A stretch of DNA of 41,093 nucleotides from contig LSSH01000085.1 of the NCBI GenBank assembly GCA_001595885.1, positions 1 through 41,093 on the forward strand, written 5' to 3'. The position numbers and the translations under genes were made by a program. This document shows, piece after piece, positions 1-41,093 of the stretch (positions within the stretch are counted from its first letter, which is position 1; every line of letters begins with the position of its first letter). Below the pieces are notes generated by a model. It saw only the letters and a list, made by a program, of their open reading frames with translations. It was not told where the DNA came from and searched no databases. Origin of the DNA: Candidatus Proteinoplasmatales archaeon SG8-5. Lineage in GTDB: Archaea > Thermoplasmatota > Thermoplasmata > SG8-5.

Positions 1-1335
1 GATCGCATCGGCCTGCTCGTAGGCATATGACGCACCCTCCAGGTCGCCCTGCCTCTCGAGGAGTTCTCCCCGGCGCACCCAGGCCTTGTCGAAGTAGGGG
101 TTGAGCATCAGCGCGTTGCCCAGAGCGTCCATAGCCTCGTCCGGCCTTCCCAGCCAGTCCAGCACGTTGGCCTTGGCGAGCCAGGAATGGTCGTAGTTAG
201 GATTGAGCTCCAGGGATTGCGCTATCAGCTCCAGGCCCTCCTCCAACTCTCCCGTCCGGGCCAGGGCGTAGCCCTTTGCATACAGGGCATAATCGAAGTC
301 CGGCTTGAACTCCAGGGCCTTGTCGTGATATTCGAGCGATTCTTCGTGGCGACCCATCTTGTCCAGGGCGTTGCCGATGTTGTTCCAGGCTATCTCATAG
401 TCGGGGCACACCTCGATGGCCCACTCGAAATAGGGGATGGATTCCTCGTAGTTGCCGAGGTTGTAGTAGGCGTTGCCGATGTTGTTCCACAGGACCTCGT
501 CGCCCTTGTCTATCTCCAGCGCGGCCTTGTAGCACTCGATCGCTTCCTGCAATCGACCGGCGTTGTGGAGCGCGTATCCCTTGTTGTACCACCCCTGCTT
601 GAACTTCGGGTGTATCTCCAGGGCTGCTTCGTAGCACTTCACCGCTTCGTCATGAACGCCCAGCATGAACAACGCGAGCCCCTTGTTGCTCCAGGCCTCG
701 AAATGGCCCGGCTCCCTCTCCAGCACCCTGTCGAAGTACCCGAGAGCCTCGTTGTACTCTTCCATCGCGTAAAGGACGTTGCCCATGCCGCAGACGGCGT
801 TGAGGTTCTCAGGCTCTATGTCGAGCAGCCGCCCGTATGTTTCCAGTGCTTCTTCCGAGTCGCCGAGGGCCTGCATGAGCCGCGCCCTGGCCAGCAGCGC
901 CTTGGGATCTTCCTGATGTTGGTGTCCGACCCTTTCCACCAGCTTGAGGGCCTCCTTCCTGCGGCCGACGGAGATCAGGGCGATGGCCTTGTCGTAGTAG
1001 GCCACGTAATATTCCGGCTCGACCTTGAGGACGCGGTCGTACAGCTTCAGGGCCGCCTCGACCTCTCCGAGGTAGGTCAGCGAATTGGCCTTGTTGTACA
1101 ATGCCAGGGTGTATGCGGGGTCGATCTTCAGGGCCGCGTCATACATCTCCACTGCCTCCCCGTGCCTGCCCAGCGCGTCGAGAGCCACCCCGTAGTTATT
1201 GATGATTACGGCGTGGTCCGGATTCTTCTCGAGTGCCCTCTTGTAGAACCTCAGCGAATCCTTGAAGCGACCGCAGTTGGACAGGAGATTGGCCTTCAGG
1301 AAATCCTCGTCCTCGGGGCCCGGTGAACCGGCCAT
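1..1335 (-). CDS. Tetratricopeptide-repeat (TPR) protein, 3' end runs off the window
   Basis: Manual translation of the minus strand from ATG at 1335 (MAGSPGPEDEDFLKANLL...) is open to base 1. It contains about 12 tandem 34-aa TPR units (e.g. AWSNKGLALFMLG..DEAVKCYEAALEIHP; LWNNIGNAYYNLGNYEESIPYFEWAIEVCP). It is missing from the ORF track because there is no stop in the window. Confidence 0.93.
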   Translation of the reverse strand, partial: MAGSPGPEDEDFLKANLLSNCGRFKDSLRFYKRALEKNPDHAVIINNYGVALDALGRHGEAVEMYDAALKIDPAYTLALYNKANSLTYLGEVEAALKLYDRVLKVEPEYYVAYYDKAIALISVGRRKEALKLVERVGHQHQEDPKALLARARLMQALGDSEEALETYGRLLDIEPENLNAVCGMGNVLYAMEEYNEALGYFDRVLEREPGHFEAWSNKGLALFMLGVHDEAVKCYEAALEIHPKFKQGWYNKGYALHNAGRLQEAIECYKAALEIDKGDEVLWNNIGNAYYNLGNYEESIPYFEWAIEVCPDYEIAWNNIGNALDKMGRHEESLEYHDKALEFKPDFDYALYAKGYALARTGELEEGLELIAQSLELNPNYDHSWLAKANVLDWLGRPDEAMDALGNALMLNPYFDKAWVRRGELLERQGDLEGASYAYEQADAI

Positions 1336-1365
1336 ACACCCAAATACACCTCATAGGCTAAAAAC

Positions 1366-2457
1366 CTACGCAGTTTTGAAATCATAATAATCGCTGAGGA
1401 GCTCTTCCAGCTCCCTAAGTTTCTCTTCCAGGAGGGTCCTGGTCTTGACCTCCCGCATCATCGATGTGCTCAGGCCGTTCAGGCTGTCGTCGTAGGGCGG
1501 CTTCTCGCCAAGCAGCGAGAACACCATCATGTGCGCGAGGTTGACATTCTCCGTTGTGTTGTACCCTCCCTCGATTGCCACGCTGAGCTTGCCCTTGTTC
1601 AGCTCCTTCAGGCGCCGGACGAACTCGTAATATCCGTTCCCGGTCAGCTGCAGGTTGCACTGGGTATCGGTGTAGTGTGAGTCGAAGCCCACCAGGCACA
1701 TGGTGAAATCGGGCTTGTATTGCTCATGAATGGGTTTCACAAGCTTCTCGAGCACATACAGGTATTCCTCGTCTCCCGAGTTCTCGGGCAATTCCATGTT
1801 AACGTTGTAGCCGCGGCCCTTGCCCCGACCGATCTGGTGGATGAACCCGTCATGCGGATAGAAGTCGTGCGGGTCCCTGTGCATTGATAGGTTGAGGACG
1901 GTCGGGTCCTCGTAGAATATCCTCATCGTGCCGTTGCCTGCGTGGGCGTCGATGTCGACTATCATTATCCTCTCGGCCAGTCCCTCGTCCAGGAGGACGC
2001 TCGATGCGATGGCCGCGTTGTTGAAGATGCAGTAGCCGCCGAAGGAATCCGTGCTGGCATGATGGCCTGGCGGGCGAACCAGTGCAAACGAGGTGTCAGC
2101 CTCTCCGCATGCGACCAGTTGCGAGGCTTTTATGACAGCCCCTACAGCCGATATTGCAGCCTTGAACGTATTCGGGGCAAGATAGGTGCTGTCACCGAGG
2201 AAGCCGCCCCCCCTCTCGCAATAATTCTTAACGAAATTTATGTACCCCTCGTCGTGAACCGTTCTCAGCTGGTCCTCAGTGGCTGGCGGGAAATCGGTCA
2301 CGAGGGTGCAATCTGGCCTTTCGAAGAGCCGGAGACGCCCCTCGAGGAAGTTCATGATCCTGATGAGCCTCGTGGGATTCTCAGGGCTTGACACCTCGGA
2401 CTTATGGACGATGTGGTTGGTGTTGTGTACTATCGCGCATTTTTTGATATCGGACAT
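1366..2457 (-). CDS. Zn-dependent histone deacetylase / AcuC-family deacetylase
   Basis: Motifs PENPTRL, RPPGHHA, GGYCIFNN, DIDAHAGNGT, GFDSH, EGGY. Confidence 0.93.
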   Translation of the reverse strand: MSDIKKCAIVHNTNHIVHKSEVSSPENPTRLIRIMNFLEGRLRLFERPDCTLVTDFPPATEDQLRTVHDEGYINFVKNYCERGGGFLGDSTYLAPNTFKAAISAVGAVIKASQLVACGEADTSFALVRPPGHHASTDSFGGYCIFNNAAIASSVLLDEGLAERIMIVDIDAHAGNGTMRIFYEDPTVLNLSMHRDPHDFYPHDGFIHQIGRGKGRGYNVNMELPENSGDEEYLYVLEKLVKPIHEQYKPDFTMCLVGFDSHYTDTQCNLQLTGNGYYEFVRRLKELNKGKLSVAIEGGYNTTENVNLAHMMVFSLLGEKPPYDDSLNGLSTSMMREVKTRTLLEEKLRELEELLSDYYDFKTA

Positions 2458-2466
2458 GTCAACATC

Positions 2467-3069
2467 TCAGTTCTTCAGGTTCTTCTCCAGCGAATGGGTG
2501 CGTATGGCCACCGCCACTTCGCCCCGTGTCTTCTCCAGCACGCCCCTGGCAACGTCCTGCTTCCTCTTGATGGCAACGAGGGAGTTCGGGTAGTGGAAGC
2601 CCATCAGGAACTCGTAGAGGGATTCCATGGTCTCGAGGTATTCTGACGCGTCCTCCACCTCTCCCCTCCTGATATTGTCGAGGGCCTGGCGCCTCACCTC
2701 GCCGATCAGGTCGCCGATCCCTAGCAGATAAGCCTCGGGGGTGACGTTCAGGTCCTTCGGCGACGGGAGCGGCTGCTTCGACAGGATGGCACTGAACACC
2801 CTGGCCTCGGTGTACTCCTGCATCGCTGTTTCCACGAAACCCGCGTGCTTGATATCTGGAAAATCACGGGTGATGCCCACGAGCTTCTGAAGGCCATCGG
2901 TGGCTTCTGCCAGCATGTCGTCCACGTCCTTGCCTTTGTGTAGATCCCGAACCGCACTGCCGCACAACCGCGTTATGCCGCGGGAAGCCTTGAGGGCCAC
3001 CTCCCTGACCTCGTCCTTCTCATCCAGCTCGCTCTCGATCTGAGCGGCTATCTCTCCCAATCGCTCCAT
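2467..3069 (-). CDS. Archaeal translin/TRAX (C3PO-like) RNA-binding nuclease
   Basis: All-helical 200 aa with QEYTEA and YLLGIGDLIGEVRR motifs and C-terminal KRKQDVARGVLEKT. Confidence 0.85.
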   Translation of the reverse strand: MERLGEIAAQIESELDEKDEVREVALKASRGITRLCGSAVRDLHKGKDVDDMLAEATDGLQKLVGITRDFPDIKHAGFVETAMQEYTEARVFSAILSKQPLPSPKDLNVTPEAYLLGIGDLIGEVRRQALDNIRRGEVEDASEYLETMESLYEFLMGFHYPNSLVAIKRKQDVARGVLEKTRGEVAVAIRTHSLEKNLKN

Positions 3070-3177
3070 CAGACACTGGATGTATATGTGAGTTAATATT
3101 CTTTGCCATTGAAATGAAAAAAAATTTAAGGTAGGGAAAAGGTTAAAGTATCGTACAGGATAAATGAGGATGAGAGC

Positions 3178-3729
3178 ATGGAGAAACAGGGCATTGCCTT
3201 CATTGCCGCGATCGTTGGGCTCGTCGTCATCGTTTCAGGGCTGTCATACCTATACATTGGCTCGGGACAGACGGGTTATGAGAACGGCAACGGTGTGGAC
3301 GACCCGAACGAGGGGCTTCAGCTGGCTCCCGTCTTCACACTGCCTCAGGTGGGCGGAGGGAATGTCATGTTGGCCGATTACTCTGGCAAGGTCCTTGTGC
3401 TCGATTTCATGGCTACTTGGTGCGGTCCGTGCGTCACCGAGATAGGACATCTCAAGGAGATCGACCAGAAATACGGCAGCGATGTGGCCATCGTTTCCAT
3501 TGACGTCGATAGGGACGAGGACGATGCCATCCTCCAGCCGTTCATCGCCCAGCATGGGATCACCTGGCCCGTGCTCAGGGACACCGGAGGTGTTTCCGCG
3601 GCATCGGGATACAGCGCCAGCAGCATTCCGACGCTCGTCATCGTTAACCAGGACGGTTATATCAAGGACAGGTTCGTCGGTGTGACTTCGGCATCGACCC
3701 TTGAAAGCGTGATCGATTCGATTTTATAG
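3178..3729 (+). CDS. Membrane-anchored TlpA/ResA-like thiol-disulfide oxidoreductase
   Basis: N-terminal hydrophobic helix, APVFTLP, LDFMATWCGPC (CxxC), IPTLVIVNQDG. Confidence 0.9.
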   Translation: MEKQGIAFIAAIVGLVVIVSGLSYLYIGSGQTGYENGNGVDDPNEGLQLAPVFTLPQVGGGNVMLADYSGKVLVLDFMATWCGPCVTEIGHLKEIDQKYGSDVAIVSIDVDRDEDDAILQPFIAQHGITWPVLRDTGGVSAASGYSASSIPTLVIVNQDGYIKDRFVGVTSASTLESVIDSIL

Positions 3730-3764
3730 AGAAAAGGCTTTTACCAGCAAGGGAATTTCACTGC

Positions 3765-4232
3765 GTGTACGTTCTAGACGCCACTGCACTGAGGACAGGA
3801 ATCGCCACCGACGGTTCACAGGAGTGGTTCACCACGCCTTCGGTACTCGAGGAGATCAGGCTGGGGAAGGTGGCCAGGGACCTGAGGATGCTGGAGGGCG
3901 TTCACCTGGTGGTCAAGGCCCCTAGGGAGGACTGCAGGGAGCGTATCCTGGAGGCCTCCGCGGTCACTGGGGATGATGAAAGGCTCTCGGTCACGGACAT
4001 CGATGTCCTGGCCCTGGCCTTGGAAATGAGCGCCACCGTGCTGTCTGACGATTATTCGATCCAGAACGTGGCCAAGAGACTGGGCTTGGAATATGCAGGC
4101 ACTGCGGAACCGGGCATCAGAGAGGTGTTCGACTGGACCTACAGGTGCACTGGCTGCGGACGCTTTTACGATGAGAGCTCAGGCTCATGCGAGATATGCG
4201 GTTCTGACCTCAAAATGGTCAGGAAGCGGTGA
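3765..4232 (+). CDS. nob1: Nob1 family rRNA-processing endonuclease (PIN + Zn ribbon)
   Basis: YVLDATAL, LSVTDIDVLALA, SDDYSIQNVA, then CTGC...CEICG. GTG start about 20 nt after a TATA-like element. Confidence 0.9.
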   Translation: MYVLDATALRTGIATDGSQEWFTTPSVLEEIRLGKVARDLRMLEGVHLVVKAPREDCRERILEASAVTGDDERLSVTDIDVLALALEMSATVLSDDYSIQNVAKRLGLEYAGTAEPGIREVFDWTYRCTGCGRFYDESSGSCEICGSDLKMVRKR

Positions 4233-4661
4233 TCACTCCTCTTCCTCTTCCTGAATGCGCCAGACGCCTTCTGGTATCTCTTCGTATATGGAGCGTATGT
4301 CCTCGTCCTGCTCGTCGTCGTAGGCCCCGCCCTTACCTGCCAGGTGCAATATCTTCTCCTTCTTGAACAGCCAGTAATGGATGCGCCACTCCCTTCCGTC
4401 GTAGAGTGTCGTCTCCTCCCTTTCGGTCGTCAGGAGGCCCGAGTCCTCGAGCATGTAGAACGCGTCCCTGTCCTCGGGCTCCAGGATGTTGTCGATAATC
4501 CTCTCGCTGTATCCGAAAAAGTTCATAACGTGCTGGGCCATCTGCCTGGCCTCGTCTTCGGGCATGCCCTTCCTGTCGATGCTGTTCCTGATAGCCTTCG
4601 TCAGGTCATTTACCGTGAGCGTTACAAATTCGCCTTGCTTCGTTTTCGTCATCAACGCCAT
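4233..4661 (-). CDS. Conserved archaeal protein, DUF6015-like, probable winged helix
   Basis: ERIIDNILEPEDRDAFYMLEDSGLLTTEREETTLYDGREWRIHYW resembles a Thermoplasmata-type DUF6015 signature, recalled from memory. Start placed at ATG 4661. Confidence 0.65.
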   Translation of the reverse strand: MALMTKTKQGEFVTLTVNDLTKAIRNSIDRKGMPEDEARQMAQHVMNFFGYSERIIDNILEPEDRDAFYMLEDSGLLTTEREETTLYDGREWRIHYWLFKKEKILHLAGKGGAYDDEQDEDIRSIYEEIPEGVWRIQEEEEE

Positions 4662-4696
4662 TTGATCGCCTTTTGTTTTGTGCCCACGCTCCGTGC

Positions 4697-4726
4697 TATG
4701 ACAACTAGTTTTCATACGTATAAATA
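4697..4726. promoter_or_regulatory. 20-bp near-perfect palindrome next to a TATA box in the DUF6015/cdc6 divergent promoter
   Basis: TATGACAACT|AGTTTTCATA (4697-4716, 9 of 10 pairs) followed by TATAAATA (4719-4726). Confidence 0.55.
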
Positions 4727-4784
4727 ACTTTCGTCATTTGGGTTGTGCAAAAGGGTTATCATTGCCTTCGTTGATGCGGGGTTG

Positions 4785-5954
4785 ATGACGGGGTTTGAGG
4801 AAGTTCCACAGCGGATAATTTCTGACTATTCCAAACTTGAGTTCGATTACGTGCCAGATACACTGGTCCACAGGGACGCGCAGATGAAACAGCTGACCTC
4901 GATCTTCTCCCCGGTCGTGGACGCCAATAGGAGCCAGAAAGTGTTCCTGACCGGTGGTGTCGGTTCGGGCAAATCCGCGCTCTCGAAGCGCTTTTGCCTC
5001 GATTTCAGGGACTGGGGCCGCGGCAAGGGTAAGAACATCGAGTTCGTTATTGTCAATTGCAGGTCCAGGAACACGCCCTCGGGCGTGCTCTTGAAGATAC
5101 TGGACAGGTTCCAACCAAACTTCCCGGACCGGGGATTCTCGACGACGGAGATGCTGGAGATTCTCCGAAAGCAGATCACCAGGGACAATGTATTCCTCGT
5201 TATCGTGCTGGACGAGGTCGACGTGCTGATAAAGAAATCAGGCTCCGACCTGCTTTACAGCCTGTCAAGATTTGACGATGAGAAGGTTTCAGAGCATAGG
5301 CACAGCCTATCCTTGATCCTGATATCCCAGCGGCAGATACACGATTTCCTGGACGCTGCCACGATATCGACCATCAAGCGGTCCAACCAGATCAGGTTCG
5401 ACAGGTATTCGAAGGATGAGCTCGGGGACATCGTGGGCCAGAGGGTGGACCTCGCCTTCTTTCCCGGAACCGTGGAGGATGACATCGTCGGTTTCATAGC
5501 CGGGATCGCGGCCGAGTTCGGCGATGCCAGATTTGCCATCGAGCTGTTGGAGAACTCGGGACGGATAGCCAATGAGGAGGGCGCGGAGCAGGTGATGCCG
5601 GAGCACGTGCGCACCGCGAAGGCGATGACATATTCGGTGGTGACGGAGAGCAAGATCGAGCCCCTTGAGAAGCACATGAAGCTCACCCTCCTCGCCGTTT
5701 CAAGGATAATCAGGAAGAAGACGAACGTTTCCACAGGTGAGGCAGAGGAGGCCTACGCACTCGTATGCGAGGAGTTCGGAGAGGAACCGAGGGCGCACAC
5801 GCGGTTCTGGGAGTACCTCAACTACCTGGGTGACGTGGGTCTCCTTGGCCTGAGCGCGTCCGGGAAGGGCAGGGTGGGAAAGACCACTTTGATCACTCTG
5901 CCAGACATCCCGGCAGGTATACTGGAGGAGAAGGTCCTTTCCCTATTGAAGTGA
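4785..5954 (+). CDS. cdc6: Orc1/Cdc6 replication initiator AAA+ ATPase
   Basis: DYVPDTLVHRD, Walker A GGVGSGKS, VNCR, Walker B IVLDEVD, GDARFAIELL sensor, C-terminal winged helix (GRVGKTT). The ATG at 4785 lies about 25 nt after AAAAGGGTTATCAT. Confidence 0.95.
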   Translation: MTGFEEVPQRIISDYSKLEFDYVPDTLVHRDAQMKQLTSIFSPVVDANRSQKVFLTGGVGSGKSALSKRFCLDFRDWGRGKGKNIEFVIVNCRSRNTPSGVLLKILDRFQPNFPDRGFSTTEMLEILRKQITRDNVFLVIVLDEVDVLIKKSGSDLLYSLSRFDDEKVSEHRHSLSLILISQRQIHDFLDAATISTIKRSNQIRFDRYSKDELGDIVGQRVDLAFFPGTVEDDIVGFIAGIAAEFGDARFAIELLENSGRIANEEGAEQVMPEHVRTAKAMTYSVVTESKIEPLEKHMKLTLLAVSRIIRKKTNVSTGEAEEAYALVCEEFGEEPRAHTRFWEYLNYLGDVGLLGLSASGKGRVGKTTLITLPDIPAGILEEKVLSLLK

Positions 5955-5960
5955 GGCCTT

Positions 5961-6662
5961 ATGTTGGACAACAAAAAACTCCTCATATTGCTGGTGACCG
6001 TCGCCCTGGTGGGCGTGCTCTCCTTGTTTCTGTATTCGAGCACCATCAAACCCACGGAGATGGCCATCAGCGGTATTGACGAGGGCATGGTCGGCAAGAT
6101 GGTGAAGACCTCAGGTACCGTCACCTACGCGAGGACTTTGGGCGACGGTTCCTTGTCCCTCATGCTGACCGAAATGCTTGCTGACTCTGGCATACGCGTC
6201 TATATTCCTTCCAGGGTGTCGGAGGACCTGACCGGCGTGATAATAACGCCGGGGGTCGAAATCGAGGTGGTCGGTGAGGTCGAGTTGTACGCCGATGAGG
6301 TCGAGATCTCGGTGACATCCGCTGAAGGCGTGACCGTTCTCTCTGGGTCCGTGAGTCCCGACTACGAGCTCTGGCAGGTCTTGGAATCGGTAGAGGTCCT
6401 CGAGCACATGAACCTGACCACTGAGGGAATAGCCTATGACGTCGACGTGATCGAGTCCTCTGGCAACCTCATCGGCACCAGCTTCGTGATTACCTCCAGG
6501 CATCAGAATGCCTCATACAGTCTCGACTGCATGTACTTTGATGCGGATCTGAGTCCCGCCATCGAGGATGGGGACCTGGTCAAGGTCACGGGTGTGCTCG
6601 AATTCTACATGAACAAGGGTTGCTGGCAATTGATCCTCAATGACATTGAGGTTGAGGATTAG
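5961..6662 (+). CDS. Membrane-anchored protein with two OB-fold domains
   Basis: N-terminal TM helix, then two OB-like units (VGKMVKTSGTV...GVEIEVVGEVELYADEVEI; EDGDLVKVTGVLEFYMNKGCWQLI). Confidence 0.7.
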   Translation: MLDNKKLLILLVTVALVGVLSLFLYSSTIKPTEMAISGIDEGMVGKMVKTSGTVTYARTLGDGSLSLMLTEMLADSGIRVYIPSRVSEDLTGVIITPGVEIEVVGEVELYADEVEISVTSAEGVTVLSGSVSPDYELWQVLESVEVLEHMNLTTEGIAYDVDVIESSGNLIGTSFVITSRHQNASYSLDCMYFDADLSPAIEDGDLVKVTGVLEFYMNKGCWQLILNDIEVED

Positions 6663-6699
6663 AACAAAACTTATTAACCGACTCAAACTTCTACAACCG

Positions 6700-7002
6700 A
6701 TGAGGATATTAAAGCAGAAGGTGTGGGTACATAAGAACGAGGTCGTCGAGAGCCTTACGGTGACCGAGGGAGGTAAAGTGAAGTTCTACAGCCACACCTA
6801 TATGGTCAAGGAAGGGGGAAGAGGCTGGGTGCCTTACGTGAAATGGGACAACTGGGACAGGCAGCCGCACGTCGACAAGTATGACAGCAGCGGGGCGCTG
6901 GTCGAGCAGAAGCACTGCCCGGAGAAATCGGCTGAGGAGGCTATCAAACTGGTTAAGATATTCAGGAAGAACCTGATGACGATGGACATCTCGCAGTTGT
7001 GA
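6700..7002 (+). CDS. Putative toxin, DUF6516/DUF7718-like
   Basis: About 100 aa, beta-rich, with a WDN...PHxD motif; immediately upstream of an HTH gene. Confidence 0.55.
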   Translation: MRILKQKVWVHKNEVVESLTVTEGGKVKFYSHTYMVKEGGRGWVPYVKWDNWDRQPHVDKYDSSGALVEQKHCPEKSAEEAIKLVKIFRKNLMTMDISQL

Positions 7003-7012
7003 TGGTGTATGT

Positions 7013-7453
7013 ATGAAAATTAAAATTATCAAAAAGATCAACCAACAGGAAAAGAAGAATATCATAGAATCATGGAAGAAGAGGTACGGTTCAATGTCAT
7101 CTCTGCAACACAAGGTCGGCCTGTCAAAATGCTCATCGCCCGAGGATGTTAACACCTATATAACGTGGAAATACCTCGCATCGGGAGCTGAGATGGAGGA
7201 AACGGTAACCTTCGTGAATGCCGACATCTTCGACGTCTTTTCCCCTAAAAGGGGCGAGATACTCGAGTACTTGGCCAACAACGAGGTTTCCTCGATCCGC
7301 GAGTTAGCGACCAAGCTCAGGCGTAATTATAAGAACGTGTACGATGACCTGAAAGCGCTGAATAAGTTCGAGTTGGTCGAGCTCAGGGTGGTGGGCCGAG
7401 CCCTAAAACCCTGTTCTTCCGCCTCTGCCGTAGAGGTGATATTGGAAGAATGA
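7013..7453 (+). CDS. HVO_A0114-like winged-HTH protein, putative antitoxin/regulator
   Basis: FSPKRGEILEYL..NEVSSIRELATKLRRNYKNVYDDLKALNKFELVEL. Confidence 0.75.
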   Translation: MKIKIIKKINQQEKKNIIESWKKRYGSMSSLQHKVGLSKCSSPEDVNTYITWKYLASGAEMEETVTFVNADIFDVFSPKRGEILEYLANNEVSSIRELATKLRRNYKNVYDDLKALNKFELVELRVVGRALKPCSSASAVEVILEE

Positions 7454-7517
7454 TTACCTTTTATACCATAATAACTGATGTAACATACTGGCTTCGTAGT
7501 TTACTTTTTATACCATA
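7454..7517 (+). repeat. 17-bp direct repeat, two copies with one mismatch, upstream of the KaiC operon promoter
   Basis: TTACCTTTTATACCATA (7454-7470) and TTACTTTTTATACCATA (7501-7517); TATA box TTTAAATA at 7561-7568. Confidence 0.7.
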
Positions 7518-7601
7518 TAGTTTTGAAAGGCCCAAAAAGCGCTTAATTCTGCGAAATTTATTTAAATAGGTACAGTATTTACTTGTTTAGAAGGAAAGGG
7601 C

Positions 7602-8120
7602 ATGAAAGCGCGTAAGTACGAGAATGTTGAATTTGTTATCAATCACTCAACGGACGAGATGAAGCTGAGCCTTGTTTGGAAGAAGGGCGGCCTTTACCTT
7701 TCACTGTCGGGCCTGTTCCTCACCGACGGGAACACGTGGTACGAGCTTCCGGTGAAGGAATTGGAGAATATCACGGTGGTGAGCGATACGCCGCCGAAGA
7801 TACGCCTCAAGATACCGCAGCTCGACATCATGATATCAGGAGAGAGGGCCGAGAAGCTGCTTGCACTGCGGCACTTCCTTCTGCCGTACATATCCGGTGA
7901 CGAACCGGACAGCGAGCTGAAGGCTCTCCTTCGCTTCTGGGGGATAGGAATAAAGGACGCGCCCATACTCTCAAAGTTGTTGAAAATCGATGAGGAGACT
8001 ATCGAGAAGCTGATTACCGAATCCAAGGACAGGGGTTACATAGACGGTAACGGAGAGATCACACCTGCCGGGAACAGGATGTTCTCGGACGAGGTCAACA
8101 TGGTGGGAGGGGAAGGCTAG
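7602..8120 (+). CDS. Hypothetical protein: predicted PH-like beta domain plus C-terminal winged HTH
   Basis: Beta-rich N-terminus ending in a helix; C-terminal LSKLLKIDEETIEKLITESKDRGYIDGNGEITPAGNRM fits a wHTH pattern. Confidence 0.6.
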   Translation: MKARKYENVEFVINHSTDEMKLSLVWKKGGLYLSLSGLFLTDGNTWYELPVKELENITVVSDTPPKIRLKIPQLDIMISGERAEKLLALRHFLLPYISGDEPDSELKALLRFWGIGIKDAPILSKLLKIDEETIEKLITESKDRGYIDGNGEITPAGNRMFSDEVNMVGGEG

Positions 8121-8121
8121 G

Positions 8122-9012
8122 ATGGAGAAGATAAACGAGTTCGGGAGCTTTGCCGAGACCATCAGCGCCCTGGGTACACTTACGAAGCTCGAATCTGCCG
8201 TCGATGCGGCCGTCAAGAACTCAAAGGTCCCGGCCAGAGAGACGCGGAAGTTCCTCAAGTGCATGACCGTCGAGGAGGCCGGCAACACCGCACTGTTCCA
8301 GTTCATCAGGGAGCTGTTCGTGCGGGTGGGCCTGGGTCAGATGAAGCTGACGAGGAACGACATCTTCAGGTATGACATCGCCATCAATGAAAATCCCGTG
8401 GCCAAGCTGTATCCCAATGTCACCAACAAGAAGACGTGCTACATCACGGCCGAATCAATAATGGAGTTCTTCGCCAAGGACCTGGGGTTGCCCGGGAACT
8501 GCGAGGAGACGGCGTGCGTCAACGCGGGTGATGACCGTTGCGAGTTCTCGATATCTTTACAGCCGCTGGCCGTTTACCAGCTGGCCCTGGATGCCTCGGA
8601 CAAGGAGATAATAATGGCCATCATGGACGGCTCGACCGTTCAGAGCATCGCGACGAAGCTGGACATGAGCGACGAGGAGGCCCAGTACAGGCTGAGCGTG
8701 CTTAAGAGGTATCACATCCTCGATGAAAACTTTGCTATAACCGAGATCGGGGACACCTACCATAAATACGGGGAAGGAATGCCCATTCAGGAGGACGATT
8801 TCCCTCCGCCATGGAAAGATATGGCCGAGATATCGGGAGCCATATCGGCGTCGACCTCGTTCGCCGAGGCCTTCACAGAAACGGCTAAGGAGGAACCGTT
8901 GTGGGACGTGAACGAGGATGACATCGTGAACCTGGCCGACGAGGCTAAGAAAAGCACCAGCTTTGCTGAATTACTTTCAAAACAAATTAAGAACAAGGAA
9001 AAGGACGATTGA
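8122..9012 (+). CDS. V4R-domain protein with a C-terminal HTH and acidic tail
   Basis: GLGQM..., CYITAESIMEFF, CEETACVNAGDDRCEF (V4R signature), then IATKLDMSDEEAQYRLSVLKRYHIL. Confidence 0.8.
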   Translation: MEKINEFGSFAETISALGTLTKLESAVDAAVKNSKVPARETRKFLKCMTVEEAGNTALFQFIRELFVRVGLGQMKLTRNDIFRYDIAINENPVAKLYPNVTNKKTCYITAESIMEFFAKDLGLPGNCEETACVNAGDDRCEFSISLQPLAVYQLALDASDKEIIMAIMDGSTVQSIATKLDMSDEEAQYRLSVLKRYHILDENFAITEIGDTYHKYGEGMPIQEDDFPPPWKDMAEISGAISASTSFAEAFTETAKEEPLWDVNEDDIVNLADEAKKSTSFAELLSKQIKNKEKDD

Positions 9013-9026
9013 ACGGAGGAATGAGA

Positions 9027-9902
9027 ATGGAAAGAATTAAGACGGGAATATATGGGTTGGATCAACTCATTGAAGGTGGACTGAGAGACAACACGGCCAT
9101 TGTGGTTGTAGGTTCCAGTGGTACAGGAAAGACCACTTTTGGGATGCAGTTCCTAATGCACGGCATTGAGAACGGCGAGCAGGGTCTCTACGTTACCATG
9201 GAGGAATCCCCAGAACAACTCATGAAAGAAGCGGAGATGCTTGGATGGGATATGAAGAAGCACTATGAAAAATCCCTCTTCTTCATCCACCTCAAGGGGA
9301 AGAATTTCAAGAAGATGATCGACGAGCAGATCCCGCAACTGGTCAAGGCCAGGAGCGATTACGACATCAAGACACGAGTGGTGATTGACCCAATGACACC
9401 TGTCATCTGGGCGACTGAAGATAAACTTCATCAGAGAGAGCTCATCGGTAAGCTGTTCTACACTCTGAAGGAACTTGGTGTTGTCATGGCCACCGTGGAG
9501 GAGCATTCCAAGCCGGGCGAGATAGTCGGCGAGGATGTACTGCTTCCCGTCTACCTGGCCGACGGCGTCATTGACCTCGAGTACTACCCGATCGGCGGGG
9601 CTTTCAACCGTACCCTCAAGATCATCAAGATGAGGGGGACGCACCACGGCGAGGGAGTGTACCCTTACATATTTGCCAGGGGCATCGGCATAGTGATAAG
9701 GACCTCCCAGGTCGAGGCGGTAAAGGTCGAGGAGGGAAAGAACTTCGATTCCATCTTCGACGAGGCGATAAAAACTGCCGAGTTCATCAAGGCACCCGAT
9801 TACATAATCACCAAACTGAAGAACATGAAGGAAGGCTGGACATACAACTATTCCCCAGAAGAGGCCTTACAGGTGATATTCGACTCCTATGGTTTGAAGT
9901 AA
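9027..9902 (+). CDS. Single-domain KaiC/RAD55-family RecA-fold ATPase
   Basis: RIKTGIYGLDQLIEGG, Walker A GSSGTGKT, YVTMEESPE, RVVIDP, YLADGVI, RTLKIIKMRG. RBS GGAGG at 9015; alternative start at 9021. Confidence 0.93.
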   Translation: MERIKTGIYGLDQLIEGGLRDNTAIVVVGSSGTGKTTFGMQFLMHGIENGEQGLYVTMEESPEQLMKEAEMLGWDMKKHYEKSLFFIHLKGKNFKKMIDEQIPQLVKARSDYDIKTRVVIDPMTPVIWATEDKLHQRELIGKLFYTLKELGVVMATVEEHSKPGEIVGEDVLLPVYLADGVIDLEYYPIGGAFNRTLKIIKMRGTHHGEGVYPYIFARGIGIVIRTSQVEAVKVEEGKNFDSIFDEAIKTAEFIKAPDYIITKLKNMKEGWTYNYSPEEALQVIFDSYGLK

Positions 9903-9917
9903 GGTCGGAGGACTTGG

Positions 9918-10709
9918 ATGGCAAGCGACAAGAAGATAGACAAGCGAATGGAGGCCGAGACGGTCGTACAGTTAAAGCACATGCTGGAGATGGAGCTGAA
10001 GAGGATCCAGGAGACCAACAAGGTCGACATCATCATGTTCGTCGGTATTGACGGGCGCATATTCAGTTCTCTGATACCGCAGCTACTGGACGGCACGCAG
10101 TTCCGACTTCTGAACCTTGTCAAAGGTAACCTTCCTTCCATCTGCAGCCAACTGACGGCCGAGAACCTGGAGATCAGCATCCATAAGTACAAGGACGGCA
10201 CCGTGGTCATCTCCGGTGTCGGGGACAACTGCTTCCTGGTCTCGATATTCACAAAGGAAGTGGATATCAAGGAGCTTCAACCGGTGGTGACCGGTATTAC
10301 CAAGGGCAGCGCCGTGCTGAATCACCTCTTCGAGCTCAAGCCCATAACCCCCGAGGCAATGCAGGGGTATGACGATGAAGTAATCGAGGAGCTGTCGAAG
10401 CTTACGAGGCTGCTCTTCGTGGAGAAGTTTGACGAGACAAGGGAGTACAAGCGAAACATGGAGCTGCTCAAGTTCATGAAGAACAAGATAGGCAGCGTGG
10501 TGGGCATCGGTGCGGTTGACGAGATAGTCACGGTCACGATGAACGAGCTCGGTACTTCGGCCCCTTACATGAAGGAAAAGGACTGGATCAAGTTCACAGA
10601 GATGATAATCGACACCCATATCAAGAAGGCCAGCGGTGACATTGTCGCCGATGAGTGCAGGAAGACATGGATACCAGAGATAGAACGCAAACTCAAATCC
10701 TTCGTTTGA
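9918..10709 (+). CDS. Roadblock/LC7 (MglB-like) domain protein with an extra C-terminal helical domain
   Basis: ELKRIQETNKVDIIMFVGIDGRIFSS...LEISIHKYKDGTVVISGVGDNCFLVSI is the Roadblock alpha-beta pattern. Confidence 0.75.
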   Translation: MASDKKIDKRMEAETVVQLKHMLEMELKRIQETNKVDIIMFVGIDGRIFSSLIPQLLDGTQFRLLNLVKGNLPSICSQLTAENLEISIHKYKDGTVVISGVGDNCFLVSIFTKEVDIKELQPVVTGITKGSAVLNHLFELKPITPEAMQGYDDEVIEELSKLTRLLFVEKFDETREYKRNMELLKFMKNKIGSVVGIGAVDEIVTVTMNELGTSAPYMKEKDWIKFTEMIIDTHIKKASGDIVADECRKTWIPEIERKLKSFV

Positions 10710-10718
10710 TAAACAGGG

Positions 10719-13559
10719 ATGGGAAGAATGGCAAAGGCGAAGAAGACGACGAGGAAGAGCACGACTTCTAAAACTAGTAAGCCAAAGGCCTCGACAAAGA
10801 AGAAGTCGCTTGCCAAGAAGACCCCCAAAAAGACTGAAAAGAAGACCGATAAGAAGCCGGAGCTCATTTGCCAGTTTTGCGAAAAACCCATGAAGGACGA
10901 GAAGACGAAGAAGGTCCACGAAAGTAATTGTAAGAAGAAGAAGGAAGAGAAGGAGAAGAAGCCGCCCAAGAAGGATCTGGAGGAGGCCGTTGCGAAGTTA
11001 AAGGACGAGTTCGAGGACCAGAAGAGAGTATTCAGCGACCGCTTCACCGAGCGGGAGGACAGGCTCCACGAGGAGATACGCGAGCTCAAGGAAGTGCTCA
11101 GGCTGGAGATAGAGCACCGCCACAAGGAGCGGGAGCGGCGGAAGCGGGAGGAGTCGGAGACCGCGGCGGCGGAGGCCGTGCTGGAAGAGGTCGCGGAGGC
11201 GATTGATAAGGAGATGGAGACCTCGGAGGAGACCGCCCGGGAACCGGAGCCATCACCGATACCGGTTGCCCAACCACCAACCCAGATACCGGCCGAAGAC
11301 GCTCCAAGGGCCATTGACATGATTCCGACGCCTGTGCCCGAGATTCCGCCGCCGAAATCCCCCGAGCAGATTGCACCTGGAATCGGCGCAGCTTCGCCTG
11401 AAGAGGTTACGGTTGAAACGGCGGAGATCCCCCCCTCGGAATCGAAGGAGGTCGCAGCCGAGGAACCCGCTGTTCAGCCAGAGGCGGAATCCGAGCCCAA
11501 GATCGACATGGACAGGGAGGCCATCGTCACGCTTATCCGTGAGGAATTGGGGAAAAAGGACGAAGAGAAGGCCGGTCCCGTTATCGAACTGGACGGGATC
11601 ACCGGACAGATCGATGACCTTTCAACGGAGGTCAAGACGCTCAAGAGAGACCTGGAGACAACTTCCTCAAATCTCAGGAAAACGCTGGACAAGATTGAGT
11701 ATGACGCTGAATTCAAGAGAATCGAGCGCGAGCTCAACAAGTTCTCGGAGAAGATAGCCGAGATTATGGACGAGATCGGGTTCGGCGAGCAACTGAACGT
11801 TTCAAAGATACCGCCGACCATCCTGGAGATAGTCTATCAGGCCACGCTGGACGACCTGACTCTCGAGCTGGCCCGGGCGATGGGCACCCAGGATGCGGAA
11901 AAGGTCTCAAGGGCTGCTTTGGAGGAGGTAAGGTTGAAGACGAGCGGCAGCGAGCTCTTCAAGTTCGACGGGCGCAAGATCGTTACCGATAATCTTGCCC
12001 ATTCCATAGAGGCCAACCTCATCTCGGCAAAGCAGATACAGACCACCTACGACGAATTGCTCAGCCGGCTGCTCGAGAATCTCCCCCATCACAAGGCAAA
12101 GAACTTCAGGGCAATGATCAAGGTGAAGAGCCAGGAGTTCGCAGTTGACAGGGCGACAATGCTGACGAAGCACACGGACCGACTTGAGAACGTGCTCGAG
12201 ACCTCCAGCCAGATGCTGGCGGCCTTGTCAGCGCAGCTGAACTCGCTTCAGCTGGAGCTCAGGGAGGAACTTGACGACATCAAGAACAACATGATATTGA
12301 CCAAGGCCGAGGCCTCTGATATCGACCTCATCAAAATCAAGATGAACGAGAGGGACGAGAGGGAGGCAAAGCTCATGAAAGACCTCTCATTGTTGAGGGC
12401 CGAGGTGGAGATGGGAAAGAAGCTGGCAAAGAAGGATGAGAAACCGAAGATGGAATTGGGGGCGGAAGTGAAACCAACCGAGGATAAGCCCGCCAAGAAG
12501 GAGGAAGAGGTTAAGGAGGAGCCGCCGAAGGATGAGGCCGAAACATCCACGCTTGAGGCCGATGTCTTAAAGGCCATCTCCGACGGAGCTGGTTCAAAGA
12601 CGGCCATCAAGAAGAGCACCGGTCTGAAGGAGAAGGAGATTCTTGAGGCTGTTTCAAAACTCGTAAAGGACAAGAGAATCATCGAGAAGAAAGCTGGAAA
12701 GAGGATATCCTACATGACGCCGGATAAAGAACTTGAGGATAAGATCAAGAAGAAGGAGAAACCAAAGGAAGAGAAAAAACCTGAGGTCCCGGAAGTTATT
12801 GAAGGTGAGGATATCATTGTTGTGCCGGAGGGACCTCCGGAGGAAGAGCCCAAAACAAAGAAAGGGCCCAAAAAGAAGGCCGGGGACAAAATGGCAATGG
12901 AAGAGCCTGAGAAGAAGCCCAAGAAGGCTCCGAAGAAAGAGCCTGAAAAGAAAGAAGAGAAGACGCCGCCCAAGAAGGCTCCGAAGAAAGAACCTAAAAA
13001 GAAGGAAGAGAAGAAACCTGAAAAGAAAGCTGAAGATGAGAAGAAGGCACCTTCTGAGAAGGCGAAGGAAAAGATTGAAGAGAAAGCGCCCAAAAAGGAG
13101 GCTGAAGAAGAACCTAAACCCGAGAAAGAGAAGCCAGAGCCTGAAAAGCCGGTCGAGGAAATGGAGCCCGAGGTGTCAAAGGAGCCAGAAGAGCCCGTGG
13201 AACCGAAGGAACCAGATCCGGAAAAGGCCCCTGATAAGAAACCAAAGAAGGAGCCCGAAAAGGAACCTGAAGAGCCCGAGATATCCATACCGACTGAGTC
13301 CAAGGGTCTCGACGAATTAAGCGAGGAAGAGAGAATGGTCCTGGAGGCCATCACGGAGGATGGTCTTACCAGGTCGGGGATCCAATCCAAGGTCGGCAAG
13401 GACCTGAACTACACCACCGTGCTCAGGGCGCTGCGGGTGCTCATCGATTCGGGCTACGTGGGTATCGTTACGAAGGGCAGGCTCACCCTTTATCAGAAAA
13501 TCAGTGTCAAAGAAATGGATAAACCTGAAAAGGAGAAGAACAAAAAGGAGGTGAAATGA
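10719..13559 (+). CDS. Large K/E/P-rich coiled-coil protein with an N-terminal C2HC Zn finger and two winged-helix domains
   Basis: Lys-rich N-tail, CQFC-x12-H-x3-C, heptad coiled coils flanking a globular core, and wHTHs at VLKAISDGAGSKTAIKKSTGL...VSKLVKDKRI and VLEAITEDGLTRSGIQSKVG...LRVLIDSGYV. Alternative start at 10728. Confidence 0.75.
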   Translation: MGRMAKAKKTTRKSTTSKTSKPKASTKKKSLAKKTPKKTEKKTDKKPELICQFCEKPMKDEKTKKVHESNCKKKKEEKEKKPPKKDLEEAVAKLKDEFEDQKRVFSDRFTEREDRLHEEIRELKEVLRLEIEHRHKERERRKREESETAAAEAVLEEVAEAIDKEMETSEETAREPEPSPIPVAQPPTQIPAEDAPRAIDMIPTPVPEIPPPKSPEQIAPGIGAASPEEVTVETAEIPPSESKEVAAEEPAVQPEAESEPKIDMDREAIVTLIREELGKKDEEKAGPVIELDGITGQIDDLSTEVKTLKRDLETTSSNLRKTLDKIEYDAEFKRIERELNKFSEKIAEIMDEIGFGEQLNVSKIPPTILEIVYQATLDDLTLELARAMGTQDAEKVSRAALEEVRLKTSGSELFKFDGRKIVTDNLAHSIEANLISAKQIQTTYDELLSRLLENLPHHKAKNFRAMIKVKSQEFAVDRATMLTKHTDRLENVLETSSQMLAALSAQLNSLQLELREELDDIKNNMILTKAEASDIDLIKIKMNERDEREAKLMKDLSLLRAEVEMGKKLAKKDEKPKMELGAEVKPTEDKPAKKEEEVKEEPPKDEAETSTLEADVLKAISDGAGSKTAIKKSTGLKEKEILEAVSKLVKDKRIIEKKAGKRISYMTPDKELEDKIKKKEKPKEEKKPEVPEVIEGEDIIVVPEGPPEEEPKTKKGPKKKAGDKMAMEEPEKKPKKAPKKEPEKKEEKTPPKKAPKKEPKKKEEKKPEKKAEDEKKAPSEKAKEKIEEKAPKKEAEEEPKPEKEKPEPEKPVEEMEPEVSKEPEEPVEPKEPDPEKAPDKKPKKEPEKEPEEPEISIPTESKGLDELSEEERMVLEAITEDGLTRSGIQSKVGKDLNYTTVLRALRVLIDSGYVGIVTKGRLTLYQKISVKEMDKPEKEKNKKEVK
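12918..13019 (+). repeat. 51-bp in-frame tandem duplication (PKKAPKKEPxKKEEKxP x2)
   Basis: cccaagaaggctccgaagaaaga... starts at 12918 and again at 12969. Confidence 0.8.
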
Positions 13560-13560
13560 A

Positions 13561-14193
13561 ATGCTCGATGTAGCATTGGTCTCGCTTATCCAAGACATGA
13601 GCGAGAAGGCTGGTGTCGAGGGCACCATCCAATACTGGGCTAGAGTGGGTGAAAGCCTGGCCAAGAGAATGGGCAAGGAAGCGTATATGGGTTGGCCGTC
13701 CTTCAACGTCGCGTTGAGGGAGGGTCGAACAGCGTTTTCCATAGAGGGAAGCGTCACTGCCTTGACCGACCTGGCCATAACAGACGTGGACGGCGACGTT
13801 GTCGGTTACATCTACGCGTTGGAGACCTGTGTCTTCAACCCGACTATCGTGCGGATACGATACAGCGTCGGCGAGTTGCCGAGGGCAGATAGTGCCGTCG
13901 CAGAGGAATACAACAACAGCGTCAGGGACACGGCGGTCTGCAACTTCTGCGTGATACACCAGAGGTTCAGGGAGGAGGTGGCAAAGAACATCTCCATCGC
14001 CGACCAGGCGTTGGACTGCGTGCAGCTGGCCAACAGGGGCTTCACAGGTGACACGAAGATCGCTGAGGATGCCCTTAAGAAGATAGGCATCAACCCCGAG
14101 TACGTCCGCAGTCTGTTGAGGAACTACGCATGTGTCTACGCCATCCTGATGAGGGGCGCAAGACTCAAGGGCGAGGAAGAGGAGGCAGAGTAG
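13561..14193 (+). CDS. Hypothetical V4R/MetOD1-like Cys/His protein (paralog A)
   Basis: YWARVGESLAKRM, ETCVFNP, CNFCVIHQRFREEVA; RBS GGAGGTGA upstream. Confidence 0.55.
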   Translation: MLDVALVSLIQDMSEKAGVEGTIQYWARVGESLAKRMGKEAYMGWPSFNVALREGRTAFSIEGSVTALTDLAITDVDGDVVGYIYALETCVFNPTIVRIRYSVGELPRADSAVAEEYNNSVRDTAVCNFCVIHQRFREEVAKNISIADQALDCVQLANRGFTGDTKIAEDALKKIGINPEYVRSLLRNYACVYAILMRGARLKGEEEEAE

Positions 14194-14205
14194 GAGGTGA
14201 GATGA

Positions 14206-14820
14206 ATGGGAGAAAGGAGAAAAGGTTTGATAGCAGACAACCCGTTCGTTGACGTTGCCGCCTGCCTGTTCCTCGAGGACATCGCAGACAAGCAAGGAGC
14301 CAGCGGGATGAACAACTATCTTGTCAGCCTTGCGACGTCCCTCGCCAAGAGCATGCCCGAAGAGGAGTACGCCACATGGGACGACTTCCTCGACTCGTTG
14401 GTAAAGGGCGAGTCCATCATATCCGCGTTCGAGGATGTGATTACCGTCACGCCGCACTGCGCGGTCACGACCGAGTGCCCGTTCACAAAGGGCTGGCTCG
14501 AATACACCAAGAGGATCGGAACGTTCTCGAAGATACATACGGACGTGGCCGAGTATTATAACTCCGTATACAAGCCCGGCACGATCAACTCAATGTGTAT
14601 CATCCACCAGACCTTCAGGAACGCGGCGGCCGAGAGGATCAAGATCGCAGGCAAGATCCTGAAGATATCCCAGGTCGCGGCTGTCTGGGAGGACGGGACC
14701 AGGAAGATAGCGCCGGACGAGTGGGTGCCCATATTGCTGGAGAAGGCTCAGATAACCGGGACAGACCTGAACATGATATTGAGGAACAACGCAGACGTCT
14801 GGGTGATGTACACAGAGTGA
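14206..14820 (+). CDS. Hypothetical V4R/MetOD1-like Cys/His protein (paralog B)
   Basis: YLVSLATSLAKSM, TECPFTK, SMCIIHQTFRNAAA; RBS GGAGGTGA upstream. Confidence 0.55.
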   Translation: MGERRKGLIADNPFVDVAACLFLEDIADKQGASGMNNYLVSLATSLAKSMPEEEYATWDDFLDSLVKGESIISAFEDVITVTPHCAVTTECPFTKGWLEYTKRIGTFSKIHTDVAEYYNSVYKPGTINSMCIIHQTFRNAAAERIKIAGKILKISQVAAVWEDGTRKIAPDEWVPILLEKAQITGTDLNMILRNNADVWVMYTE

Positions 14821-14985
14821 TCCACCGAACAGAAGCGTGACGAACGCTATTCCAGGCATGCCCAGTCATATCAGTGGTAAACCTTATCATATGGTCTGGA
14901 TATACCGTATCCGGCCCTTATCTCAGGATGGACCGAGTGTGTCAGCACCTGCATTCCGGACCTGAAAGAAGGGAGAGGTGAAGGC

Positions 14986-15543
14986 GTGATCGAGCTGGCA
15001 AGGAGCGGTGACCTCATATTCTACAAGTTTGAGGAACCTTCTGAGATAAACAAGTTCCATATACTCGGTTCCGAAGACGGGAGGTTCTCCGGTGGGGGTT
15101 TCGAGTTCTTCCGAGGTCTGGGCATCATCGGATACGACAAGACCTTCAAGATATGGCTCAGGAAGTTCCCGAGACCCATCTTCATCGTGGCTGCCAAGGG
15201 CAATCACATTTACTCTTGGGTGTTCATCGAGGAATGGTTAGAGGAAGCTTCGGTCGACGGGATGGCCGTTTGGGTTCTCAGGGCGATAGAGACGCTTCCG
15301 TCGGAACGGAGGAAGAAGATAGGGTTCAGGCTCGTTGTCCTAGGGGCAAAGCAGAGCACCGGTTACCTTATCACCAAACCGTTGACGCCGGAGGCCGAGA
15401 GGTTCTTCAGGATGTGCGGGTTCATGTCCCCGAAAGAGTTCAAGAAACCGCCCATCGACTTCACGCGGCATCCTGGCCACTTGATACTTCCGCCGTACAA
15501 AAAGGAGCAGCTGATCGAGCAGGTTGATGATTATTTTAAATAA
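14986..15543 (+). CDS. GNAT-fold acetyltransferase-like protein
   Basis: LRAIETLPSERRKKIGFRL (motif A-like) and PEAERFFRMCGF (motif B). GTG start after AGGTGA. Confidence 0.7.
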   Translation: MIELARSGDLIFYKFEEPSEINKFHILGSEDGRFSGGGFEFFRGLGIIGYDKTFKIWLRKFPRPIFIVAAKGNHIYSWVFIEEWLEEASVDGMAVWVLRAIETLPSERRKKIGFRLVVLGAKQSTGYLITKPLTPEAERFFRMCGFMSPKEFKKPPIDFTRHPGHLILPPYKKEQLIEQVDDYFK

Positions 15544-15549
15544 GAAAAG

Positions 15550-15572
15550 ACCAGTGGCGCGTGGCCACTGGT
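15550..15572 (-). terminator. Hairpin terminator between convergent genes
   Basis: 9-bp stem ACCAGTGGC/GCCACTGGT with a 5-nt loop, followed on the minus strand by CTTTTCTT. Confidence 0.6.
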
Positions 15573-15580
15573 GTGGGGAC

Positions 15581-16480
15581 TCAAAAGAGGGAGAGTATCT
15601 CATTGCCGAACTGCTCGGCCTTGGTCTCTCCGATGCCGTAGATGGACTGCAGGTCCTCTACCGATGCTGGGTCCTTGCTTGCTAGTTCCCTCAGTGTCCG
15701 GTTCTGAAGCACGAAATACTTGGGCTTGCCCATCTCCTCCGACTTCTTGTCCCTCCACTCCTGCAGCAGGCCCTTGCGCCTCTCGACCTCCTCGATCTCC
15801 AGGTTGGACTCGACCTCCACTGGGAGGTCGTCACCGCCGGCCAGGACGTCCAGGCCCTTGCTCGTGATGACGAGCACCGGGAACTCGGATTCCTCCGCGT
15901 AGGCGATGTAGTTCTCCTCGATGAGCCAGTCTATGAGCGCGAGCACCTCCTTCATGGATGCGCCCTTGGCTACGCCGTACTGGCCCAGCTTGCCGATGTT
16001 TATGGTCAAGACCTTCTTCGACACGGAGCCCGTTAACACGCGGGCTATTGTGGTGCGACCGTAGGTCCCGCCCATGTCGAACACGCATTTCAACACAGAG
16101 AGCGCTAGGCTTGAGGTCTCGGTCTCGGCGGGAACGCCCTGCAGGGCGATGACCTCCGTGAAGGCCATTGTCAGCTGCTGTCCGTTCTCGGTAGTGGCGA
16201 ACACCTCGATGTCCGCGTCCACGACGTTGCGGGCGAGGCTGATCTCCGCCCCGCTGTCTATGTAGCATATCGGGCGGACGCCAGCGCACAGGTTGTGCAC
16301 GACAACCGCGCCGTCGGGCCTGGCGGTCATCAGGACCTTTCCGTCGAATTCCTTCGTAACGGCCTCGTTGACGTACGTGCCCCGGCACTGGCCGACCACG
16401 ATGATGGTCTGGAGGTTGGTCATTTCGTTCGTTTGGCTTTGCATATCGTTTGTTTCGTTTTGGTTCATTTTTTCAACCAT
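15581..16480 (-). CDS. Fusion of a NucS/EndoMS N-terminal-like domain with RecQ RQC and HRDC domains, with no catalytic domain
   Basis: IIVVGQCRGTY...VLMTARPDGAVVVH...VRPICY (NucS-N like); YGRTTIARVLTGS...LIDWLIEENYI...PVLVITSKG (RQC); LQEWRDKKSEEMGKPKYFVLQNRTLRELA..P...LQSIYGIGETKAEQFGNEIL (HRDC). Start at 16480 or 16468. Confidence 0.8.
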   Translation of the reverse strand: MVEKMNQNETNDMQSQTNEMTNLQTIIVVGQCRGTYVNEAVTKEFDGKVLMTARPDGAVVVHNLCAGVRPICYIDSGAEISLARNVVDADIEVFATTENGQQLTMAFTEVIALQGVPAETETSSLALSVLKCVFDMGGTYGRTTIARVLTGSVSKKVLTINIGKLGQYGVAKGASMKEVLALIDWLIEENYIAYAEESEFPVLVITSKGLDVLAGGDDLPVEVESNLEIEEVERRKGLLQEWRDKKSEEMGKPKYFVLQNRTLRELASKDPASVEDLQSIYGIGETKAEQFGNEILSLF

Positions 16481-16482
16481 CC

Positions 16483-16548
16483 TGCCTTCTTCGGAAGGCA
16501 ACGGCTTCGGGCATTCGGGTGTATGCCCCGAATGCCTCACTACGAAGC
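16483..16548 (-). promoter_or_regulatory. Structured 5' leader with two hairpins
   Basis: TGCCTTC-TTCG-GAAGGCA (16483-16500); GGCATTCGGG/CCCGAATGCC (16510-16536) enclosed by GCTTCG/CGAAGC (16504-16548). Confidence 0.55.
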
Positions 16549-16641
16549 AATTGTAACAATGTTAGGTTAGTATTTATTAACCATATAGTACTCTTAACGT
16601 ACAAGTAACAAAGTTATATATGCGAAGCCTTTCAGCGACCA

Positions 16642-17736
16642 ATGGCGCGCACCAACGTAACACAGGAGACACGGGACCGAGGCTCCTCCAAGGCACGCAT
16701 CAACATGACGCACGGGGCCGGGGGCGAGGCCATGCAGAAATTGCTGGCCGAGGTCATCCTATCCCGGCTTGAAGACAACAGGCCAGAGATTGGCCTTAAA
16801 GAGCTGGACGACTCCGGCGTCATGGACGACATCGTTCTCACCATGGACGGTCATACGGTGAACCCGCTGTTCTATCCTGGCGGAGACATAGGGAAGCTGG
16901 CCGTCTGTGGCACGATAAACGACATCTGCGCGATGGGCGCGGAGCCGGTCGCCCTCGCCCTCGGCCTTATCATGGAGGACGGCCTAGAGATGGACGATAT
17001 CTCAAGAATCATGGAGAGCATCGGCCTGACCTGTAAGGAATCGGGTGTACCCGTCATCACCGGAGATACGAAGGTTGTAGAGAAAGGCGCAATCGACAAG
17101 TTAATGGTAACAACCTCAGGCATAGGAAGGATGGGCGGGTGCCTGAAGAAAAACAACTCAGTTTTGCAGGAAAGAACAAGCCGCCAGCAGAAGTGGCTCC
17201 AGGACTGCAATCTCAAAGTCGGGGACGACGTCATCGTCACCGGCAGCCTCGGCGACCACGGCATCTCACTCATGAGCTTCAGGGAAGGTTATGGGTTCGA
17301 AACGACCCTGCAAAGTGACAACGCGCCGCTGAACAAGCTGATGGCCGAAGCCCTGAGCATCGGCGGCATCGTCTCGGCAAAGGATCCCACCAGGGGAGGT
17401 CTGGCCAACTCGCTGAACGAGTGGTCGTCCAAGTCCGGCGTGGGCATCCTCGTGAAGGAGGACGAATTGCCCATCAACCAGCAGGTGAGGAGCGCGTCAG
17501 AGCTCCTCGGAATCGACCCGCTCGAGGTGGGCAACGAGGGCAAGATGGTCATCGGCGTCATTCCTGAGATGACGGAGGAGGTCCTCGCAATAATTCGGCA
17601 GAACGAACACGGAAGGGACGCCAGGGTCATCGGCAAGGCCACTGATGAGGTGAAGCGCGTCGTGCTGGAGACCGTTGTCGGGGGCAAGAGGATCATCGAG
17701 GCACCGGTCGGGGACCCGGTGCCGAGGATTTGTTAG
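16642..17736 (+). CDS. hypE: Hydrogenase maturation protein HypE
   Basis: HGAGG, GDIGKLAVCGTINDI, GDTKVVEKG, DPTRGGL, C-terminal PRIC. Confidence 0.97.
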   Translation: MARTNVTQETRDRGSSKARINMTHGAGGEAMQKLLAEVILSRLEDNRPEIGLKELDDSGVMDDIVLTMDGHTVNPLFYPGGDIGKLAVCGTINDICAMGAEPVALALGLIMEDGLEMDDISRIMESIGLTCKESGVPVITGDTKVVEKGAIDKLMVTTSGIGRMGGCLKKNNSVLQERTSRQQKWLQDCNLKVGDDVIVTGSLGDHGISLMSFREGYGFETTLQSDNAPLNKLMAEALSIGGIVSAKDPTRGGLANSLNEWSSKSGVGILVKEDELPINQQVRSASELLGIDPLEVGNEGKMVIGVIPEMTEEVLAIIRQNEHGRDARVIGKATDEVKRVVLETVVGGKRIIEAPVGDPVPRIC

Positions 17737-17739
17737 GTT

Positions 17740-18816
17740 TTATTGACGCTGATATTTGAATGCAATAGTGCACCCGCCCTCGTGGCTAACCATGCAGGGG
17801 CCTACCGGGCTCGAGGGGGTGCAGGCCTTGGCGAATAGTGGACAATCCGTCGGCTCCAGTTCTCCCCGGAGCACGTCGCCGCACTTGCATCCGGGCGGCT
17901 CCTCGAACTCCTTCTGCCAGACCGGTTCCAGTATGTCCCTGTATCGTAGACGGGCGTCCAATTGCTCGTATTCATTTCTGATTTTGAGGCCGGTGCCAGG
18001 CAGCACCGGGAAGCCGCGCCATTTCACGTCGCAGGGTTCGAAGACCCTCCTCATCGCTTCCTGGGCTTTCAGGTTGCCCTCGTATGTGACGGCACGCTCG
18101 TACGCGTTGTCCACCTTGGCCTCGCCGTTCTTTATCTGGTGGGCCACCATGTAGATGCCCATGAGGAAGTCGAGGGGCTCGAATCCGGCCACAACCTGCG
18201 GGATACCGTGATCCTTGGACAAGAATTCGTACATCTTCCAGCCTGTGATGACGCTCACATGCCCGGGCTCGATGAGGCCGTTCAGCTCGACCTTCCCTGA
18301 CTCGACAAGGATGCGGAGTGCGTTGGGAATCGTGCGGTGACAGCTGAGCACCGAGAAATTCCCTGGGGGTTGTGCCAGCAGGACAGCGGCAGTGCTGGGG
18401 GCCGTGGTCTCGAAGCCCACTGCGATGAACACAACCTCTTTATCGGTTTGGTCGGCCAGTTCCACGGCATCGGCAATGCTGTAAACGAGCCGGACGTCAG
18501 CGCCCTCGGACTTCGCCGTGAGGAGCGAGCCGGTCTCGCTGGGCACCTTGAGGAGGTCACCGAATATTGCCACCGTCTTACCTGCCCTGGCAAGTGCGAG
18601 AGCCTCTTCTATCTCCTTGGGGGTGGTAACGCAGACCGGGCAGCCCGGTCCCTGGCGCACGTTGACCCCGACGTCTTCTAGCATCTCCTGGAGACCATAG
18701 CGGACGAGTGTGTCCTGGTGGGTGCCGCACACGTGCATGAGCTTGATGTTCAGGTCCATGGAACGCAGTTTGTCAATGATCTTGGCGGCCATCTCCCTGT
18801 CGCGAAACTCGAACAT
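17740..18816 (-). CDS. hypD: Hydrogenase maturation protein HypD
   Basis: HVCGTH, GPGCPVC, GFETT, PGHVS, GFEP, GPCMVSHEGGC. Confidence 0.97.
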   Translation of the reverse strand: MFEFRDREMAAKIIDKLRSMDLNIKLMHVCGTHQDTLVRYGLQEMLEDVGVNVRQGPGCPVCVTTPKEIEEALALARAGKTVAIFGDLLKVPSETGSLLTAKSEGADVRLVYSIADAVELADQTDKEVVFIAVGFETTAPSTAAVLLAQPPGNFSVLSCHRTIPNALRILVESGKVELNGLIEPGHVSVITGWKMYEFLSKDHGIPQVVAGFEPLDFLMGIYMVAHQIKNGEAKVDNAYERAVTYEGNLKAQEAMRRVFEPCDVKWRGFPVLPGTGLKIRNEYEQLDARLRYRDILEPVWQKEFEEPPGCKCGDVLRGELEPTDCPLFAKACTPSSPVGPCMVSHEGGCTIAFKYQRQ

Positions 18817-19202
18817 CACTCATCCTCCAGGTCCAGGACCAGGTTCCTGACGACGCATTCCTTTCCGTGAAGCACGTCTATCGGGCCGTTGCATTCGGGG
18901 CATGAGAACTGCGGTATAGCGATGTGGTACTCTTCGGTCTCCCCAGCCTTCATGGCGCCCTCGTAATCGCATCTCCGGCATTTCACCTTTGCCTGGATCG
19001 GTATAATGGTCAGGGCGTCGTCCTTGATGTCCGGCTCGTTTTCCACGAGGGCTCTGAAGCCGAATCGGAGCGCATCGTGCGAGAGGAAGCTTAGCTCGCC
19101 CACTTCGAGGACTATCTCCTTGACGAAGTTGAGGTTGTCGTGCTTGCCCATCTCACCTTTCACAAGTTCGACTATCGATGAGATCACAGAGAATTCGTGC
19201 AC
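18816..19202 (-). CDS. hypA: Hydrogenase nickel chaperone HypA
   Basis: MHEFS N-terminus (GTG start), CRRC and CPEC Zn motifs, GKE. Confidence 0.95.
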   Translation of the reverse strand: MHEFSVISSIVELVKGEMGKHDNLNFVKEIVLEVGELSFLSHDALRFGFRALVENEPDIKDDALTIIPIQAKVKCRRCDYEGAMKAGETEEYHIAIPQFSCPECNGPIDVLHGKECVVRNLVLDLEDE

Positions 19203-19426
19203 TATGCGTCCTCCATCTCAAGCATCTCCTCCCACACCGCGAGCGTTTGCTTGGCATCGGCCTCGCTCATCACCTTGATGGCAAAGCCAGCGTGGACGAG
19301 AACGTAATCGCCGAGATTCACGTCAACCATTGAGACGTTCGCCTTGTTGACGACCCCTTCCCCGTACTCCACGTTGGCGACGTCGCCATTGATCTCGATG
19401 ATCTTACCGGGTATTGCCAGACAGAT
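19202..19426 (-). CDS. hypC: Hydrogenase maturation chaperone HypC with an apparent ATC start codon
   Basis: Manual translation: (I/M)CLAIPGKIIEINGDVANVEYGEGVVNKANVSMVDVNLGDYVLVHAGFAIKVMSEADAKQTLAVWEEMLEMEDA*. Not in the ORF track. Confidence 0.92.
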   Translation of the reverse strand: MCLAIPGKIIEINGDVANVEYGEGVVNKANVSMVDVNLGDYVLVHAGFAIKVMSEADAKQTLAVWEEMLEMEDA

Positions 19427-21586
19427 TTAACCGCCCCCTACCAGTTGCCCGAAACTTATTCCTCCGTCACCGTTGGGCACGCGCCTGTGGGTTATGAGCT
19501 TTGCCCCTCTTTCCTTCAATTTCCTCTCCAATATGCTGGTTATCACCAGGTTGTAGGACACGCCGCCGGTGAACCCGAGTGCTTGGCTCGGTTCAGCCGC
19601 TTCGACCAGTCCTTCGAACAATGCCTCGACAAAGCTTCTGGAGAGGTCGCAGGCTCTCTGGTTATCAGGTTTCTCACCAGGTGCGGTGTGTTCATACAGC
19701 TGGCCGAACAGCGCTGGTGTGTCCACAACACCCCCGTCGACTTCGGCATTGAACCTGTATTCATTGCGGCCTCTTCGGAGGAATGACTCGAGCTTCATTG
19801 CCGGTTCGCCGTCGTATGTCATGCTCTCGCAGACTCCGAGCCAGCAGGCCAGGGCATCGAGCACCCGGCCGCAGCTGCTCGTGTGCACGCTCTTTTCCAT
19901 CATCAAGGCCAGCACTTGCTCCTCCTGGCCCGTGAAGTACGGTTGGTCTACATCAAGCTGCTGGGTAACGGCGAATACGAGGCGTCTGGGGTCCTCAACA
20001 GCCTTGTCACCCCCCAGTAACGGGAAGTATTTAAGGTGGCCCAGGCGCCGCCACTGGTCCCTGTTCACCTCTATGGCCTCGCCGCCCCATATCATACCGT
20101 CCGTTCCGTAGCCGGTGCCGTCGCAGGACAGGACCTTGAGGTCGTCCATTCCGTGCTCGCCGGCCAACGAGAAGGCGTGGGCCGCGTGATGCTGGACCTC
20201 TGCCATGGGAATGCCCATCTCCTCGGCCATCCGCTTGCCCAGGCTGCGGCTCGAATACCTTGGATGCATGTCCACGAGCACCGCGTCGGGTTTGGTGATA
20301 CCGTAGAGCTTCATCAGGTGCCTTACAGAGCCTTCAAGGAACTCGGTGGTCTCATAGATGTTGACGTCCCCGATGTGCTGGGTGGCAATGGCCTTGCCGG
20401 CGATGGATATGGCGCCGGCATTGTTCATGTCCGCGCCCAGGGCGATGAGCGTCCTGTCGTGGGGAACTGGCAGAGGATCAGGAACGTATCCGCGGGATTT
20501 GCGTATGAAGAATTGGGAGCCGTTGTGCGGGATGACCACAGAATCGTCGGTGCGGTTGATTATCTCACGGTTGTGGACAAGATAGCAGTCCACGCTGAGG
20601 TCCAGGGCGCCCTCGTCGGTGATGACCATGGGCTCTCCCGGGACGTTGCCGGACGTCATTATCAGGGCGTCGTGGTCCAGCTCCCCAAAGAGCATGTGCT
20701 GCAGAGCGTTGTAGGGCAGGTAAAGACCGACCTTGTCGAGCCCCGGGGCGACCGCGTCCTGCCAATCATCCCCGGACTTGTCCAGTAACACGATCGGCCT
20801 GGCAGGAGAGGTCAAAAGTCTCTCCTCCTCGAATGAGACCTTTGCGTATTTCCTTGCCGCCTCCACGTCTGATACAATAACTGCCAGGGGTTTCTGCGGG
20901 CGGCCATACCGCTTTCTCAATTCGTCCGAGTATGAGGGTAATGAAACGATGTGAATCCCGCCCCAACTCTTTATTGCACCTATCGAGCCGCGCTCTATCA
21001 TTGCGGCGAAGTCCTTGATTGGTGTATTGGTCTCAGAACCATGTAGAGAATAGTTGGGTCCGCATTTGGGGCAAGAAACGGTCTGTGCATGGAAGCGGCG
21101 GTCCATCGGTTCCGTGTACTCGGAATCGCACCCCGCGCACAGCTGGAAGGGCTCCATGGACGTCTTCGCCCTGTCGTAGGGCACGTCGGAGATGACGGAA
21201 AACCTGGCTCCGCAATTGGTGCAGTTGATGAAGGGGAATGAATAACGCCGGTCGCCGGGAACGACCAGTTCTTTCAGGCAATCGTCGCAGATGGCCGCGT
21301 CCGGCGGTATGGGGGAGAGACGCTGGCCGGCACCGCTTTGGATGATCCGGAAGTCATCGGCATCGGTATCTTCCGAAAAGACGTCAAAGCCGTCTATCCT
21401 GGCAAGCGGGGGCAAGGCCTTGGTCAGGGCCTCCATGAATTCTTTGTCGTGACCGTCAAGGCATATCTCCACATCGGAACCCGTGTTCTTGACATGGCCC
21501 TTCAGGCCCATATTCCTGGCGACCCTGTAAACGGTCGGGCGGAAGCCCACTCCCTGTACGACCCCCCTGATTACTATCCTGACCAT
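19427..21586 (-). CDS. hypF: Carbamoyltransferase HypF
   Basis: GVVQGVGFRP acylphosphatase domain, CxxC-x18-CxxC Zn fingers, QHHAAH, DGTGYG, PNGDGGISFGQ. Confidence 0.97.
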   Translation of the reverse strand: MVRIVIRGVVQGVGFRPTVYRVARNMGLKGHVKNTGSDVEICLDGHDKEFMEALTKALPPLARIDGFDVFSEDTDADDFRIIQSGAGQRLSPIPPDAAICDDCLKELVVPGDRRYSFPFINCTNCGARFSVISDVPYDRAKTSMEPFQLCAGCDSEYTEPMDRRFHAQTVSCPKCGPNYSLHGSETNTPIKDFAAMIERGSIGAIKSWGGIHIVSLPSYSDELRKRYGRPQKPLAVIVSDVEAARKYAKVSFEEERLLTSPARPIVLLDKSGDDWQDAVAPGLDKVGLYLPYNALQHMLFGELDHDALIMTSGNVPGEPMVITDEGALDLSVDCYLVHNREIINRTDDSVVIPHNGSQFFIRKSRGYVPDPLPVPHDRTLIALGADMNNAGAISIAGKAIATQHIGDVNIYETTEFLEGSVRHLMKLYGITKPDAVLVDMHPRYSSRSLGKRMAEEMGIPMAEVQHHAAHAFSLAGEHGMDDLKVLSCDGTGYGTDGMIWGGEAIEVNRDQWRRLGHLKYFPLLGGDKAVEDPRRLVFAVTQQLDVDQPYFTGQEEQVLALMMEKSVHTSSCGRVLDALACWLGVCESMTYDGEPAMKLESFLRRGRNEYRFNAEVDGGVVDTPALFGQLYEHTAPGEKPDNQRACDLSRSFVEALFEGLVEAAEPSQALGFTGGVSYNLVITSILERKLKERGAKLITHRRVPNGDGGISFGQLVGGG

Positions 21587-21594
21587 GTACGACC

Positions 21595-22248
21595 TCAGAT
21601 CAAACCTAACTTCTGCAACAGGACGTCCAGGCCCTCGCCCGTCCTCGCGTCGGTGAAGACCACGGGAACGTGCGGATTTATCTCGCCCGCATCCCTCTCC
21701 AAAACGGCCGGGTCAACGCCCATGGCCTCTGCCAACGATATCTTGTTGACCACGATGATGTCTGACGTCCCCATCAATATCGGATGTTTCCTGACCATGT
21801 CGTCGCCCTCCGTGACCGAGACCACCGTGATACGCATGTCGCTGCCCAGCGGGAAATCGGCAGGGCAAACGAGGTTGCCCACGTTCTCTATGAAGAGCAC
21901 ATCGAGACCGGCCAGGTCGAGCTTTTCGAGCGCGTGGTCGACAAGGTGAGCGTCCAGATGGCACTCCTTGCCGGTGTTCACGTTGATGACCGGGATGCCG
22001 TGCCCGCTGAACCTCCGATAATCGTCGTCGCCGGCCACGTCGCCGGCAATAACACCGCATTTCACACCCTTCTCCTTCAGGATGTCAATGAGGCCTTCGA
22101 TAATGAGGGTCTTGCCCGAACCGATGGCTCCCTGGATGTCAAAGCATTTGACGCCGTGCGAGCGCAGGTGCTTGTGATTGTCCTCTGCCAGCTTCCTGTT
22201 CGCTGCGAGTATGTCAGTGCCCAGCTCAACGTCCTGCACAAGATGCAT
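21595..22248 (-). CDS. hypB: Hydrogenase nickel-insertion GTPase HypB
   Basis: GAIGSGKT, ECHLDAH, ENVGNLVCPADFPLG, SVTEGDD, NKI. Own TATA-like AAAACGTTAAATA just upstream. Confidence 0.97.
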   Translation of the reverse strand: MHLVQDVELGTDILAANRKLAEDNHKHLRSHGVKCFDIQGAIGSGKTLIIEGLIDILKEKGVKCGVIAGDVAGDDDYRRFSGHGIPVINVNTGKECHLDAHLVDHALEKLDLAGLDVLFIENVGNLVCPADFPLGSDMRITVVSVTEGDDMVRKHPILMGTSDIIVVNKISLAEAMGVDPAVLERDAGEINPHVPVVFTDARTGEGLDVLLQKLGLI

Positions 22249-22286
22249 GCTATCGAAAATGCAACCCCTGGCACGTATTTAACGTT

Positions 22287-22721
22287 TTACCCGTGCTCCA
22301 GTCCTTCGAACAACGAGACTAGCTCAGCCGCTGCCTTCCTCACAGGAGGCGAAAGGCCGTCGCCCGGCTCCGTTGATACGGGCCTGATTCCGATCACGAG
22401 AACCTTGCAGGAGCACCTGTCAATCAGCCTCTGGACGACGTGTCTGAGGGGCAGGTAATGGGTGTGGAAGCACACCTCGTCTATCGCCTCAAGTGGCACC
22501 GCGTCAATGGAACCCGCCTCACCCTCGATCATGGCCGCGTCCACTATGACAACGTGACTCGGTTGGATGGACGATATCTTCCCTGTGAAATTCTCCGGTT
22601 GGGTGCCCGCATTGAACACCGTGAACTTGGAGGAATCGGCCAGTGCGTCGGCGATGTGTGGGCCGACGCCGTCGTCACCGTTGAGCTCGTTGCCTATGCC
22701 TATCAGAACTGGATTGCTCAT
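22287..22721 (-). CDS. hycI: HycI-type hydrogenase maturation endopeptidase
   Basis: IGIGNELNGDDGVG, AGTQPEN, IVDAA, HTHYLPL. The true start is ATG 22721, not the longer ORF-track start. Confidence 0.88.
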   Translation of the reverse strand: MSNPVLIGIGNELNGDDGVGPHIADALADSSKFTVFNAGTQPENFTGKISSIQPSHVVIVDAAMIEGEAGSIDAVPLEAIDEVCFHTHYLPLRHVVQRLIDRCSCKVLVIGIRPVSTEPGDGLSPPVRKAAAELVSLFEGLEHG

Positions 22722-22765
22722 CCGGGCGGTTTCTTTACCAAGAAGTTCCGCAATCCCGCCGATGC

Positions 22766-23107
22766 TCACTCTACGATCACTTCTCCGCGGTTGAGATGGG
22801 CGAGTTCGTACTCTTCGGTCATCTCTATCGCGTCCTTGGGGCAGGACTCCTCGCACTGCCCGCAGAACGTGCACTTGTCCATGTCAAAGATAGGCCGTTT
22901 CTTGTCGTCCTTCTCTATCATGATGCAGGCCGCGCTTACGCAATCCTTCGCGCACATGCCGCAGCCGATGCACTTGTCCAAATGGAACTTGATCTTGCCC
23001 CGGAACCCTGGCGGCACCTCAAGCTTCTCGAAGGGGTACAGTACTGTAACTGGCTTCTTGCTAATCCGTCCAAGCAGAGTCGGTATCATCACACCTGTCG
23101 TCTTCAT
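22766..23107 (-). CDS. NuoI-like 2x[4Fe-4S] subunit of a group 4 hydrogenase
   Basis: TVLYPFEK...FRGK, CIGCGMCAKDC, CTFCGQCEESCP. Confidence 0.92.
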   Translation of the reverse strand: MKTTGVMIPTLLGRISKKPVTVLYPFEKLEVPPGFRGKIKFHLDKCIGCGMCAKDCVSAACIMIEKDDKKRPIFDMDKCTFCGQCEESCPKDAIEMTEEYELAHLNRGEVIVE

Positions 23108-23115
23108 GTTATCAC

Positions 23116-24297
23116 CTACCTATGCGGCTCCCCCTCATACCATTCGATCGAATATTTGCGGAGCTCTTCCTTCTCCCAGACCTTTGACGTCTCCCTATCT
23201 TTGTCGATTATGAGAACTCGGTCCATGCAGCCCATGCACGGGTCGATGCCTGCAACGACTAACGGAATATCGGCGATGTTGGCGCCCTTGAGCGTGTGCT
23301 GCACGTTCAGGATGTTGGCCAGTGTCGGCGCCCTGACCTTAAGGCGTTCGGGTTTGTCGGTCCCGTTCGCACGAAGGTGGTGTATGTCCTCGCCCCTTGG
23401 GGCCTCTGTGTGGCTGGTCGCCTCCCCGGGACCGACCTTCTTCGGCACCTTGACCCGTATTTCTCCTGCTGGTAGATTTTGCATCATGTACTTGCACATT
23501 TTGATGGACTCTACGGTCTCAAGGGCGCGCACGACCACCTGGGCATGAACATCCAGCGTGTCACTTGTGATGACCTCGAAGGGCAGTTCTCCGTAGGCTG
23601 CGTAGGGATCGTCCTTCCTGACGTCTACCTTCACGTTGGAGGCCCTGAGCCTTGGACCGACCGCGCACAGTCGCTTTGCATCCTCGGTCGTCAGTATGCC
23701 TACGCCCTGGGTCCTCTTGAGGATGGTCTTCTCGTTCAGTGCAACCTTTACGTAGTAGTCCATCCTCTCCAACAATGCGTCCATGCCCCTGATGATCATT
23801 TGTTTCTGGGCGTCCGTGATGTCCCTCCGGACACCGCCAACACAGTTGTAGGCGTAATTCACTCGGTTGCCAGTCAAATGCTCGAGTATGTCCTGTACAA
23901 TCTCCCTGTCGTCCCACGAGTACATGAACAGAGTGTCAAAGCCCATCTCGTGGCCGGCCACTCCGAGCCATAACAGGTGGCTGTGTATCCTTTCCAGCTC
24001 GTTTACGAGGGTTCGCAGATACAGTCCGCGCGGCGGCGGGTCCGTGCCCAGCACGTATTCCGTGACCTGGCAGAAATTCGTAGTGTGGGTGAACGAACAT
24101 ATCCCGCAGATCCTCTCGGTGAGATACTGGTTCTGGACGTACGTCTTGGTCTCGGCGAGCTTCTCGATGCCGCGGTGGATGTGGCCTATCTTGATGTCGG
24201 CGTCAACGACCGTCTCGCCCTCGACCGTGATCATGAAACGCTCCGGTTCCTTCAGGGCCGGGTGCTGCGGCCCAATGGGTATCCTGACCTCGGCCAT
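23116..24297 (-). CDS. Group 4 [NiFe]-hydrogenase large (catalytic, NuoD-like) subunit
   Basis: IGPQHPALKEP, L1 ERICGIC, ERIHSH, EAPRGE, L2 DPCMGCMDR followed by a cleavable C-terminal extension. Confidence 0.95.
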   Translation of the reverse strand: MAEVRIPIGPQHPALKEPERFMITVEGETVVDADIKIGHIHRGIEKLAETKTYVQNQYLTERICGICSFTHTTNFCQVTEYVLGTDPPPRGLYLRTLVNELERIHSHLLWLGVAGHEMGFDTLFMYSWDDREIVQDILEHLTGNRVNYAYNCVGGVRRDITDAQKQMIIRGMDALLERMDYYVKVALNEKTILKRTQGVGILTTEDAKRLCAVGPRLRASNVKVDVRKDDPYAAYGELPFEVITSDTLDVHAQVVVRALETVESIKMCKYMMQNLPAGEIRVKVPKKVGPGEATSHTEAPRGEDIHHLRANGTDKPERLKVRAPTLANILNVQHTLKGANIADIPLVVAGIDPCMGCMDRVLIIDKDRETSKVWEKEELRKYSIEWYEGEPHR

Positions 24298-24776
24298 CAG
24301 GCATCACCCCCTTCGGTCGCTGGTGGTTCCGGTCGTCTTGGGTCGACCCAATCTTTCCTCAACGGAAAGCCTTTGTTGCCCCAGTTCTCGGGCAGGAGTA
24401 GCAATCGCATGTCCGGATGACCCTTGACCTTGACGCCCATCAACTCGCTTATCTCGCGCTCGTACAACACTGCCCCGGGTAAGATGGGTGTAATGGTGTT
24501 GACCGTGGGATCTGATTTTGGAAGCTTGACCCTGATGCTCATGAACGTCGTGTCGATGAAAACGTGATAGAGGAGTTCCAGTTCGTCACCGTTGTCAAAG
24601 GAGGTTATCGTAGAGATATGATAGGCCCCATACTGTTCCTTCAGATGTTTTACCACGCCCAACAGGTTCTCCCGTTTTGTGTTTATGTACACACGCCTTT
24701 CCTTGGGGCTTTCCACGCTGTCCACCATTGCACCAAGGCTGCCTGTCAGTTTCTGAACCATCTCCTGTGTTGTCAT
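24297..24776 (-). CDS. NuoC-like subunit of a group 4 hydrogenase
   Basis: ELLYH, LYEREISELMGV...GHP...LLLPENW...FPLRKD. Confidence 0.92.
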   Translation of the reverse strand: MTTQEMVQKLTGSLGAMVDSVESPKERRVYINTKRENLLGVVKHLKEQYGAYHISTITSFDNGDELELLYHVFIDTTFMSIRVKLPKSDPTVNTITPILPGAVLYEREISELMGVKVKGHPDMRLLLLPENWGNKGFPLRKDWVDPRRPEPPATEGGDA

Positions 24777-24777
24777 T

Positions 24778-25206
24778 TCATCCCTCCTTCAAGGCGGTGA
24801 GTAGTTTCACCACGCCATCGAGTATCGCCTCGGGCTTCGGCGGGCAGCCGGGAATGTACGCGTTCACGGGAATGACCTTGTCAATACCGCCTTCTACATT
24901 GTAACACCCGTCAAAAACTGCTCCGGAGATTCCGCACTCGCCGCAAACCACTACAAACTTCGGTTCGGGCATTTGCTCGTATATCCTTATCAATCGATCT
25001 TTCATCTGCGCGGTCACGGGTCCTGTGCACACTAGGACGTCAGCGTGTCTAGGTGTGCCCTGCAATAGGACCCCGAAACGTTCGGCGTCAAGCCTTGGCA
25101 TCAGCGCTGCCAGTATCTCAATATCGCATCCGTTACAACTCCCGCTGTTAAAATGCAGAACCCAAGGAGATTTAACACGGGACCATTTAACTAGGTTGTC
25201 GAGCAT
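24778..25206 (-). CDS. Group 4 [NiFe]-hydrogenase small (NuoB-like) subunit
   Basis: SPWVLHFNSGSCNGCDIE, PRHAD, GECG, IPGCPPKP; RBS GGAGGTG before ATG 25206. Confidence 0.95.
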   Translation of the reverse strand: MLDNLVKWSRVKSPWVLHFNSGSCNGCDIEILAALMPRLDAERFGVLLQGTPRHADVLVCTGPVTAQMKDRLIRIYEQMPEPKFVVVCGECGISGAVFDGCYNVEGGIDKVIPVNAYIPGCPPKPEAILDGVVKLLTALKEG

Positions 25207-25330
25207 CGATCGCACCTCCGGGTAAACCCGCCGAGTAAATGGATAGTTGTTAATTAATATTTGTCCCCTATTTGCATGATAACATTGCGATAATCAGAAA
25301 TACAAAGGTTTTTTACTGCGGTTATCATTA

Positions 25331-25654
25331 ATGCATTGTATGGGAATGGGTGTCGGTTATTTTGTTAGGGCGTTGCCGCTTCAGACCGATGAGGGTTCAG
25401 ACACGATATGCATCTACCTGATTATATTGGGTGCTATACTCATCGGCCTTTATCTCGGCCTGTACCTGTATAACAAGATGCTTGTCGGGAAGAGGAGGAA
25501 GCAGCATCCGTGCAGGTTCTGCGGACACATGGTCGACGCGGTGTCGGACTGCTGCAGCGCGCCCGTGGTTGAGAGGTTCATGACCGGTAAGTGCACTAAA
25601 TGCGGAAAGGAATGCAAGATCACGTGTGCAAGGTGCAAGAGACAGCTGACCTGA
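25331..25654 (+). CDS. Small single-TM protein with a Cys-rich metal-binding C-terminus
   Basis: Hydrophobic helix, basic stop-transfer KRRK, then CRFC, DCC, CTKCGKEC, CARC. Alternative starts at 25340 or 25346. Confidence 0.7.
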   Translation: MHCMGMGVGYFVRALPLQTDEGSDTICIYLIILGAILIGLYLGLYLYNKMLVGKRRKQHPCRFCGHMVDAVSDCCSAPVVERFMTGKCTKCGKECKITCARCKRQLT

Positions 25655-26311
25655 TCATTTGAATATCTCGCCCGTCTCCCTGCACCAGAGGACAATGTCC
25701 AGGTGGGCCATGGGTATACCGATTGAACGGGAGAACGCATCCATTTTCCTTTCTATTTCAAGGTATATCGATCTTGATAACGAGCTCGGGACCCCGTTAA
25801 TCACGCCCAATTCCTTTAGGTTTCTGAGGATGTGCCTGTCCAGTATTGCCAGGTCCTCGCCCTTGCCTATGTTCCTGAGGAAATGGCTCGCCTCCTTGAG
25901 ACCGAGCCCGGTCACGTTCTTGACAAGCCATTCCCTTGCTTCAAAGGCATCGGGCAAATCCTGAATAACACCCTTTATCGGCGTTCTACCCCCCGGACCG
26001 AACCGCTCCCTCGCCTCTGTAATCCTCTTAGCCTTCGTGTGCTTGAATCTCACCGGGTCGATGGCCGAGGACAGCTCATCGGCGTCCGCGTGATATAACA
26101 GGTCCTGGCTTACCATGTGTTCCACCTTGTCCCAGCATAGTCTTGCCTTGGATTGGGGCGTCAGAAGGCAGAATGTCAATTCGGCAAAGATGGTCTCCTC
26201 GCTGCCGCTCTTCCAAATCTCTCTGAACTCGTTCAATCTGGCCGTGATCTGTCCATGTCTAGCCTTATGGATAGTCCTGACCTCTTGAATCGCCTTTTCG
26301 TCGTAAGGCAT
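25655..26311 (-). CDS. ogg: 8-oxoguanine DNA glycosylase/AP lyase (Ogg2 type)
   Basis: ELTFCLLTPQ, HhH GLGLKEASHFLRNIG, AILDRH, C-terminal LW...TGEIFK. Confidence 0.93.
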   Translation of the reverse strand: MPYDEKAIQEVRTIHKARHGQITARLNEFREIWKSGSEETIFAELTFCLLTPQSKARLCWDKVEHMVSQDLLYHADADELSSAIDPVRFKHTKAKRITEARERFGPGGRTPIKGVIQDLPDAFEAREWLVKNVTGLGLKEASHFLRNIGKGEDLAILDRHILRNLKELGVINGVPSSLSRSIYLEIERKMDAFSRSIGIPMAHLDIVLWCRETGEIFK

Positions 26312-26317
26312 GACGGA

Positions 26318-26893
26318 TTACCAGTTCTCTGCAAGTAGCTCGAAGTGGGCTTGCGGGTGGGCGCAGGCCGGACACATGCCCGGGGCCTCGGGACCCTCGT
26401 GAAGGTAACCACAGTTTATGCAGCGCCAGACCACCGTCTCCTGCTTCTTGAACACGGTGCCGTTCTCGATGTTCTTCATCAGGCCCAAGTAACGGGCCTC
26501 GTGCTGCTTCTCGGCCACGGCAATGGCCTTGAAGGCGGCCGCTATCTCCGGGAACCCTTCCTCCTCCGCCGTCTCGGCGAAGCTCGGGTACATCTCGGTG
26601 TGCTCGTAGTTCTCCCCCTCGGCGGCGTGTCTCAGGTTCACGGCGGTGGTGTCGATGATGCCCGCGGGGAAATCCGCATTGACGTTCGCGGTTCCCCCCT
26701 CCAGGAACTTGTACAGGCGTTTGGCATGCTCCTTCTCCTGGTTGGCCGTCTCCTCGAACACCTCGGATATCTGGCGATAGCCCTCCTTCTTTGCCTTGCT
26801 TGCGTAGAAGGTGTAGCGGTTCCTCGCCTGAGATTCGCCGGCGAACGCGGTCAAAAGGTTCTTCTCCGTTTGCGTTCCTTTAAGATTTGCCAT
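26318..26893 (-). CDS. rbr: Rubrerythrin
   Basis: [29 protein letters not shown]-terminal CINC...CPACAHP. Confidence 0.96.
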
Positions 26894-26904
26894 TTTTTTT
26901 CCTC

Positions 26905-27321
26905 CTATAAGGTTATATCCTTTTGCCTCAGGTAATCGCCGAACTCCTTATCCACGCCTTTGATGTGATTGATCAGCCAATTGACCAAGAAGACGTTGAC
27001 GGATTCGGCCAGGGCGCCCGTGGCACCCTCCTCCTCGAAGTCCTCGACCAACCTGTTAAGGGAGTCCTTGAACACGCCGTGCTGCTCCCTGTGGGCACCG
27101 AGACCGGGGTATGTCAATTCGGTCATGTGCTTCTCCTCGGTGGAAAAATGGAAGTCCGTATAATCTATCAGGAAGTCCAGGGTTTTCATGATTTGGGATG
27201 TTCCCTGGGTGACCTCTATAGCCTCGGAGAGTTCGCGCAGCCGCTGTATCAGCATCTTATGCTGTTCGTCAATCAACTCAACTCCCACGGATAGATTCGA
27301 ATCCCATTCGATCGAAACCAT
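26905..27321 (-). CDS. Bacteriohemerythrin
   Basis: [37 protein letters not shown]. Confidence 0.93.
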
Positions 27322-27402
27322 AGATTGCCCCCCGTTGACCAATTACCTGAGTTTATGCCTACAGCTAGGTCTTTCGCATTATTTATTCATTTACCCGAAC
27401 GA

Positions 27403-27585
27403 CTATTCCATCTCTATGGCGCCCACCGGGCATGCGGATTCGCATGCACCGCACTCGATGCACTCGTCTGGGTTGACGACGTGGGCCTTGCCGTCCTTAA
27501 TCTCGAAGACCTTAGGGTCAGCGGGACAAACATCGTAGCATTCCCCCGCCCCTTCGCATTTGGCTTGGTCGATTTTCGGTGGCAT
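27403..27585 (-). CDS. Dicluster ferredoxin, probably 7Fe ([3Fe-4S]+[4Fe-4S])
   Basis: CEGAGECYDVCP (second Cys replaced by Ala) and CIECGACESACP. Confidence 0.88.
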   Translation of the reverse strand: MPPKIDQAKCEGAGECYDVCPADPKVFEIKDGKAHVVNPDECIECGACESACPVGAIEME

Positions 27586-27611
27586 TATTTCACCTAACCC
27601 AGAGGTATATT

Positions 27612-28517
27612 TCAAACCTTTAATAGGTTTTCCCTTTTGACAAAATATATCTTCTCCATGTGGTGGGGGTGATAGCGCTTCTTCGCTTCCCTCAGACCTC
27701 TTATTCCGAGGTCTGACTCGCGGTTGATGTACCTGTAATCCGAGGATATGGTCTTCGCGGCCTCGTTGTTGATGGCCTGGTAGATGCCGTCGAAATCCGG
27801 CATGGCCTTCTCGATGTGAATGACCGCCGTCTCCGGATTCATCTCCTCGTAGACTGAAATCGCCTCTATCTCATGATTCATCCTGATAGCGATGCCGGAT
27901 AGGCACAGCTCGAAGAAATTGTCCATTGAGTACATCACCGCGATCCTCTCGTTCTCAAGCATCTGGTTGGAGGCACAGTCCCTCCACAGACACCATTTCC
28001 TGATGAAGGTCATTACCTCGTCGAAGTTCGAGGCTGCAATTGGCTCGACCGTGTGCTCATATTTCCTGTTATACCTGTTCAGGCGGTTGCGTATCTTCAG
28101 ATAATTCTTGCCCGCCAGCTCTGCCAGGTCCGATGCCAGGTATACGTAGTCATAATAATCCCTGTTCGGTTGAAATTTTAAATCCGGATGTATGCCCGAT
28201 ATCCATTCCTTTGTCGGTTCCTCAATGCCCACTATCGACCGGATTCTCCCGTTCGCCTTGGCAAGCTCGATTATGTCGTTCAATGAATCGGCGTTCGGCC
28301 GCCCGATCGGCGGTCTCAGCCTGACCTCGTCCTCGAACTCCGTGCTTATCAAAAGGTGGTCATCGCGGTCGATGAACTTCACGTCCACGTAATGGAGCCA
28401 GCTGACCAGTGTCGTGAACACGGTCTCGCTGTGGCGGGGCGGATTATTGGCATATATCCTTTCGAAGATCTCCTTGTGTTCCAGTTTCAGGGGTTCGAAG
28501 TCGTCCAGCGAGAGCAT
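27612..28517 (-). CDS. DUF2156 / MprF C-terminal-like aminoacyl-tRNA-dependent transferase domain protein (soluble)
   Basis: RDYYDYVYLASDLAELAGKNYLKIRN, IHIEKA, GIYQAIN, YINRESDLGIRGLREAKKRYHP. Confidence 0.85.
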   Translation of the reverse strand: MLSLDDFEPLKLEHKEIFERIYANNPPRHSETVFTTLVSWLHYVDVKFIDRDDHLLISTEFEDEVRLRPPIGRPNADSLNDIIELAKANGRIRSIVGIEEPTKEWISGIHPDLKFQPNRDYYDYVYLASDLAELAGKNYLKIRNRLNRYNRKYEHTVEPIAASNFDEVMTFIRKWCLWRDCASNQMLENERIAVMYSMDNFFELCLSGIAIRMNHEIEAISVYEEMNPETAVIHIEKAMPDFDGIYQAINNEAAKTISSDYRYINRESDLGIRGLREAKKRYHPHHMEKIYFVKRENLLKV

Positions 28518-28518
28518 G

Positions 28519-28935
28519 TCATTCCTCCGGTTCGAAGACCATGGGCTCTCCTGGAAGCTCTTTGAAACCGAGGGGCGTGTAAAACTCCCTGGTCCCGGGT
28601 TCTGCCACCAGGCCAATCCAGCACAATCCCCTTCTCACGCAGTGGTCGACGAGCGCCCTGATGATGTCGTGGCCGATGCCCAAGCCGCGCCATTCCTGCA
28701 GCACGGCAACGTCCTGTATCCATGCGTCCGATGTACCGTCGGATATTACCCTGCCCATACCCACGGCCTTTCCTGCCGCGTTCACCGCGACCGCGAAGGC
28801 AAAGCTGCCCTCGATTATTGACTCGATGCTTTCCGGTGGATAATGTTCCTTCCACCAGCCGCCTGCCTCGTATAGTTCGATGATCTCTTCCTCAGGCCAG
28901 GCATCCACCAGTTGTATCTTCACGTCCTCTTGCAC
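28519..28935 (-). CDS. GNAT family N-acetyltransferase
   Basis: VGMGRVISDG..DAWIQDVAVLQEWRGLGIG, FYTPLGF. Confidence 0.9.
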   Translation of the reverse strand: MQEDVKIQLVDAWPEEEIIELYEAGGWWKEHYPPESIESIIEGSFAFAVAVNAAGKAVGMGRVISDGTSDAWIQDVAVLQEWRGLGIGHDIIRALVDHCVRRGLCWIGLVAEPGTREFYTPLGFKELPGEPMVFEPEE

Positions 28936-28944
28936 CGGAACACC

Positions 28945-29535
28945 CTATTTCATGACCTCGTAGAATTCCTCATACGGCATTTTGGACAGGTTCTCGGGCA
29001 ACCGGTTGAACACTTCCTCGAACTCGGGTATCCTGTGTGAACGCTCGTGCACCTCTTTGGACTCCCAGAATGTTAAGAGGATGAACTTCACGGGTTGGAA
29101 ATCAAGGTCGCTGGTGTCCCCGGGTATGCAGCTGCCCACCGCCGACACGCCCGATAACCTCAGGACCTTGGAGCCGAGGAAACCGTCGTAAGCCTCGGTG
29201 GCCCTGCACAACTGCATTGCCTTCTCAATGAACTCATTCTCCTGGTCCGGCTTGATCTCCACGTAATTGGCCGCGCAGACCATTGGCTTTGACGTCCATT
29301 CCATAACCTCCGCCTCTTCCGGGTTGATCAGCGTGAATGGTATTCCGAACGCCTCCAATTTCCGGCCTGCCAGCTCAGAGCGGTGGCCGGTGTTGCAGTA
29401 GATCGATACCTCCCTTTCCCTCAAGAGGTCCTGCCAATATTCCAGGTCATAATGCGGGATGTTGACGGAGCCTTTCACGTGGCCCATGACGAATTCCTCC
29501 CTGGACCTCACGTCCACAATCAGTTTTCCTGTCAT
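28945..29535 (-). CDS. Rhodanese fused to an ABM/sulfur-oxygenase-reductase-like dimeric alpha-beta barrel domain
   Basis: IVDVRSREEF..GHVKGSVNIP and YCNTGHRS (rhodanese); C-terminal LCRATEAYDGFLG, TFWESKEVHERSH, PYEEFYEV. Confidence 0.8.
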   Translation of the reverse strand: MTGKLIVDVRSREEFVMGHVKGSVNIPHYDLEYWQDLLREREVSIYCNTGHRSELAGRKLEAFGIPFTLINPEEAEVMEWTSKPMVCAANYVEIKPDQENEFIEKAMQLCRATEAYDGFLGSKVLRLSGVSAVGSCIPGDTSDLDFQPVKFILLTFWESKEVHERSHRIPEFEEVFNRLPENLSKMPYEEFYEVMK

Positions 29536-29544
29536 GGGCTCACC

Positions 29545-30045
29545 TCACATGAACCGCTCGAAACGGTCCTTCTTTGCCTTGCATATCGGACAGACTGCAG
29601 GCGGTTCCTCCTTTGCCGCCAGGTATCCGCACACTCGGCATCTCCATACTGGATAGCTCAACTTCTCACTCCCTTGTACCTTTATCTCGGTCGATCTGAA
29701 CTGCGGTCTTGTATCCCGGTCCGGCGACCGCCTTTCCGGGATTGGTTCGGGGGATTTCTCACCGTCAGCGATCTCCTGCGAAACGTATAAAGCGCAATAG
29801 CACGCACCAAAATCGTTCAGGTCCTGGTCCCGGTAATCGCAGGGGCATATTACATCGATGTCCTCGTCCTTATCCCCAGCCGCCAACCTGCAAGGGCAGG
29901 CCCAATATCCGTACCTCTCCTGATTGATGAGGAGGCTCCTCACCAGGTCCCTGGCGAATCCCACGTCAGGATTCAGGTTGTATCCAGACTTATCTGCCTC
30001 GTTCTTAAGCCTGTTATGGATTATGTCAACCTTTTCGTCGGTCAT
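29545..30045 (-). CDS. Ferredoxin:thioredoxin/disulfide reductase catalytic subunit with a C-terminal rubredoxin-like domain
   Basis: CPCR...CPC...CYC FTR-c motif, then WRCRVCGY...CPIC. Confidence 0.9.
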
Positions 30046-30050
30046 CTCGC

Positions 30051-30329
30051 TCAACCGATCGCCTCTTTGATCTGGTCCTCCTTGTAACCGACTATGCAAT
30101 GCTCATCGTTGATGACGAGGGTGGGGAATGAGCATGCCGGGTTCCATCGCTTGACCTCGCCCATGATCGCCTCCTTCTCCTCCGAACCGGCTTGGTCGAC
30201 AAAAATGTAGTCGTACGCAACCCCCAGGTCGTCCAACAGTTGCTTGGTCTTCTTACACCAGATGCAGGTGCTCAGTGCGAACAGCCTGAACTTGCCCTTG
30301 TCCTCGCCCTCTACATGCTCATATTTCAT
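30051..30329 (-). CDS. Glutaredoxin-like (NrdH-type) protein
   Basis: [23 protein letters not shown]; adjacent to FTR. Confidence 0.9.
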
Positions 30330-30358
30330 CATATCACCTTCTATCAATCTTGAACTCC

Positions 30359-30916
30359 TCAATGTTTATATGTGTTGATGTGAACGAATTCCTTAAAGGC
30401 CTTCCTTTCCGGCCTCTCTGTTTCCGCCTCAATCTGTTGCCCGGACATCAACGGATTAACCTCGTCCGACTTCCCGCCGACAATGACGAGCGTGATGACG
30501 TTCATCTCGTCCGGGATGTCAAGTATTTCCCGCGTCTTCCTCGGGCTGAAACCGGCGATGGGGTGCGCCACCAGGCCCAATTCGGTGGCCCTAAGGATGA
30601 GGAAGGCAGTGGCCATGCCCGTGTCGAAGAGGTAGTACTCCCTGTCCCTGATGACGTAGTCGTCGTCCTTCTTGCTGAACACGGCGATAATCATCGACGC
30701 GGCCTGTGCCCACTCGTTGCCCTTAGAGAGGGCGCCGTGCATCCTTTCCAGGATTTCAGCGTCGTGGACGAACACGTATTGCCAGGGCTGGTGGTTGAAA
30801 CATGAGGCTGATAACTGTGCGTGTCTTGCTAGGTCGTGAATTAGGTTCTCGTTTATCTCGACCGGCTCCAAAGAGCGGTACGCCCTCCTCTTCTCTATGG
30901 CCTCTTTCACGTCCAA
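30359..30916 (-). CDS. Nitroreductase family protein
   Basis: AIEKRRAYR, SASCFNHQPW, DTGMA..LILRATELGL, ERK; TTG start. Confidence 0.92.
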   Translation of the reverse strand: MDVKEAIEKRRAYRSLEPVEINENLIHDLARHAQLSASCFNHQPWQYVFVHDAEILERMHGALSKGNEWAQAASMIIAVFSKKDDDYVIRDREYYLFDTGMATAFLILRATELGLVAHPIAGFSPRKTREILDIPDEMNVITLVIVGGKSDEVNPLMSGQQIEAETERPERKAFKEFVHINTYKH

Positions 30917-30925
30917 AGCGATGCC

Positions 30926-31426
30926 TCACAATGATCTTTGAAATATCCATGGACCTCCGCTTCTCAGGCTTTGGAGGTTTATGTCAAGAAGCTCAATATG
31001 CTCCTTCTCGAAATCTGCCAACCTGTGGAACAGCTGGCGTATGTTATCGTCGTCCGTTATCTTCAAGTTATTGGCGTAGAAGGCCATGGACCTCTTCTCT
31101 ACCATTATGGCGTACTCAAGAGCCTTCTCGGGATCGCTGTCCCTGAAGACCCCGGGCAGCTCGTCCACGACGAACATCTCGCTCTTGCCCTCGATCGAAA
31201 CATCTATCTGCTCTGTGTCGTCGAACTCATCCAGCCTGTCAAGCTGGCGGTCGTACTCCTCCTCCAGCCACCTGATGTGGTCGACCTCCATGTTCACCAG
31301 GTGGGATATCATCTTCTGACCGGCCCTGTTCCTGACGAAGGAGCGCATATTGTTGTAGAACTCGTATCCGAACTGCTCGATATCGATGGCCTGTTTGATT
31401 ATGGCCAGTGAGGTGTCGATGCCCAT
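30926..31426 (-). CDS. Ferritin-like (rubrerythrin diiron domain only) protein
   Basis: AIDIE..GYEFY, EVDH, AIMVEKRSMAFY, EKEH. Confidence 0.85.
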   Translation of the reverse strand: MGIDTSLAIIKQAIDIEQFGYEFYNNMRSFVRNRAGQKMISHLVNMEVDHIRWLEEEYDRQLDRLDEFDDTEQIDVSIEGKSEMFVVDELPGVFRDSDPEKALEYAIMVEKRSMAFYANNLKITDDDNIRQLFHRLADFEKEHIELLDINLQSLRSGGPWIFQRSL

Positions 31427-31437
31427 TTATGCTCCCC

Positions 31438-31929
31438 CTAGGGGCCGACGTGCATCATCGGCCAGTAATCGTCGTAATCCTCGAACTTGAGGCTGTTCTC
31501 CTTCTCGACCTTGAGTATGTTGTAATGGCCTTCTTCCATCTGGGCAAAGTACTCGAGTGTGCGCTTCTGTTCTGGGTCTTGCAGGATTCTGGCGAAGGCG
31601 AGATAGAAGTCCTTGGCTGCGAGTTCAGCGTTCATTGCACTTTCCAGAACGTCGCTGATAGGCACCTGCTCGTCGGGTATGATGATATTGGGCAGGGGTA
31701 CAGGACTTGCCCCCGGAAGAACGGGCTCCCTGCCTGGTATGTTCTCCCTGAAGGCTTCGATCAGGTACTCCCTGTGCCTTTCCTCTTCGGTGGCCAGGAA
31801 AGTCAGCCTGTCCTTCAGGTATGCGTTTCTCACCCTCCCCGCCAGTTTTGAATATACGTCCTTGCTCTCGACCTCGCTCATGATCGCGGCGAGGAAGATA
31901 TCCTCCAGGCTGTACCCGCTCAGGTCCAT
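31438..31929 (-). CDS. Ferritin-like (rubrerythrin diiron domain only) protein
   Basis: AIMSEVESKDVY, EERH, AMNAELAAKDFY, EEGH. Start at ATG 31929 or 31935. Confidence 0.85.
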   Translation of the reverse strand: MDLSGYSLEDIFLAAIMSEVESKDVYSKLAGRVRNAYLKDRLTFLATEEERHREYLIEAFRENIPGREPVLPGASPVPLPNIIIPDEQVPISDVLESAMNAELAAKDFYLAFARILQDPEQKRTLEYFAQMEEGHYNILKVEKENSLKFEDYDDYWPMMHVGP

Positions 31930-31942
31930 TGTCATCTCCCCT

Positions 31943-32458
31943 TCAGTCGCCCGGAGCGGGGAACGTGAACAGCGGAGCACGGGCCCCCATTTCCTTGTCA
32001 AGCATGAAGAGGCCGCTGCCGCCCTTGACCAGCGCCAGCTGCTGTACGATCTCGTCAGCCGAGGCTTCCTCCTCAACCTGCTCCTCCACGAACCATTGCA
32101 GGAAGTTGTTCGTCGCGTGGTCCTTTTCCTTGATCGCCAGGTCCACGAGCTTGTTTATCATACCGGTGACCTTTGTTTCGTGCTTGTACGCGGCCTTGAA
32201 GATTGCCAATGGGTCCTTCCAGGACGTCTGAGGTTTTTCGATTGTATCGAGGGTCACGCTCCCGCCTCGCTCCAGTACGTAGTCGTATATCTTGATGGCG
32301 TGATAGAGTTCTTCCTGGGCCTGGATCTTCATCCAATGAGCGAAACCGGGCAGGCTCTTGCTGTCCAGGTCGGCAGACATTGAAAGATAAAGGTATGATG
32401 AATAAAGTTCCGCGTTCACCTGCAGGCTCAGCGCCTTCTCCACCTTCTTGTTCAACAT
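31943..32458 (-). CDS. ftnA: Non-heme ferritin
   Basis: QVNAELYSSYLYLSM, QAQEELYHA, HETKVT, FLQWFVEEQVEEE. Confidence 0.95.
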   Translation of the reverse strand: MLNKKVEKALSLQVNAELYSSYLYLSMSADLDSKSLPGFAHWMKIQAQEELYHAIKIYDYVLERGGSVTLDTIEKPQTSWKDPLAIFKAAYKHETKVTGMINKLVDLAIKEKDHATNNFLQWFVEEQVEEEASADEIVQQLALVKGGSGLFMLDKEMGARAPLFTFPAPGD

Positions 32459-32467
32459 GTCGACACC

Positions 32468-32842
32468 TCAGCTCTTCCACAGGCCGTGGATGTTGCAGTA
32501 TTCCCTGGCCGATATCTTCTCGGCCGTGCACATGAACAAGGCCTCCGGGGGGTCTCCTGGCTTCAGGTATTTCCTGTAGCTCCTGTCCTCGGTCACCAGC
32601 TCGATCCACTCTATGTAGTGCTTCTCCTCCATGGGGTGGAGTGTCGAGCCGACGTAGATCTTGACCACGTCTCCGTCCCTCTCGATGACGGGCACGTGCT
32701 TCTCAACGGCCATTTCGGCGGTCTTTTCCTCCATCAGAACCATCGGCTCCCCGCAGCAGACCAGCTCTCCGGGCCCGCCGTGGATCATGTGCACGATGTT
32801 CCCGCACATCTCACACTTGTATATCTCGTTCAGTTCGGTAAT
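32468..32842 (-). CDS. dfx: Desulfoferrodoxin (2Fe superoxide reductase) with an apparent ATT start codon
   Basis: (I/M)[14 protein letters not shown]...[29 protein letters not shown]; RBS GGAGGTGA 4 nt before the ATT. Confidence 0.92.
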
Positions 32843-32853
32843 ATCCTCACCTC

Positions 32854-33369
32854 CTAATCCTCCAAGCTCAGGTGCTCGGAATCGTACCAGTATCCGGTCC
32901 TGCCCAGGAAGTCGAACTCCTCCTCCAGGATGTGATAGTGGTTCTTCTCCTGATGAATGATCTCCTTTATGACGTCCCGGGCACCCTCGTCCTCTGTCTT
33001 TTCCAGTATCATTGAATAATAGTCGATCGCCTGCTTTTCGCTGTCCATCGCCGCATTGAGGGCGTCGAGGTCGTTCGTGTCCGGGTTCGCGCCCTCCGTG
33101 ACCCGCAGGTCCTTTGGGAACACGGGAAGGTTCGCATACTTCTTGCTGGAGTTGACGAGTTTCTCGTATTCTGCTTTGTCTATACAGTCCTCGAACAGCT
33201 TCTGAAAGGTATCGAGATGCATTTGCTCATCCTTTGCGAGGCTTTGGAAGATCCTGCTTCCGATCTCGTTCGAGGTCTGTGCGGCCGCCCTCATGTAGAA
33301 CGCATAGCCGTCCTTTTCCATCTGGATGGCCTGCTGTATGGCCTCCTTCACACCTATATCTTCGTTCAA
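32854..33369 (-). CDS. Ferritin-like (rubrerythrin diiron domain only) protein
   Basis: [35 protein letters not shown] start after GGTGA; alternative GTG at 33390. Confidence 0.85.
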
Positions 33370-33386
33370 ATAATCACCCGTTCTAC

Positions 33387-33539
33387 TCACTTAACCCTCT
33401 TCATCGGATGACCGCAGCAGTAGGGCAGGGCGTTGGGCTCTGAATCGAACTCTATCACCGAGCAACTGCAGTCTGCTCCACAATCGCATTCATACTTCAC
33501 CGGTTTCCCGGCTTCCTTACATCCGCATGTCTCACACAT
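33387..33539 (-). CDS. 50-aa Cys-rich mini-protein (metallothionein/desulforedoxin-like)
   Basis: MCETCGCKEAGKPVKYECDCGADCSCSVIEFDSEPNALPYCCGHPMKRVK*; RBS GGAGGTGA; exactly fills the operon gap. Below the ORF-track length cutoff. Confidence 0.8.
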   Translation of the reverse strand: MCETCGCKEAGKPVKYECDCGADCSCSVIEFDSEPNALPYCCGHPMKRVK

Positions 33540-33554
33540 TTTTTTCACCTCCAA

Positions 33555-34730
33555 TTATCCTAGTATTTTTCCTAACTCTTTACCTATTGATTTGACGTTC
33601 CCCAGCTCTTCAGTGTCGGGAACGAACTTCAGGTTCACATACTCGATCGGAACCTCCCAGCCCATGTCCTTCATGAACTTCTCGATCTCGCCGGCAGCCT
33701 GGCCACCCCATCCGAACGAGCCGAACGCGAACCCCAGGCGGTCCTTCGGCCTCAGGCCCTTCAAGTAAGTTAGAAAGCCTCCCATCGACGGAAGCATTCC
33801 GTTGTTGATGGTTGGCGAACCTATCAGAATCAGTTTTGATGTTATCAGGTCGGTCATGACATCCGAGATGTGGGTGTTCTTTAAGCTGCGGACGGTCACT
33901 GGAACGTCCGCCTCGCTCAGACCCTCTGCGAGGGCGTATGCGATTCTCTCGGTGGAGCCCCACATCGTGTCGTAGACTATGAGGGCCCTTGCCTCGGTTT
34001 CGTGGTTTGCCCATTTCACGTACTCGGCAAGTATGTCCGGTATGCGGGAGCGCCAGATGATGCCGTGGCTTGGTGCTATCATGTCGATGTCCAGACCGCC
34101 CAGCGCTTCCAGGGCCTTGCCGACCTGGGTGCCGTAGGGCATGACGATGTTCGCGTAATATGTGGCTGTCGCTTCCTTCAGGACACCCCATTCAATCTCG
34201 TCGTCGAACCTCTCCGCGCTTGCTATGTGCTGGCCGAAGGCATCGTTGGGCAGGAGGAGGTTCTCCTCGGGAATATAGGTGACCATTGAATCCGGCCAGT
34301 GTACCATTGGCACGTGAACGAAGACCAGTGTCCTCTTGCCGATGCTCAGCTCTTCACCGGACTGGGCGACGTGGAAGTTCCAATCCCTCTTGTAGTGCCT
34401 GCGAAGGCCCTTCTCGCCCTGGACCGAGGTAATGAGTGTGGCGTTCGGAGCCTCCTCCAATATCTTGGGCAACGAGCCCGAGTGGTCCATCTCGACATGG
34501 TTGGAGACCACGTAATCTATCTTTGAGGGGTCGATTATCTCCTTGATCCGGGCCAACATCTCGCCGTACAGGTAATGCTTGACGGTGTCGACCAAGACCA
34601 CCTTCTCGTCGATTATCAGGTAGGCGTTGTACGTGGTCCCCCTGTGGGTCTTGTATCCGTGGAAATCCTGGATATGCCAGTCGATGCCGCCCACCCAATA
34701 TATGCCCGGTTTTATCTCGATTTTATTCAA
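33555..34730 (-). CDS. fprA: Flavodiiron protein FprA (O2/NO reductase)
   Basis: GTTYNAY, NHVEMDHSG, HWPD, NDAFGQH, HG, flavodoxin YDTMWGSTE and FGSFGWGG. TTG start at 34730. Confidence 0.95.
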   Translation of the reverse strand: MNKIEIKPGIYWVGGIDWHIQDFHGYKTHRGTTYNAYLIIDEKVVLVDTVKHYLYGEMLARIKEIIDPSKIDYVVSNHVEMDHSGSLPKILEEAPNATLITSVQGEKGLRRHYKRDWNFHVAQSGEELSIGKRTLVFVHVPMVHWPDSMVTYIPEENLLLPNDAFGQHIASAERFDDEIEWGVLKEATATYYANIVMPYGTQVGKALEALGGLDIDMIAPSHGIIWRSRIPDILAEYVKWANHETEARALIVYDTMWGSTERIAYALAEGLSEADVPVTVRSLKNTHISDVMTDLITSKLILIGSPTINNGMLPSMGGFLTYLKGLRPKDRLGFAFGSFGWGGQAAGEIEKFMKDMGWEVPIEYVNLKFVPDTEELGNVKSIGKELGKILG

Positions 34731-34734
34731 TTTT

Positions 34735-34893
34735 TCACTCCATTTCGAATTGGTCCTTCGAAGCCCCGCAAAGGGGACATGTCCAGTCATCCGGCAGGTC
34801 GCTGAATTCAATACCCGGTTCAATGTCGTTGTCCGGGTCCCCCTTTTTCGGGTCATACAAATATCCGCAGACCGTGCACCTGTACTTGTCCAT
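34735..34893 (-). CDS. Rubredoxin
   Basis: Manual translation: [52 protein letters not shown]. Confidence 0.96.
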
Positions 34894-34894
34894 A

Positions 34895-35323
34895 TCAACT
34901 ACCTCCTTCCTTAGCTAAGCAATCCTTGCAAACACCCTTGAAATAACCGTGCACCTCATCGATCCTGTGTCCCCCCTGCAGCACTTCTTTGAGATACGGG
35001 CATTCTACCTCGATATCAATGATCTCCCCGCATTTCTTACAAAGGAAATGCTGATGAGGATTAATAATACTATCGAATCTCAGCTCGGACTCCGAAATTG
35101 TCAGGGCGTGAATCAAATTATGTGACCTCAACGTGTCCAAGGTGTTGTAGACCGTCGTCCTGGACAATGACGGATTCTTCTTTTTCAGGTCCCTGTAGAT
35201 CATGTCCGCGTTCGGATGGTTCCTGTTCTTGTCCAGATATCTCAATATTTCCAACCTTTGCGGGGTTACCTTGATGCCGTTCTTCCTAAGAAAAAGGGCA
35301 TAATCGTCCAAAGCCACCGTCAT
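34895..35323 (-). CDS. Fur-family regulator, probably PerR
   Basis: [23 protein letters not shown]...[16 protein letters not shown]; heads a peroxide-defence cluster. Confidence 0.9.
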
Positions 35324-35339
35324 TGTATCATTTCCTAAT

Positions 35340-35383
35340 TTGTAATTGTTTCAATTTAAGACAGAAACCTCCCTCATATTTAA
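35340..35383 (-). promoter_or_regulatory. TATA box plus putative PerR/Fur 7-1-7 operator
   Basis: Minus strand TTAAATA (35383-35377), then TTGAAAC-A-ATTACAA (35354-35340) at the expected transcription start. Confidence 0.5.
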
Positions 35384-35538
35384 CTGATTTCCCTTAAACG
35401 TTAATCCGGTTTCAAATTCTCCTTTTTTTATATATGAGAAAACTATTTATACAAATATCTATTTTCAGTTAATAATCTATCTATCATCATAAAAATTGAC
35501 GGATAGATATCTGGATGAGAGAAAACGGAGGAAATTGA

Positions 35539-36123
35539 ATGACTGAAAATGAGAAAGTAAGCTTGGCAAATCCTGCCGCGCTGGGTCTCTTTGGTTTGAG
35601 CGTTATCGCATTGATGTTGGCGGCCGAGATGTTCGAATGGGCCGAACCTGATTCTTCGCTGATGATGCTGCAGCCGTGGGTCTTCTTCATCGGAGGACTG
35701 GCCCTGATCATTGCAGCCCTGTTCGAGTTCAAATTGGGAGACGTCTTTGCGGGCACGTTCTTCGGTGCCTTCGGCCTCTTCTGGTTCGCGATCGGCCAGC
35801 CGTGGTGGGAAGTTACAATCGGATGGGAACAACTCGGATTCATCATATTTGGATACTTCATATTCTTCGCAATCATGACCTTCGCGGCAGCTACGAAGGA
35901 CCTGGTCAAAGTTCTGGTGCTTTTCTTCTCGATGCTGACGTTCGCCGGACTCGCCGTTTCAATCTTCTTAGACGCCGCACCCGAATTGACAGGCCTGGCA
36001 GCCATCCTATTGGCAGCAACTGGTTTCTACGCATCCGCAGCCGTTCTACTGAGGGCGATGGCCGGATTCGACGTGCTCCCGGTTGGCAAGCCTCTGCTGA
36101 CATTCAAGAAAATCGAGCTGTAG
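35539..36123 (+). CDS. SatP/YaaH/GPR1-FUN34 acetate uptake channel
   Basis: ANPAALGLFG signature, FGAFGLFW, six TM helices, LPVG ending. Confidence 0.9.
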   Translation: MTENEKVSLANPAALGLFGLSVIALMLAAEMFEWAEPDSSLMMLQPWVFFIGGLALIIAALFEFKLGDVFAGTFFGAFGLFWFAIGQPWWEVTIGWEQLGFIIFGYFIFFAIMTFAAATKDLVKVLVLFFSMLTFAGLAVSIFLDAAPELTGLAAILLAATGFYASAAVLLRAMAGFDVLPVGKPLLTFKKIEL

Positions 36124-36133
36124 AGATACAGCC

Positions 36134-36149
36134 TTTTTTTCTTTTATTT
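36134..36149 (+). terminator. Oligo-T archaeal terminator
   Basis: TTTTTTTCTTTTATTT immediately after the satP-like stop. Confidence 0.45.
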
Positions 36150-36175
36150 CCCTTATCGATTAGCGAGGCCAAGCG

Positions 36176-37486
36176 ATGTCCAAGCAGATAGTCATCCATG
36201 ACACGGTCCACGGCACGATTGTTCTGGACCCCTGCGCCGGGAAGTTGCTGAACACCCCTGAGGTCCAGCGACTCGCTGGCATCAAGCAGCTGGGGCTCTC
36301 TTTCCTCGTATTTCCCGGGGCCAATCATACGCGGCTGGAGCACTCTGTTGGCACATATCATGTGGCCCGAAGGCTGTCCAATGTGCTTGGTCTGGAAAAG
36401 GCCGAGGCTGACATCGTTAGTTATGCAGCACTCCTGCACGACATCGGTCATGGCCCTTACTCGCATACACTGGAGGTTGTATTGCACGACATGCTCGGCA
36501 TCGACCACATGGAATTGACAAAGGACGTGATCCTTGGTAAGAACAGGATGGTGCCGGACGAGTTCCTTGAGATCCCCGATTCCGATGTCATGATATCTGA
36601 CATCCTGAAGGAACATTCTATAGACGAGAAGCTGGTGGGAGAGCTCGTACACGGTAATTCGGTGCCCTCGGATGAACAGGCGGTCCTCACCCACAACGGC
36701 CAGCAGTTCTTCAACGAGAAGGTGTATCTGGGCCAGCTCATACACGGTCCCATCGATTGCGACCAGATCGATTACCTGTTGAGGGATTCGCATTACACTG
36801 GTGTCGCGCACGGGACGGTAGACCTTGCACGATTGCTACACACGCTGACCATCCACAATCACGACCTGGTTGTCAAGGAAAAGGGCCTCAGCGCCGTGGA
36901 GGGGATGCTGGTCGCCCGCAGTCTCATGTATTCGTCCGTGTACTTTCACAAGACCGCGCGGATGGCCGAGCTCCTGCTCTCCAAGGCTGTGAAGATGGCC
37001 CTCGACAGGGCCAAGACTATGGACGTGCAGATGATGAACGACGCGGAGCTTGTCGGATGGCTGGATAGCCTCGGAGGCTTCCAGCGCGAGGTGGTCCTTC
37101 GATTGAAGTTCAGGAAGCTCTACAAGGTGGCCTTCGGAAGGAGGGTCGGAGACCTCAGTGAGGAGGAGCAGGCCCGGCTTATAGATATTACCGAGAATAA
37201 CTCCTGGGTATCAATTGAGAACTCGATTTGTCAACGGCTGGGCCTTAAAGACGGGAGCGTGTTGATCGACATCCCCGAGCCGGACCTGCTGCTGGCCGAA
37301 CCGAGGATATCCAGGACAGATATCAAGGTGCTTTCCGACGGCAAGGTCAAGAGCCTGACAAAGATGACGCCGTTCTCAAAGGCCATCCAGCAGAAGAAGA
37401 TATCCAGATGGGCATTGATGGTGTCGTGCGATAAGACGAACAGGGAGGCGGTAGGCAAGGCCGCCGAGAAGCTCATTTTCAGTTGA
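36176..37486 (+). CDS. HD-domain phosphohydrolase (SAMHD1/dNTPase-like)
   Basis: IHDTVHG, QRLAGIKQLG, HTRLEHSVG, LLHDIGHGPYSH, DCDQIDYLLRD, MYSSVYFH. Confidence 0.92.
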   Translation: MSKQIVIHDTVHGTIVLDPCAGKLLNTPEVQRLAGIKQLGLSFLVFPGANHTRLEHSVGTYHVARRLSNVLGLEKAEADIVSYAALLHDIGHGPYSHTLEVVLHDMLGIDHMELTKDVILGKNRMVPDEFLEIPDSDVMISDILKEHSIDEKLVGELVHGNSVPSDEQAVLTHNGQQFFNEKVYLGQLIHGPIDCDQIDYLLRDSHYTGVAHGTVDLARLLHTLTIHNHDLVVKEKGLSAVEGMLVARSLMYSSVYFHKTARMAELLLSKAVKMALDRAKTMDVQMMNDAELVGWLDSLGGFQREVVLRLKFRKLYKVAFGRRVGDLSEEEQARLIDITENNSWVSIENSICQRLGLKDGSVLIDIPEPDLLLAEPRISRTDIKVLSDGKVKSLTKMTPFSKAIQQKKISRWALMVSCDKTNREAVGKAAEKLIFS

Positions 37487-37570
37487 GTCTCTACCGTTAT
37501 TATTCAACCGGAAGTCCGCAATATTAATTAGGCCACGAACAATGCGGAGCGGTAAGAATCCGGTGATGAA

Positions 37571-39208
37571 ATGACAGGTGAGCAGGACTTCGACTACGAC
37601 GAGGTGTACGGGAACTGGAAATGGGAGATACCCGTATACTTCAACATGGGCGCCGACTGCGTTGACAAGCACGTCAAGGAGGGGCGGGGGGATAGGACCG
37701 CCCTAATCTGGGAGAACGATAAGGGGGAGACGGCGACGTTCACGTATGCCGAGATGAAGGCCTTGACGAACAAGTTCGGCAACGTCCTGAAAGGCCTGGG
37801 TCTGGGCAAGGGCGACCGCTACCTCATTCGCCTCCCGAACCTGCCGCAGTTCCAGATTGCTTTCCTGGGTGGTTTGAAGATCGGTGCCGTTCCGATCCCC
37901 TCTTCCTGCATGTTCAAGCCCCACGAGGTGGAGTACAGGCTCGTAGACTCAGATGCGAAGATGGCCATCTCTGTCCCAGGATATGTAGGCGCGATCGACG
38001 AGGTCATGGGCAACTGTCCCGGTCTGAAGGACGTCGTTGTGGTCGGAGAGGCTGGTGAGGCGCATTTGTCACTCGATGACCTAATGGCAAATGCCTCGGA
38101 AGAGCTCGAGGTTGAAAGGACGAGGGCGGACGACATCGCTTTCTTCTGTTACACATCCGGGACCACCGGTTCCCCCAAGGGAGCTGTTCACCTTCATCAC
38201 TGGACCATTGGGAACGACCCAAGCATGTTATTCTGGAACCACGGCAGGGCGGGCGACATCCTTGCCCATACGGGTGACCTCAACTGGATATTCCCGCTCG
38301 GGAACGGTTTCCTTTATGCGTGGCGAAACGGCATGACCACGTTCATCTACGACGGCAGGTTCGACCCGGTGAAGTGGTTCGAGCTCATCGAGCGGCACAG
38401 GATCACGAACCTCGCCTCGGTTCCCACATGCTACAGGATGTTCCTGCAGGTCGAGGGTTTCGAGAGGAAATGGGATCTCTCGAGCCTGAGGCACTGCATC
38501 TCAGCAGGAGAACCGCTCAATCCCGAGGTCGTGGTCGAATGGAAGAAGCTGTTGGGGCTTGAGATACTGGACGGAATAGGCATGACCGAGTGCATGGTCT
38601 ACCTGTCAAACCTGAAGGGTATGGCGGTCAAGGCCGGCTCCTGCGGGAAGCCGCAACCGGGGCACATATGCACCATTGTTGACGAGAACGGCAACGAGCT
38701 GGGCGTGCGGGAGGAAGGCACGCTCGCCATCAAGCTCGGTGACCCCGGCCTGTTCAGGGAATACTGGAACAAGCCGGACAGGACCGCGGAGGTCTTCAAG
38801 AATGGGTGGTTCCTCACCGGCGACACCCTATACATCGACGAGGACGGCTATTACTGGTTCGCTGGGCGAGGGGACGACCTCATCATGACGGCGGGTTACC
38901 GTGTCTCGCCCTTCGATGTCGAATCCGCCGTCAACACCCACCCGGCGGTCCTGGAATCGGCAGCCGTCGCGTCTCCGGACGCCATCAGGGGCGTTATAGT
39001 GAAGTCGTTTGTCGTCCTTAACCCAGGTCACGAGCCCAGCGACGAACTGGCCAAGGAGATCCAGCAGCACTGCAAGAAGATGATAGCCGCTTACGAGTAC
39101 CCGCGGGAGGTCGAGTTTACCTCGTTCCTGCCGAAAACCCAGAGTGGCAAAACGAAGCGCAAGCTGTTGCGCGAACAGGAGTTGGAGAAGGCGAAAAAAT
39201 CGAGTTAG
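37571..39208 (+). CDS. AMP-forming acyl-CoA synthetase (short/medium chain)
   Basis: YTSGTTGSPKG, SAGEPL, GMTE, TGD, GRGDD, LPKTQSGK. Confidence 0.93.
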   Translation: MTGEQDFDYDEVYGNWKWEIPVYFNMGADCVDKHVKEGRGDRTALIWENDKGETATFTYAEMKALTNKFGNVLKGLGLGKGDRYLIRLPNLPQFQIAFLGGLKIGAVPIPSSCMFKPHEVEYRLVDSDAKMAISVPGYVGAIDEVMGNCPGLKDVVVVGEAGEAHLSLDDLMANASEELEVERTRADDIAFFCYTSGTTGSPKGAVHLHHWTIGNDPSMLFWNHGRAGDILAHTGDLNWIFPLGNGFLYAWRNGMTTFIYDGRFDPVKWFELIERHRITNLASVPTCYRMFLQVEGFERKWDLSSLRHCISAGEPLNPEVVVEWKKLLGLEILDGIGMTECMVYLSNLKGMAVKAGSCGKPQPGHICTIVDENGNELGVREEGTLAIKLGDPGLFREYWNKPDRTAEVFKNGWFLTGDTLYIDEDGYYWFAGRGDDLIMTAGYRVSPFDVESAVNTHPAVLESAAVASPDAIRGVIVKSFVVLNPGHEPSDELAKEIQQHCKKMIAAYEYPREVEFTSFLPKTQSGKTKRKLLREQELEKAKKSS

Positions 39209-39271
39209 CCAGAAAGGATTTATAGTCTGATACCTTCCACTGCTCGGACCTACGCGAGGGAGGCGTCGGTG

Positions 39272-41093
39272 ATGCCGGAGGATGACAAGGAGATCTTCAA
39301 ACCAAGCAAGGAATTTGTGGACGCGGCCTACTTCAAGAGCTTGGATGAGTACCAGAGGATGTACGAGGAGTCAATCAAGGACCCGGACGCCTTTTGGTCA
39401 AAGGTCGCGGAGGACTTCCAGTGGTTCATTAAATCTGAGAACGTACGTTTTTTTGACTTCCACGAGGGCATCATCAGGTTCTTCGAGGGCGGCAAGACCA
39501 ACATGTCCTGGAACTGCCTTGACCGTCATTTGAAGGAGCGGGGCGACCAGATCGCCATCATATGGGAGGGCAACGACCCCAGCGAGGACGCCAAGTACAC
39601 CTACAAGGAATTGCACGCCGAGGTGTGCAAGTTCGCCAACGTGCTCCAATCGCTGGGCATCAAGTACGGCGACAGGGTCTGCATCTATCTTCAGATGATT
39701 CCCGAACTGCCCATTGCCCTTCTTGCGTGTTCCAGGATAGGGGCCGTCCATTCCGTGGTGTTCGGAGCCTTCTCCCCGGATTCCCTCAAGGACAGGATCA
39801 ACGACTCGGAGTGCAAGCTTCTTGTCACGCAGGACACGGCGCTTCGGGGCCGAAAGGACGACATTCCGATGAAGACGAACGCCGACAAGGCCTTGAAGGA
39901 GTGCCCGAGCATCGAAAAGGTCATTGTCGTGAGAAGGACCGGGAACGAGGTTCCGATGCAGGAGGAGCGCGACCTCTGGTGGCACGAGGAGATGAAGGAC
40001 GCTCCCATCTGGTATCCGCCCCTCCTCATCGATGCCGAGGACCCGCTGTTCATTCTATACACTTCAGGCTCAACCGGAAAACCAAAGGGTGTCCTGCACA
40101 CCACCGGCGGATACATGGTGTACGCCGCGACCACCCACAAGTACGTCTTCGACTACCACGACGGGGACATCTTCTGGTGCACCGCGGACATCGGCTGGAT
40201 CACTGGCCATTCCTACATCGTTTACGGGCCGCTGCTGAACGGAGCGACCAGTATCATGTTCGAGGGCGTGCCCAATTACCCGGACGCGAGCAGGTTCTGG
40301 CAGATCGTCGACAAGTACAAGGTGAACCAGTTCTACACCGCCCCCACGGCAATAAGAGCGTTGATGAAAGAGGGCGACGAGCCCGTGAAGAGGACGTCCA
40401 GGGAGAGCCTGAAATTGCTCGGAACGGTTGGCGAACCAATCAACCCCGAGGCCTGGCAGTGGTACTACGAGGTTGTGGGGGATAGCCGATGCCCAATCGT
40501 TGACACGTGGTGGCAGACTGAGACTGGCGGTATCCTCATCACCCCATTGCCCGGGGCCGTTCCCGCGAAGCCGGGTTCGGCCACAGTACCCTTCTTCGGC
40601 GTGGAGCCGGCCCTTGTGGATGACAAGGGGAACGAGCTGGAGGGTGCCACATCGGGGGCCTTGATAATCAAATCCGCCTGGCCCGGCATCATGAGGACCG
40701 TGTACGGTCATCACCAGAGGTTCAAGGAGACGTACTTTGCAATGTACCCGGGCAACTACTTCACCGGTGACGGGGCGAAGAGGGACGAGGACGGCTATTA
40801 CTGGATCACCGGCAGGATCGATGACGTCATCAACGTGTCCGGGCACAGGATGGGCACGGCCGAGGTGGAGAGCGCCTTGGTCTCTCATCCAGCGGTCGCC
40901 GAGGCTGCGGTCGTCGGATACCCGCACGAGATCAAGGGCCAGGGCATCTATGCTTATGTCACTCTGAAGACGGGTAACGAGTACACCGACGAGCTGAAGA
41001 AGGAGCTGAGGGGTCACGTCAGAAATGAGATCGGGCCCATCGCCACCCCGGACGTGATACACTGGGCCCCGGGTCTGCCGAAGACAAGGTCTG
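39272..41093 (+). CDS. acs: Acetyl-CoA synthetase (AMP-forming), 3' end runs off the window
   Basis: Manual translation from ATG 39272: [56 protein letters not shown] at the window edge. Confidence 0.96.

Follow-up and report, generated by a model that had tools for sequence, protein, structure and literature searches.

A conserved Thermoplasmatota operon combining KaiC-like, V4R and Roadblock-fold proteins with an unnamed Cys/His protein family

The window analysed here is a stretch of 41,093 nucleotides from Candidatus Proteinoplasmatales archaeon SG8-5 (contig LSSH01000085.1). At positions 7602-15543 it carries eight genes in one orientation (+ strand, as are all features described below), which we refer to as g1 to g8 and whose open reading frames, coordinates and spacing are those given in the original prediction made from the sequence. 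The gaps from g1 to g7 are, in order, 1, -4, 15, 9, 1 and 12 bp, while g7 and g8 are separated by 165 bp, a distance that shrinks to 8-62 bp in several relatives. Purine-rich, GGAGG-like motifs lie 5' of g2, g3, g4, g6, g7 and g8; the motif is weak at g1, and none precedes the start of g5. Contigs from sediment RNA libraries (which could derive from carried-over DNA) were identical to parts of g1 (7771-8046), g3 (9210-9436), g4, g6 (13647-14097), g7 (14184-14664) and g8 (14992-15409). Families of histidine kinases, receivers, KaiB, small GTPases, archaellins or gas-vesicle proteins were absent from the 15 scanned ORFs of the 4743-18819 interval, as had been predicted.

The operon reaches further 5' than this interval, taking in a pair of genes at 6640-7453 and, at 7454-7568, a conserved promoter-operator. 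The first upstream gene, u120 (6640-7002), encodes a short conserved protein without an assigned family (Pfam matches are weak; DUF7718, E 0.013), whose true start may lie further downstream because the conserved part begins near residue 19; it precedes the operon, in the same orientation, in 36/50 loci that could be assessed and in 11 of the 16 loci of relatives. The product of the second (7013-7453) is an HVO_A0114-family wHTH protein (PF25212, E 2.2e-19), and genes of this type adjoin the operon in the same orientation in 36/50 loci, with three further loci (L106-L108) in which the gene is adjacent yet inverted. Two 17-nt direct repeats follow at 7454-7470 (TTACCTTTTATACCATA) and 7501-7517 (TTACTTTTTATACCATA), 47 bp apart, and about 50 nt 5' of the g1 start there is a motif at 7552-7565 (CGAAATTTATTTAA) which, from general knowledge, we take to be an archaeal BRE/TATA element. 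The repeat matches twice in the window against 0.10 matches expected, and these are the sole exact copies in the genome. Repeats with the consensus nTTTACnTTTnAnACCATAA are kept 5' of g1 in 17/17 loci, with a constant spacing of 46-49 bp among the loci compared, and a CGAAA-N-TATATAA-like element was found in 16 of the 17; four of five near-complete relatives have a single copy of the paired element, located each time at the g1 promoter. We propose that transcription of the operon starts at a BRE/TATA promoter of its own, which would be controlled through the two repeats, probably by the adjacent HVO_A0114-type protein, a candidate regulator predicted to bind this operator.

We assessed conservation in 50 named Thermoplasmatota MAG loci with at least 7 kb of upstream sequence and, for the downstream side, in 72 loci extending 2 kb or more in that direction. 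Each of g3, g4 and g5 was present in 49/50 loci, g2 in 48/50 and g1 in 38/50 (g1 and g5 via profile); on the downstream side both paralogs g6 and g7 were found in 72/72 loci, followed by the GNAT-like gene g8 in 70/72. Gene order was intact in 16/16 loci of relatives, and the order from g2 to g8 is preserved across classes of the phylum. The g4 gene is single copy and was detected in 29 of 41 related genomes. Mean column identity was 90% for g6, 77% for the KaiC protein g3, 76% for g7, 62% for g4 and 32% for g5. The recurrence in other genomes on which the original prediction had staked itself is thus what we observed (48-49 of 50 loci for the core genes), and, because synteny is conserved, the cluster is a real operon, well beyond chance juxtaposition. 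By contrast, proximity to cdc6, from which a cell-cycle role had been suggested, proved to be confined to the genus: it was seen in 1/16 loci of relatives, a same-genus contig, and in 1/80 of a larger set, probably that same contig, so that position gives no cell-cycle link.

Given this synteny, we regard chance juxtaposition, a mobile island or anti-phage defence as scarcely credible readings of the locus. The source genome does hold 29 KaiC-family matches, and wHTH parts of the cluster match Csa3, CasR and CARF3 models; however, the cluster is single copy with a fixed order, its PADLOC matches span the wHTH part only, no defence family was found for g4-g8, and neither an integrase nor repeats flank it. 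We also found no counterpart for the gene set among the described systems in Pfam, NCBIfam, PADLOC and the literature searched, in agreement with the initial view that it is not a characterised system.

The predicted single-domain KaiC-like ATPase is encoded by g3 (9009-9902; PF06745, 169.6 bits vs. 26.6, E 9e-50). Its Walker A motif (GSSGTGKTT) does not vary, nor do E65-E66 and D127; a C-terminal extension of 55-65 aa is conserved, and translation more likely starts at ATG 9021 or 9027 than at TTG 9009. KaiC-family genes are abundant in the source genome. Matches of g3 to the ArlH and FlaH models were weak (54 and 46 bits), and assignment to ArlH was rejected (cut-off 215). These matches, together with bacterial PATAN-Roadblock relatives that, in the part of the literature available to us, point to pilus motors (see below), could be taken to mean that the operon has an accessory role in regulating the motor of an archaellum or type IV pilus, where g3 would act in an ArlH-like manner on an ArlI-type ATPase encoded elsewhere. 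We consider this very improbable, as the ArlH score lies far beneath its cut-off and archaellin, ArlI/J and pilin genes are absent from both 4743-18819 and the conserved block.

The two genes preceding the ATPase combine wHTH domains with other parts. The g1 protein (7602-8120) consists of a beta-rich N-terminal domain of unknown fold and a wHTH of the wHTH-PRTase-associated type that scored barely above the cut-off (PF24409, 27.4 bits vs. 27, E 3.5e-6); the PH domain initially read alongside this wHTH was not confirmed by the domain scan (E 0.24). In g2 (8122-9012), the V4R domain of the predicted V4R-HTH protein is well founded (PF02830, 34.3 bits vs. 31; C106, C132 and C140 invariant), while matches to the wHTH that follows are weak (PF24409, E 0.0017; wHTH part of PADLOC CARF3, E 7.9e-7); the protein ends in a tail with SFAE repeats and EDFPPPW (SFAE motifs at residues 9-12, 246-249 and 280-283). 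By joining a Cys-bearing V4R to a wHTH, g2 resembles MsvR, the redox-sensing wHTH-V4R regulator of methanogens, but its domain order is reversed; as a member of the MsvR family it was rejected (NCBIfam, 26 bits vs. a cut-off of 220). Since four or five proteins of the cluster have wHTH domains and g2 resembles the V4R part of MsvR (E 5.9e-6, far under the cut-off), one may ask whether the V4R-wHTH protein, g1 and the HVO_A0114-type protein are a sensor and transcription factors that act separately and are merely transcribed together with unrelated housekeeping genes, with no complex of KaiC, Roadblock and g6/g7. We think this improbable in view of the phylum-wide gene order, the very tight gene junctions and the way unrelated organisms tie the g6/g7 family to KaiC, GTPases and Roadblock by fusion or neighbourhood.

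No Pfam or NCBIfam model matched the predicted Roadblock protein g4 (9918-10709), the Pfam Robl_LC7 model being silent, and the Roadblock/LC7/MglB identity of its N-terminal domain (approximately residues 16-138) is confirmed by predicted fold only. Specifically, its AF2 model (pLDDT 83.2) aligned to MglB/Roadblock in Foldseek (E 7.8e-6, probability 1.0, target TM 0.70) and gave 65 PDB matches at E <= 0.001, the top ones all being Roadblock, MglB or Ragulator. Some g4 homologs carry the label Roadblock/LC7/MglB in JGI annotation. The protein thus recalls the MglA/MglB and Ragulator/Rag systems, where dimers of Roadblock proteins form a platform for NTPase regulation, but it differs from them in having an extra C-terminal domain of five helices and unknown family, and in belonging to an operon without a small GTPase, whose sole encoded NTPase is the RecA-superfamily KaiC. 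Because genomes with the operon also hold 2-4 canonical Roadblock genes and 10-13 Arf-model matches elsewhere (12 of 14 control genomes were matched too, and many matches may be other GTPases), the partner of g4 could be a GTPase encoded outside the operon.

The predicted Cys/His paralogs, g6 (13561-14193) and g7 (14206-14820), are approximately 28-30% identical and have the motif C…CxxH…C in common (C90...C130-x2-H133...C191 in g6). Among 24 diverse family members C90 and C130 never vary and H133 and C191 rarely do; in g7 the ligands are partly missing in some lineages (e.g., the window copy has D for the last Cys, and one other locus, L027, lacks three ligands). No Pfam or NCBIfam model matched g6, and we place the two proteins in an alpha/beta family that has no name yet and probably carries a Cys3-His metal site. 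Foldseek searches with the AF2 model of g6 (pLDDT 88.5, pTM 0.85) returned TRAPPC3/Bet3, the PoxR V4R and BcsD as best PDB matches, all weak (E 1.9e-3 to 0.2, query TM 0.34-0.41), so that the fold is possibly V4R/Bet3-like. TRAPPC3, PoxR and BcsD are also the structural kin given for the Asgard protein Thor-TRAPPC3 in the part of that report available to us (Commun Biol 2024, PMC10933270). Compared with the V4R/Bet3 proteins at large (PoxR/MopR sensors and the TRAPP core), of which g2 contributes a true V4R with a Cys cluster, g6 and g7 form two paralogs, like Bet3-family heterodimers, and their Cys/His cluster recalls the V4R Zn site; on the other hand, sequence comparison does not relate them to the g2 V4R (hhalign probability 0.4), and neither GEF activity nor a GTPase partner is known for them. 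The last gene, g8 (14986-15543), is probably a divergent GNAT-fold acyltransferase, judging by profile matches: its best PDB profile matches were all GNATs (E 0.06-0.3), in keeping with the GNAT originally named, but its Pfam score fell under the cut-off (Acetyltransf_7, 16.4 bits vs. 27, E 0.012).

Distant members of the g6/g7 family are homologous to g6 (hhalign probability 99.6, E 2.8e-24). One protein (P0239) consists of KaiC (PF06745, E 8e-40) followed by a g6/g7 domain (hhalign probability 98.4, E 6.8e-15), although its sole source is a 1.9-kb metagenomic contig and it may be a frameshift artefact; another (P0247, two contigs) joins an Arf-type GTPase (E 1.4e-25) to a g6/g7 domain, and a Roadblock domain sought in the middle of such GTPase fusions was unsupported. 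Within 24 metagenomic loci, a Robl_LC7 gene directly adjoined the g6/g7-family gene in 18, a MinD/ParA-like ATPase was adjacent in 6 and a DnaA-like ATPase in 3. The bacterial operons, observed in metagenome contigs, encode a histidine kinase, a sigma-54 response regulator, a REC-PATAN(DUF4388)-Roadblock protein and a g6/g7-like protein, with the MinD/ParA-like ATPase in some loci, and we found no paper on them in our literature search. They share the g6/g7 family with the archaeal cluster, the family gene in these operons directly adjoining a Roadblock gene, often near a P-loop ATPase; unlike that cluster, they have a two-component phosphorelay as input, a sigma-54 activator as output, a MinD/ParA-like or DnaA-like ATPase instead of KaiC, and one family copy rather than two. 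These fusion and neighbourhood links, found in unrelated organisms, argue for joint action of g6/g7 with KaiC, GTPases and Roadblock proteins.

The original prediction placed a giant scaffold, g5 (10719-13559; 946 aa), at the centre of the system, a view at odds with its being the least conserved member: g5 is 32% identical and 514-960 aa long among aligned orthologs (shorter forms of 359-506 aa exist), and its Zn knuckle (C-x2-C-x12-H-x3-C), which the window copy has, occurs in 6/11 of them, compared with identities of 90% for g6 and 77% for KaiC. The protein is built of a K-rich tail, the Zn knuckle, helical E/K-rich stretches, a core, a first wHTH, a K/E/P-rich linker and a second, C-terminal wHTH. 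The core (approximately residues 345-480) is invariant in the alignment and has no Pfam match; when scanned alone, the C-terminal wHTH scored above the cut-off (Penicillinase_R, 23.0 vs. 22.6), and the other wHTH was weak. JGI labels of some g5 homologs (SbcC-like, chromosome segregation ATPase) are names typical of long helical proteins.

These features bear on whether the operon encodes a positional or structural machine, in which g5, with its two wHTH and Lys-rich tails, would be an elongated DNA-bound scaffold, KaiC a remodelling ATPase, and Roadblock and g6/g7 determinants of polarity or localisation, serving nucleoid organisation, segregation, division-site choice or cell polarity. The single copy and conservation of the cluster, the near-invariance of g6 and its Foldseek match to BcsD (a filament or ring former) fit such a machine, as do the JGI names and the bacterial relatives that adjoin REC-PATAN-Roadblock proteins, with MinD/ParA-like ATPases in a quarter of the loci. 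In the part of a preprint available to us, PATAN (DUF4388) regulators and MglA/MglB control the polarity of type IV pilus motors (bioRxiv 10.1101/2021.06.11.447907). However, conservation of g5 is low beyond its core, with Lys-rich tails and a Zn knuckle confined to certain lineages; the cdc6 link is not conserved, the cluster lacks a membrane, cytoskeletal or ParB-like partner, and the presence of a dedicated operator points to expression that is regulated, not constitutive. We consider a structural machine unlikely; conservation at the level of housekeeping genes fits it and a signalling machine equally well.

Makarova, Galperin and Koonin (mBio, 2017) reportedly described archaeal KaiC-like ATPases as signal transduction hubs. 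The present cluster is similar in placing a single-domain KaiC-family ATPase, with no KaiA/KaiB partner in the cluster, beside a V4R sensor, a Roadblock protein and an HTH output. It would differ in having a gene set fixed at 8-10 genes across Thermoplasmatota, and also in three family-less parts (the g4 C-terminal domain, the g5 core and g6/g7) and its own conserved operator.

Overall, the conserved unit and its KaiC, V4R and Roadblock components are genuine, whereas the cdc6 link and the long protein as centre of the system did not hold up. Our tentative preference, held with less than even confidence, is that this single-copy operon of uncultured Thermoplasmatota encodes a KaiC ATPase switch regulated by a platform of Roadblock and paralog proteins, with V4R sensing and wHTH output. 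The single-domain ATPase g3 would be the switch or timer, and g4 with the g6/g7 pair would bind it and set its ATPase or phosphorylation state, in parallel with Roadblock/longin platforms that act on small GTPases. As input, a small ligand, a metal or redox state would be sensed by the Cys-bearing V4R of g2, perhaps together with the g6 metal site; g1, g2 and the long g5 would provide the output through DNA binding, although wHTH domains do not always bind DNA. The physical contacts, direction of signalling, sensed signal and target are those we infer. In bacteria, too, the g6/g7 family is encoded next to Roadblock genes.

The eight genes of the cluster, g1 to g8, all lie on the plus strand, which bears out the original prediction of a tightly packed, co-oriented array. 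Their open reading frames run at 7602-8120 (g1), 8122-9012 (g2), 9009-9902 (g3), 9918-10709 (g4), 10719-13559 (g5), 13561-14193 (g6), 14206-14820 (g7) and 14986-15543 (g8), with successive gaps of 1, -4, 15, 9, 1 and 12 bp between g1 and g7 and 165 bp between g7 and g8. GGAGG-like motifs stand upstream of most of the starts, and the true start of g3 is probably the ATG at 9021 or 9027. The window corresponds to contig C85 in a 70%-complete MAG of 1.25 Mb; public sources contain near-identical proteins from archaea labelled Thermoplasmata or Thermoplasmatota, every one annotated as a “hypothetical protein”. Base composition is uneven at one place in the window, with a GC content of 0.448 at 35001-36000 against about 0.55 elsewhere.

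The gene order was found to be conserved, being kept in whole from g1 to g8 in all 16 loci fetched from related genomes; these loci usually also include the two upstream genes, i.e., u120 and an HVO_A0114-family wHTH gene. We further surveyed 80 named loci, taking upstream counts from those with at least 7 kb of upstream sequence (n = 50) and downstream counts from those with at least 2 kb downstream (n = 72). Each of g3, g4 and g5 was recovered by profile search in 49 of 50 loci, against 48 for g2 and 38 for g1, with u120 and the HVO_A0114-family gene upstream and co-oriented in 36; downstream, g7 was present in 72/72 loci and g8 in 70/72. The one clear exception (L103) carries g6-g8, but the 8 kb upstream of them lack all of g1-g5; it may reflect a rearrangement or an assembly join. 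As a single-copy gene, g4 was found in 29 of 41 related genomes (12 of the 21 high-quality ones), and in a phylum-wide sample its profile matched 14 of 401 genomes (3 of 261 high-quality ones), including several families of other classes, most sampled families having no match. One contig, from a MAG labelled cyanobacterial (L060), carries g6-g8 with 87% identity to the archaeal g6 of the window and is probably a binning error.

Constraint differs strongly between the members. Mean column identity is 90% for g6, 77% for the KaiC protein g3, 76% for g7, 62% for g4, 60% for g8, 58% for g2, 53% for g1 and 32% for g5, meaning that the long g5 “scaffold” is the least constrained member and g6 and KaiC the most; the idea of an operon built around a giant scaffold is thus not upheld. 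Nor is a cell-cycle role read from position. Upstream of the operon, the window holds a Cdc6/Orc1 gene followed by a gene for a 233-aa OB-fold protein (4743-6662), and a cell-cycle reading had been drawn from this proximity; we reject it because the neighbourhood is not conserved, the two genes adjoining the operon only in a same-genus contig (L032 and L037, which agree in length and gene order and are probably one contig). On the other flank, a minus-strand gene at 15581-16540 is convergent with g8, with a palindromic hairpin (15550-15572) between the two. The 319-aa product of this gene combines RQC and HRDC domains, shows a weak NucS-N PH-like match and lacks a helicase core; the gene also lies downstream of the operon in several relatives (L031, L032, L037-L040, L043 and L044).

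As predicted, g3 is a KaiC-family protein, matching PF06745 over model positions 1-227 of 231 (E = 9.1e-50; 169.6 bits against a cut-off of 26.6); it has 297 aa and a single KaiC domain. The Walker A sequence GSSGTGKTT, E65-E66 and D127, which we take to be its active-site motifs, are invariant across 14 orthologs. A two-domain circadian KaiC was rejected (TIGR02655, 96 bits against 546; NF006799, 138 against 408), as was an ArlH/FlaH archaellum ATPase (NF052589, 54 bits against 215). KaiB, small-GTPase and archaellum genes had been reported absent, and the families found in the cluster include none of them: we detected no KaiB or KaiA partner gene among the 15 ORFs of 4743-18819, no archaellum families (ArlI/ArlJ, archaellins) in the cluster, and no GTPase family there that could supply a cognate small GTPase of the MglA/MglB type. 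Few archaeal regulators are as expanded, or as poorly understood, as the KaiC-like ATPases, and the window's own 1.25-Mb genome has 29 KaiC-family matches. Elsewhere in that genome KaiC-family genes directly adjoin matches to an Arf-type GTPase model: on contig C98 KaiC pieces at 13618-14157 are followed by Arf-type matches at 14215-14721 and 14797-15273, and on contig C88 a KaiC match at 12365-13036 is followed by one at 13862-14242.

The assignment of g4 to the Roadblock superfamily stands by predicted fold and not by sequence. No sequence family was matched; Robl_LC7 (PF03259) gave no hit even at E <= 10 with residues 1-139 scanned alone, and a PDB profile search returned nothing significant, with a Robl_LC7 chain at E = 0.25. 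The AlphaFold2 model (pLDDT 83.2), however, contains the Roadblock alpha-beta-beta-alpha-beta-beta-beta-alpha sandwich (helices at residues 16-33, 59-82 and 117-138; strands at 38-43, 48-52, 86-91, 94-101 and 105-111). Foldseek returned 65 PDB matches at E <= 0.001 to Roadblock, MglB and Ragulator structures (best E = 7.8e-6), among them 9jue, 6izw, 6hjm and 1j3w, which reached target TM-scores of 0.62-0.73 and probability 1.0 (E = 8e-6 to 3e-5). C-terminal to this fold, g4 carries a five-helix domain without a known family.

The remaining partners are recognisable to differing degrees. The V4R domain claimed for g2 holds (PF02830, 34.3 bits against a cut-off of 31), and 13 orthologs share its cysteines C106, C132 and C140 without exception; the tails, otherwise variable, contain three copies of an SFAE motif (FGSFAE, TSFAEAF, TSFAELL) and an invariant EDFPPPW, which from their sequence look like docking or modification sites. 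Calls of wHTH domains had been made for several proteins: g1 lies narrowly over the model cut-off and g5 has a wHTH at its C-terminus, but that of g2 is weakly supported. The PH domain proposed for g1 was not recovered in the domain scan, and a PDB profile search with g1 gave nothing significant. In g5, length varies widely (514-960 aa), a Zn knuckle is present in 6 of 11 orthologs, and an invariant core at about residues 345-480 matches no known family; an Atlas search with this core yielded no usable feature match and structural rows below the naming bar (poor model, pLDDT 0.50). For g8, Acetyltransf_7 scored 16.4 bits, below the cut-off of 27. Its PDB profile matches at E <= 10 were all to GNAT folds (8/8), but each fell short of threshold (E = 0.058 or worse). 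R-x-x-G-x-G/A is a GNAT motif, and it is partly kept in g8, which looks like a divergent member of that family. A PADLOC search for known anti-phage defence returned nothing for g4-g8, its matches being confined to shared wHTH parts (Csa3, CasR, CARF3) and one weak mad8 match on a P-loop.

The operon has a dedicated control site. Within the 148 bp that precede g1 lie two direct repeats of the form TTAC-N7-ACCATA (7454-7470 and 7501-7517), with CTGGC between them, followed by a BRE/TATA-like element, CGAAATTTATTTAA, at 7552-7565. Two copies of the repeat were observed in the window against 0.10 expected, and the genome from which the window comes has no other exact copy. Across the window and its 16 relatives, the repeats lie 46-49 bp apart in 17/17 loci (consensus nTTTACnTTTnAnACCATAA), and the BRE/TATA-like element is present in 16 of the 17. 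The paired element is unique in the genome, and placed at the g1 promoter, in four of five near-complete relatives; in the fifth, the second repeat is a variant form that escaped the search pattern. The site probably serves autoregulation, and the neighbouring HVO_A0114-type wHTH protein, whose gene is still adjacent where it is inverted (L106-L108), would be the obvious candidate to bind the repeats. A scan for sigma-70 promoters and intrinsic terminators, which is ill-suited to archaea, gave counts no different from shuffled sequence. Four sediment metatranscriptome runs from one study contain short contigs with zero differences to parts of g1, g3, g4, g6, g7 and g8, and are compatible with transcription in situ or possibly with carried-over DNA; contigs cannot demonstrate a single transcript. 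None of them covered g2, the greater part of g5 or the promoter, a gap that carries no weight, and the small word shares of runs X4-X7 are uninformative on habitat.

The paralogs g6 and g7 define a family without a Pfam entry. Searching 1.84 billion proteins with a profile of both retrieved only 107 representatives (E <= 0.001); in a Pfam scan of 40 distant members, 36 had no family at E <= 0.01 and 2 had only a weak sub-threshold match, and none of eight further metagenomic members matched. In g6 numbering, C90 and C130 are invariant in 24 diverse members, and P91, H133, R137, C191 and Y193 nearly so, a pattern that suggests a Cys3-His metal site. Some of the Cys/His ligands have been lost from g7 in several lineages, and from g6 never. 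The AlphaFold2 model of g6 (pLDDT 88.5, pTM 0.85) gave weak Foldseek matches, the best being TRAPPC3 (6aq3, E = 1.9e-3), BcsD (3aj2) and PoxR (5frw), with query TM-scores of 0.34-0.41 and an rmsd of about 7 Å. Neither g6 nor g7 has a Pfam match, and by profile they are unrelated to the V4R protein g2, comparison with whose family gave an hhalign probability of 0.4. On these results, a V4R/Bet3-like fold is no more than a possibility. A PDB profile search with the family found nothing significant, and an Atlas search with g6 gave sub-threshold leads only (DUF5943, 0.86; V4R, 0.84).

Distant members of the family include domain fusions; the stand-alone ones are genuinely homologous to g6 (hhalign probability 99.6). 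In P0239, from one short contig, a KaiC domain is followed by the g6/g7 domain; in P0247, found on two contigs, an Arf-type GTPase precedes it; and in P0244 and P0258 (from Hodarchaeales and Thorarchaeota MAGs) it follows about 300 residues without an assignment. A Roadblock domain in the middle of P0247 and P0258 was considered but found no support (hhalign of the g4 family against the fusions, probability < 1). Scanning metagenomes with seven of the stand-alone members yielded 107 confirmed loci; 80 of them were retained, and neighbours were scanned in ORFs hand-chosen from the 35 longest (66 + 10 ORFs, covering 24 loci). A Robl_LC7 gene directly adjoins the g6/g7-like gene in 18 of these 24 loci, mostly as a REC-DUF4388-Robl_LC7 protein encoded immediately upstream, before which come a sigma-54 response regulator gene and, in most cases, one for a histidine kinase. 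MinD/ParA-like and DnaA-like ATPases adjoin the g6/g7-like gene in 6/24 and 3/24, respectively. Taken together, the fusions and neighbour counts indicate that the constant companion of the g6/g7 family, in bacteria and archaea, is a Roadblock domain with some P-loop NTPase.

Several bacterial loci (L125, L144, L148, L153, L156, L174-L176, L188 and others) share a recurrent operon of a PAS/GAF histidine kinase, a sigma-54 response regulator, a REC-PATAN(DUF4388)-Roadblock protein and a g6/g7-like protein, often with a MinD/ParA-like ATPase; we found no description of it in the literature on DUF4388/PATAN with Roadblock. In L152, L155 and L170, a DUF4388 protein is followed by a DnaA-like AAA+ ATPase and then the g6/g7-like gene, which in L170 is followed by a Roadblock gene standing alone and a phage-type integrase. 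DUF4388, also called PATAN, is known from regulators of pilus-motor polarity (bioRxiv 10.1101/2021.06.11.447907). The PATAN and MinD company of these bacterial relatives, together with the housekeeping-level conservation of the archaeal operon, is the strongest support for the main rival explanation of that operon, a positional or structural machine acting on DNA or at a cell pole, which we consider rather unlikely.

We tentatively favour, at a little short of even confidence, a nucleotide switch centred on KaiC. Here, g3 would be regulated by the Roadblock protein g4 and the g6/g7 pair, its input would come from V4R and Cys-cluster sensing, its output would pass through the wHTH proteins, and transcription of the whole would be set at the dedicated operator. 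A more novel reading, to which we give no more than an outside chance, is that the operon encodes a prokaryotic counterpart of the TRAPP/Ragulator platform, in which a heterodimer of g6 and g7, taken as Bet3/V4R-like paralogs, and a Roadblock dimer (g4) would govern KaiC. Whereas the eukaryotic platforms govern a small GTPase, the governed partner proposed here is a RecA-type ATPase. Operon-bearing genomes also have 2-4 canonical Roadblock genes and 10-13 Arf-model matches elsewhere, the Arf model not being specific since 12 of 14 control genomes also match it. If the TRAPP/Ragulator comparison were true, the g6/g7 domain, given its fusion to Arf-like GTPases, its occurrence in Hodarchaeales and Thorarchaeota proteins and its place next to bacterial PATAN-Roadblock regulators, would be an ancient and so far missing third component of NTPase switches built on Roadblock, older than the platforms that eukaryotes dedicate to GTPases.

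Neither the operon nor the g6/g7 family is described in the literature covered (KaiC with V4R, Roadblock, MglB, longin or Thermoplasmata, and DUF4388/PATAN with Roadblock; a key 2017 survey of archaeal KaiC neighbourhoods fell outside this coverage). The operon represents a fixed, deeply conserved set of partners for one KaiC-like ATPase, comprising a Roadblock protein, a V4R sensor, DNA-binding proteins and a Cys/His family, and this fixed set, with its defined operator, makes the idea of KaiC as a signalling hub testable with purified parts. The wider result is the unnamed g6/g7 family itself, which is rare, has a conserved Roadblock-domain neighbour in bacteria as in archaea, and occurs in fusions with KaiC and with an Arf-like GTPase; were it a regulator of NTPase switches, it would bear on the origin of Roadblock, longin and TRAPP-type platforms.

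Follow-up and report, generated by a model that had tools for sequence, protein, structure and literature searches.

The window analysed here, a stretch of 41,093 nucleotides from Candidatus Proteinoplasmatales archaeon SG8-5, carries a gene that combines a NucS/EndoMS-N-like head domain with the RQC and HRDC modules of RecQ helicases. The features of the locus are listed in Table 1. The ATG at 16468 is probably the real start, so that the protein would have 295 residues and not the 299 of the frame given in the earlier note. A Shine-Dalgarno-like GGTTGA box lies ahead of this ATG at 16478-16473, the orthologues are similar, and the upstream in-frame ATG is absent in the same-genus orthologue L004. 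Residue numbers below follow the 299-residue frame.

Table 1. Features of the gene and its flanks (positions in the window; aa, amino acids)
Feature	Position	Strand	Remarks
Coding frame of 299 aa with TGA stop (15581-15583)	15581..16480	-	Open reading frame as in the earlier note
Likely true start, ATG	16468-16466	-	Met5; yields 295 aa
Terminator-like 3' element: palindromic 9-bp hairpin (15550-15572) and T-rich run	15540..15572	-	Between two convergent genes
Leader inverted repeat, perfect over 10 bp, spacer of 7 nt	16510..16536	-	Between TATA-like boxes and start codon
Polar N/Q/T/E/K-rich tail, residues 1-23	16412..16480	-	Predicted disordered, pLDDT <50
All-beta NucS/EndoMS-N-like PH-type domain, residues 24-118	16127..16411	-	Profile and fold matches
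RecQ-type RQC winged-helix domain, residues 121-224	15809..16120	-	Pfam, structure match
Acidic low-confidence linker, residues 216-232	15785..15835	-	7 D+E, 0 K+R
HRDC domain, residues 239-297	15590..15766	-	Pfam, PDB sequence match

The hairpin downstream of the stop codon has nine pairs, six of them G-C, and is followed by CTTTTCTTAT. The bacterial-style terminator described in the earlier note is thus real as a structure, but the hint of a horizontally assembled gene that had been read from it does not hold. The orthologues also have a G+C-rich hairpin 3' of the stop codon, mostly with a T-run behind it, and a hairpin common to the orthologues is no sign of horizontal transfer. The surroundings show no excess of terminator-like sites (21 within 20 kb versus 16.5 +/- 3.3 in shuffled sequences). 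Inheritance of the gene spans the entire order, and its G+C content (0.56-0.57) agrees with that of the window. Even the closest RecQ proteins share only 23-30 % identity with its product. An ancient capture of the RQC-HRDC piece from a RecQ gene is the most that could be claimed.

Upstream of the gene, AT-rich TATA-like boxes are found at about 16570-16620, and the inverted repeat that follows them may form a hairpin in the 5' leader or serve as an operator. Analogous hairpins were seen by eye in the leaders of orthologues. In the metatranscriptome run X6 one contig of 257 nt covers 16122-16377 and the remaining gene is uncovered. The contig is about 87 % identical to the window and therefore comes from a relative; it is at most a weak hint of expression, as DNA carry-over is possible.

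The kinship of the head domain to NucS was examined by several independent methods. Pfam NucS_N matches residues 26-93 of the whole protein (E 0.0015) with 18.9 bits, under the cut-off of 23.9 bits, and the isolated head reaches 21.7 bits against the same cut-off. The NCBIfam NucS equivalog PRK04247 aligns through profile positions 10-120 with residues 9-120 (E 8.5e-6). NucS_N was matched at E <= 1 by 14 of 16 orthologous N-domains, the best at 1.9e-4, and comparison of an N-domain profile with the NucS profile by hhalign gave a probability of 90.8 % (E 1.2e-6, 87 columns). The first five Foldseek ranks are EndoMS (5gke/5gkj) and NucS (2vld) structures, with E values of 1.2e-5 to 6.8e-5, and VIA-align superimposes residues 20-117 of the model on NucS 2vld_B with a Z of 11.3 and an rmsd of 2.3 A over 89 residues. 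The likeness to NucS_N claimed for the N-terminal region is therefore upheld by fold and profile comparison, with Pfam staying under its cut-off. Searches with the head profile did not reach NucS by other routes: PDB sequences gave three chance matches and 1.84 billion representatives gave 29 matches, with NucS or canonical NucS not among them, and the ESM Atlas searched with the head gave no usable match. The polar segment ahead of this domain keeps its composition, not its sequence, in the alignment of orthologues.

Details of the EndoMS pocket are partly retained in the head. In EndoMS (T. kodakarensis numbering) Tyr41 and Trp77 stack with their side chains on the flipped mismatched base, Asn76 reads the base and Arg44 clamps the phosphate, according to the available text of PMC6829318. 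The conserved Tyr36 of the window protein aligns with Tyr41, and Pro70-x-Cys72-Tyr73 aligns with Pro74-x-Asn76-Trp77, so that the aromatic pair is retained as Tyr36 and Tyr73. Among 22 cluster representatives, position 36 is aromatic in all 22, as are Pro70 and Tyr73 present in all 22. The head shares with NucS the motifs G-x-C-x-x-x-Tyr, (K/R)-P-D-G-x-hydrophobic-x-V-H (RPDGxVVVH aligned with KPDGTLLVH) and P-x-x-aromatic. Unlike in EndoMS, Asn76 is replaced by Cys72 and Arg44 by Glu39, at a position where family members have A, D or E. Mismatch reading of the NucS type has therefore not been retained in its original form. The head is acidic (6 K+R versus 11 D+E, pI 4.5). A predicted homodimer of two head domains, made with the head alignment, scored 0.02, a value that weighs on dimerisation in neither direction.

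The remainder of the protein, residues 119-299, consists of RQC and HRDC. Residues 121-224 match Pfam RQC (PF09382; E 1.6e-16, 60.6 bits, cut-off 23) and residues 239-297 match HRDC (PF00570; E 1.4e-18, 67 bits, cut-off 23.8). The two lie in the same collinear order as in the C-terminal region of bacterial RecQ: residues 120-297 align with positions 399-586 of the 591-position recQ model TIGR01389 (E 3.6e-23; 81.9 bits, cut-off 640). A whole-family profile matched only HRDC and RQC chains in the PDB. By VIA-align the RQC domain fits WRN 3aaf with Z 12.0 and an rmsd of 2.2 A over 95 residues and D. radiodurans RecQ 4q47 with Z 11.3; a phmmer search of the PDB with the RQC segment did not find RecQ. 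Two features of the domain stand out across 52 sequences: the loop G151-S-V-S-K-K156 between helices 142-150 and 162-171, which is nearly invariant, and the invariant Phe200-Pro201, which occupies the place of the wing and is flanked by strands 192-194 and 203-205. In the available text of PMC4212688, the alpha2-alpha3 loop of the WRN RQC contacts DNA and Phe1037 lies at the wing tip. Placed via secondary structure only, the GSVSKK loop and Phe200-Pro201 would match these two elements, and both the basic loop and the wing aromatic of RecQ appear to be kept.

Numerous MarR/PadR-type regulators also resemble the middle domain, with Z values of 8-9.3. Could the protein be a transcription factor or nucleoid protein, whose winged helix sits on an operator or on bulk duplex while the PH-like head dimerises or senses a ligand? 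The acidic head without the NucS Arg44 would be in keeping with such a role, the perfect palindrome in the leader could serve as an auto-operator, and the gene is solitary, as is the case for many regulators. The middle domain is, however, RQC by sequence and forms with the HRDC a piece collinear to the RecQ C-terminus. No MarR/PadR-type winged helix exceeded Z 9.3, and RQC structures are better by about 2 Z units. The recognition helix of the WRN and BLM RQC domains does not read DNA, as far as the available text of PMC4212688 describes it. None of the regulators among the structure matches pairs a winged helix with HRDC. HRDC domains are not known from regulators. Flanking genes compared across the families of the order revealed no conserved operon partner: hypE is found in family f1, citrate-lyase-type genes in f2 and f3, and an AMP-ligase and a glycosyltransferase in f4. 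The neighbours differ between families and there is therefore no conserved target operon, which also argues against a transcription factor. On balance we regard this explanation as unlikely. Nor do any conserved neighbours point to a pathway or partner. A Hel308-type helicase lies about 5 kb off in four genomes of one genus, and an Lhr-AlkZ helicase gene is directly upstream in one genome (G002); neither association is conserved.

The HRDC is the most basic module, with 12 K+R within residues 233-299. RNA exonucleases of the RNase D and Rrp6 type likewise carry HRDC domains, and structured RNA or R-loops could therefore be what the protein binds. A match of the HRDC to the rnd (ribonuclease D) model (E 1.6e-4) points this way, and an acidic surface (the pI of the whole protein is 4.6) speaks against plain coating of duplex DNA. 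Against an RNA or RNA-DNA hybrid binder, the HRDC is nearest to RecQ HRDCs in the PDB (2rhf from D. radiodurans, E 3.6e-6; 2ma1, E 2.1e-4), it is contiguous with the RQC as in RecQ, and the only relatives of the head are DNA mismatch nucleases. We consider RNA as the target rather improbable, slightly more so than a role in transcription.

No catalytic domain is detectable. DEAD, Helicase_C, RecQ_Zn_bind and NucS_C, the PD-(D/E)xK domain, have no Pfam match in the window protein at E <= 1. Pfam, NCBIfam and fold matches thus bear out the initial description of three modules with neither helicase motifs nor a PD-(D/E)xK nuclease. No homologue was found with a catalytic partner domain fused to it, and the 27 longer matches are all ordinary RecQ helicases that align through RQC and HRDC only. 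The predicted model of the whole protein is of moderate quality, with a mean pLDDT of 69.9 and a pTM of 0.36. The C-terminal N-E-I-L-S-L-F was considered as a PIP box, the pattern of which is Q-x-x-L-x-x-F, and was rejected because it forms the end of the last HRDC helix (285-298) and its aromatic end is lost in families f2-f4.

A search with the window protein found 83 homologues. Orthologues are present in 20 of the 22 genomes of the order and in all seven high-quality ones (at least 90 % complete), with intact frames and without internal stops, and their identity to the window protein falls as low as 38 %; all three domains are retained among orthologues down to 36-39 % identity. HRDC is absent in some relatives. 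The gene is under purifying selection, with a dN/dS of 0.076 overall and 0.04-0.09 per domain against the same-genus orthologue, a value that is rough since dS exceeds 1. The concern that the gene might be a unique decayed fragment is dispelled by these data. The loss of both catalytic domains, and of HRDC in some relatives, could be taken as signs of a functionless, decaying RecQ/NucS remnant or of an assembly chimera. This degree of conservation refutes a remnant, and a public DNA run has the same DNA unbroken, although the window may itself derive from that run; either explanation is extremely improbable.

The head domain is almost restricted to one archaeal order: of 179 genomes from elsewhere in the class a single one has it, and the 1.84 billion representatives yielded only 29 matches. 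This order has MutS (21 of 22 genomes) and is without canonical NucS and RecQ. NucS_N was over the cut-off in none of the 22 genomes, the seven weak matches being orthologues of the window gene, and NucS_C was matched in 2 of the 22, in proteins without a NucS head. The genome of the window (70.5 % complete) has no NucS_C match. In a sample of the phylum the full-length NucS model was over the cut-off in 27 of 121 genomes, none of them from the same class. RecQ helicase (recQ_fam over cut-off) was likewise found in none of the 22 genomes of the order, and a split RecQ with its helicase half elsewhere was rejected for this reason. These distributions bear on the suggestion that the protein is a dominant modulator of NucS, poisoning it through mixed dimers formed via the common head. 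That suggestion draws on the fold kinship of the head with the NucS dimerisation domain and fails in an order that has MutS but no canonical NucS or RecQ. The incompleteness of the window's own genome is offset by the seven relatives that are at least 90 % complete, and the idea is largely refuted, with hardly any probability left to it.

How does the protein compare with known systems? It shares the all-beta PH-like N-domain with NucS/EndoMS (PDB 2vld, 5gke; NucS_N PF21003 and NucS_C PF01939) but lacks both the nuclease domain and the disordered C-terminal PCNA-binding tail, and it occurs in an order with MutS and without NucS. The alignment consensus of NucS ends in QKTLxxF, which we take to be the PCNA-binding motif. 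From RecQ (TIGR01389, 4q47, 2rhf; WRN 3aaf) it differs in that both the DEAD/Helicase_C core and the Zn-binding domain are missing and the NucS-like head takes the place of the motor. RQC-minor-1 (NF041107) is likewise a helicase-less RQC and matches residues 135-212 (E 3e-15), but its model of 173 positions has no NucS-like head and no HRDC, and the window protein, with 56.3 bits against a cut-off of 115, is therefore not a member. Castaneda-Garcia et al. 2017 reported that the N-terminal region of NucS is detectable in non-NucS proteins of Archaea and some Bacteria, according to the available text of PMC5290159. A NucS, RQC and HRDC architecture was not found in the accessible parts of the literature and may figure, unnamed, in the supplementary pictures of that paper. 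For Methanomassiliicoccales and RecQ, the accessible literature yielded nothing beyond Lhr. The architecture is new and its component domains are known.

The most economical reading, with a probability of roughly 55 %, is that the gene product is non-catalytic and serves as a binder of DNA structures or as an adaptor. Of the original proposal, a sensor or adaptor or else a NucS modulator, this part stands. Points against it are the acidity of the protein and of its head, the replacement of Arg44 and Asn76, the score of the head under the NucS_N cut-off together with the failure of its profile to reach NucS in the PDB sequences or the 1.84 billion representatives, the lack of any conserved neighbour and the moderate quality of the whole-protein model. 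Since an enzyme domain is absent, the likeliest task of the protein is to detect or flag unusual DNA structures on behalf of other proteins; that it binds DNA, and of which kind, that it dimerises and that it serves as an adaptor is what we infer from the domains. The head would be a diverged NucS/EndoMS N-terminal PH-like domain and, as the base-sandwiching aromatic pair is kept, its probable ligand is single-stranded DNA or a nucleotide that is unpaired or flipped out. The NucS analogy makes it probable that the head also brings two subunits together. The body would be a RecQ-type RQC winged helix, whose counterpart in RecQ grips duplex ends and branch points, and the HRDC tail may be an auxiliary module that binds DNA or partners. 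Having no motor or nuclease, the protein might dock at mismatches, at forks, flaps or junctions, or at distorted sites. There it would shield the DNA or call in separately encoded enzymes, such as the Hel308- or Lhr-type helicases of these archaea or their MutS pathway.

A more specific form of this reading is tentative, and we think it doubtful as a whole. It holds that the protein is a new enzyme-free sensor of DNA lesions or structures, probably dimeric, that joins a NucS-type pocket for an extruded base to the RQC-HRDC of RecQ, the module that grips branch points. It would mark replication or recombination intermediates with unpaired or damaged bases and hand them to helicases or nucleases encoded by separate genes. 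Such a protein, a 'reader-only' descendant of two repair enzymes, may have been invented in, and be nearly confined to, an order without NucS and RecQ.

The gene shows that the substrate-reading parts of NucS/EndoMS and RecQ can be separated from catalysis, joined to one another and maintained by selection in an archaeal lineage, where they form a core gene. As a natural separation-of-function variant, the protein lets one ask what the NucS head does by itself. With about 300 residues it is cheap to test and suited to gel shifts, point mutants and crystallography. If the head binds an extruded base and the RQC binds branch points, it would provide a compact natural probe for branched and distorted DNA. 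It would also offer an entry to the repair and replication-restart pathways of methanogen-related Thermoplasmatota, in which repair genetics is almost unstudied.

The chimera gene is an uninterrupted frame of 299 codons followed by TGA, with the same G+C content (0.56-0.57) as the surrounding window. The earlier note described it as three modules without catalysis, and this anatomy is correct. RQC and HRDC score well above their Pfam cut-offs, the NucS_N match lies below its own (18.9 against 23.9 bits), and no helicase core, RecQ Zn-binding domain or NucS_C nuclease was found in the protein by Pfam even at E <= 1. The last 180 residues align in order along positions 399-586 of the NCBIfam recQ model (591 positions, E 3.6e-23) and residues 9-120 match positions 10-120 of the NCBIfam NucS equivalog (E 8.5e-6), both scores being far under the full-length cut-offs. 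The protein is more likely to have 295 residues than 299, since GGTTGA and four A's precede ATG 16468 (Met5), orthologues have GGTGA-type boxes at an equal distance from the start, and the same-genus orthologue has no in-frame ATG further upstream.

Features of the chimera gene, its protein and its surroundings (window positions unless residues are stated)
Feature	Position	Strand	Remarks
V4R-domain protein	8122-9012		part of block 8122-13559
KaiC-like ATPase	9009-9902		part of block 8122-13559
263-aa ORF	9918-10709		no Pfam matches
946-aa ORF	10719-13559		no Pfam matches
Two downstream ORFs	13561-14193, 14206-14820	+	no Pfam at E <= 0.001
Unannotated 185-aa ORF	14986-15543	+	convergent with chimera gene; no Pfam at E <= 0.001; shares the palindromic terminator with it
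Palindromic hairpin	15550-15572		9 bp
Chimera gene	15581-16480	-	
NucS_N match	residues 26-93		Pfam E 0.0015
RQC	residues 121-224		Pfam E 1.6e-16
HRDC	residues 239-297		Pfam E 1.4e-18
Leader inverted repeat	16510-16536	-	perfect, 10 bp, 7-nt spacer
hypE-like AIR-synthase-fold protein	16642-17736	+	divergent from chimera gene
hypD	17740-18819	-	hydrogenase-maturation gene set
hypA	18816-19202	-	hydrogenase-maturation gene set
hypF	19427-21586	-	hydrogenase-maturation gene set
HypB/CobW-type GTPase	21595-22248	-	hydrogenase-maturation gene set

The evidence for a NucS-like head is thin when it comes from sequence alone. The NucS_N model touches 14 of 16 orthologous heads at E <= 1 (best 1.9e-4) and none above cut-off. 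No NucS was matched by the head profile among PDB sequences, nor was there one among its 29 matches at E <= 0.001 in 1.84 billion cluster representatives. Three more sensitive tests agree that the head is a relative of the NucS/EndoMS N-domain, as the earlier note had proposed. Profile-profile alignment by hhalign of 16 heads with 13 NucS proteins of the phylum gave a probability of 90.8 % (E 1.2e-6, 87 columns). The five best Foldseek matches of the AlphaFold2 model in the PDB are EndoMS (5gke/5gkj) and NucS (2vld), with E 1.2e-5 to 6.8e-5, and 5gkj superposes over 87 columns with an rmsd of 2.1 A. VIA-align, which works independently of Foldseek, was run on 48,161 chains and ranks NucS 2vld_B third, with Z 11.3 and an rmsd of 2.3 A over 89 residues (model 20-117). 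Most ten-residue blocks of the model between residues 31 and 110 have a pLDDT of 78-90, with one at 66; the whole model has a mean pLDDT of 69.9 and a pTM of 0.36.

In T. kodakarensis EndoMS the flipped-out mismatched base is sandwiched between Tyr41 and Trp77, Asn76 and Trp77 hydrogen-bond it, and Arg44 clamps the backbone (PMC6829318). Residues were mapped by chaining the hhalign alignment to an alignment of phylum NucS with 5gke, and conservation was counted over 22 cluster representatives with E <= 1e-7 (2.5e-44 to 4.8e-8). Tyr36 of the chimera corresponds to Tyr41 and is aromatic in all 22 (19 Tyr, 3 Phe); Tyr73, in place of Trp77, and Pro70, which matches Pro74, are kept in 22/22. The stretch R-P-D-G-A-V-V-V-H (54-62) aligns with EndoMS K-P-D-G-S-F-L-I-H (59-67). 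Thus no feature of the head is better conserved than the aromatic sandwich, whereas both the base-specific Asn and the clamp on the phosphate have been lost: Asn76 is replaced by Cys72 (18/22) and Arg44 by Glu39, at a position that varies. With a pI of 4.5 and 6 K+R versus 11 D+E, the head is acidic as well. On the reading favoured here a pocket for an unstacked nucleotide would survive, but NucS-type G/T mismatch specificity probably does not.

The middle domain is modelled as a winged helix (helices 125-136, 142-150, 162-171 and 176-188; strands 192-194 and 203-205). Among 52 sequences the G151-S-V-S-K-K156 loop between helices 2 and 3 is invariant or nearly so; no variation is seen in Phe200-Pro201, which lies between the two strands. 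WRN makes its main DNA contact through the alpha2-alpha3 loop, and Phe1037 at the wing tip pries the last base pair open (PMC4212688). Judged by secondary structure rather than residue-level superposition, the GSVSKK loop and Phe200-Pro201 may be equivalent in position to the WRN loop and wing tip. VIA-align gave Z 12.0 for the WRN RQC (3aaf) and 11.3 for D. radiodurans RecQ (4q47); ordinary MarR/PadR winged helices reached 9.3 or less, and a winged-helix regulator or nucleoid protein is considered unlikely. An acidic, low-confidence linker (residues 216-232) separates RQC from HRDC, the latter being closest to RecQ HRDC domains (2rhf, E 3.6e-6). The best-supported reading, with a probability of about 55 %, is a non-catalytic reader of DNA structure or an adaptor. 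That the protein binds RNA or R-loops instead is doubtful, slightly more so than the regulator, and the remaining probability falls to roles not foreseen.

The chimera is a real, selected gene. A database clustered at 90 % holds 83 relatives of the protein, and 36 relatives, the window protein included, are annotated as RQC plus HRDC with 65-100 % identity. A whole-genome search matched it in 20 of the order's 22 genomes, including all seven that are at least 90 % complete; the two genomes with no match are 61 % and 77 % complete. All 20 matches have open frames, with identity down to 38 %, and head, RQC and HRDC align throughout the orthologues. Compared with the same-genus orthologue, the gene has an overall Nei-Gojobori dN/dS of 0.076 (head 0.062, RQC 0.044, HRDC 0.091), rough upper-range estimates as dS is above 1. 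The gene is thus not a unique decayed fragment, and a dead remnant is highly improbable given these open frames. The family has a narrow distribution: of 201 genomes sampled from the class, the head profile matches 21, and all but G149 belong to the order. A weak hint of expression comes from a relative, a 257-nt metatranscriptome contig covering part of the head-coding region at about 87 % identity, for which DNA carry-over is possible.

Variants of the architecture occur. Some relatives have head and RQC with HRDC missing; P0039, P0043, P0047 and others (235-272 aa), on long contigs, end inside the first HRDC helix (...WR(N/E)(K/R)KA...TPTF), and in some lineages HRDC may be truncated or split into the next ORF. 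Heads of 93-135 aa also occur on their own, which makes the NucS-like head an autonomous module. Those of 93-134 aa include P0089, P0092, P0093, P0095, P0098-P0100 and P0102, P0100 and P0102 having a 40-residue, helical-looking N-terminal extension. In P0082 and P0083 the RQC follows Cys-rich, zinc-ribbon-like N-termini in place of the head, which is domain swapping ahead of a constant RQC. No head fused to an enzyme was found among the 27 longer matching proteins; all are ordinary RecQ helicases, covering 52-61 % of the query at 23-30 % identity.

Could the protein act on NucS, as had been suggested? Across the order's 22 genomes NucS_N matches only chimera orthologues (7/22 at E <= 0.01, none above cut-off), and NucS_C is matched in two, in proteins lacking the head. 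Headless NucS_C-like PD-(D/E)xK proteins are found at loci L027 and L029 (genome G016) and L028 (G004). The full NucS model is above cut-off in 27 of 121 sampled phylum genomes, none of the same class. No recQ_fam match above cut-off was found in the 22 genomes, nor any RecQ-family helicase above cut-off in the window's own (1.25 Mb, 111 contigs, 70.5 % complete), where the chimera gene supplies the sole RQC and the sole HRDC. MutS is present in 21/22; in the window's genome the MutS_V match is split over contig ends (C53:6912-7367 and C72:1-84), which is assembly fragmentation and not a broken gene. This Thermoplasmatota lineage uses MutS-type mismatch repair and is without both parent enzymes of the chimera. 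The idea of a NucS modulator therefore falls, and its probability is negligible.

The hairpin lies 8 nt past the chimera stop codon, is followed by CTTTTCTTAT, and is the best terminator-like site in 20 kb, a region with no overall enrichment in such sites (21 versus 16.5 +/- 3.3 in shuffles). The bacterial-style terminator noted earlier is thus present, but it is no sign of horizontal assembly: a G+C-rich hairpin stands behind the stop codon in all 18 orthologous loci examined, about 13 of them with a run of at least four T directly following (read by eye). The hairpin is accordingly a conserved 3' element native to the gene. Since these archaea lack RecQ, it is plausible that a RecQ C-terminus was captured in the distant past. 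The leader holds a perfect inverted repeat, and leaders from another genus (L006-L011, L013) have, by eye, a different 7-bp stem (TGCATCC...GGATGCA) just 5' of the Shine-Dalgarno box; what seems to be conserved is the placement of a structured 5' leader or an operator, while the stem sequences differ.

The chimera gene is monocistronic. The hydrogenase-maturation set flanks it (16642-22248), and the three ORFs just 3' of it (13561-15543) encode 185-210 aa. The block 8122-13559 keeps its order in two relatives (L064, L065). Neighbours vary between the families of the order (f1, hypE; f4, an AMP-dependent ligase and a glycosyltransferase; f2/f3, citrate-lyase-type genes), so guilt-by-association gives no clue. 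In G002 a 1798-aa fusion of an Lhr-type helicase and an AlkZ-like DNA glycosylase (L060, 2160-7553) sits immediately upstream of the orthologue and shares its strand; in most genomes of the order, helicase-type matches are present in open frames of about 1800 aa. In G014 a Bro-N protein (L064, 6859-7707) lies about 700 bp from the orthologue; the Bro-N domain is typical of viruses and mobile elements.

A literature search found nothing joining NucS, RQC and HRDC in one architecture. The NucS N-terminal region also occurs in other proteins, according to the text of Castaneda-Garcia et al. 2017 (PMC5290159); the supplementary text files of that paper contain no RQC, HRDC or RecQ term. Helicase-less RQC proteins are already known as NCBIfam RQC-minor-1, but the chimera reaches 56 bits on that model, whose cut-off is 115. 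The chimera is a new architecture of known kinds, moderately surprising and cheap to test, and is of interest mainly to specialists in DNA repair and archaeal genomes.

What the first reader, a model, noticed from the sequence alone, without database searches (positions are those of the whole stretch)
28945..29535. Rhodanese fused to a minimal sulfur oxygenase reductase-like domain retaining the catalytic Cys and 2-His-1-Glu iron triad
Seen: an active-type rhodanese (C47 in YCNTGHRS), then KPMVCAANYVEIK...QLC110RATEAYDGFLG...TFWESKEVH163ERSH167...PYE189EFYEV. Known (Acidianus sulfur oxygenase reductase, recalled from memory): the N-terminal half has KPYVAIN..., KVC31MVTARHPGFVG, TFWKDWKDH86EEMH90 and PWE114PIYEI, where C31 is the persulfide Cys and H86/H90/E114 bind Fe. 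The spacings match closely (53 vs 55 and 22 vs 24). The CxxC and the second half of that enzyme are absent. Inference: an undescribed single-domain relative fed with sulfane sulfur by its own rhodanese, perhaps consuming O2 or detoxifying polysulfide in an anaerobe, analogous to persulfide dioxygenase-rhodanese fusions.
Basis: partly seen in the sequence, partly recalled or inferred. Interest (0 to 1): 0.8.

Follow-up and report, generated by a model that had tools for sequence, protein, structure and literature searches.

The report
Rhodanese fused to a half sulfur-oxygenase-reductase
An anaerobic sediment archaeon carries, inside its oxygen-defence gene array, a small uncharacterised enzyme in which a sulfur-carrier domain is fused to a one-domain version of the catalytic half of sulfur oxygenase reductase, with the iron-binding and sulfur-binding residues intact; it may burn off oxygen with sulfur.

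Summary
Window 28945-29535 (minus strand) encodes 196 aa: a minimal rhodanese with C47 in a CNTGHR loop, then one ABM-fold domain (residues 82-196).

By sequence that domain is far closer to the catalytic N-terminal half of sulfur oxygenase reductase (SOR) than to any other solved protein. The profile E-value is 1.9e-13 for SOR and 1.1e-5 for the next ABM protein.

C110, H163, H167 and E189 align with SOR C31, H86, H90 and E114. None is substituted in any of 90 family proteins; every miss is a gap. E164 aligns with SOR E87.

The domain is nearly always fused to rhodanese. It occurs in anaerobic archaea and bacteria and is predicted to homodimerise.

In 11 of 29 loci the gene lies among rubrerythrin, desulfoferrodoxin, peroxiredoxin, ferritin or flavodiiron genes. 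In 7 of 29 it lies beside split YeeE/YedE sulfur transporters.

Fold searches cannot separate it from generic ABM proteins, and I could not measure the iron-site geometry.

Most likely it is an iron-dependent oxygenase of cysteine-bound sulfane sulfur, loaded by its own rhodanese and used in oxygen defence. Eight literature searches found no description. I rate it a new variant of a known kind.

The parts
28945..29535 (-). Whole gene, 196 aa plus TAG stop: rhodanese fused to a half-SOR domain
   Evidence: ORF list and translation. Pfam Rhodanese 3.8e-11, ABM 1.6e-8, SOR 29.7 bits against a cut-off of 25. AF2 model of the whole protein has mean pLDDT 94.8 and pTM 0.84.
29302..29535 (-). Minimal rhodanese domain, residues 1-78
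   Evidence: Pfam Rhodanese covers residues 4-65, profile positions 13-86 of 102. The model shows alternating strands and helices: E4-8, H12-17, H28-39, E42-46, H51-63, E67-69, H72-76. The best solved relatives include rhodanese domains of metallo-beta-lactamase/rhodanese fusions (3tp9, 3r2u), PspE (2jtq) and CoA-persulfide reductases.
29380..29397 (-). Rhodanese active-site loop C47-N-T-G-H-R52
   Evidence: Codons checked. C47 and R52 are present in 90 of 90 family proteins.
28948..29292 (-). Single ABM-fold domain, residues 82-196, closest to the catalytic N-terminal half of SOR
   Evidence: Domain profile A2 against PDB sequences: 11 SOR sequences at E 1.9e-13 to 8.3e-11, aligned 6-113 to SOR 7-120; the next hit is TT1380 at 1.1e-5. 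ABM fold at VIA Z 15. Homodimer predicted.
29206..29208 (-). C110, equivalent of SOR C31 (the essential, persulfide-carrying Cys)
   Evidence: Aligned to C31. Present in 87 of 90 family proteins; the 3 misses are gaps in fragments or deletions, with no substitution.
29035..29049 (-). H163-E164-R-S-H167, equivalents of SOR H86-E87-x-x-H90 (two iron ligands and a neighbouring Glu)
   Evidence: Aligned to H86, E87 and H90. H163 and H167 are each present in 86 of 90, and all misses are gaps.
28969..28971 (-). E189, equivalent of SOR E114 (third iron ligand)
   Evidence: Aligned to E114. Present in 87 of 90, and all misses are gaps.
29545..30099 (-). Upstream gene: ferredoxin-thioredoxin-reductase catalytic domain fused to a rubredoxin-like domain. 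Its TGA stop lies 9 nt before the target's ATG, with GGTGA in between
   Evidence: Pfam FeThRed_B 4.9e-21 and RUBY_RBDX 4.3e-15. Spacer read directly.
30051..30362 (-). Glutaredoxin-like gene, two genes upstream
   Evidence: Pfam Glutaredoxin 9.3e-12. A glutaredoxin gene also lies upstream of the homologue in L002.
25655..35323 (-). Co-directional array of 18 genes around the target. In order: Fur-family regulator, flavodiiron protein, rubrerythrin-like, desulfoferrodoxin, ferritin, two rubrerythrin-like, nitroreductase, glutaredoxin, FTR-rubredoxin, TARGET, GNAT, LPG_synthase_C, ferredoxin, hemerythrin, rubrerythrin, 8-oxoguanine glycosylase
   Evidence: Pfam scan of the neighbours and ORF coordinates.

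Best explanation
The gene encodes a two-domain enzyme.

Domain 1 (residues 1-78) is a minimal, active-type rhodanese. Its Cys47 can carry a persulfide.

Domain 2 (residues 82-196) is a single ABM-fold domain and the closest known relative of the catalytic N-terminal half of sulfur oxygenase reductase. It keeps every residue that mutagenesis shows to be essential in that enzyme:
- C31 corresponds to C110.
- The iron ligands H86, H90 and E114 correspond to H163, H167 and E189.
- The neighbouring E87 corresponds to E164.

Two copies of domain 2 are predicted to pair through their edge strands into an alpha+beta barrel. That would mimic the pseudo-dimeric SOR monomer, but with two active sites.

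Proposed mechanism (inferred, not shown):
1. Cys47 takes sulfane sulfur from thiosulfate, a low-molecular-weight persulfide or polysulfide.
2. Cys47 passes it to Cys110.
3. A mononuclear non-heme iron held by H163, H167 and E189 activates O2 and oxidises the Cys110-bound sulfur to sulfite. Some SOR-like release of H2S is possible.
4. The rhodanese may also trap sulfite as thiosulfate, as in persulfide dioxygenase-rhodanese fusions.

Proposed role: part of the oxygen-defence set of strict anaerobes living in sulfide. It would remove O2 and/or the reactive sulfane sulfur that forms when sulfide meets O2, without spending NAD(P)H or ferredoxin.

What is shown: the domain architecture, the specific sequence kinship to the SOR N-half, the lack of substitution at the catalytic set, the obligatory fusion, and the gene neighbourhoods. 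What is inferred: iron binding, O2 dependence, substrates, products, and the direction of sulfur flow.
For: Sequence kinship:
- phmmer gives SOR chains E 1.5e-7 to 9e-5, with query 83-195 on SOR 3-120.
- Profile A1 gives SOR 2.9e-13.
- Domain-only profile A2 gives 11 SOR sequences at 1.9e-13 to 8.3e-11. The next hits are TT1380 at 1.1e-5, CT0912 at 9e-4 and HmoB at 0.025.

Catalytic set:
- Among 90 family proteins, C47 and R52 are present in 90 of 90, C110 in 87 of 90, H163 and H167 in 86 of 90, and E189 in 87 of 90. Every miss is a gap in a fragment, a deletion, or the rhodanese-only P0076. There is no substitution.
- In an alignment of 39 half-SOR domains, 12 SOR N-halves, 12 SOR C-halves and 8 ordinary ABM proteins, some columns are at least 90% conserved with the same residue in half-SOR and SOR-N but differ in SOR-C and ABM. 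They are N90/N9, C110/C31, T155/T78, H163/H86, E164/E87, H167/H90 and E189/E114.
- G134/G55 lies in a strand2-strand3 insertion shared with both SOR halves and absent (gap) in 8 of 8 ABM proteins.
- In S. tokodaii SOR, H86A, H90A, E114A and C31A abolish both activities (PMC7398979, passages read).

Tree: half-SOR and SOR-N lie on one side of a branch with SH-aLRT 97.

Fusion:
- 23 of 23 hits to residues 82-196 also carry Pfam Rhodanese.
- 69 of the 75 hits carry a SOR and/or ABM family beside Rhodanese. The other 6 carry Rhodanese alone: the full-length P0049, four short or deleted forms (P0064, P0073, P0074, P0075) and the rhodanese-only P0076.

Dimer: complex prediction on residues 82-196 x2 gave score 0.80 with best control 0.00. 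That mark was reached by 20 of 30 proteins solved as pairs of one chain and by 1 of 23 solved as single chains. The runs agree in at least 95% of contacts and the partner pLDDT is at least 87. Strand 188-195 pairs with 122-131 of the other copy. ABM dimers are solved, so this pass may reflect likeness.

Context:
- In the window the gene sits 9 nt after an FTR-rubredoxin gene, inside an 18-gene co-directional array headed by a Fur-family regulator.
- Of 29 loci examined, 11 have rubrerythrin, desulfoferrodoxin, peroxiredoxin, ferritin, flavodiiron/ODP, catalase-peroxidase, hemerythrin or Fur genes within the flanks. They are the window, L002, L005, L100, L102, L104, L106, L108, L109, L110 and L112.
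- 7 of 29 have split YeeE/YedE 'Sulf_transp' genes next door: L010, L011, L095, L097, L098, L099, L101. In L098 these lie on the same strand and are followed by a pyridine-nucleotide-disulfide oxidoreductase.

Precedents: a rhodanese (Aq-477) has been proposed to feed sulfur chains to SOR in Aquifex (PMC7398979). Persulfide dioxygenases are often fused to rhodanese (start of abstracts of PMC12934615 and PMC9163753).
Against: - Fold searches do not single out SOR. Foldseek puts generic ABM proteins and SOR at the same E of about 1e-7.
- VIA ranks 20 generic ABM proteins (Z 15.1 to 12.8, 92-98 residues aligned, rmsd 1.6-2.5) ahead of or level with SOR 6qpa_A (Z 12.8, 115 aligned, rmsd 3.1). It also aligns the model to the SOR C-half, 155-303.
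- The best-scoring stretch on Pfam's SOR model is likewise in the C-half.
- The iron-site geometry (H163, H167, E189 and the distance to C110) was not measured, because no tool returns coordinates.
- SOR C101 and C104 have no counterpart. Their Ala mutants lose about 10-fold activity in SOR.
- There is no sign of the 24-subunit shell that encloses the SOR reaction.
- NCBIfam SulOxRed scores 22.6 bits against a cut-off of 400.
- 11 of 29 loci show neither context. 7 have nothing relevant. 2 have only a nitroreductase, 1 only MsrB, and 1 only the disulfide oxidoreductase.
- An O2-dependent enzyme in a strict anaerobe can act only episodically.
- N90, W157 and H167 also fit the Asn/Trp/His pattern that I recall for IsdG-type heme oxygenases.
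Confidence: 0.5

Rival explanations
1. An O2-independent sulfur-handling protein. The rhodanese and C110 form a persulfide relay, and the His-His-Glu metal site acts as a Lewis acid or redox centre. It might disproportionate or reduce sulfane sulfur, deliver or remove sulfur during Fe-S cluster damage and repair, or work with the neighbouring glutaredoxin and ferredoxin-thioredoxin-reductase as a ferredoxin-driven depersulfidase.
For: The host is anaerobic: group-4 [NiFe] hydrogenase and hyp genes lie in the window. The gene is flanked by a thiol-redox module, glutaredoxin plus FTR-rubredoxin, and glutaredoxin also appears in L002. YeeE/YedE transporters and a disulfide oxidoreductase are neighbours in 7 and 5 loci respectively. 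SOR itself has a reductase/disproportionation half-reaction.
Against: The conserved set is the one that SOR needs for both of its activities together. From my recollection, not from a call, SOR is inactive without O2. The strongest recurrent neighbours are enzymes that act on O2, superoxide and peroxide rather than sulfur enzymes (11 of 29 loci). The glutaredoxin/FTR neighbours occur only in the window and L002.
Confidence: 0.2
2. An ordinary ABM enzyme that happens to be fused to rhodanese: either a cofactor-free monooxygenase acting on an organic substrate, or an IsdG/HmoA-type heme-degrading enzyme. Automatic annotation suggests the latter ('heme-degrading monooxygenase HmoA').
For: The best structural matches by Z are cofactor-free ABM enzymes such as RslO4, SnoaB and LsrG; IsdG and MhuD reach Z 11-12. 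Pfam ABM scores 35 bits. Sources and the Atlas name the clusters HmoA-like. N90, W157 and H167 resemble the Asn/Trp/His triad that I recall for IsdG. Other rhodanese fusions to ABM or YdhR domains exist.
Against: By sequence, HmoB and MhuD reach only E 0.025-0.06 against 1.9e-13 for SOR. H163, E164, E189 and C110 are unsubstituted here, are shared with SOR-N, and are absent from the 8 ordinary ABM proteins compared. The strand2-strand3 insertion is shared with SOR only. No heme uptake or heme synthesis genes were seen in the 29 neighbourhoods. The obligatory rhodanese points to a sulfur substrate.
Confidence: 0.1
3. A sensor rather than an enzyme. The iron site or the two cysteines would report O2 or sulfane sulfur to the oxygen-defence regulon.
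For: The gene lies in a regulon headed by a Fur-family regulator. In L112 a DUF438/hemerythrin/PAS protein lies directly downstream.
Against: There is no DNA-binding or signalling output domain in 196 aa. The whole catalytic set of an enzyme is kept without substitution. The gene usually sits among structural defence genes, not next to the regulator.
Confidence: 0.05

Closest known systems
Sulfur oxygenase reductase (SOR; Pfam PF07682; e.g. PDB 2cb2, 6m35)
   Same: The domain has its closest sequence kinship to the N-terminal catalytic half. It has the same ABM-type fold with the same long strand2-strand3 insertion. C31, H86, E87, H90 and E114 all have counterparts.
   Different: It has one ABM domain of 115 aa instead of two (about 308 aa). 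It has no C101/C104 pair and no evidence for the 24-subunit hollow sphere. It is fused to rhodanese. It is found in anaerobes from sediments rather than in aerobic or facultative thermoacidophilic sulfur oxidisers. NCBIfam SulOxRed is far below its cut-off.
Persulfide dioxygenase-rhodanese fusions (CstB type; PDB 3r2u, 3tp9)
   Same: The logic is the same: a non-heme iron oxygenase of persulfide sulfur joined to a rhodanese. The rhodanese domain here has these fusions' rhodanese domains among its best solved relatives (E 7.3e-7 and 5.1e-6).
   Different: There the oxygenase domain is a metallo-beta-lactamase fold; here it is an ABM fold. This is analogy, not membership. The domain order is also reversed, with rhodanese first here.
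Free-standing rhodanese feeding SOR (Aq-477 of Aquifex aeolicus)
   Same: A rhodanese proposed to load and hand sulfur chains to SOR (PMC7398979, passage read). The fusion here would be the same partnership in one chain.
   Different: There the two are separate proteins and the SOR is full-length. I tested nothing about that system.
Generic ABM domain proteins (PF03992: SnoaB, LsrG, IsdG/MhuD, TT1380)
   Same: The same ferredoxin-like fold (Z 10-15) and the same predicted strand-swapped homodimer.
   Different: The 8 ordinary ABM proteins compared lack the Cys, the His-x3-His, the Glu and the long insertion. Sequence similarity is 8 or more orders of magnitude weaker than to SOR.
Rhodanese-fused CoA-disulfide/persulfide reductases (PDB 3nta, 3icr, 8a56)
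   Same: The rhodanese domains are related (E 1e-3 to 1e-2). Disulfide oxidoreductase genes neighbour the target in 5 loci.
   Different: Those are flavoproteins that reduce persulfide with NAD(P)H. Here there is no flavin domain.

Membership tests
Sulfur oxygenase reductase (SOR) | 2-His-1-carboxylate iron ligands H86, H90, E114 | tested here: met
   H163, H167 and E189 align to them and are never substituted in 90 family proteins. This is presence in sequence only.
Sulfur oxygenase reductase (SOR) | Essential Cys31 | tested here: met
   C110 aligns to C31. It is present in 87 of 90, and all misses are gaps.
Sulfur oxygenase reductase (SOR) | Second cysteine pair C101/C104 | tested here: not met
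   There is no Cys in residues 168-188, the stretch that aligns to it. C87 is a different, nearly invariant Cys on strand 1 (87 of 90).
Sulfur oxygenase reductase (SOR) | Monomer of two fused ABM-like halves, about 308 aa | tested here: not met
   There is one ABM domain of 115 aa after the rhodanese. True SORs fetched for comparison have open frames of 308-326 aa.
Sulfur oxygenase reductase (SOR) | Curated family score | tested here: inconclusive
   Pfam PF07682 scores 29.7 bits against a cut-off of 25. NCBIfam SulOxRed scores 22.6 against 400.
Sulfur oxygenase reductase (SOR) | 24-subunit hollow sphere | not testable with these tools
   Only a homodimer of the domain was modelled.
Sulfur oxygenase reductase (SOR) | Geometry of the iron site, with the Cys 9.5-13 A from the iron | not testable with these tools
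   The models m100580a83b77 and mf49a382086e8 exist, but no tool returns coordinates. The distances in SOR are from PMC7398979.
Sulfur oxygenase reductase (SOR) | O2-dependent conversion of sulfur to sulfite, thiosulfate and H2S | not testable with these tools
   This needs a biochemical assay.
Rhodanese (PF00581), active sulfurtransferase type | Rhodanese fold and family score | tested here: met
   43.8 bits against a cut-off of 22.2. The model shows alternating strands and helices with pLDDT 88-98.
Rhodanese (PF00581), active sulfurtransferase type | Catalytic Cys at the start of a six-residue loop ending in Arg | tested here: met
   C47-N-T-G-H-R52, with both C47 and R52 present in 90 of 90. 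The loop-length rule is recalled, not from a call.
ABM / dimeric alpha+beta barrel superfamily | Ferredoxin-like beta-alpha-beta fold | tested here: met
   VIA Z 15.1 to 7bio_A (92 aligned, rmsd 1.7), with 65 chains at Z of 8 or more. Pfam ABM scores 35 bits.
ABM / dimeric alpha+beta barrel superfamily | Homodimer through edge strands | tested here: met
   This is a prediction only: score 0.80, best control 0.00; the mark was reached by 20 of 30 solved homo-pairs and 1 of 23 solved single chains. It may reflect likeness to solved ABM dimers.
IsdG/HmoA heme oxygenases | Specific sequence kinship and the Asn/Trp/His triad | tested here: inconclusive
   HmoB and MhuD reach only E 0.025-0.06 and Z 10.5-12. 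N90, W157 and H167 exist, but SOR has the same three (N9, W80, H90). The triad itself is recalled.
Persulfide dioxygenase (ETHE1/CstB type) | Metallo-beta-lactamase fold of the oxygenase domain | tested here: not met
   The oxygenase-like domain has the ABM fold. Only the rhodanese part matches 3tp9 and 3r2u.

The most novel reading that the evidence does not exclude
This family is a homodimeric 'mini-SOR' and represents the ancestral form of sulfur oxygenase reductase. It would be a reductant-free, sulfur-fuelled O2 scavenger of sulfide-dwelling anaerobes, working as a fourth arm of anaerobe oxygen defence beside flavodiiron proteins, superoxide reductase and rubrerythrin. The two-domain, 24-subunit SOR of thermoacidophilic sulfur oxidisers would later have been built from it by duplication and loss of the second active site.
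Probability: 0.2. Interest if true: 0.85.

Novelty: new variant of a known kind. Interest (0 to 1): 0.72.

Why it matters
SOR has been known only as a large, self-compartmentalising enzyme of thermoacidophilic sulfur oxidisers, and its origin and minimal catalytic unit are open questions. A 115-residue domain that keeps the complete essential residue set, has its sulfur donor fused on, and is soluble and small would give three things:
- A tractable minimal model for SOR chemistry.
- A testable candidate for a new oxygen-defence reaction in strict anaerobes, with O2 removed at the expense of sulfane sulfur and no cellular reductant spent.
- A link between reactive-sulfur and reactive-oxygen stress in sulfidic sediments.

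It also matters for annotation. Pfam-based sulfur-cycle pipelines may score these genes as SOR, and so as aerobic sulfur oxidation, in anaerobic MAGs. Other pipelines call them heme oxygenases.

Tried and rejected
- **Plus-strand reading.** The given coordinates on the plus strand are full of stops. The gene is on the minus strand.
- **Fold search as a discriminator.** Foldseek and VIA-align over 48,161 chains recover the ABM fold but cannot separate SOR from cofactor-free ABM enzymes. I take no decision from them.
- **Whole-protein search of the 1.84-billion library.** The 150 rows shown are dominated by rhodanese domains, so it says little about the second domain. It did yield the stand-alone P0163 and the degenerate relative P0138. 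P0138 (179 aa) lacks the His pair by eye.
- **Search with P0163.** It returned only itself.
- **Pfam SOR search of five carriers' genomes.** Nothing at E <= 0.001, although four of them hold the half-SOR. The Pfam model is too weak for that use.
- **Expression.** The stretch 25600-35400 is held by marine-sediment DNA runs X1/X2 (0.96/0.95 of the words) and X3 (0.27). One metatranscriptomic library, X4, holds 0.05 of the words. Its three error-free contigs lie at 29618-29859 (the FTR-rubredoxin gene just upstream), 33073-33268 and 34113-34296. None covers the target gene. These are contigs of an RNA library in which DNA may be present, so transcription of the target is neither shown nor excluded.
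- **Shared unknown partner gene.** Unannotated neighbours are conserved only between close relatives.
- **Tree to decide ancestor versus derivative.** Half-SOR and SOR-N group together, but their order is an unresolved polytomy. The tool warns of long branches meeting, and the fast-evolving C-half may be pulled to the base. No direction of evolution is claimed from it.
- **Supplementary files.** None were needed and none were seen.
Full report
**1. The observation**

The coordinates hold an ORF on the minus strand: 28945..29535, ATG to TAG, 196 aa. The plus strand there is closed by stops.

Pfam finds three families:
- Rhodanese, residues 4-65, E 3.8e-11.
- ABM, residues 85-175, E 1.6e-8.
- SOR (PF07682), 29.7 bits against a cut-off of 25.

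NCBIfam has no family for the protein. Its SOR model scores 22.6 bits against a cut-off of 400.

**2. Is the likeness to SOR real and specific?**

Yes, by sequence.
- phmmer against all PDB chain sequences gives SOR as the best hit (6m35_A, E 1.5e-7). Query 83-195 lies on SOR 3-120. The printed alignment puts C110 on C31, H163 and H167 on H86 and H90, and E189 on E114.
- A profile of 52 family members raises this to 2.9e-13.
- A profile of the second domain alone (A2, 13 sequences) gives 11 SOR sequences at 1.9e-13 to 8.3e-11, aligned over 6-113 against SOR 7-120. The next hits are TT1380 at 1.1e-5 (partial), CT0912 at 9e-4 and the heme-degrading HmoB at 0.025.

The first 50 residues also match the SOR C-half at lower scores (16-18 bits against 30-32 bits). 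This is expected, because the SOR monomer is a tandem of two such domains.

**3. Structure**

AF2 models are confident: the whole protein has pLDDT 94.8 and pTM 0.84, and the domain alone has pLDDT 83.6.

Fold searches recover the ABM fold but do not discriminate.
- Foldseek puts generic ABM proteins and SOR at the same E of about 1e-7.
- VIA-align ranks cofactor-free ABM enzymes first: 7bio_A at Z 15.1 (92 aligned, rmsd 1.7) and SnoaB at Z 15.0.
- SOR 6qpa_A reaches Z 12.8 with all 115 residues aligned (rmsd 3.1), on its C-half.

I do not count it as a refutation, because all these proteins share one fold and the ranking follows compactness. Only SOR aligns the long insertion between strands 2 and 3.

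I could not measure the geometry of H163, H167, E189 and C110, because no tool returns coordinates. That test remains open.

**4. Conservation**

The word-indexed search found 75 proteins of about 195 aa, and 69 of them carry a SOR and/or ABM family beside Rhodanese.
- I aligned the query with 51 of the 75. I left out 24: P0009, P0022, P0023, P0025, P0026, P0029, P0030, P0032-P0034, P0039, P0040, P0042-P0044, P0052, P0060, P0064, P0067, P0068 and P0073-P0076. These are fragments, one N-terminally extended form, and others dropped only to keep the set small.
- In that alignment C47, R52, N90, C110, W157, H163, H167 and E189 are invariant.

| Residue | Present |
|---|---|
| C47 | 90 of 90 |
| R52 | 90 of 90 |
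| C110 | 87 of 90 |
| H163 | 86 of 90 |
| H167 | 86 of 90 |
| E189 | 87 of 90 |
| C87 | 87 of 90 |

For C110, H163, H167 and E189 every miss is a gap. The gaps lie in the short forms P0064, P0073 and P0074, the internally deleted P0075, and the rhodanese-only P0076. There is no substitution.

A divergent 179-aa relative without the His pair exists (P0138).

**5. What the family shares with SOR and with nothing else**

I fetched 12 true SORs: 8 from the phylum of G301 and 4 from one genus in the window's own class. I also fetched 8 ordinary ABM proteins; L129 was dropped as a near-copy of L125.

The alignment held 39 half-SOR domains (27 of the 52 rows of A1 plus 12 of A2), 12 SOR N-halves, 12 SOR C-halves and 8 ABM proteins. 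Some columns are at least 90% conserved with the same residue in half-SOR and SOR-N but differ in SOR-C and ABM:
- N90/N9
- C110/C31
- T155/T78
- H163/H86
- E164/E87
- H167/H90
- E189/E114

That is the catalytic set plus its neighbour E87. G134/G55 marks an insertion that both SOR halves share and that is absent in 8 of 8 ABM proteins.

For S. tokodaii SOR, H86A, H90A, E114A and C31A abolish both activities, and C101A and C104A lower them about 10-fold (PMC7398979, passages read).

A quick maximum-likelihood tree was built from 71 rows and 117 columns, with SH-aLRT support only.
- Half-SOR and SOR-N lie on one side of a branch (97).
- SOR-N forms a clade (99), and SOR-C forms a clade (93).
- The ABM root is weak (76).
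- The order within half-SOR plus SOR-N is unresolved, and the tool warns of long branches.

So kinship to the catalytic half is supported. Which form came first is not settled.

**6. The rhodanese and the fusion**

The first domain is a short rhodanese with C47-N-T-G-H-R52. A six-residue loop of this kind marks sulfurtransferases; that rule is recalled, not from a call. Its nearest solved relatives include the rhodanese domains of metallo-beta-lactamase(persulfide dioxygenase)-rhodanese fusions (3tp9, 3r2u), PspE and CoA-persulfide reductases.

All 23 of 23 hits to residues 82-196 alone also carry rhodanese. One stand-alone 126-aa form (P0163) keeps the Cys, His, His and Glu and is a singleton. 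The Atlas lists stand-alone 122-125-aa 'SOR domain' clusters and other rhodanese-ABM or rhodanese-YdhR fusions. These are leads only.

The two copies of the domain are predicted to pair. The score is 0.80 with a best control of 0.00. That mark was reached by 20 of 30 proteins solved as pairs of one chain and by 1 of 23 solved as single chains. The runs agree in at least 95% of contacts, and the partner pLDDT is at least 87. Strand 188-195 lies against 122-131 of the other copy. Because ABM dimers are solved, this shows likeness rather than proof.

**7. Who has it**

The window is archaeal. It holds Cdc6/Orc1, KaiC, V4R, a group-4 [NiFe] hydrogenase and hyp genes. Its genome is a 1.25-Mb, 70.5%-complete assembly with one copy of the gene and no full SOR. 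The DNA occurs in marine-sediment metagenomes.

Titled relatives come from Chrysiogenia, Syntrophaceae/Smithellaceae, Aminicenantes, Methanobacteriota, Thermoplasmatota, Bathyarchaeota and Hermodarchaeota MAGs.

In 301 genomes of the window's phylum, 25 match the domain profile.
- 21 of them, including the window's genome, match at E <= 4.1e-29 in frames of 100-258 aa.
- 4 genomes of one genus match at 2.8e-8 to 4.2e-7 in frames of 263-323 aa. These are true SORs.

**8. Neighbourhood**

In the window the gene lies in an 18-gene co-directional array, 25655-35323. In order: Fur-family regulator, flavodiiron protein, rubrerythrin-like, desulfoferrodoxin, ferritin, two rubrerythrin-like, nitroreductase, glutaredoxin, ferredoxin-thioredoxin-reductase/rubredoxin fusion, the target, GNAT, LPG_synthase_C, ferredoxin, hemerythrin, rubrerythrin and 8-oxoguanine glycosylase. 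Only 9 nt, holding GGTGA, separate the upstream stop from the target's ATG.

I examined 29 loci: the window, L001-L011 and 17 further loci.
- 11 carry oxygen-defence genes in the flanks: the window, L002, L005, L100, L102, L104, L106, L108, L109, L110 and L112. The arrangement is often tight, for example peroxiredoxin-ferritin-desulfoferrodoxin-TARGET-rubrerythrin-flavodiiron in L104, L106 and L108.
- 7 carry split YeeE/YedE 'Sulf_transp' genes next door: L010, L011, L095, L097, L098, L099 and L101. 4 of these 7 (L010, L097, L098, L099), and L009, also have a pyridine-nucleotide-disulfide oxidoreductase.
- 11 show neither context. L001, L003, L007, L008, L096, L103 and L107 have nothing relevant. 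L004 and L006 have only a nitroreductase, L105 only MsrB, and L009 only the oxidoreductase.

So the two recurrent themes are oxygen and sulfur.

**9. Reading**

The best-supported mechanism is an iron-dependent oxygenase of cysteine-bound sulfane sulfur, loaded in cis by rhodanese and acting as a homodimer. It would serve anaerobes during oxygen exposure. It works like a persulfide dioxygenase-rhodanese fusion (abstract starts of PMC12934615 and PMC9163753) but uses SOR's catalytic apparatus. It also fuses a partnership proposed in trans for Aquifex. Iron binding, O2 use, substrates and products are inferred. The rivals are an O2-independent sulfur relay or depersulfidase, an ordinary ABM or heme-type enzyme, and a sensor; they are given with odds in their own sections.

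**10. Known or new**

It is not a member of the SOR family as defined. It has a single domain, no C101/C104 pair and no shell. It is a member of the rhodanese and ABM superfamilies.

Eight full-text searches found no description of this architecture or of a single-domain SOR. 'Rhodanese' with 'ABM domain' returned 0 papers. Subscription journals are largely outside the library. Database names are generic or misleading: 'rhodanese-like', 'antibiotic biosynthesis monooxygenase', 'heme-degrading monooxygenase HmoA'.

I rate it a new variant of a known kind, with interest 0.72.

Noticed in passing
window 25655-35323, minus strand: An unusually long co-directional oxygen-defence array of 18 genes headed by a Fur-family (PerR-like) regulator. 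It includes a flavodiiron protein, desulfoferrodoxin, ferritin, four rubrerythrin-type genes, hemerythrin, nitroreductase and an 8-oxoguanine glycosylase.
   Followed up: partly
window 27612-28935, minus strand; L002 6595-7923: A GNAT acetyltransferase and an LPG_synthase_C (DUF2156) gene follow the target directly in both the window and L002. Such a pair inside a thiol-redox and oxygen-defence array could make or modify a small thiol or an aminoacylated compound. This was not examined.
   Followed up: no
window 29545-30362, minus strand: A ferredoxin-thioredoxin-reductase catalytic domain fused to a rubredoxin-like domain, preceded by a glutaredoxin-like gene. This is a ferredoxin-driven disulfide-reducing module right next to the target.
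   Followed up: no
window 17743-25215: A group-4 type [NiFe] hydrogenase module (49-kDa, 30-kDa and 20-kDa Complex-I-like subunits plus a ferredoxin) with HypA, HypD, HypF, HypB-like and HycI maturation genes; a HypE-like AIR-synthase-fold gene lies at 16642-17733.
   Followed up: no
window 9918-15540: Five consecutive ORFs with no Pfam family, one of them 946 aa (10719-13556), downstream of V4R and KaiC genes.
   Followed up: no
G085, G209, G233, G260 (loci L121-L124): Four genomes of one genus in the window's own class carry full-length SORs with open frames of 308-323 aa. So the half form and the full form both occur within one archaeal class.
   Followed up: partly
L097 3630-3914; L099 6678-6962: An encapsulated-ferritin-like gene (EncFtn-like, E 5.3e-38) lies directly downstream of the target in two loci that also have the YeeE/YedE pair and the disulfide oxidoreductase.
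   Followed up: no
L006 1560-1961; L007 6605-7015; L008 6608-7009: A conserved ORF of about 134 aa without a Pfam family follows the target in three Bathyarchaeota loci (65-81% identical to each other). It was not found next to the target in other lineages.
   Followed up: partly
Atlas clusters: The Atlas lists stand-alone 122-125-aa clusters named 'SOR domain' or ABM in Actinomycetota, rhodanese-YdhR fusions in Chloroflexota, and a 230-aa rhodanese-ABM cluster without a SOR signal. Rhodanese fused to dimeric alpha+beta barrel domains seems to be a recurring design.
   Followed up: no
window 29618-29859, 33073-33268, 34113-34296: Error-free contigs from a sediment metatranscriptomic library (X4) lie on the FTR-rubredoxin, a rubrerythrin-like and the flavodiiron gene of the array. 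This is a weak hint that the array is expressed in situ.
   Followed up: partly
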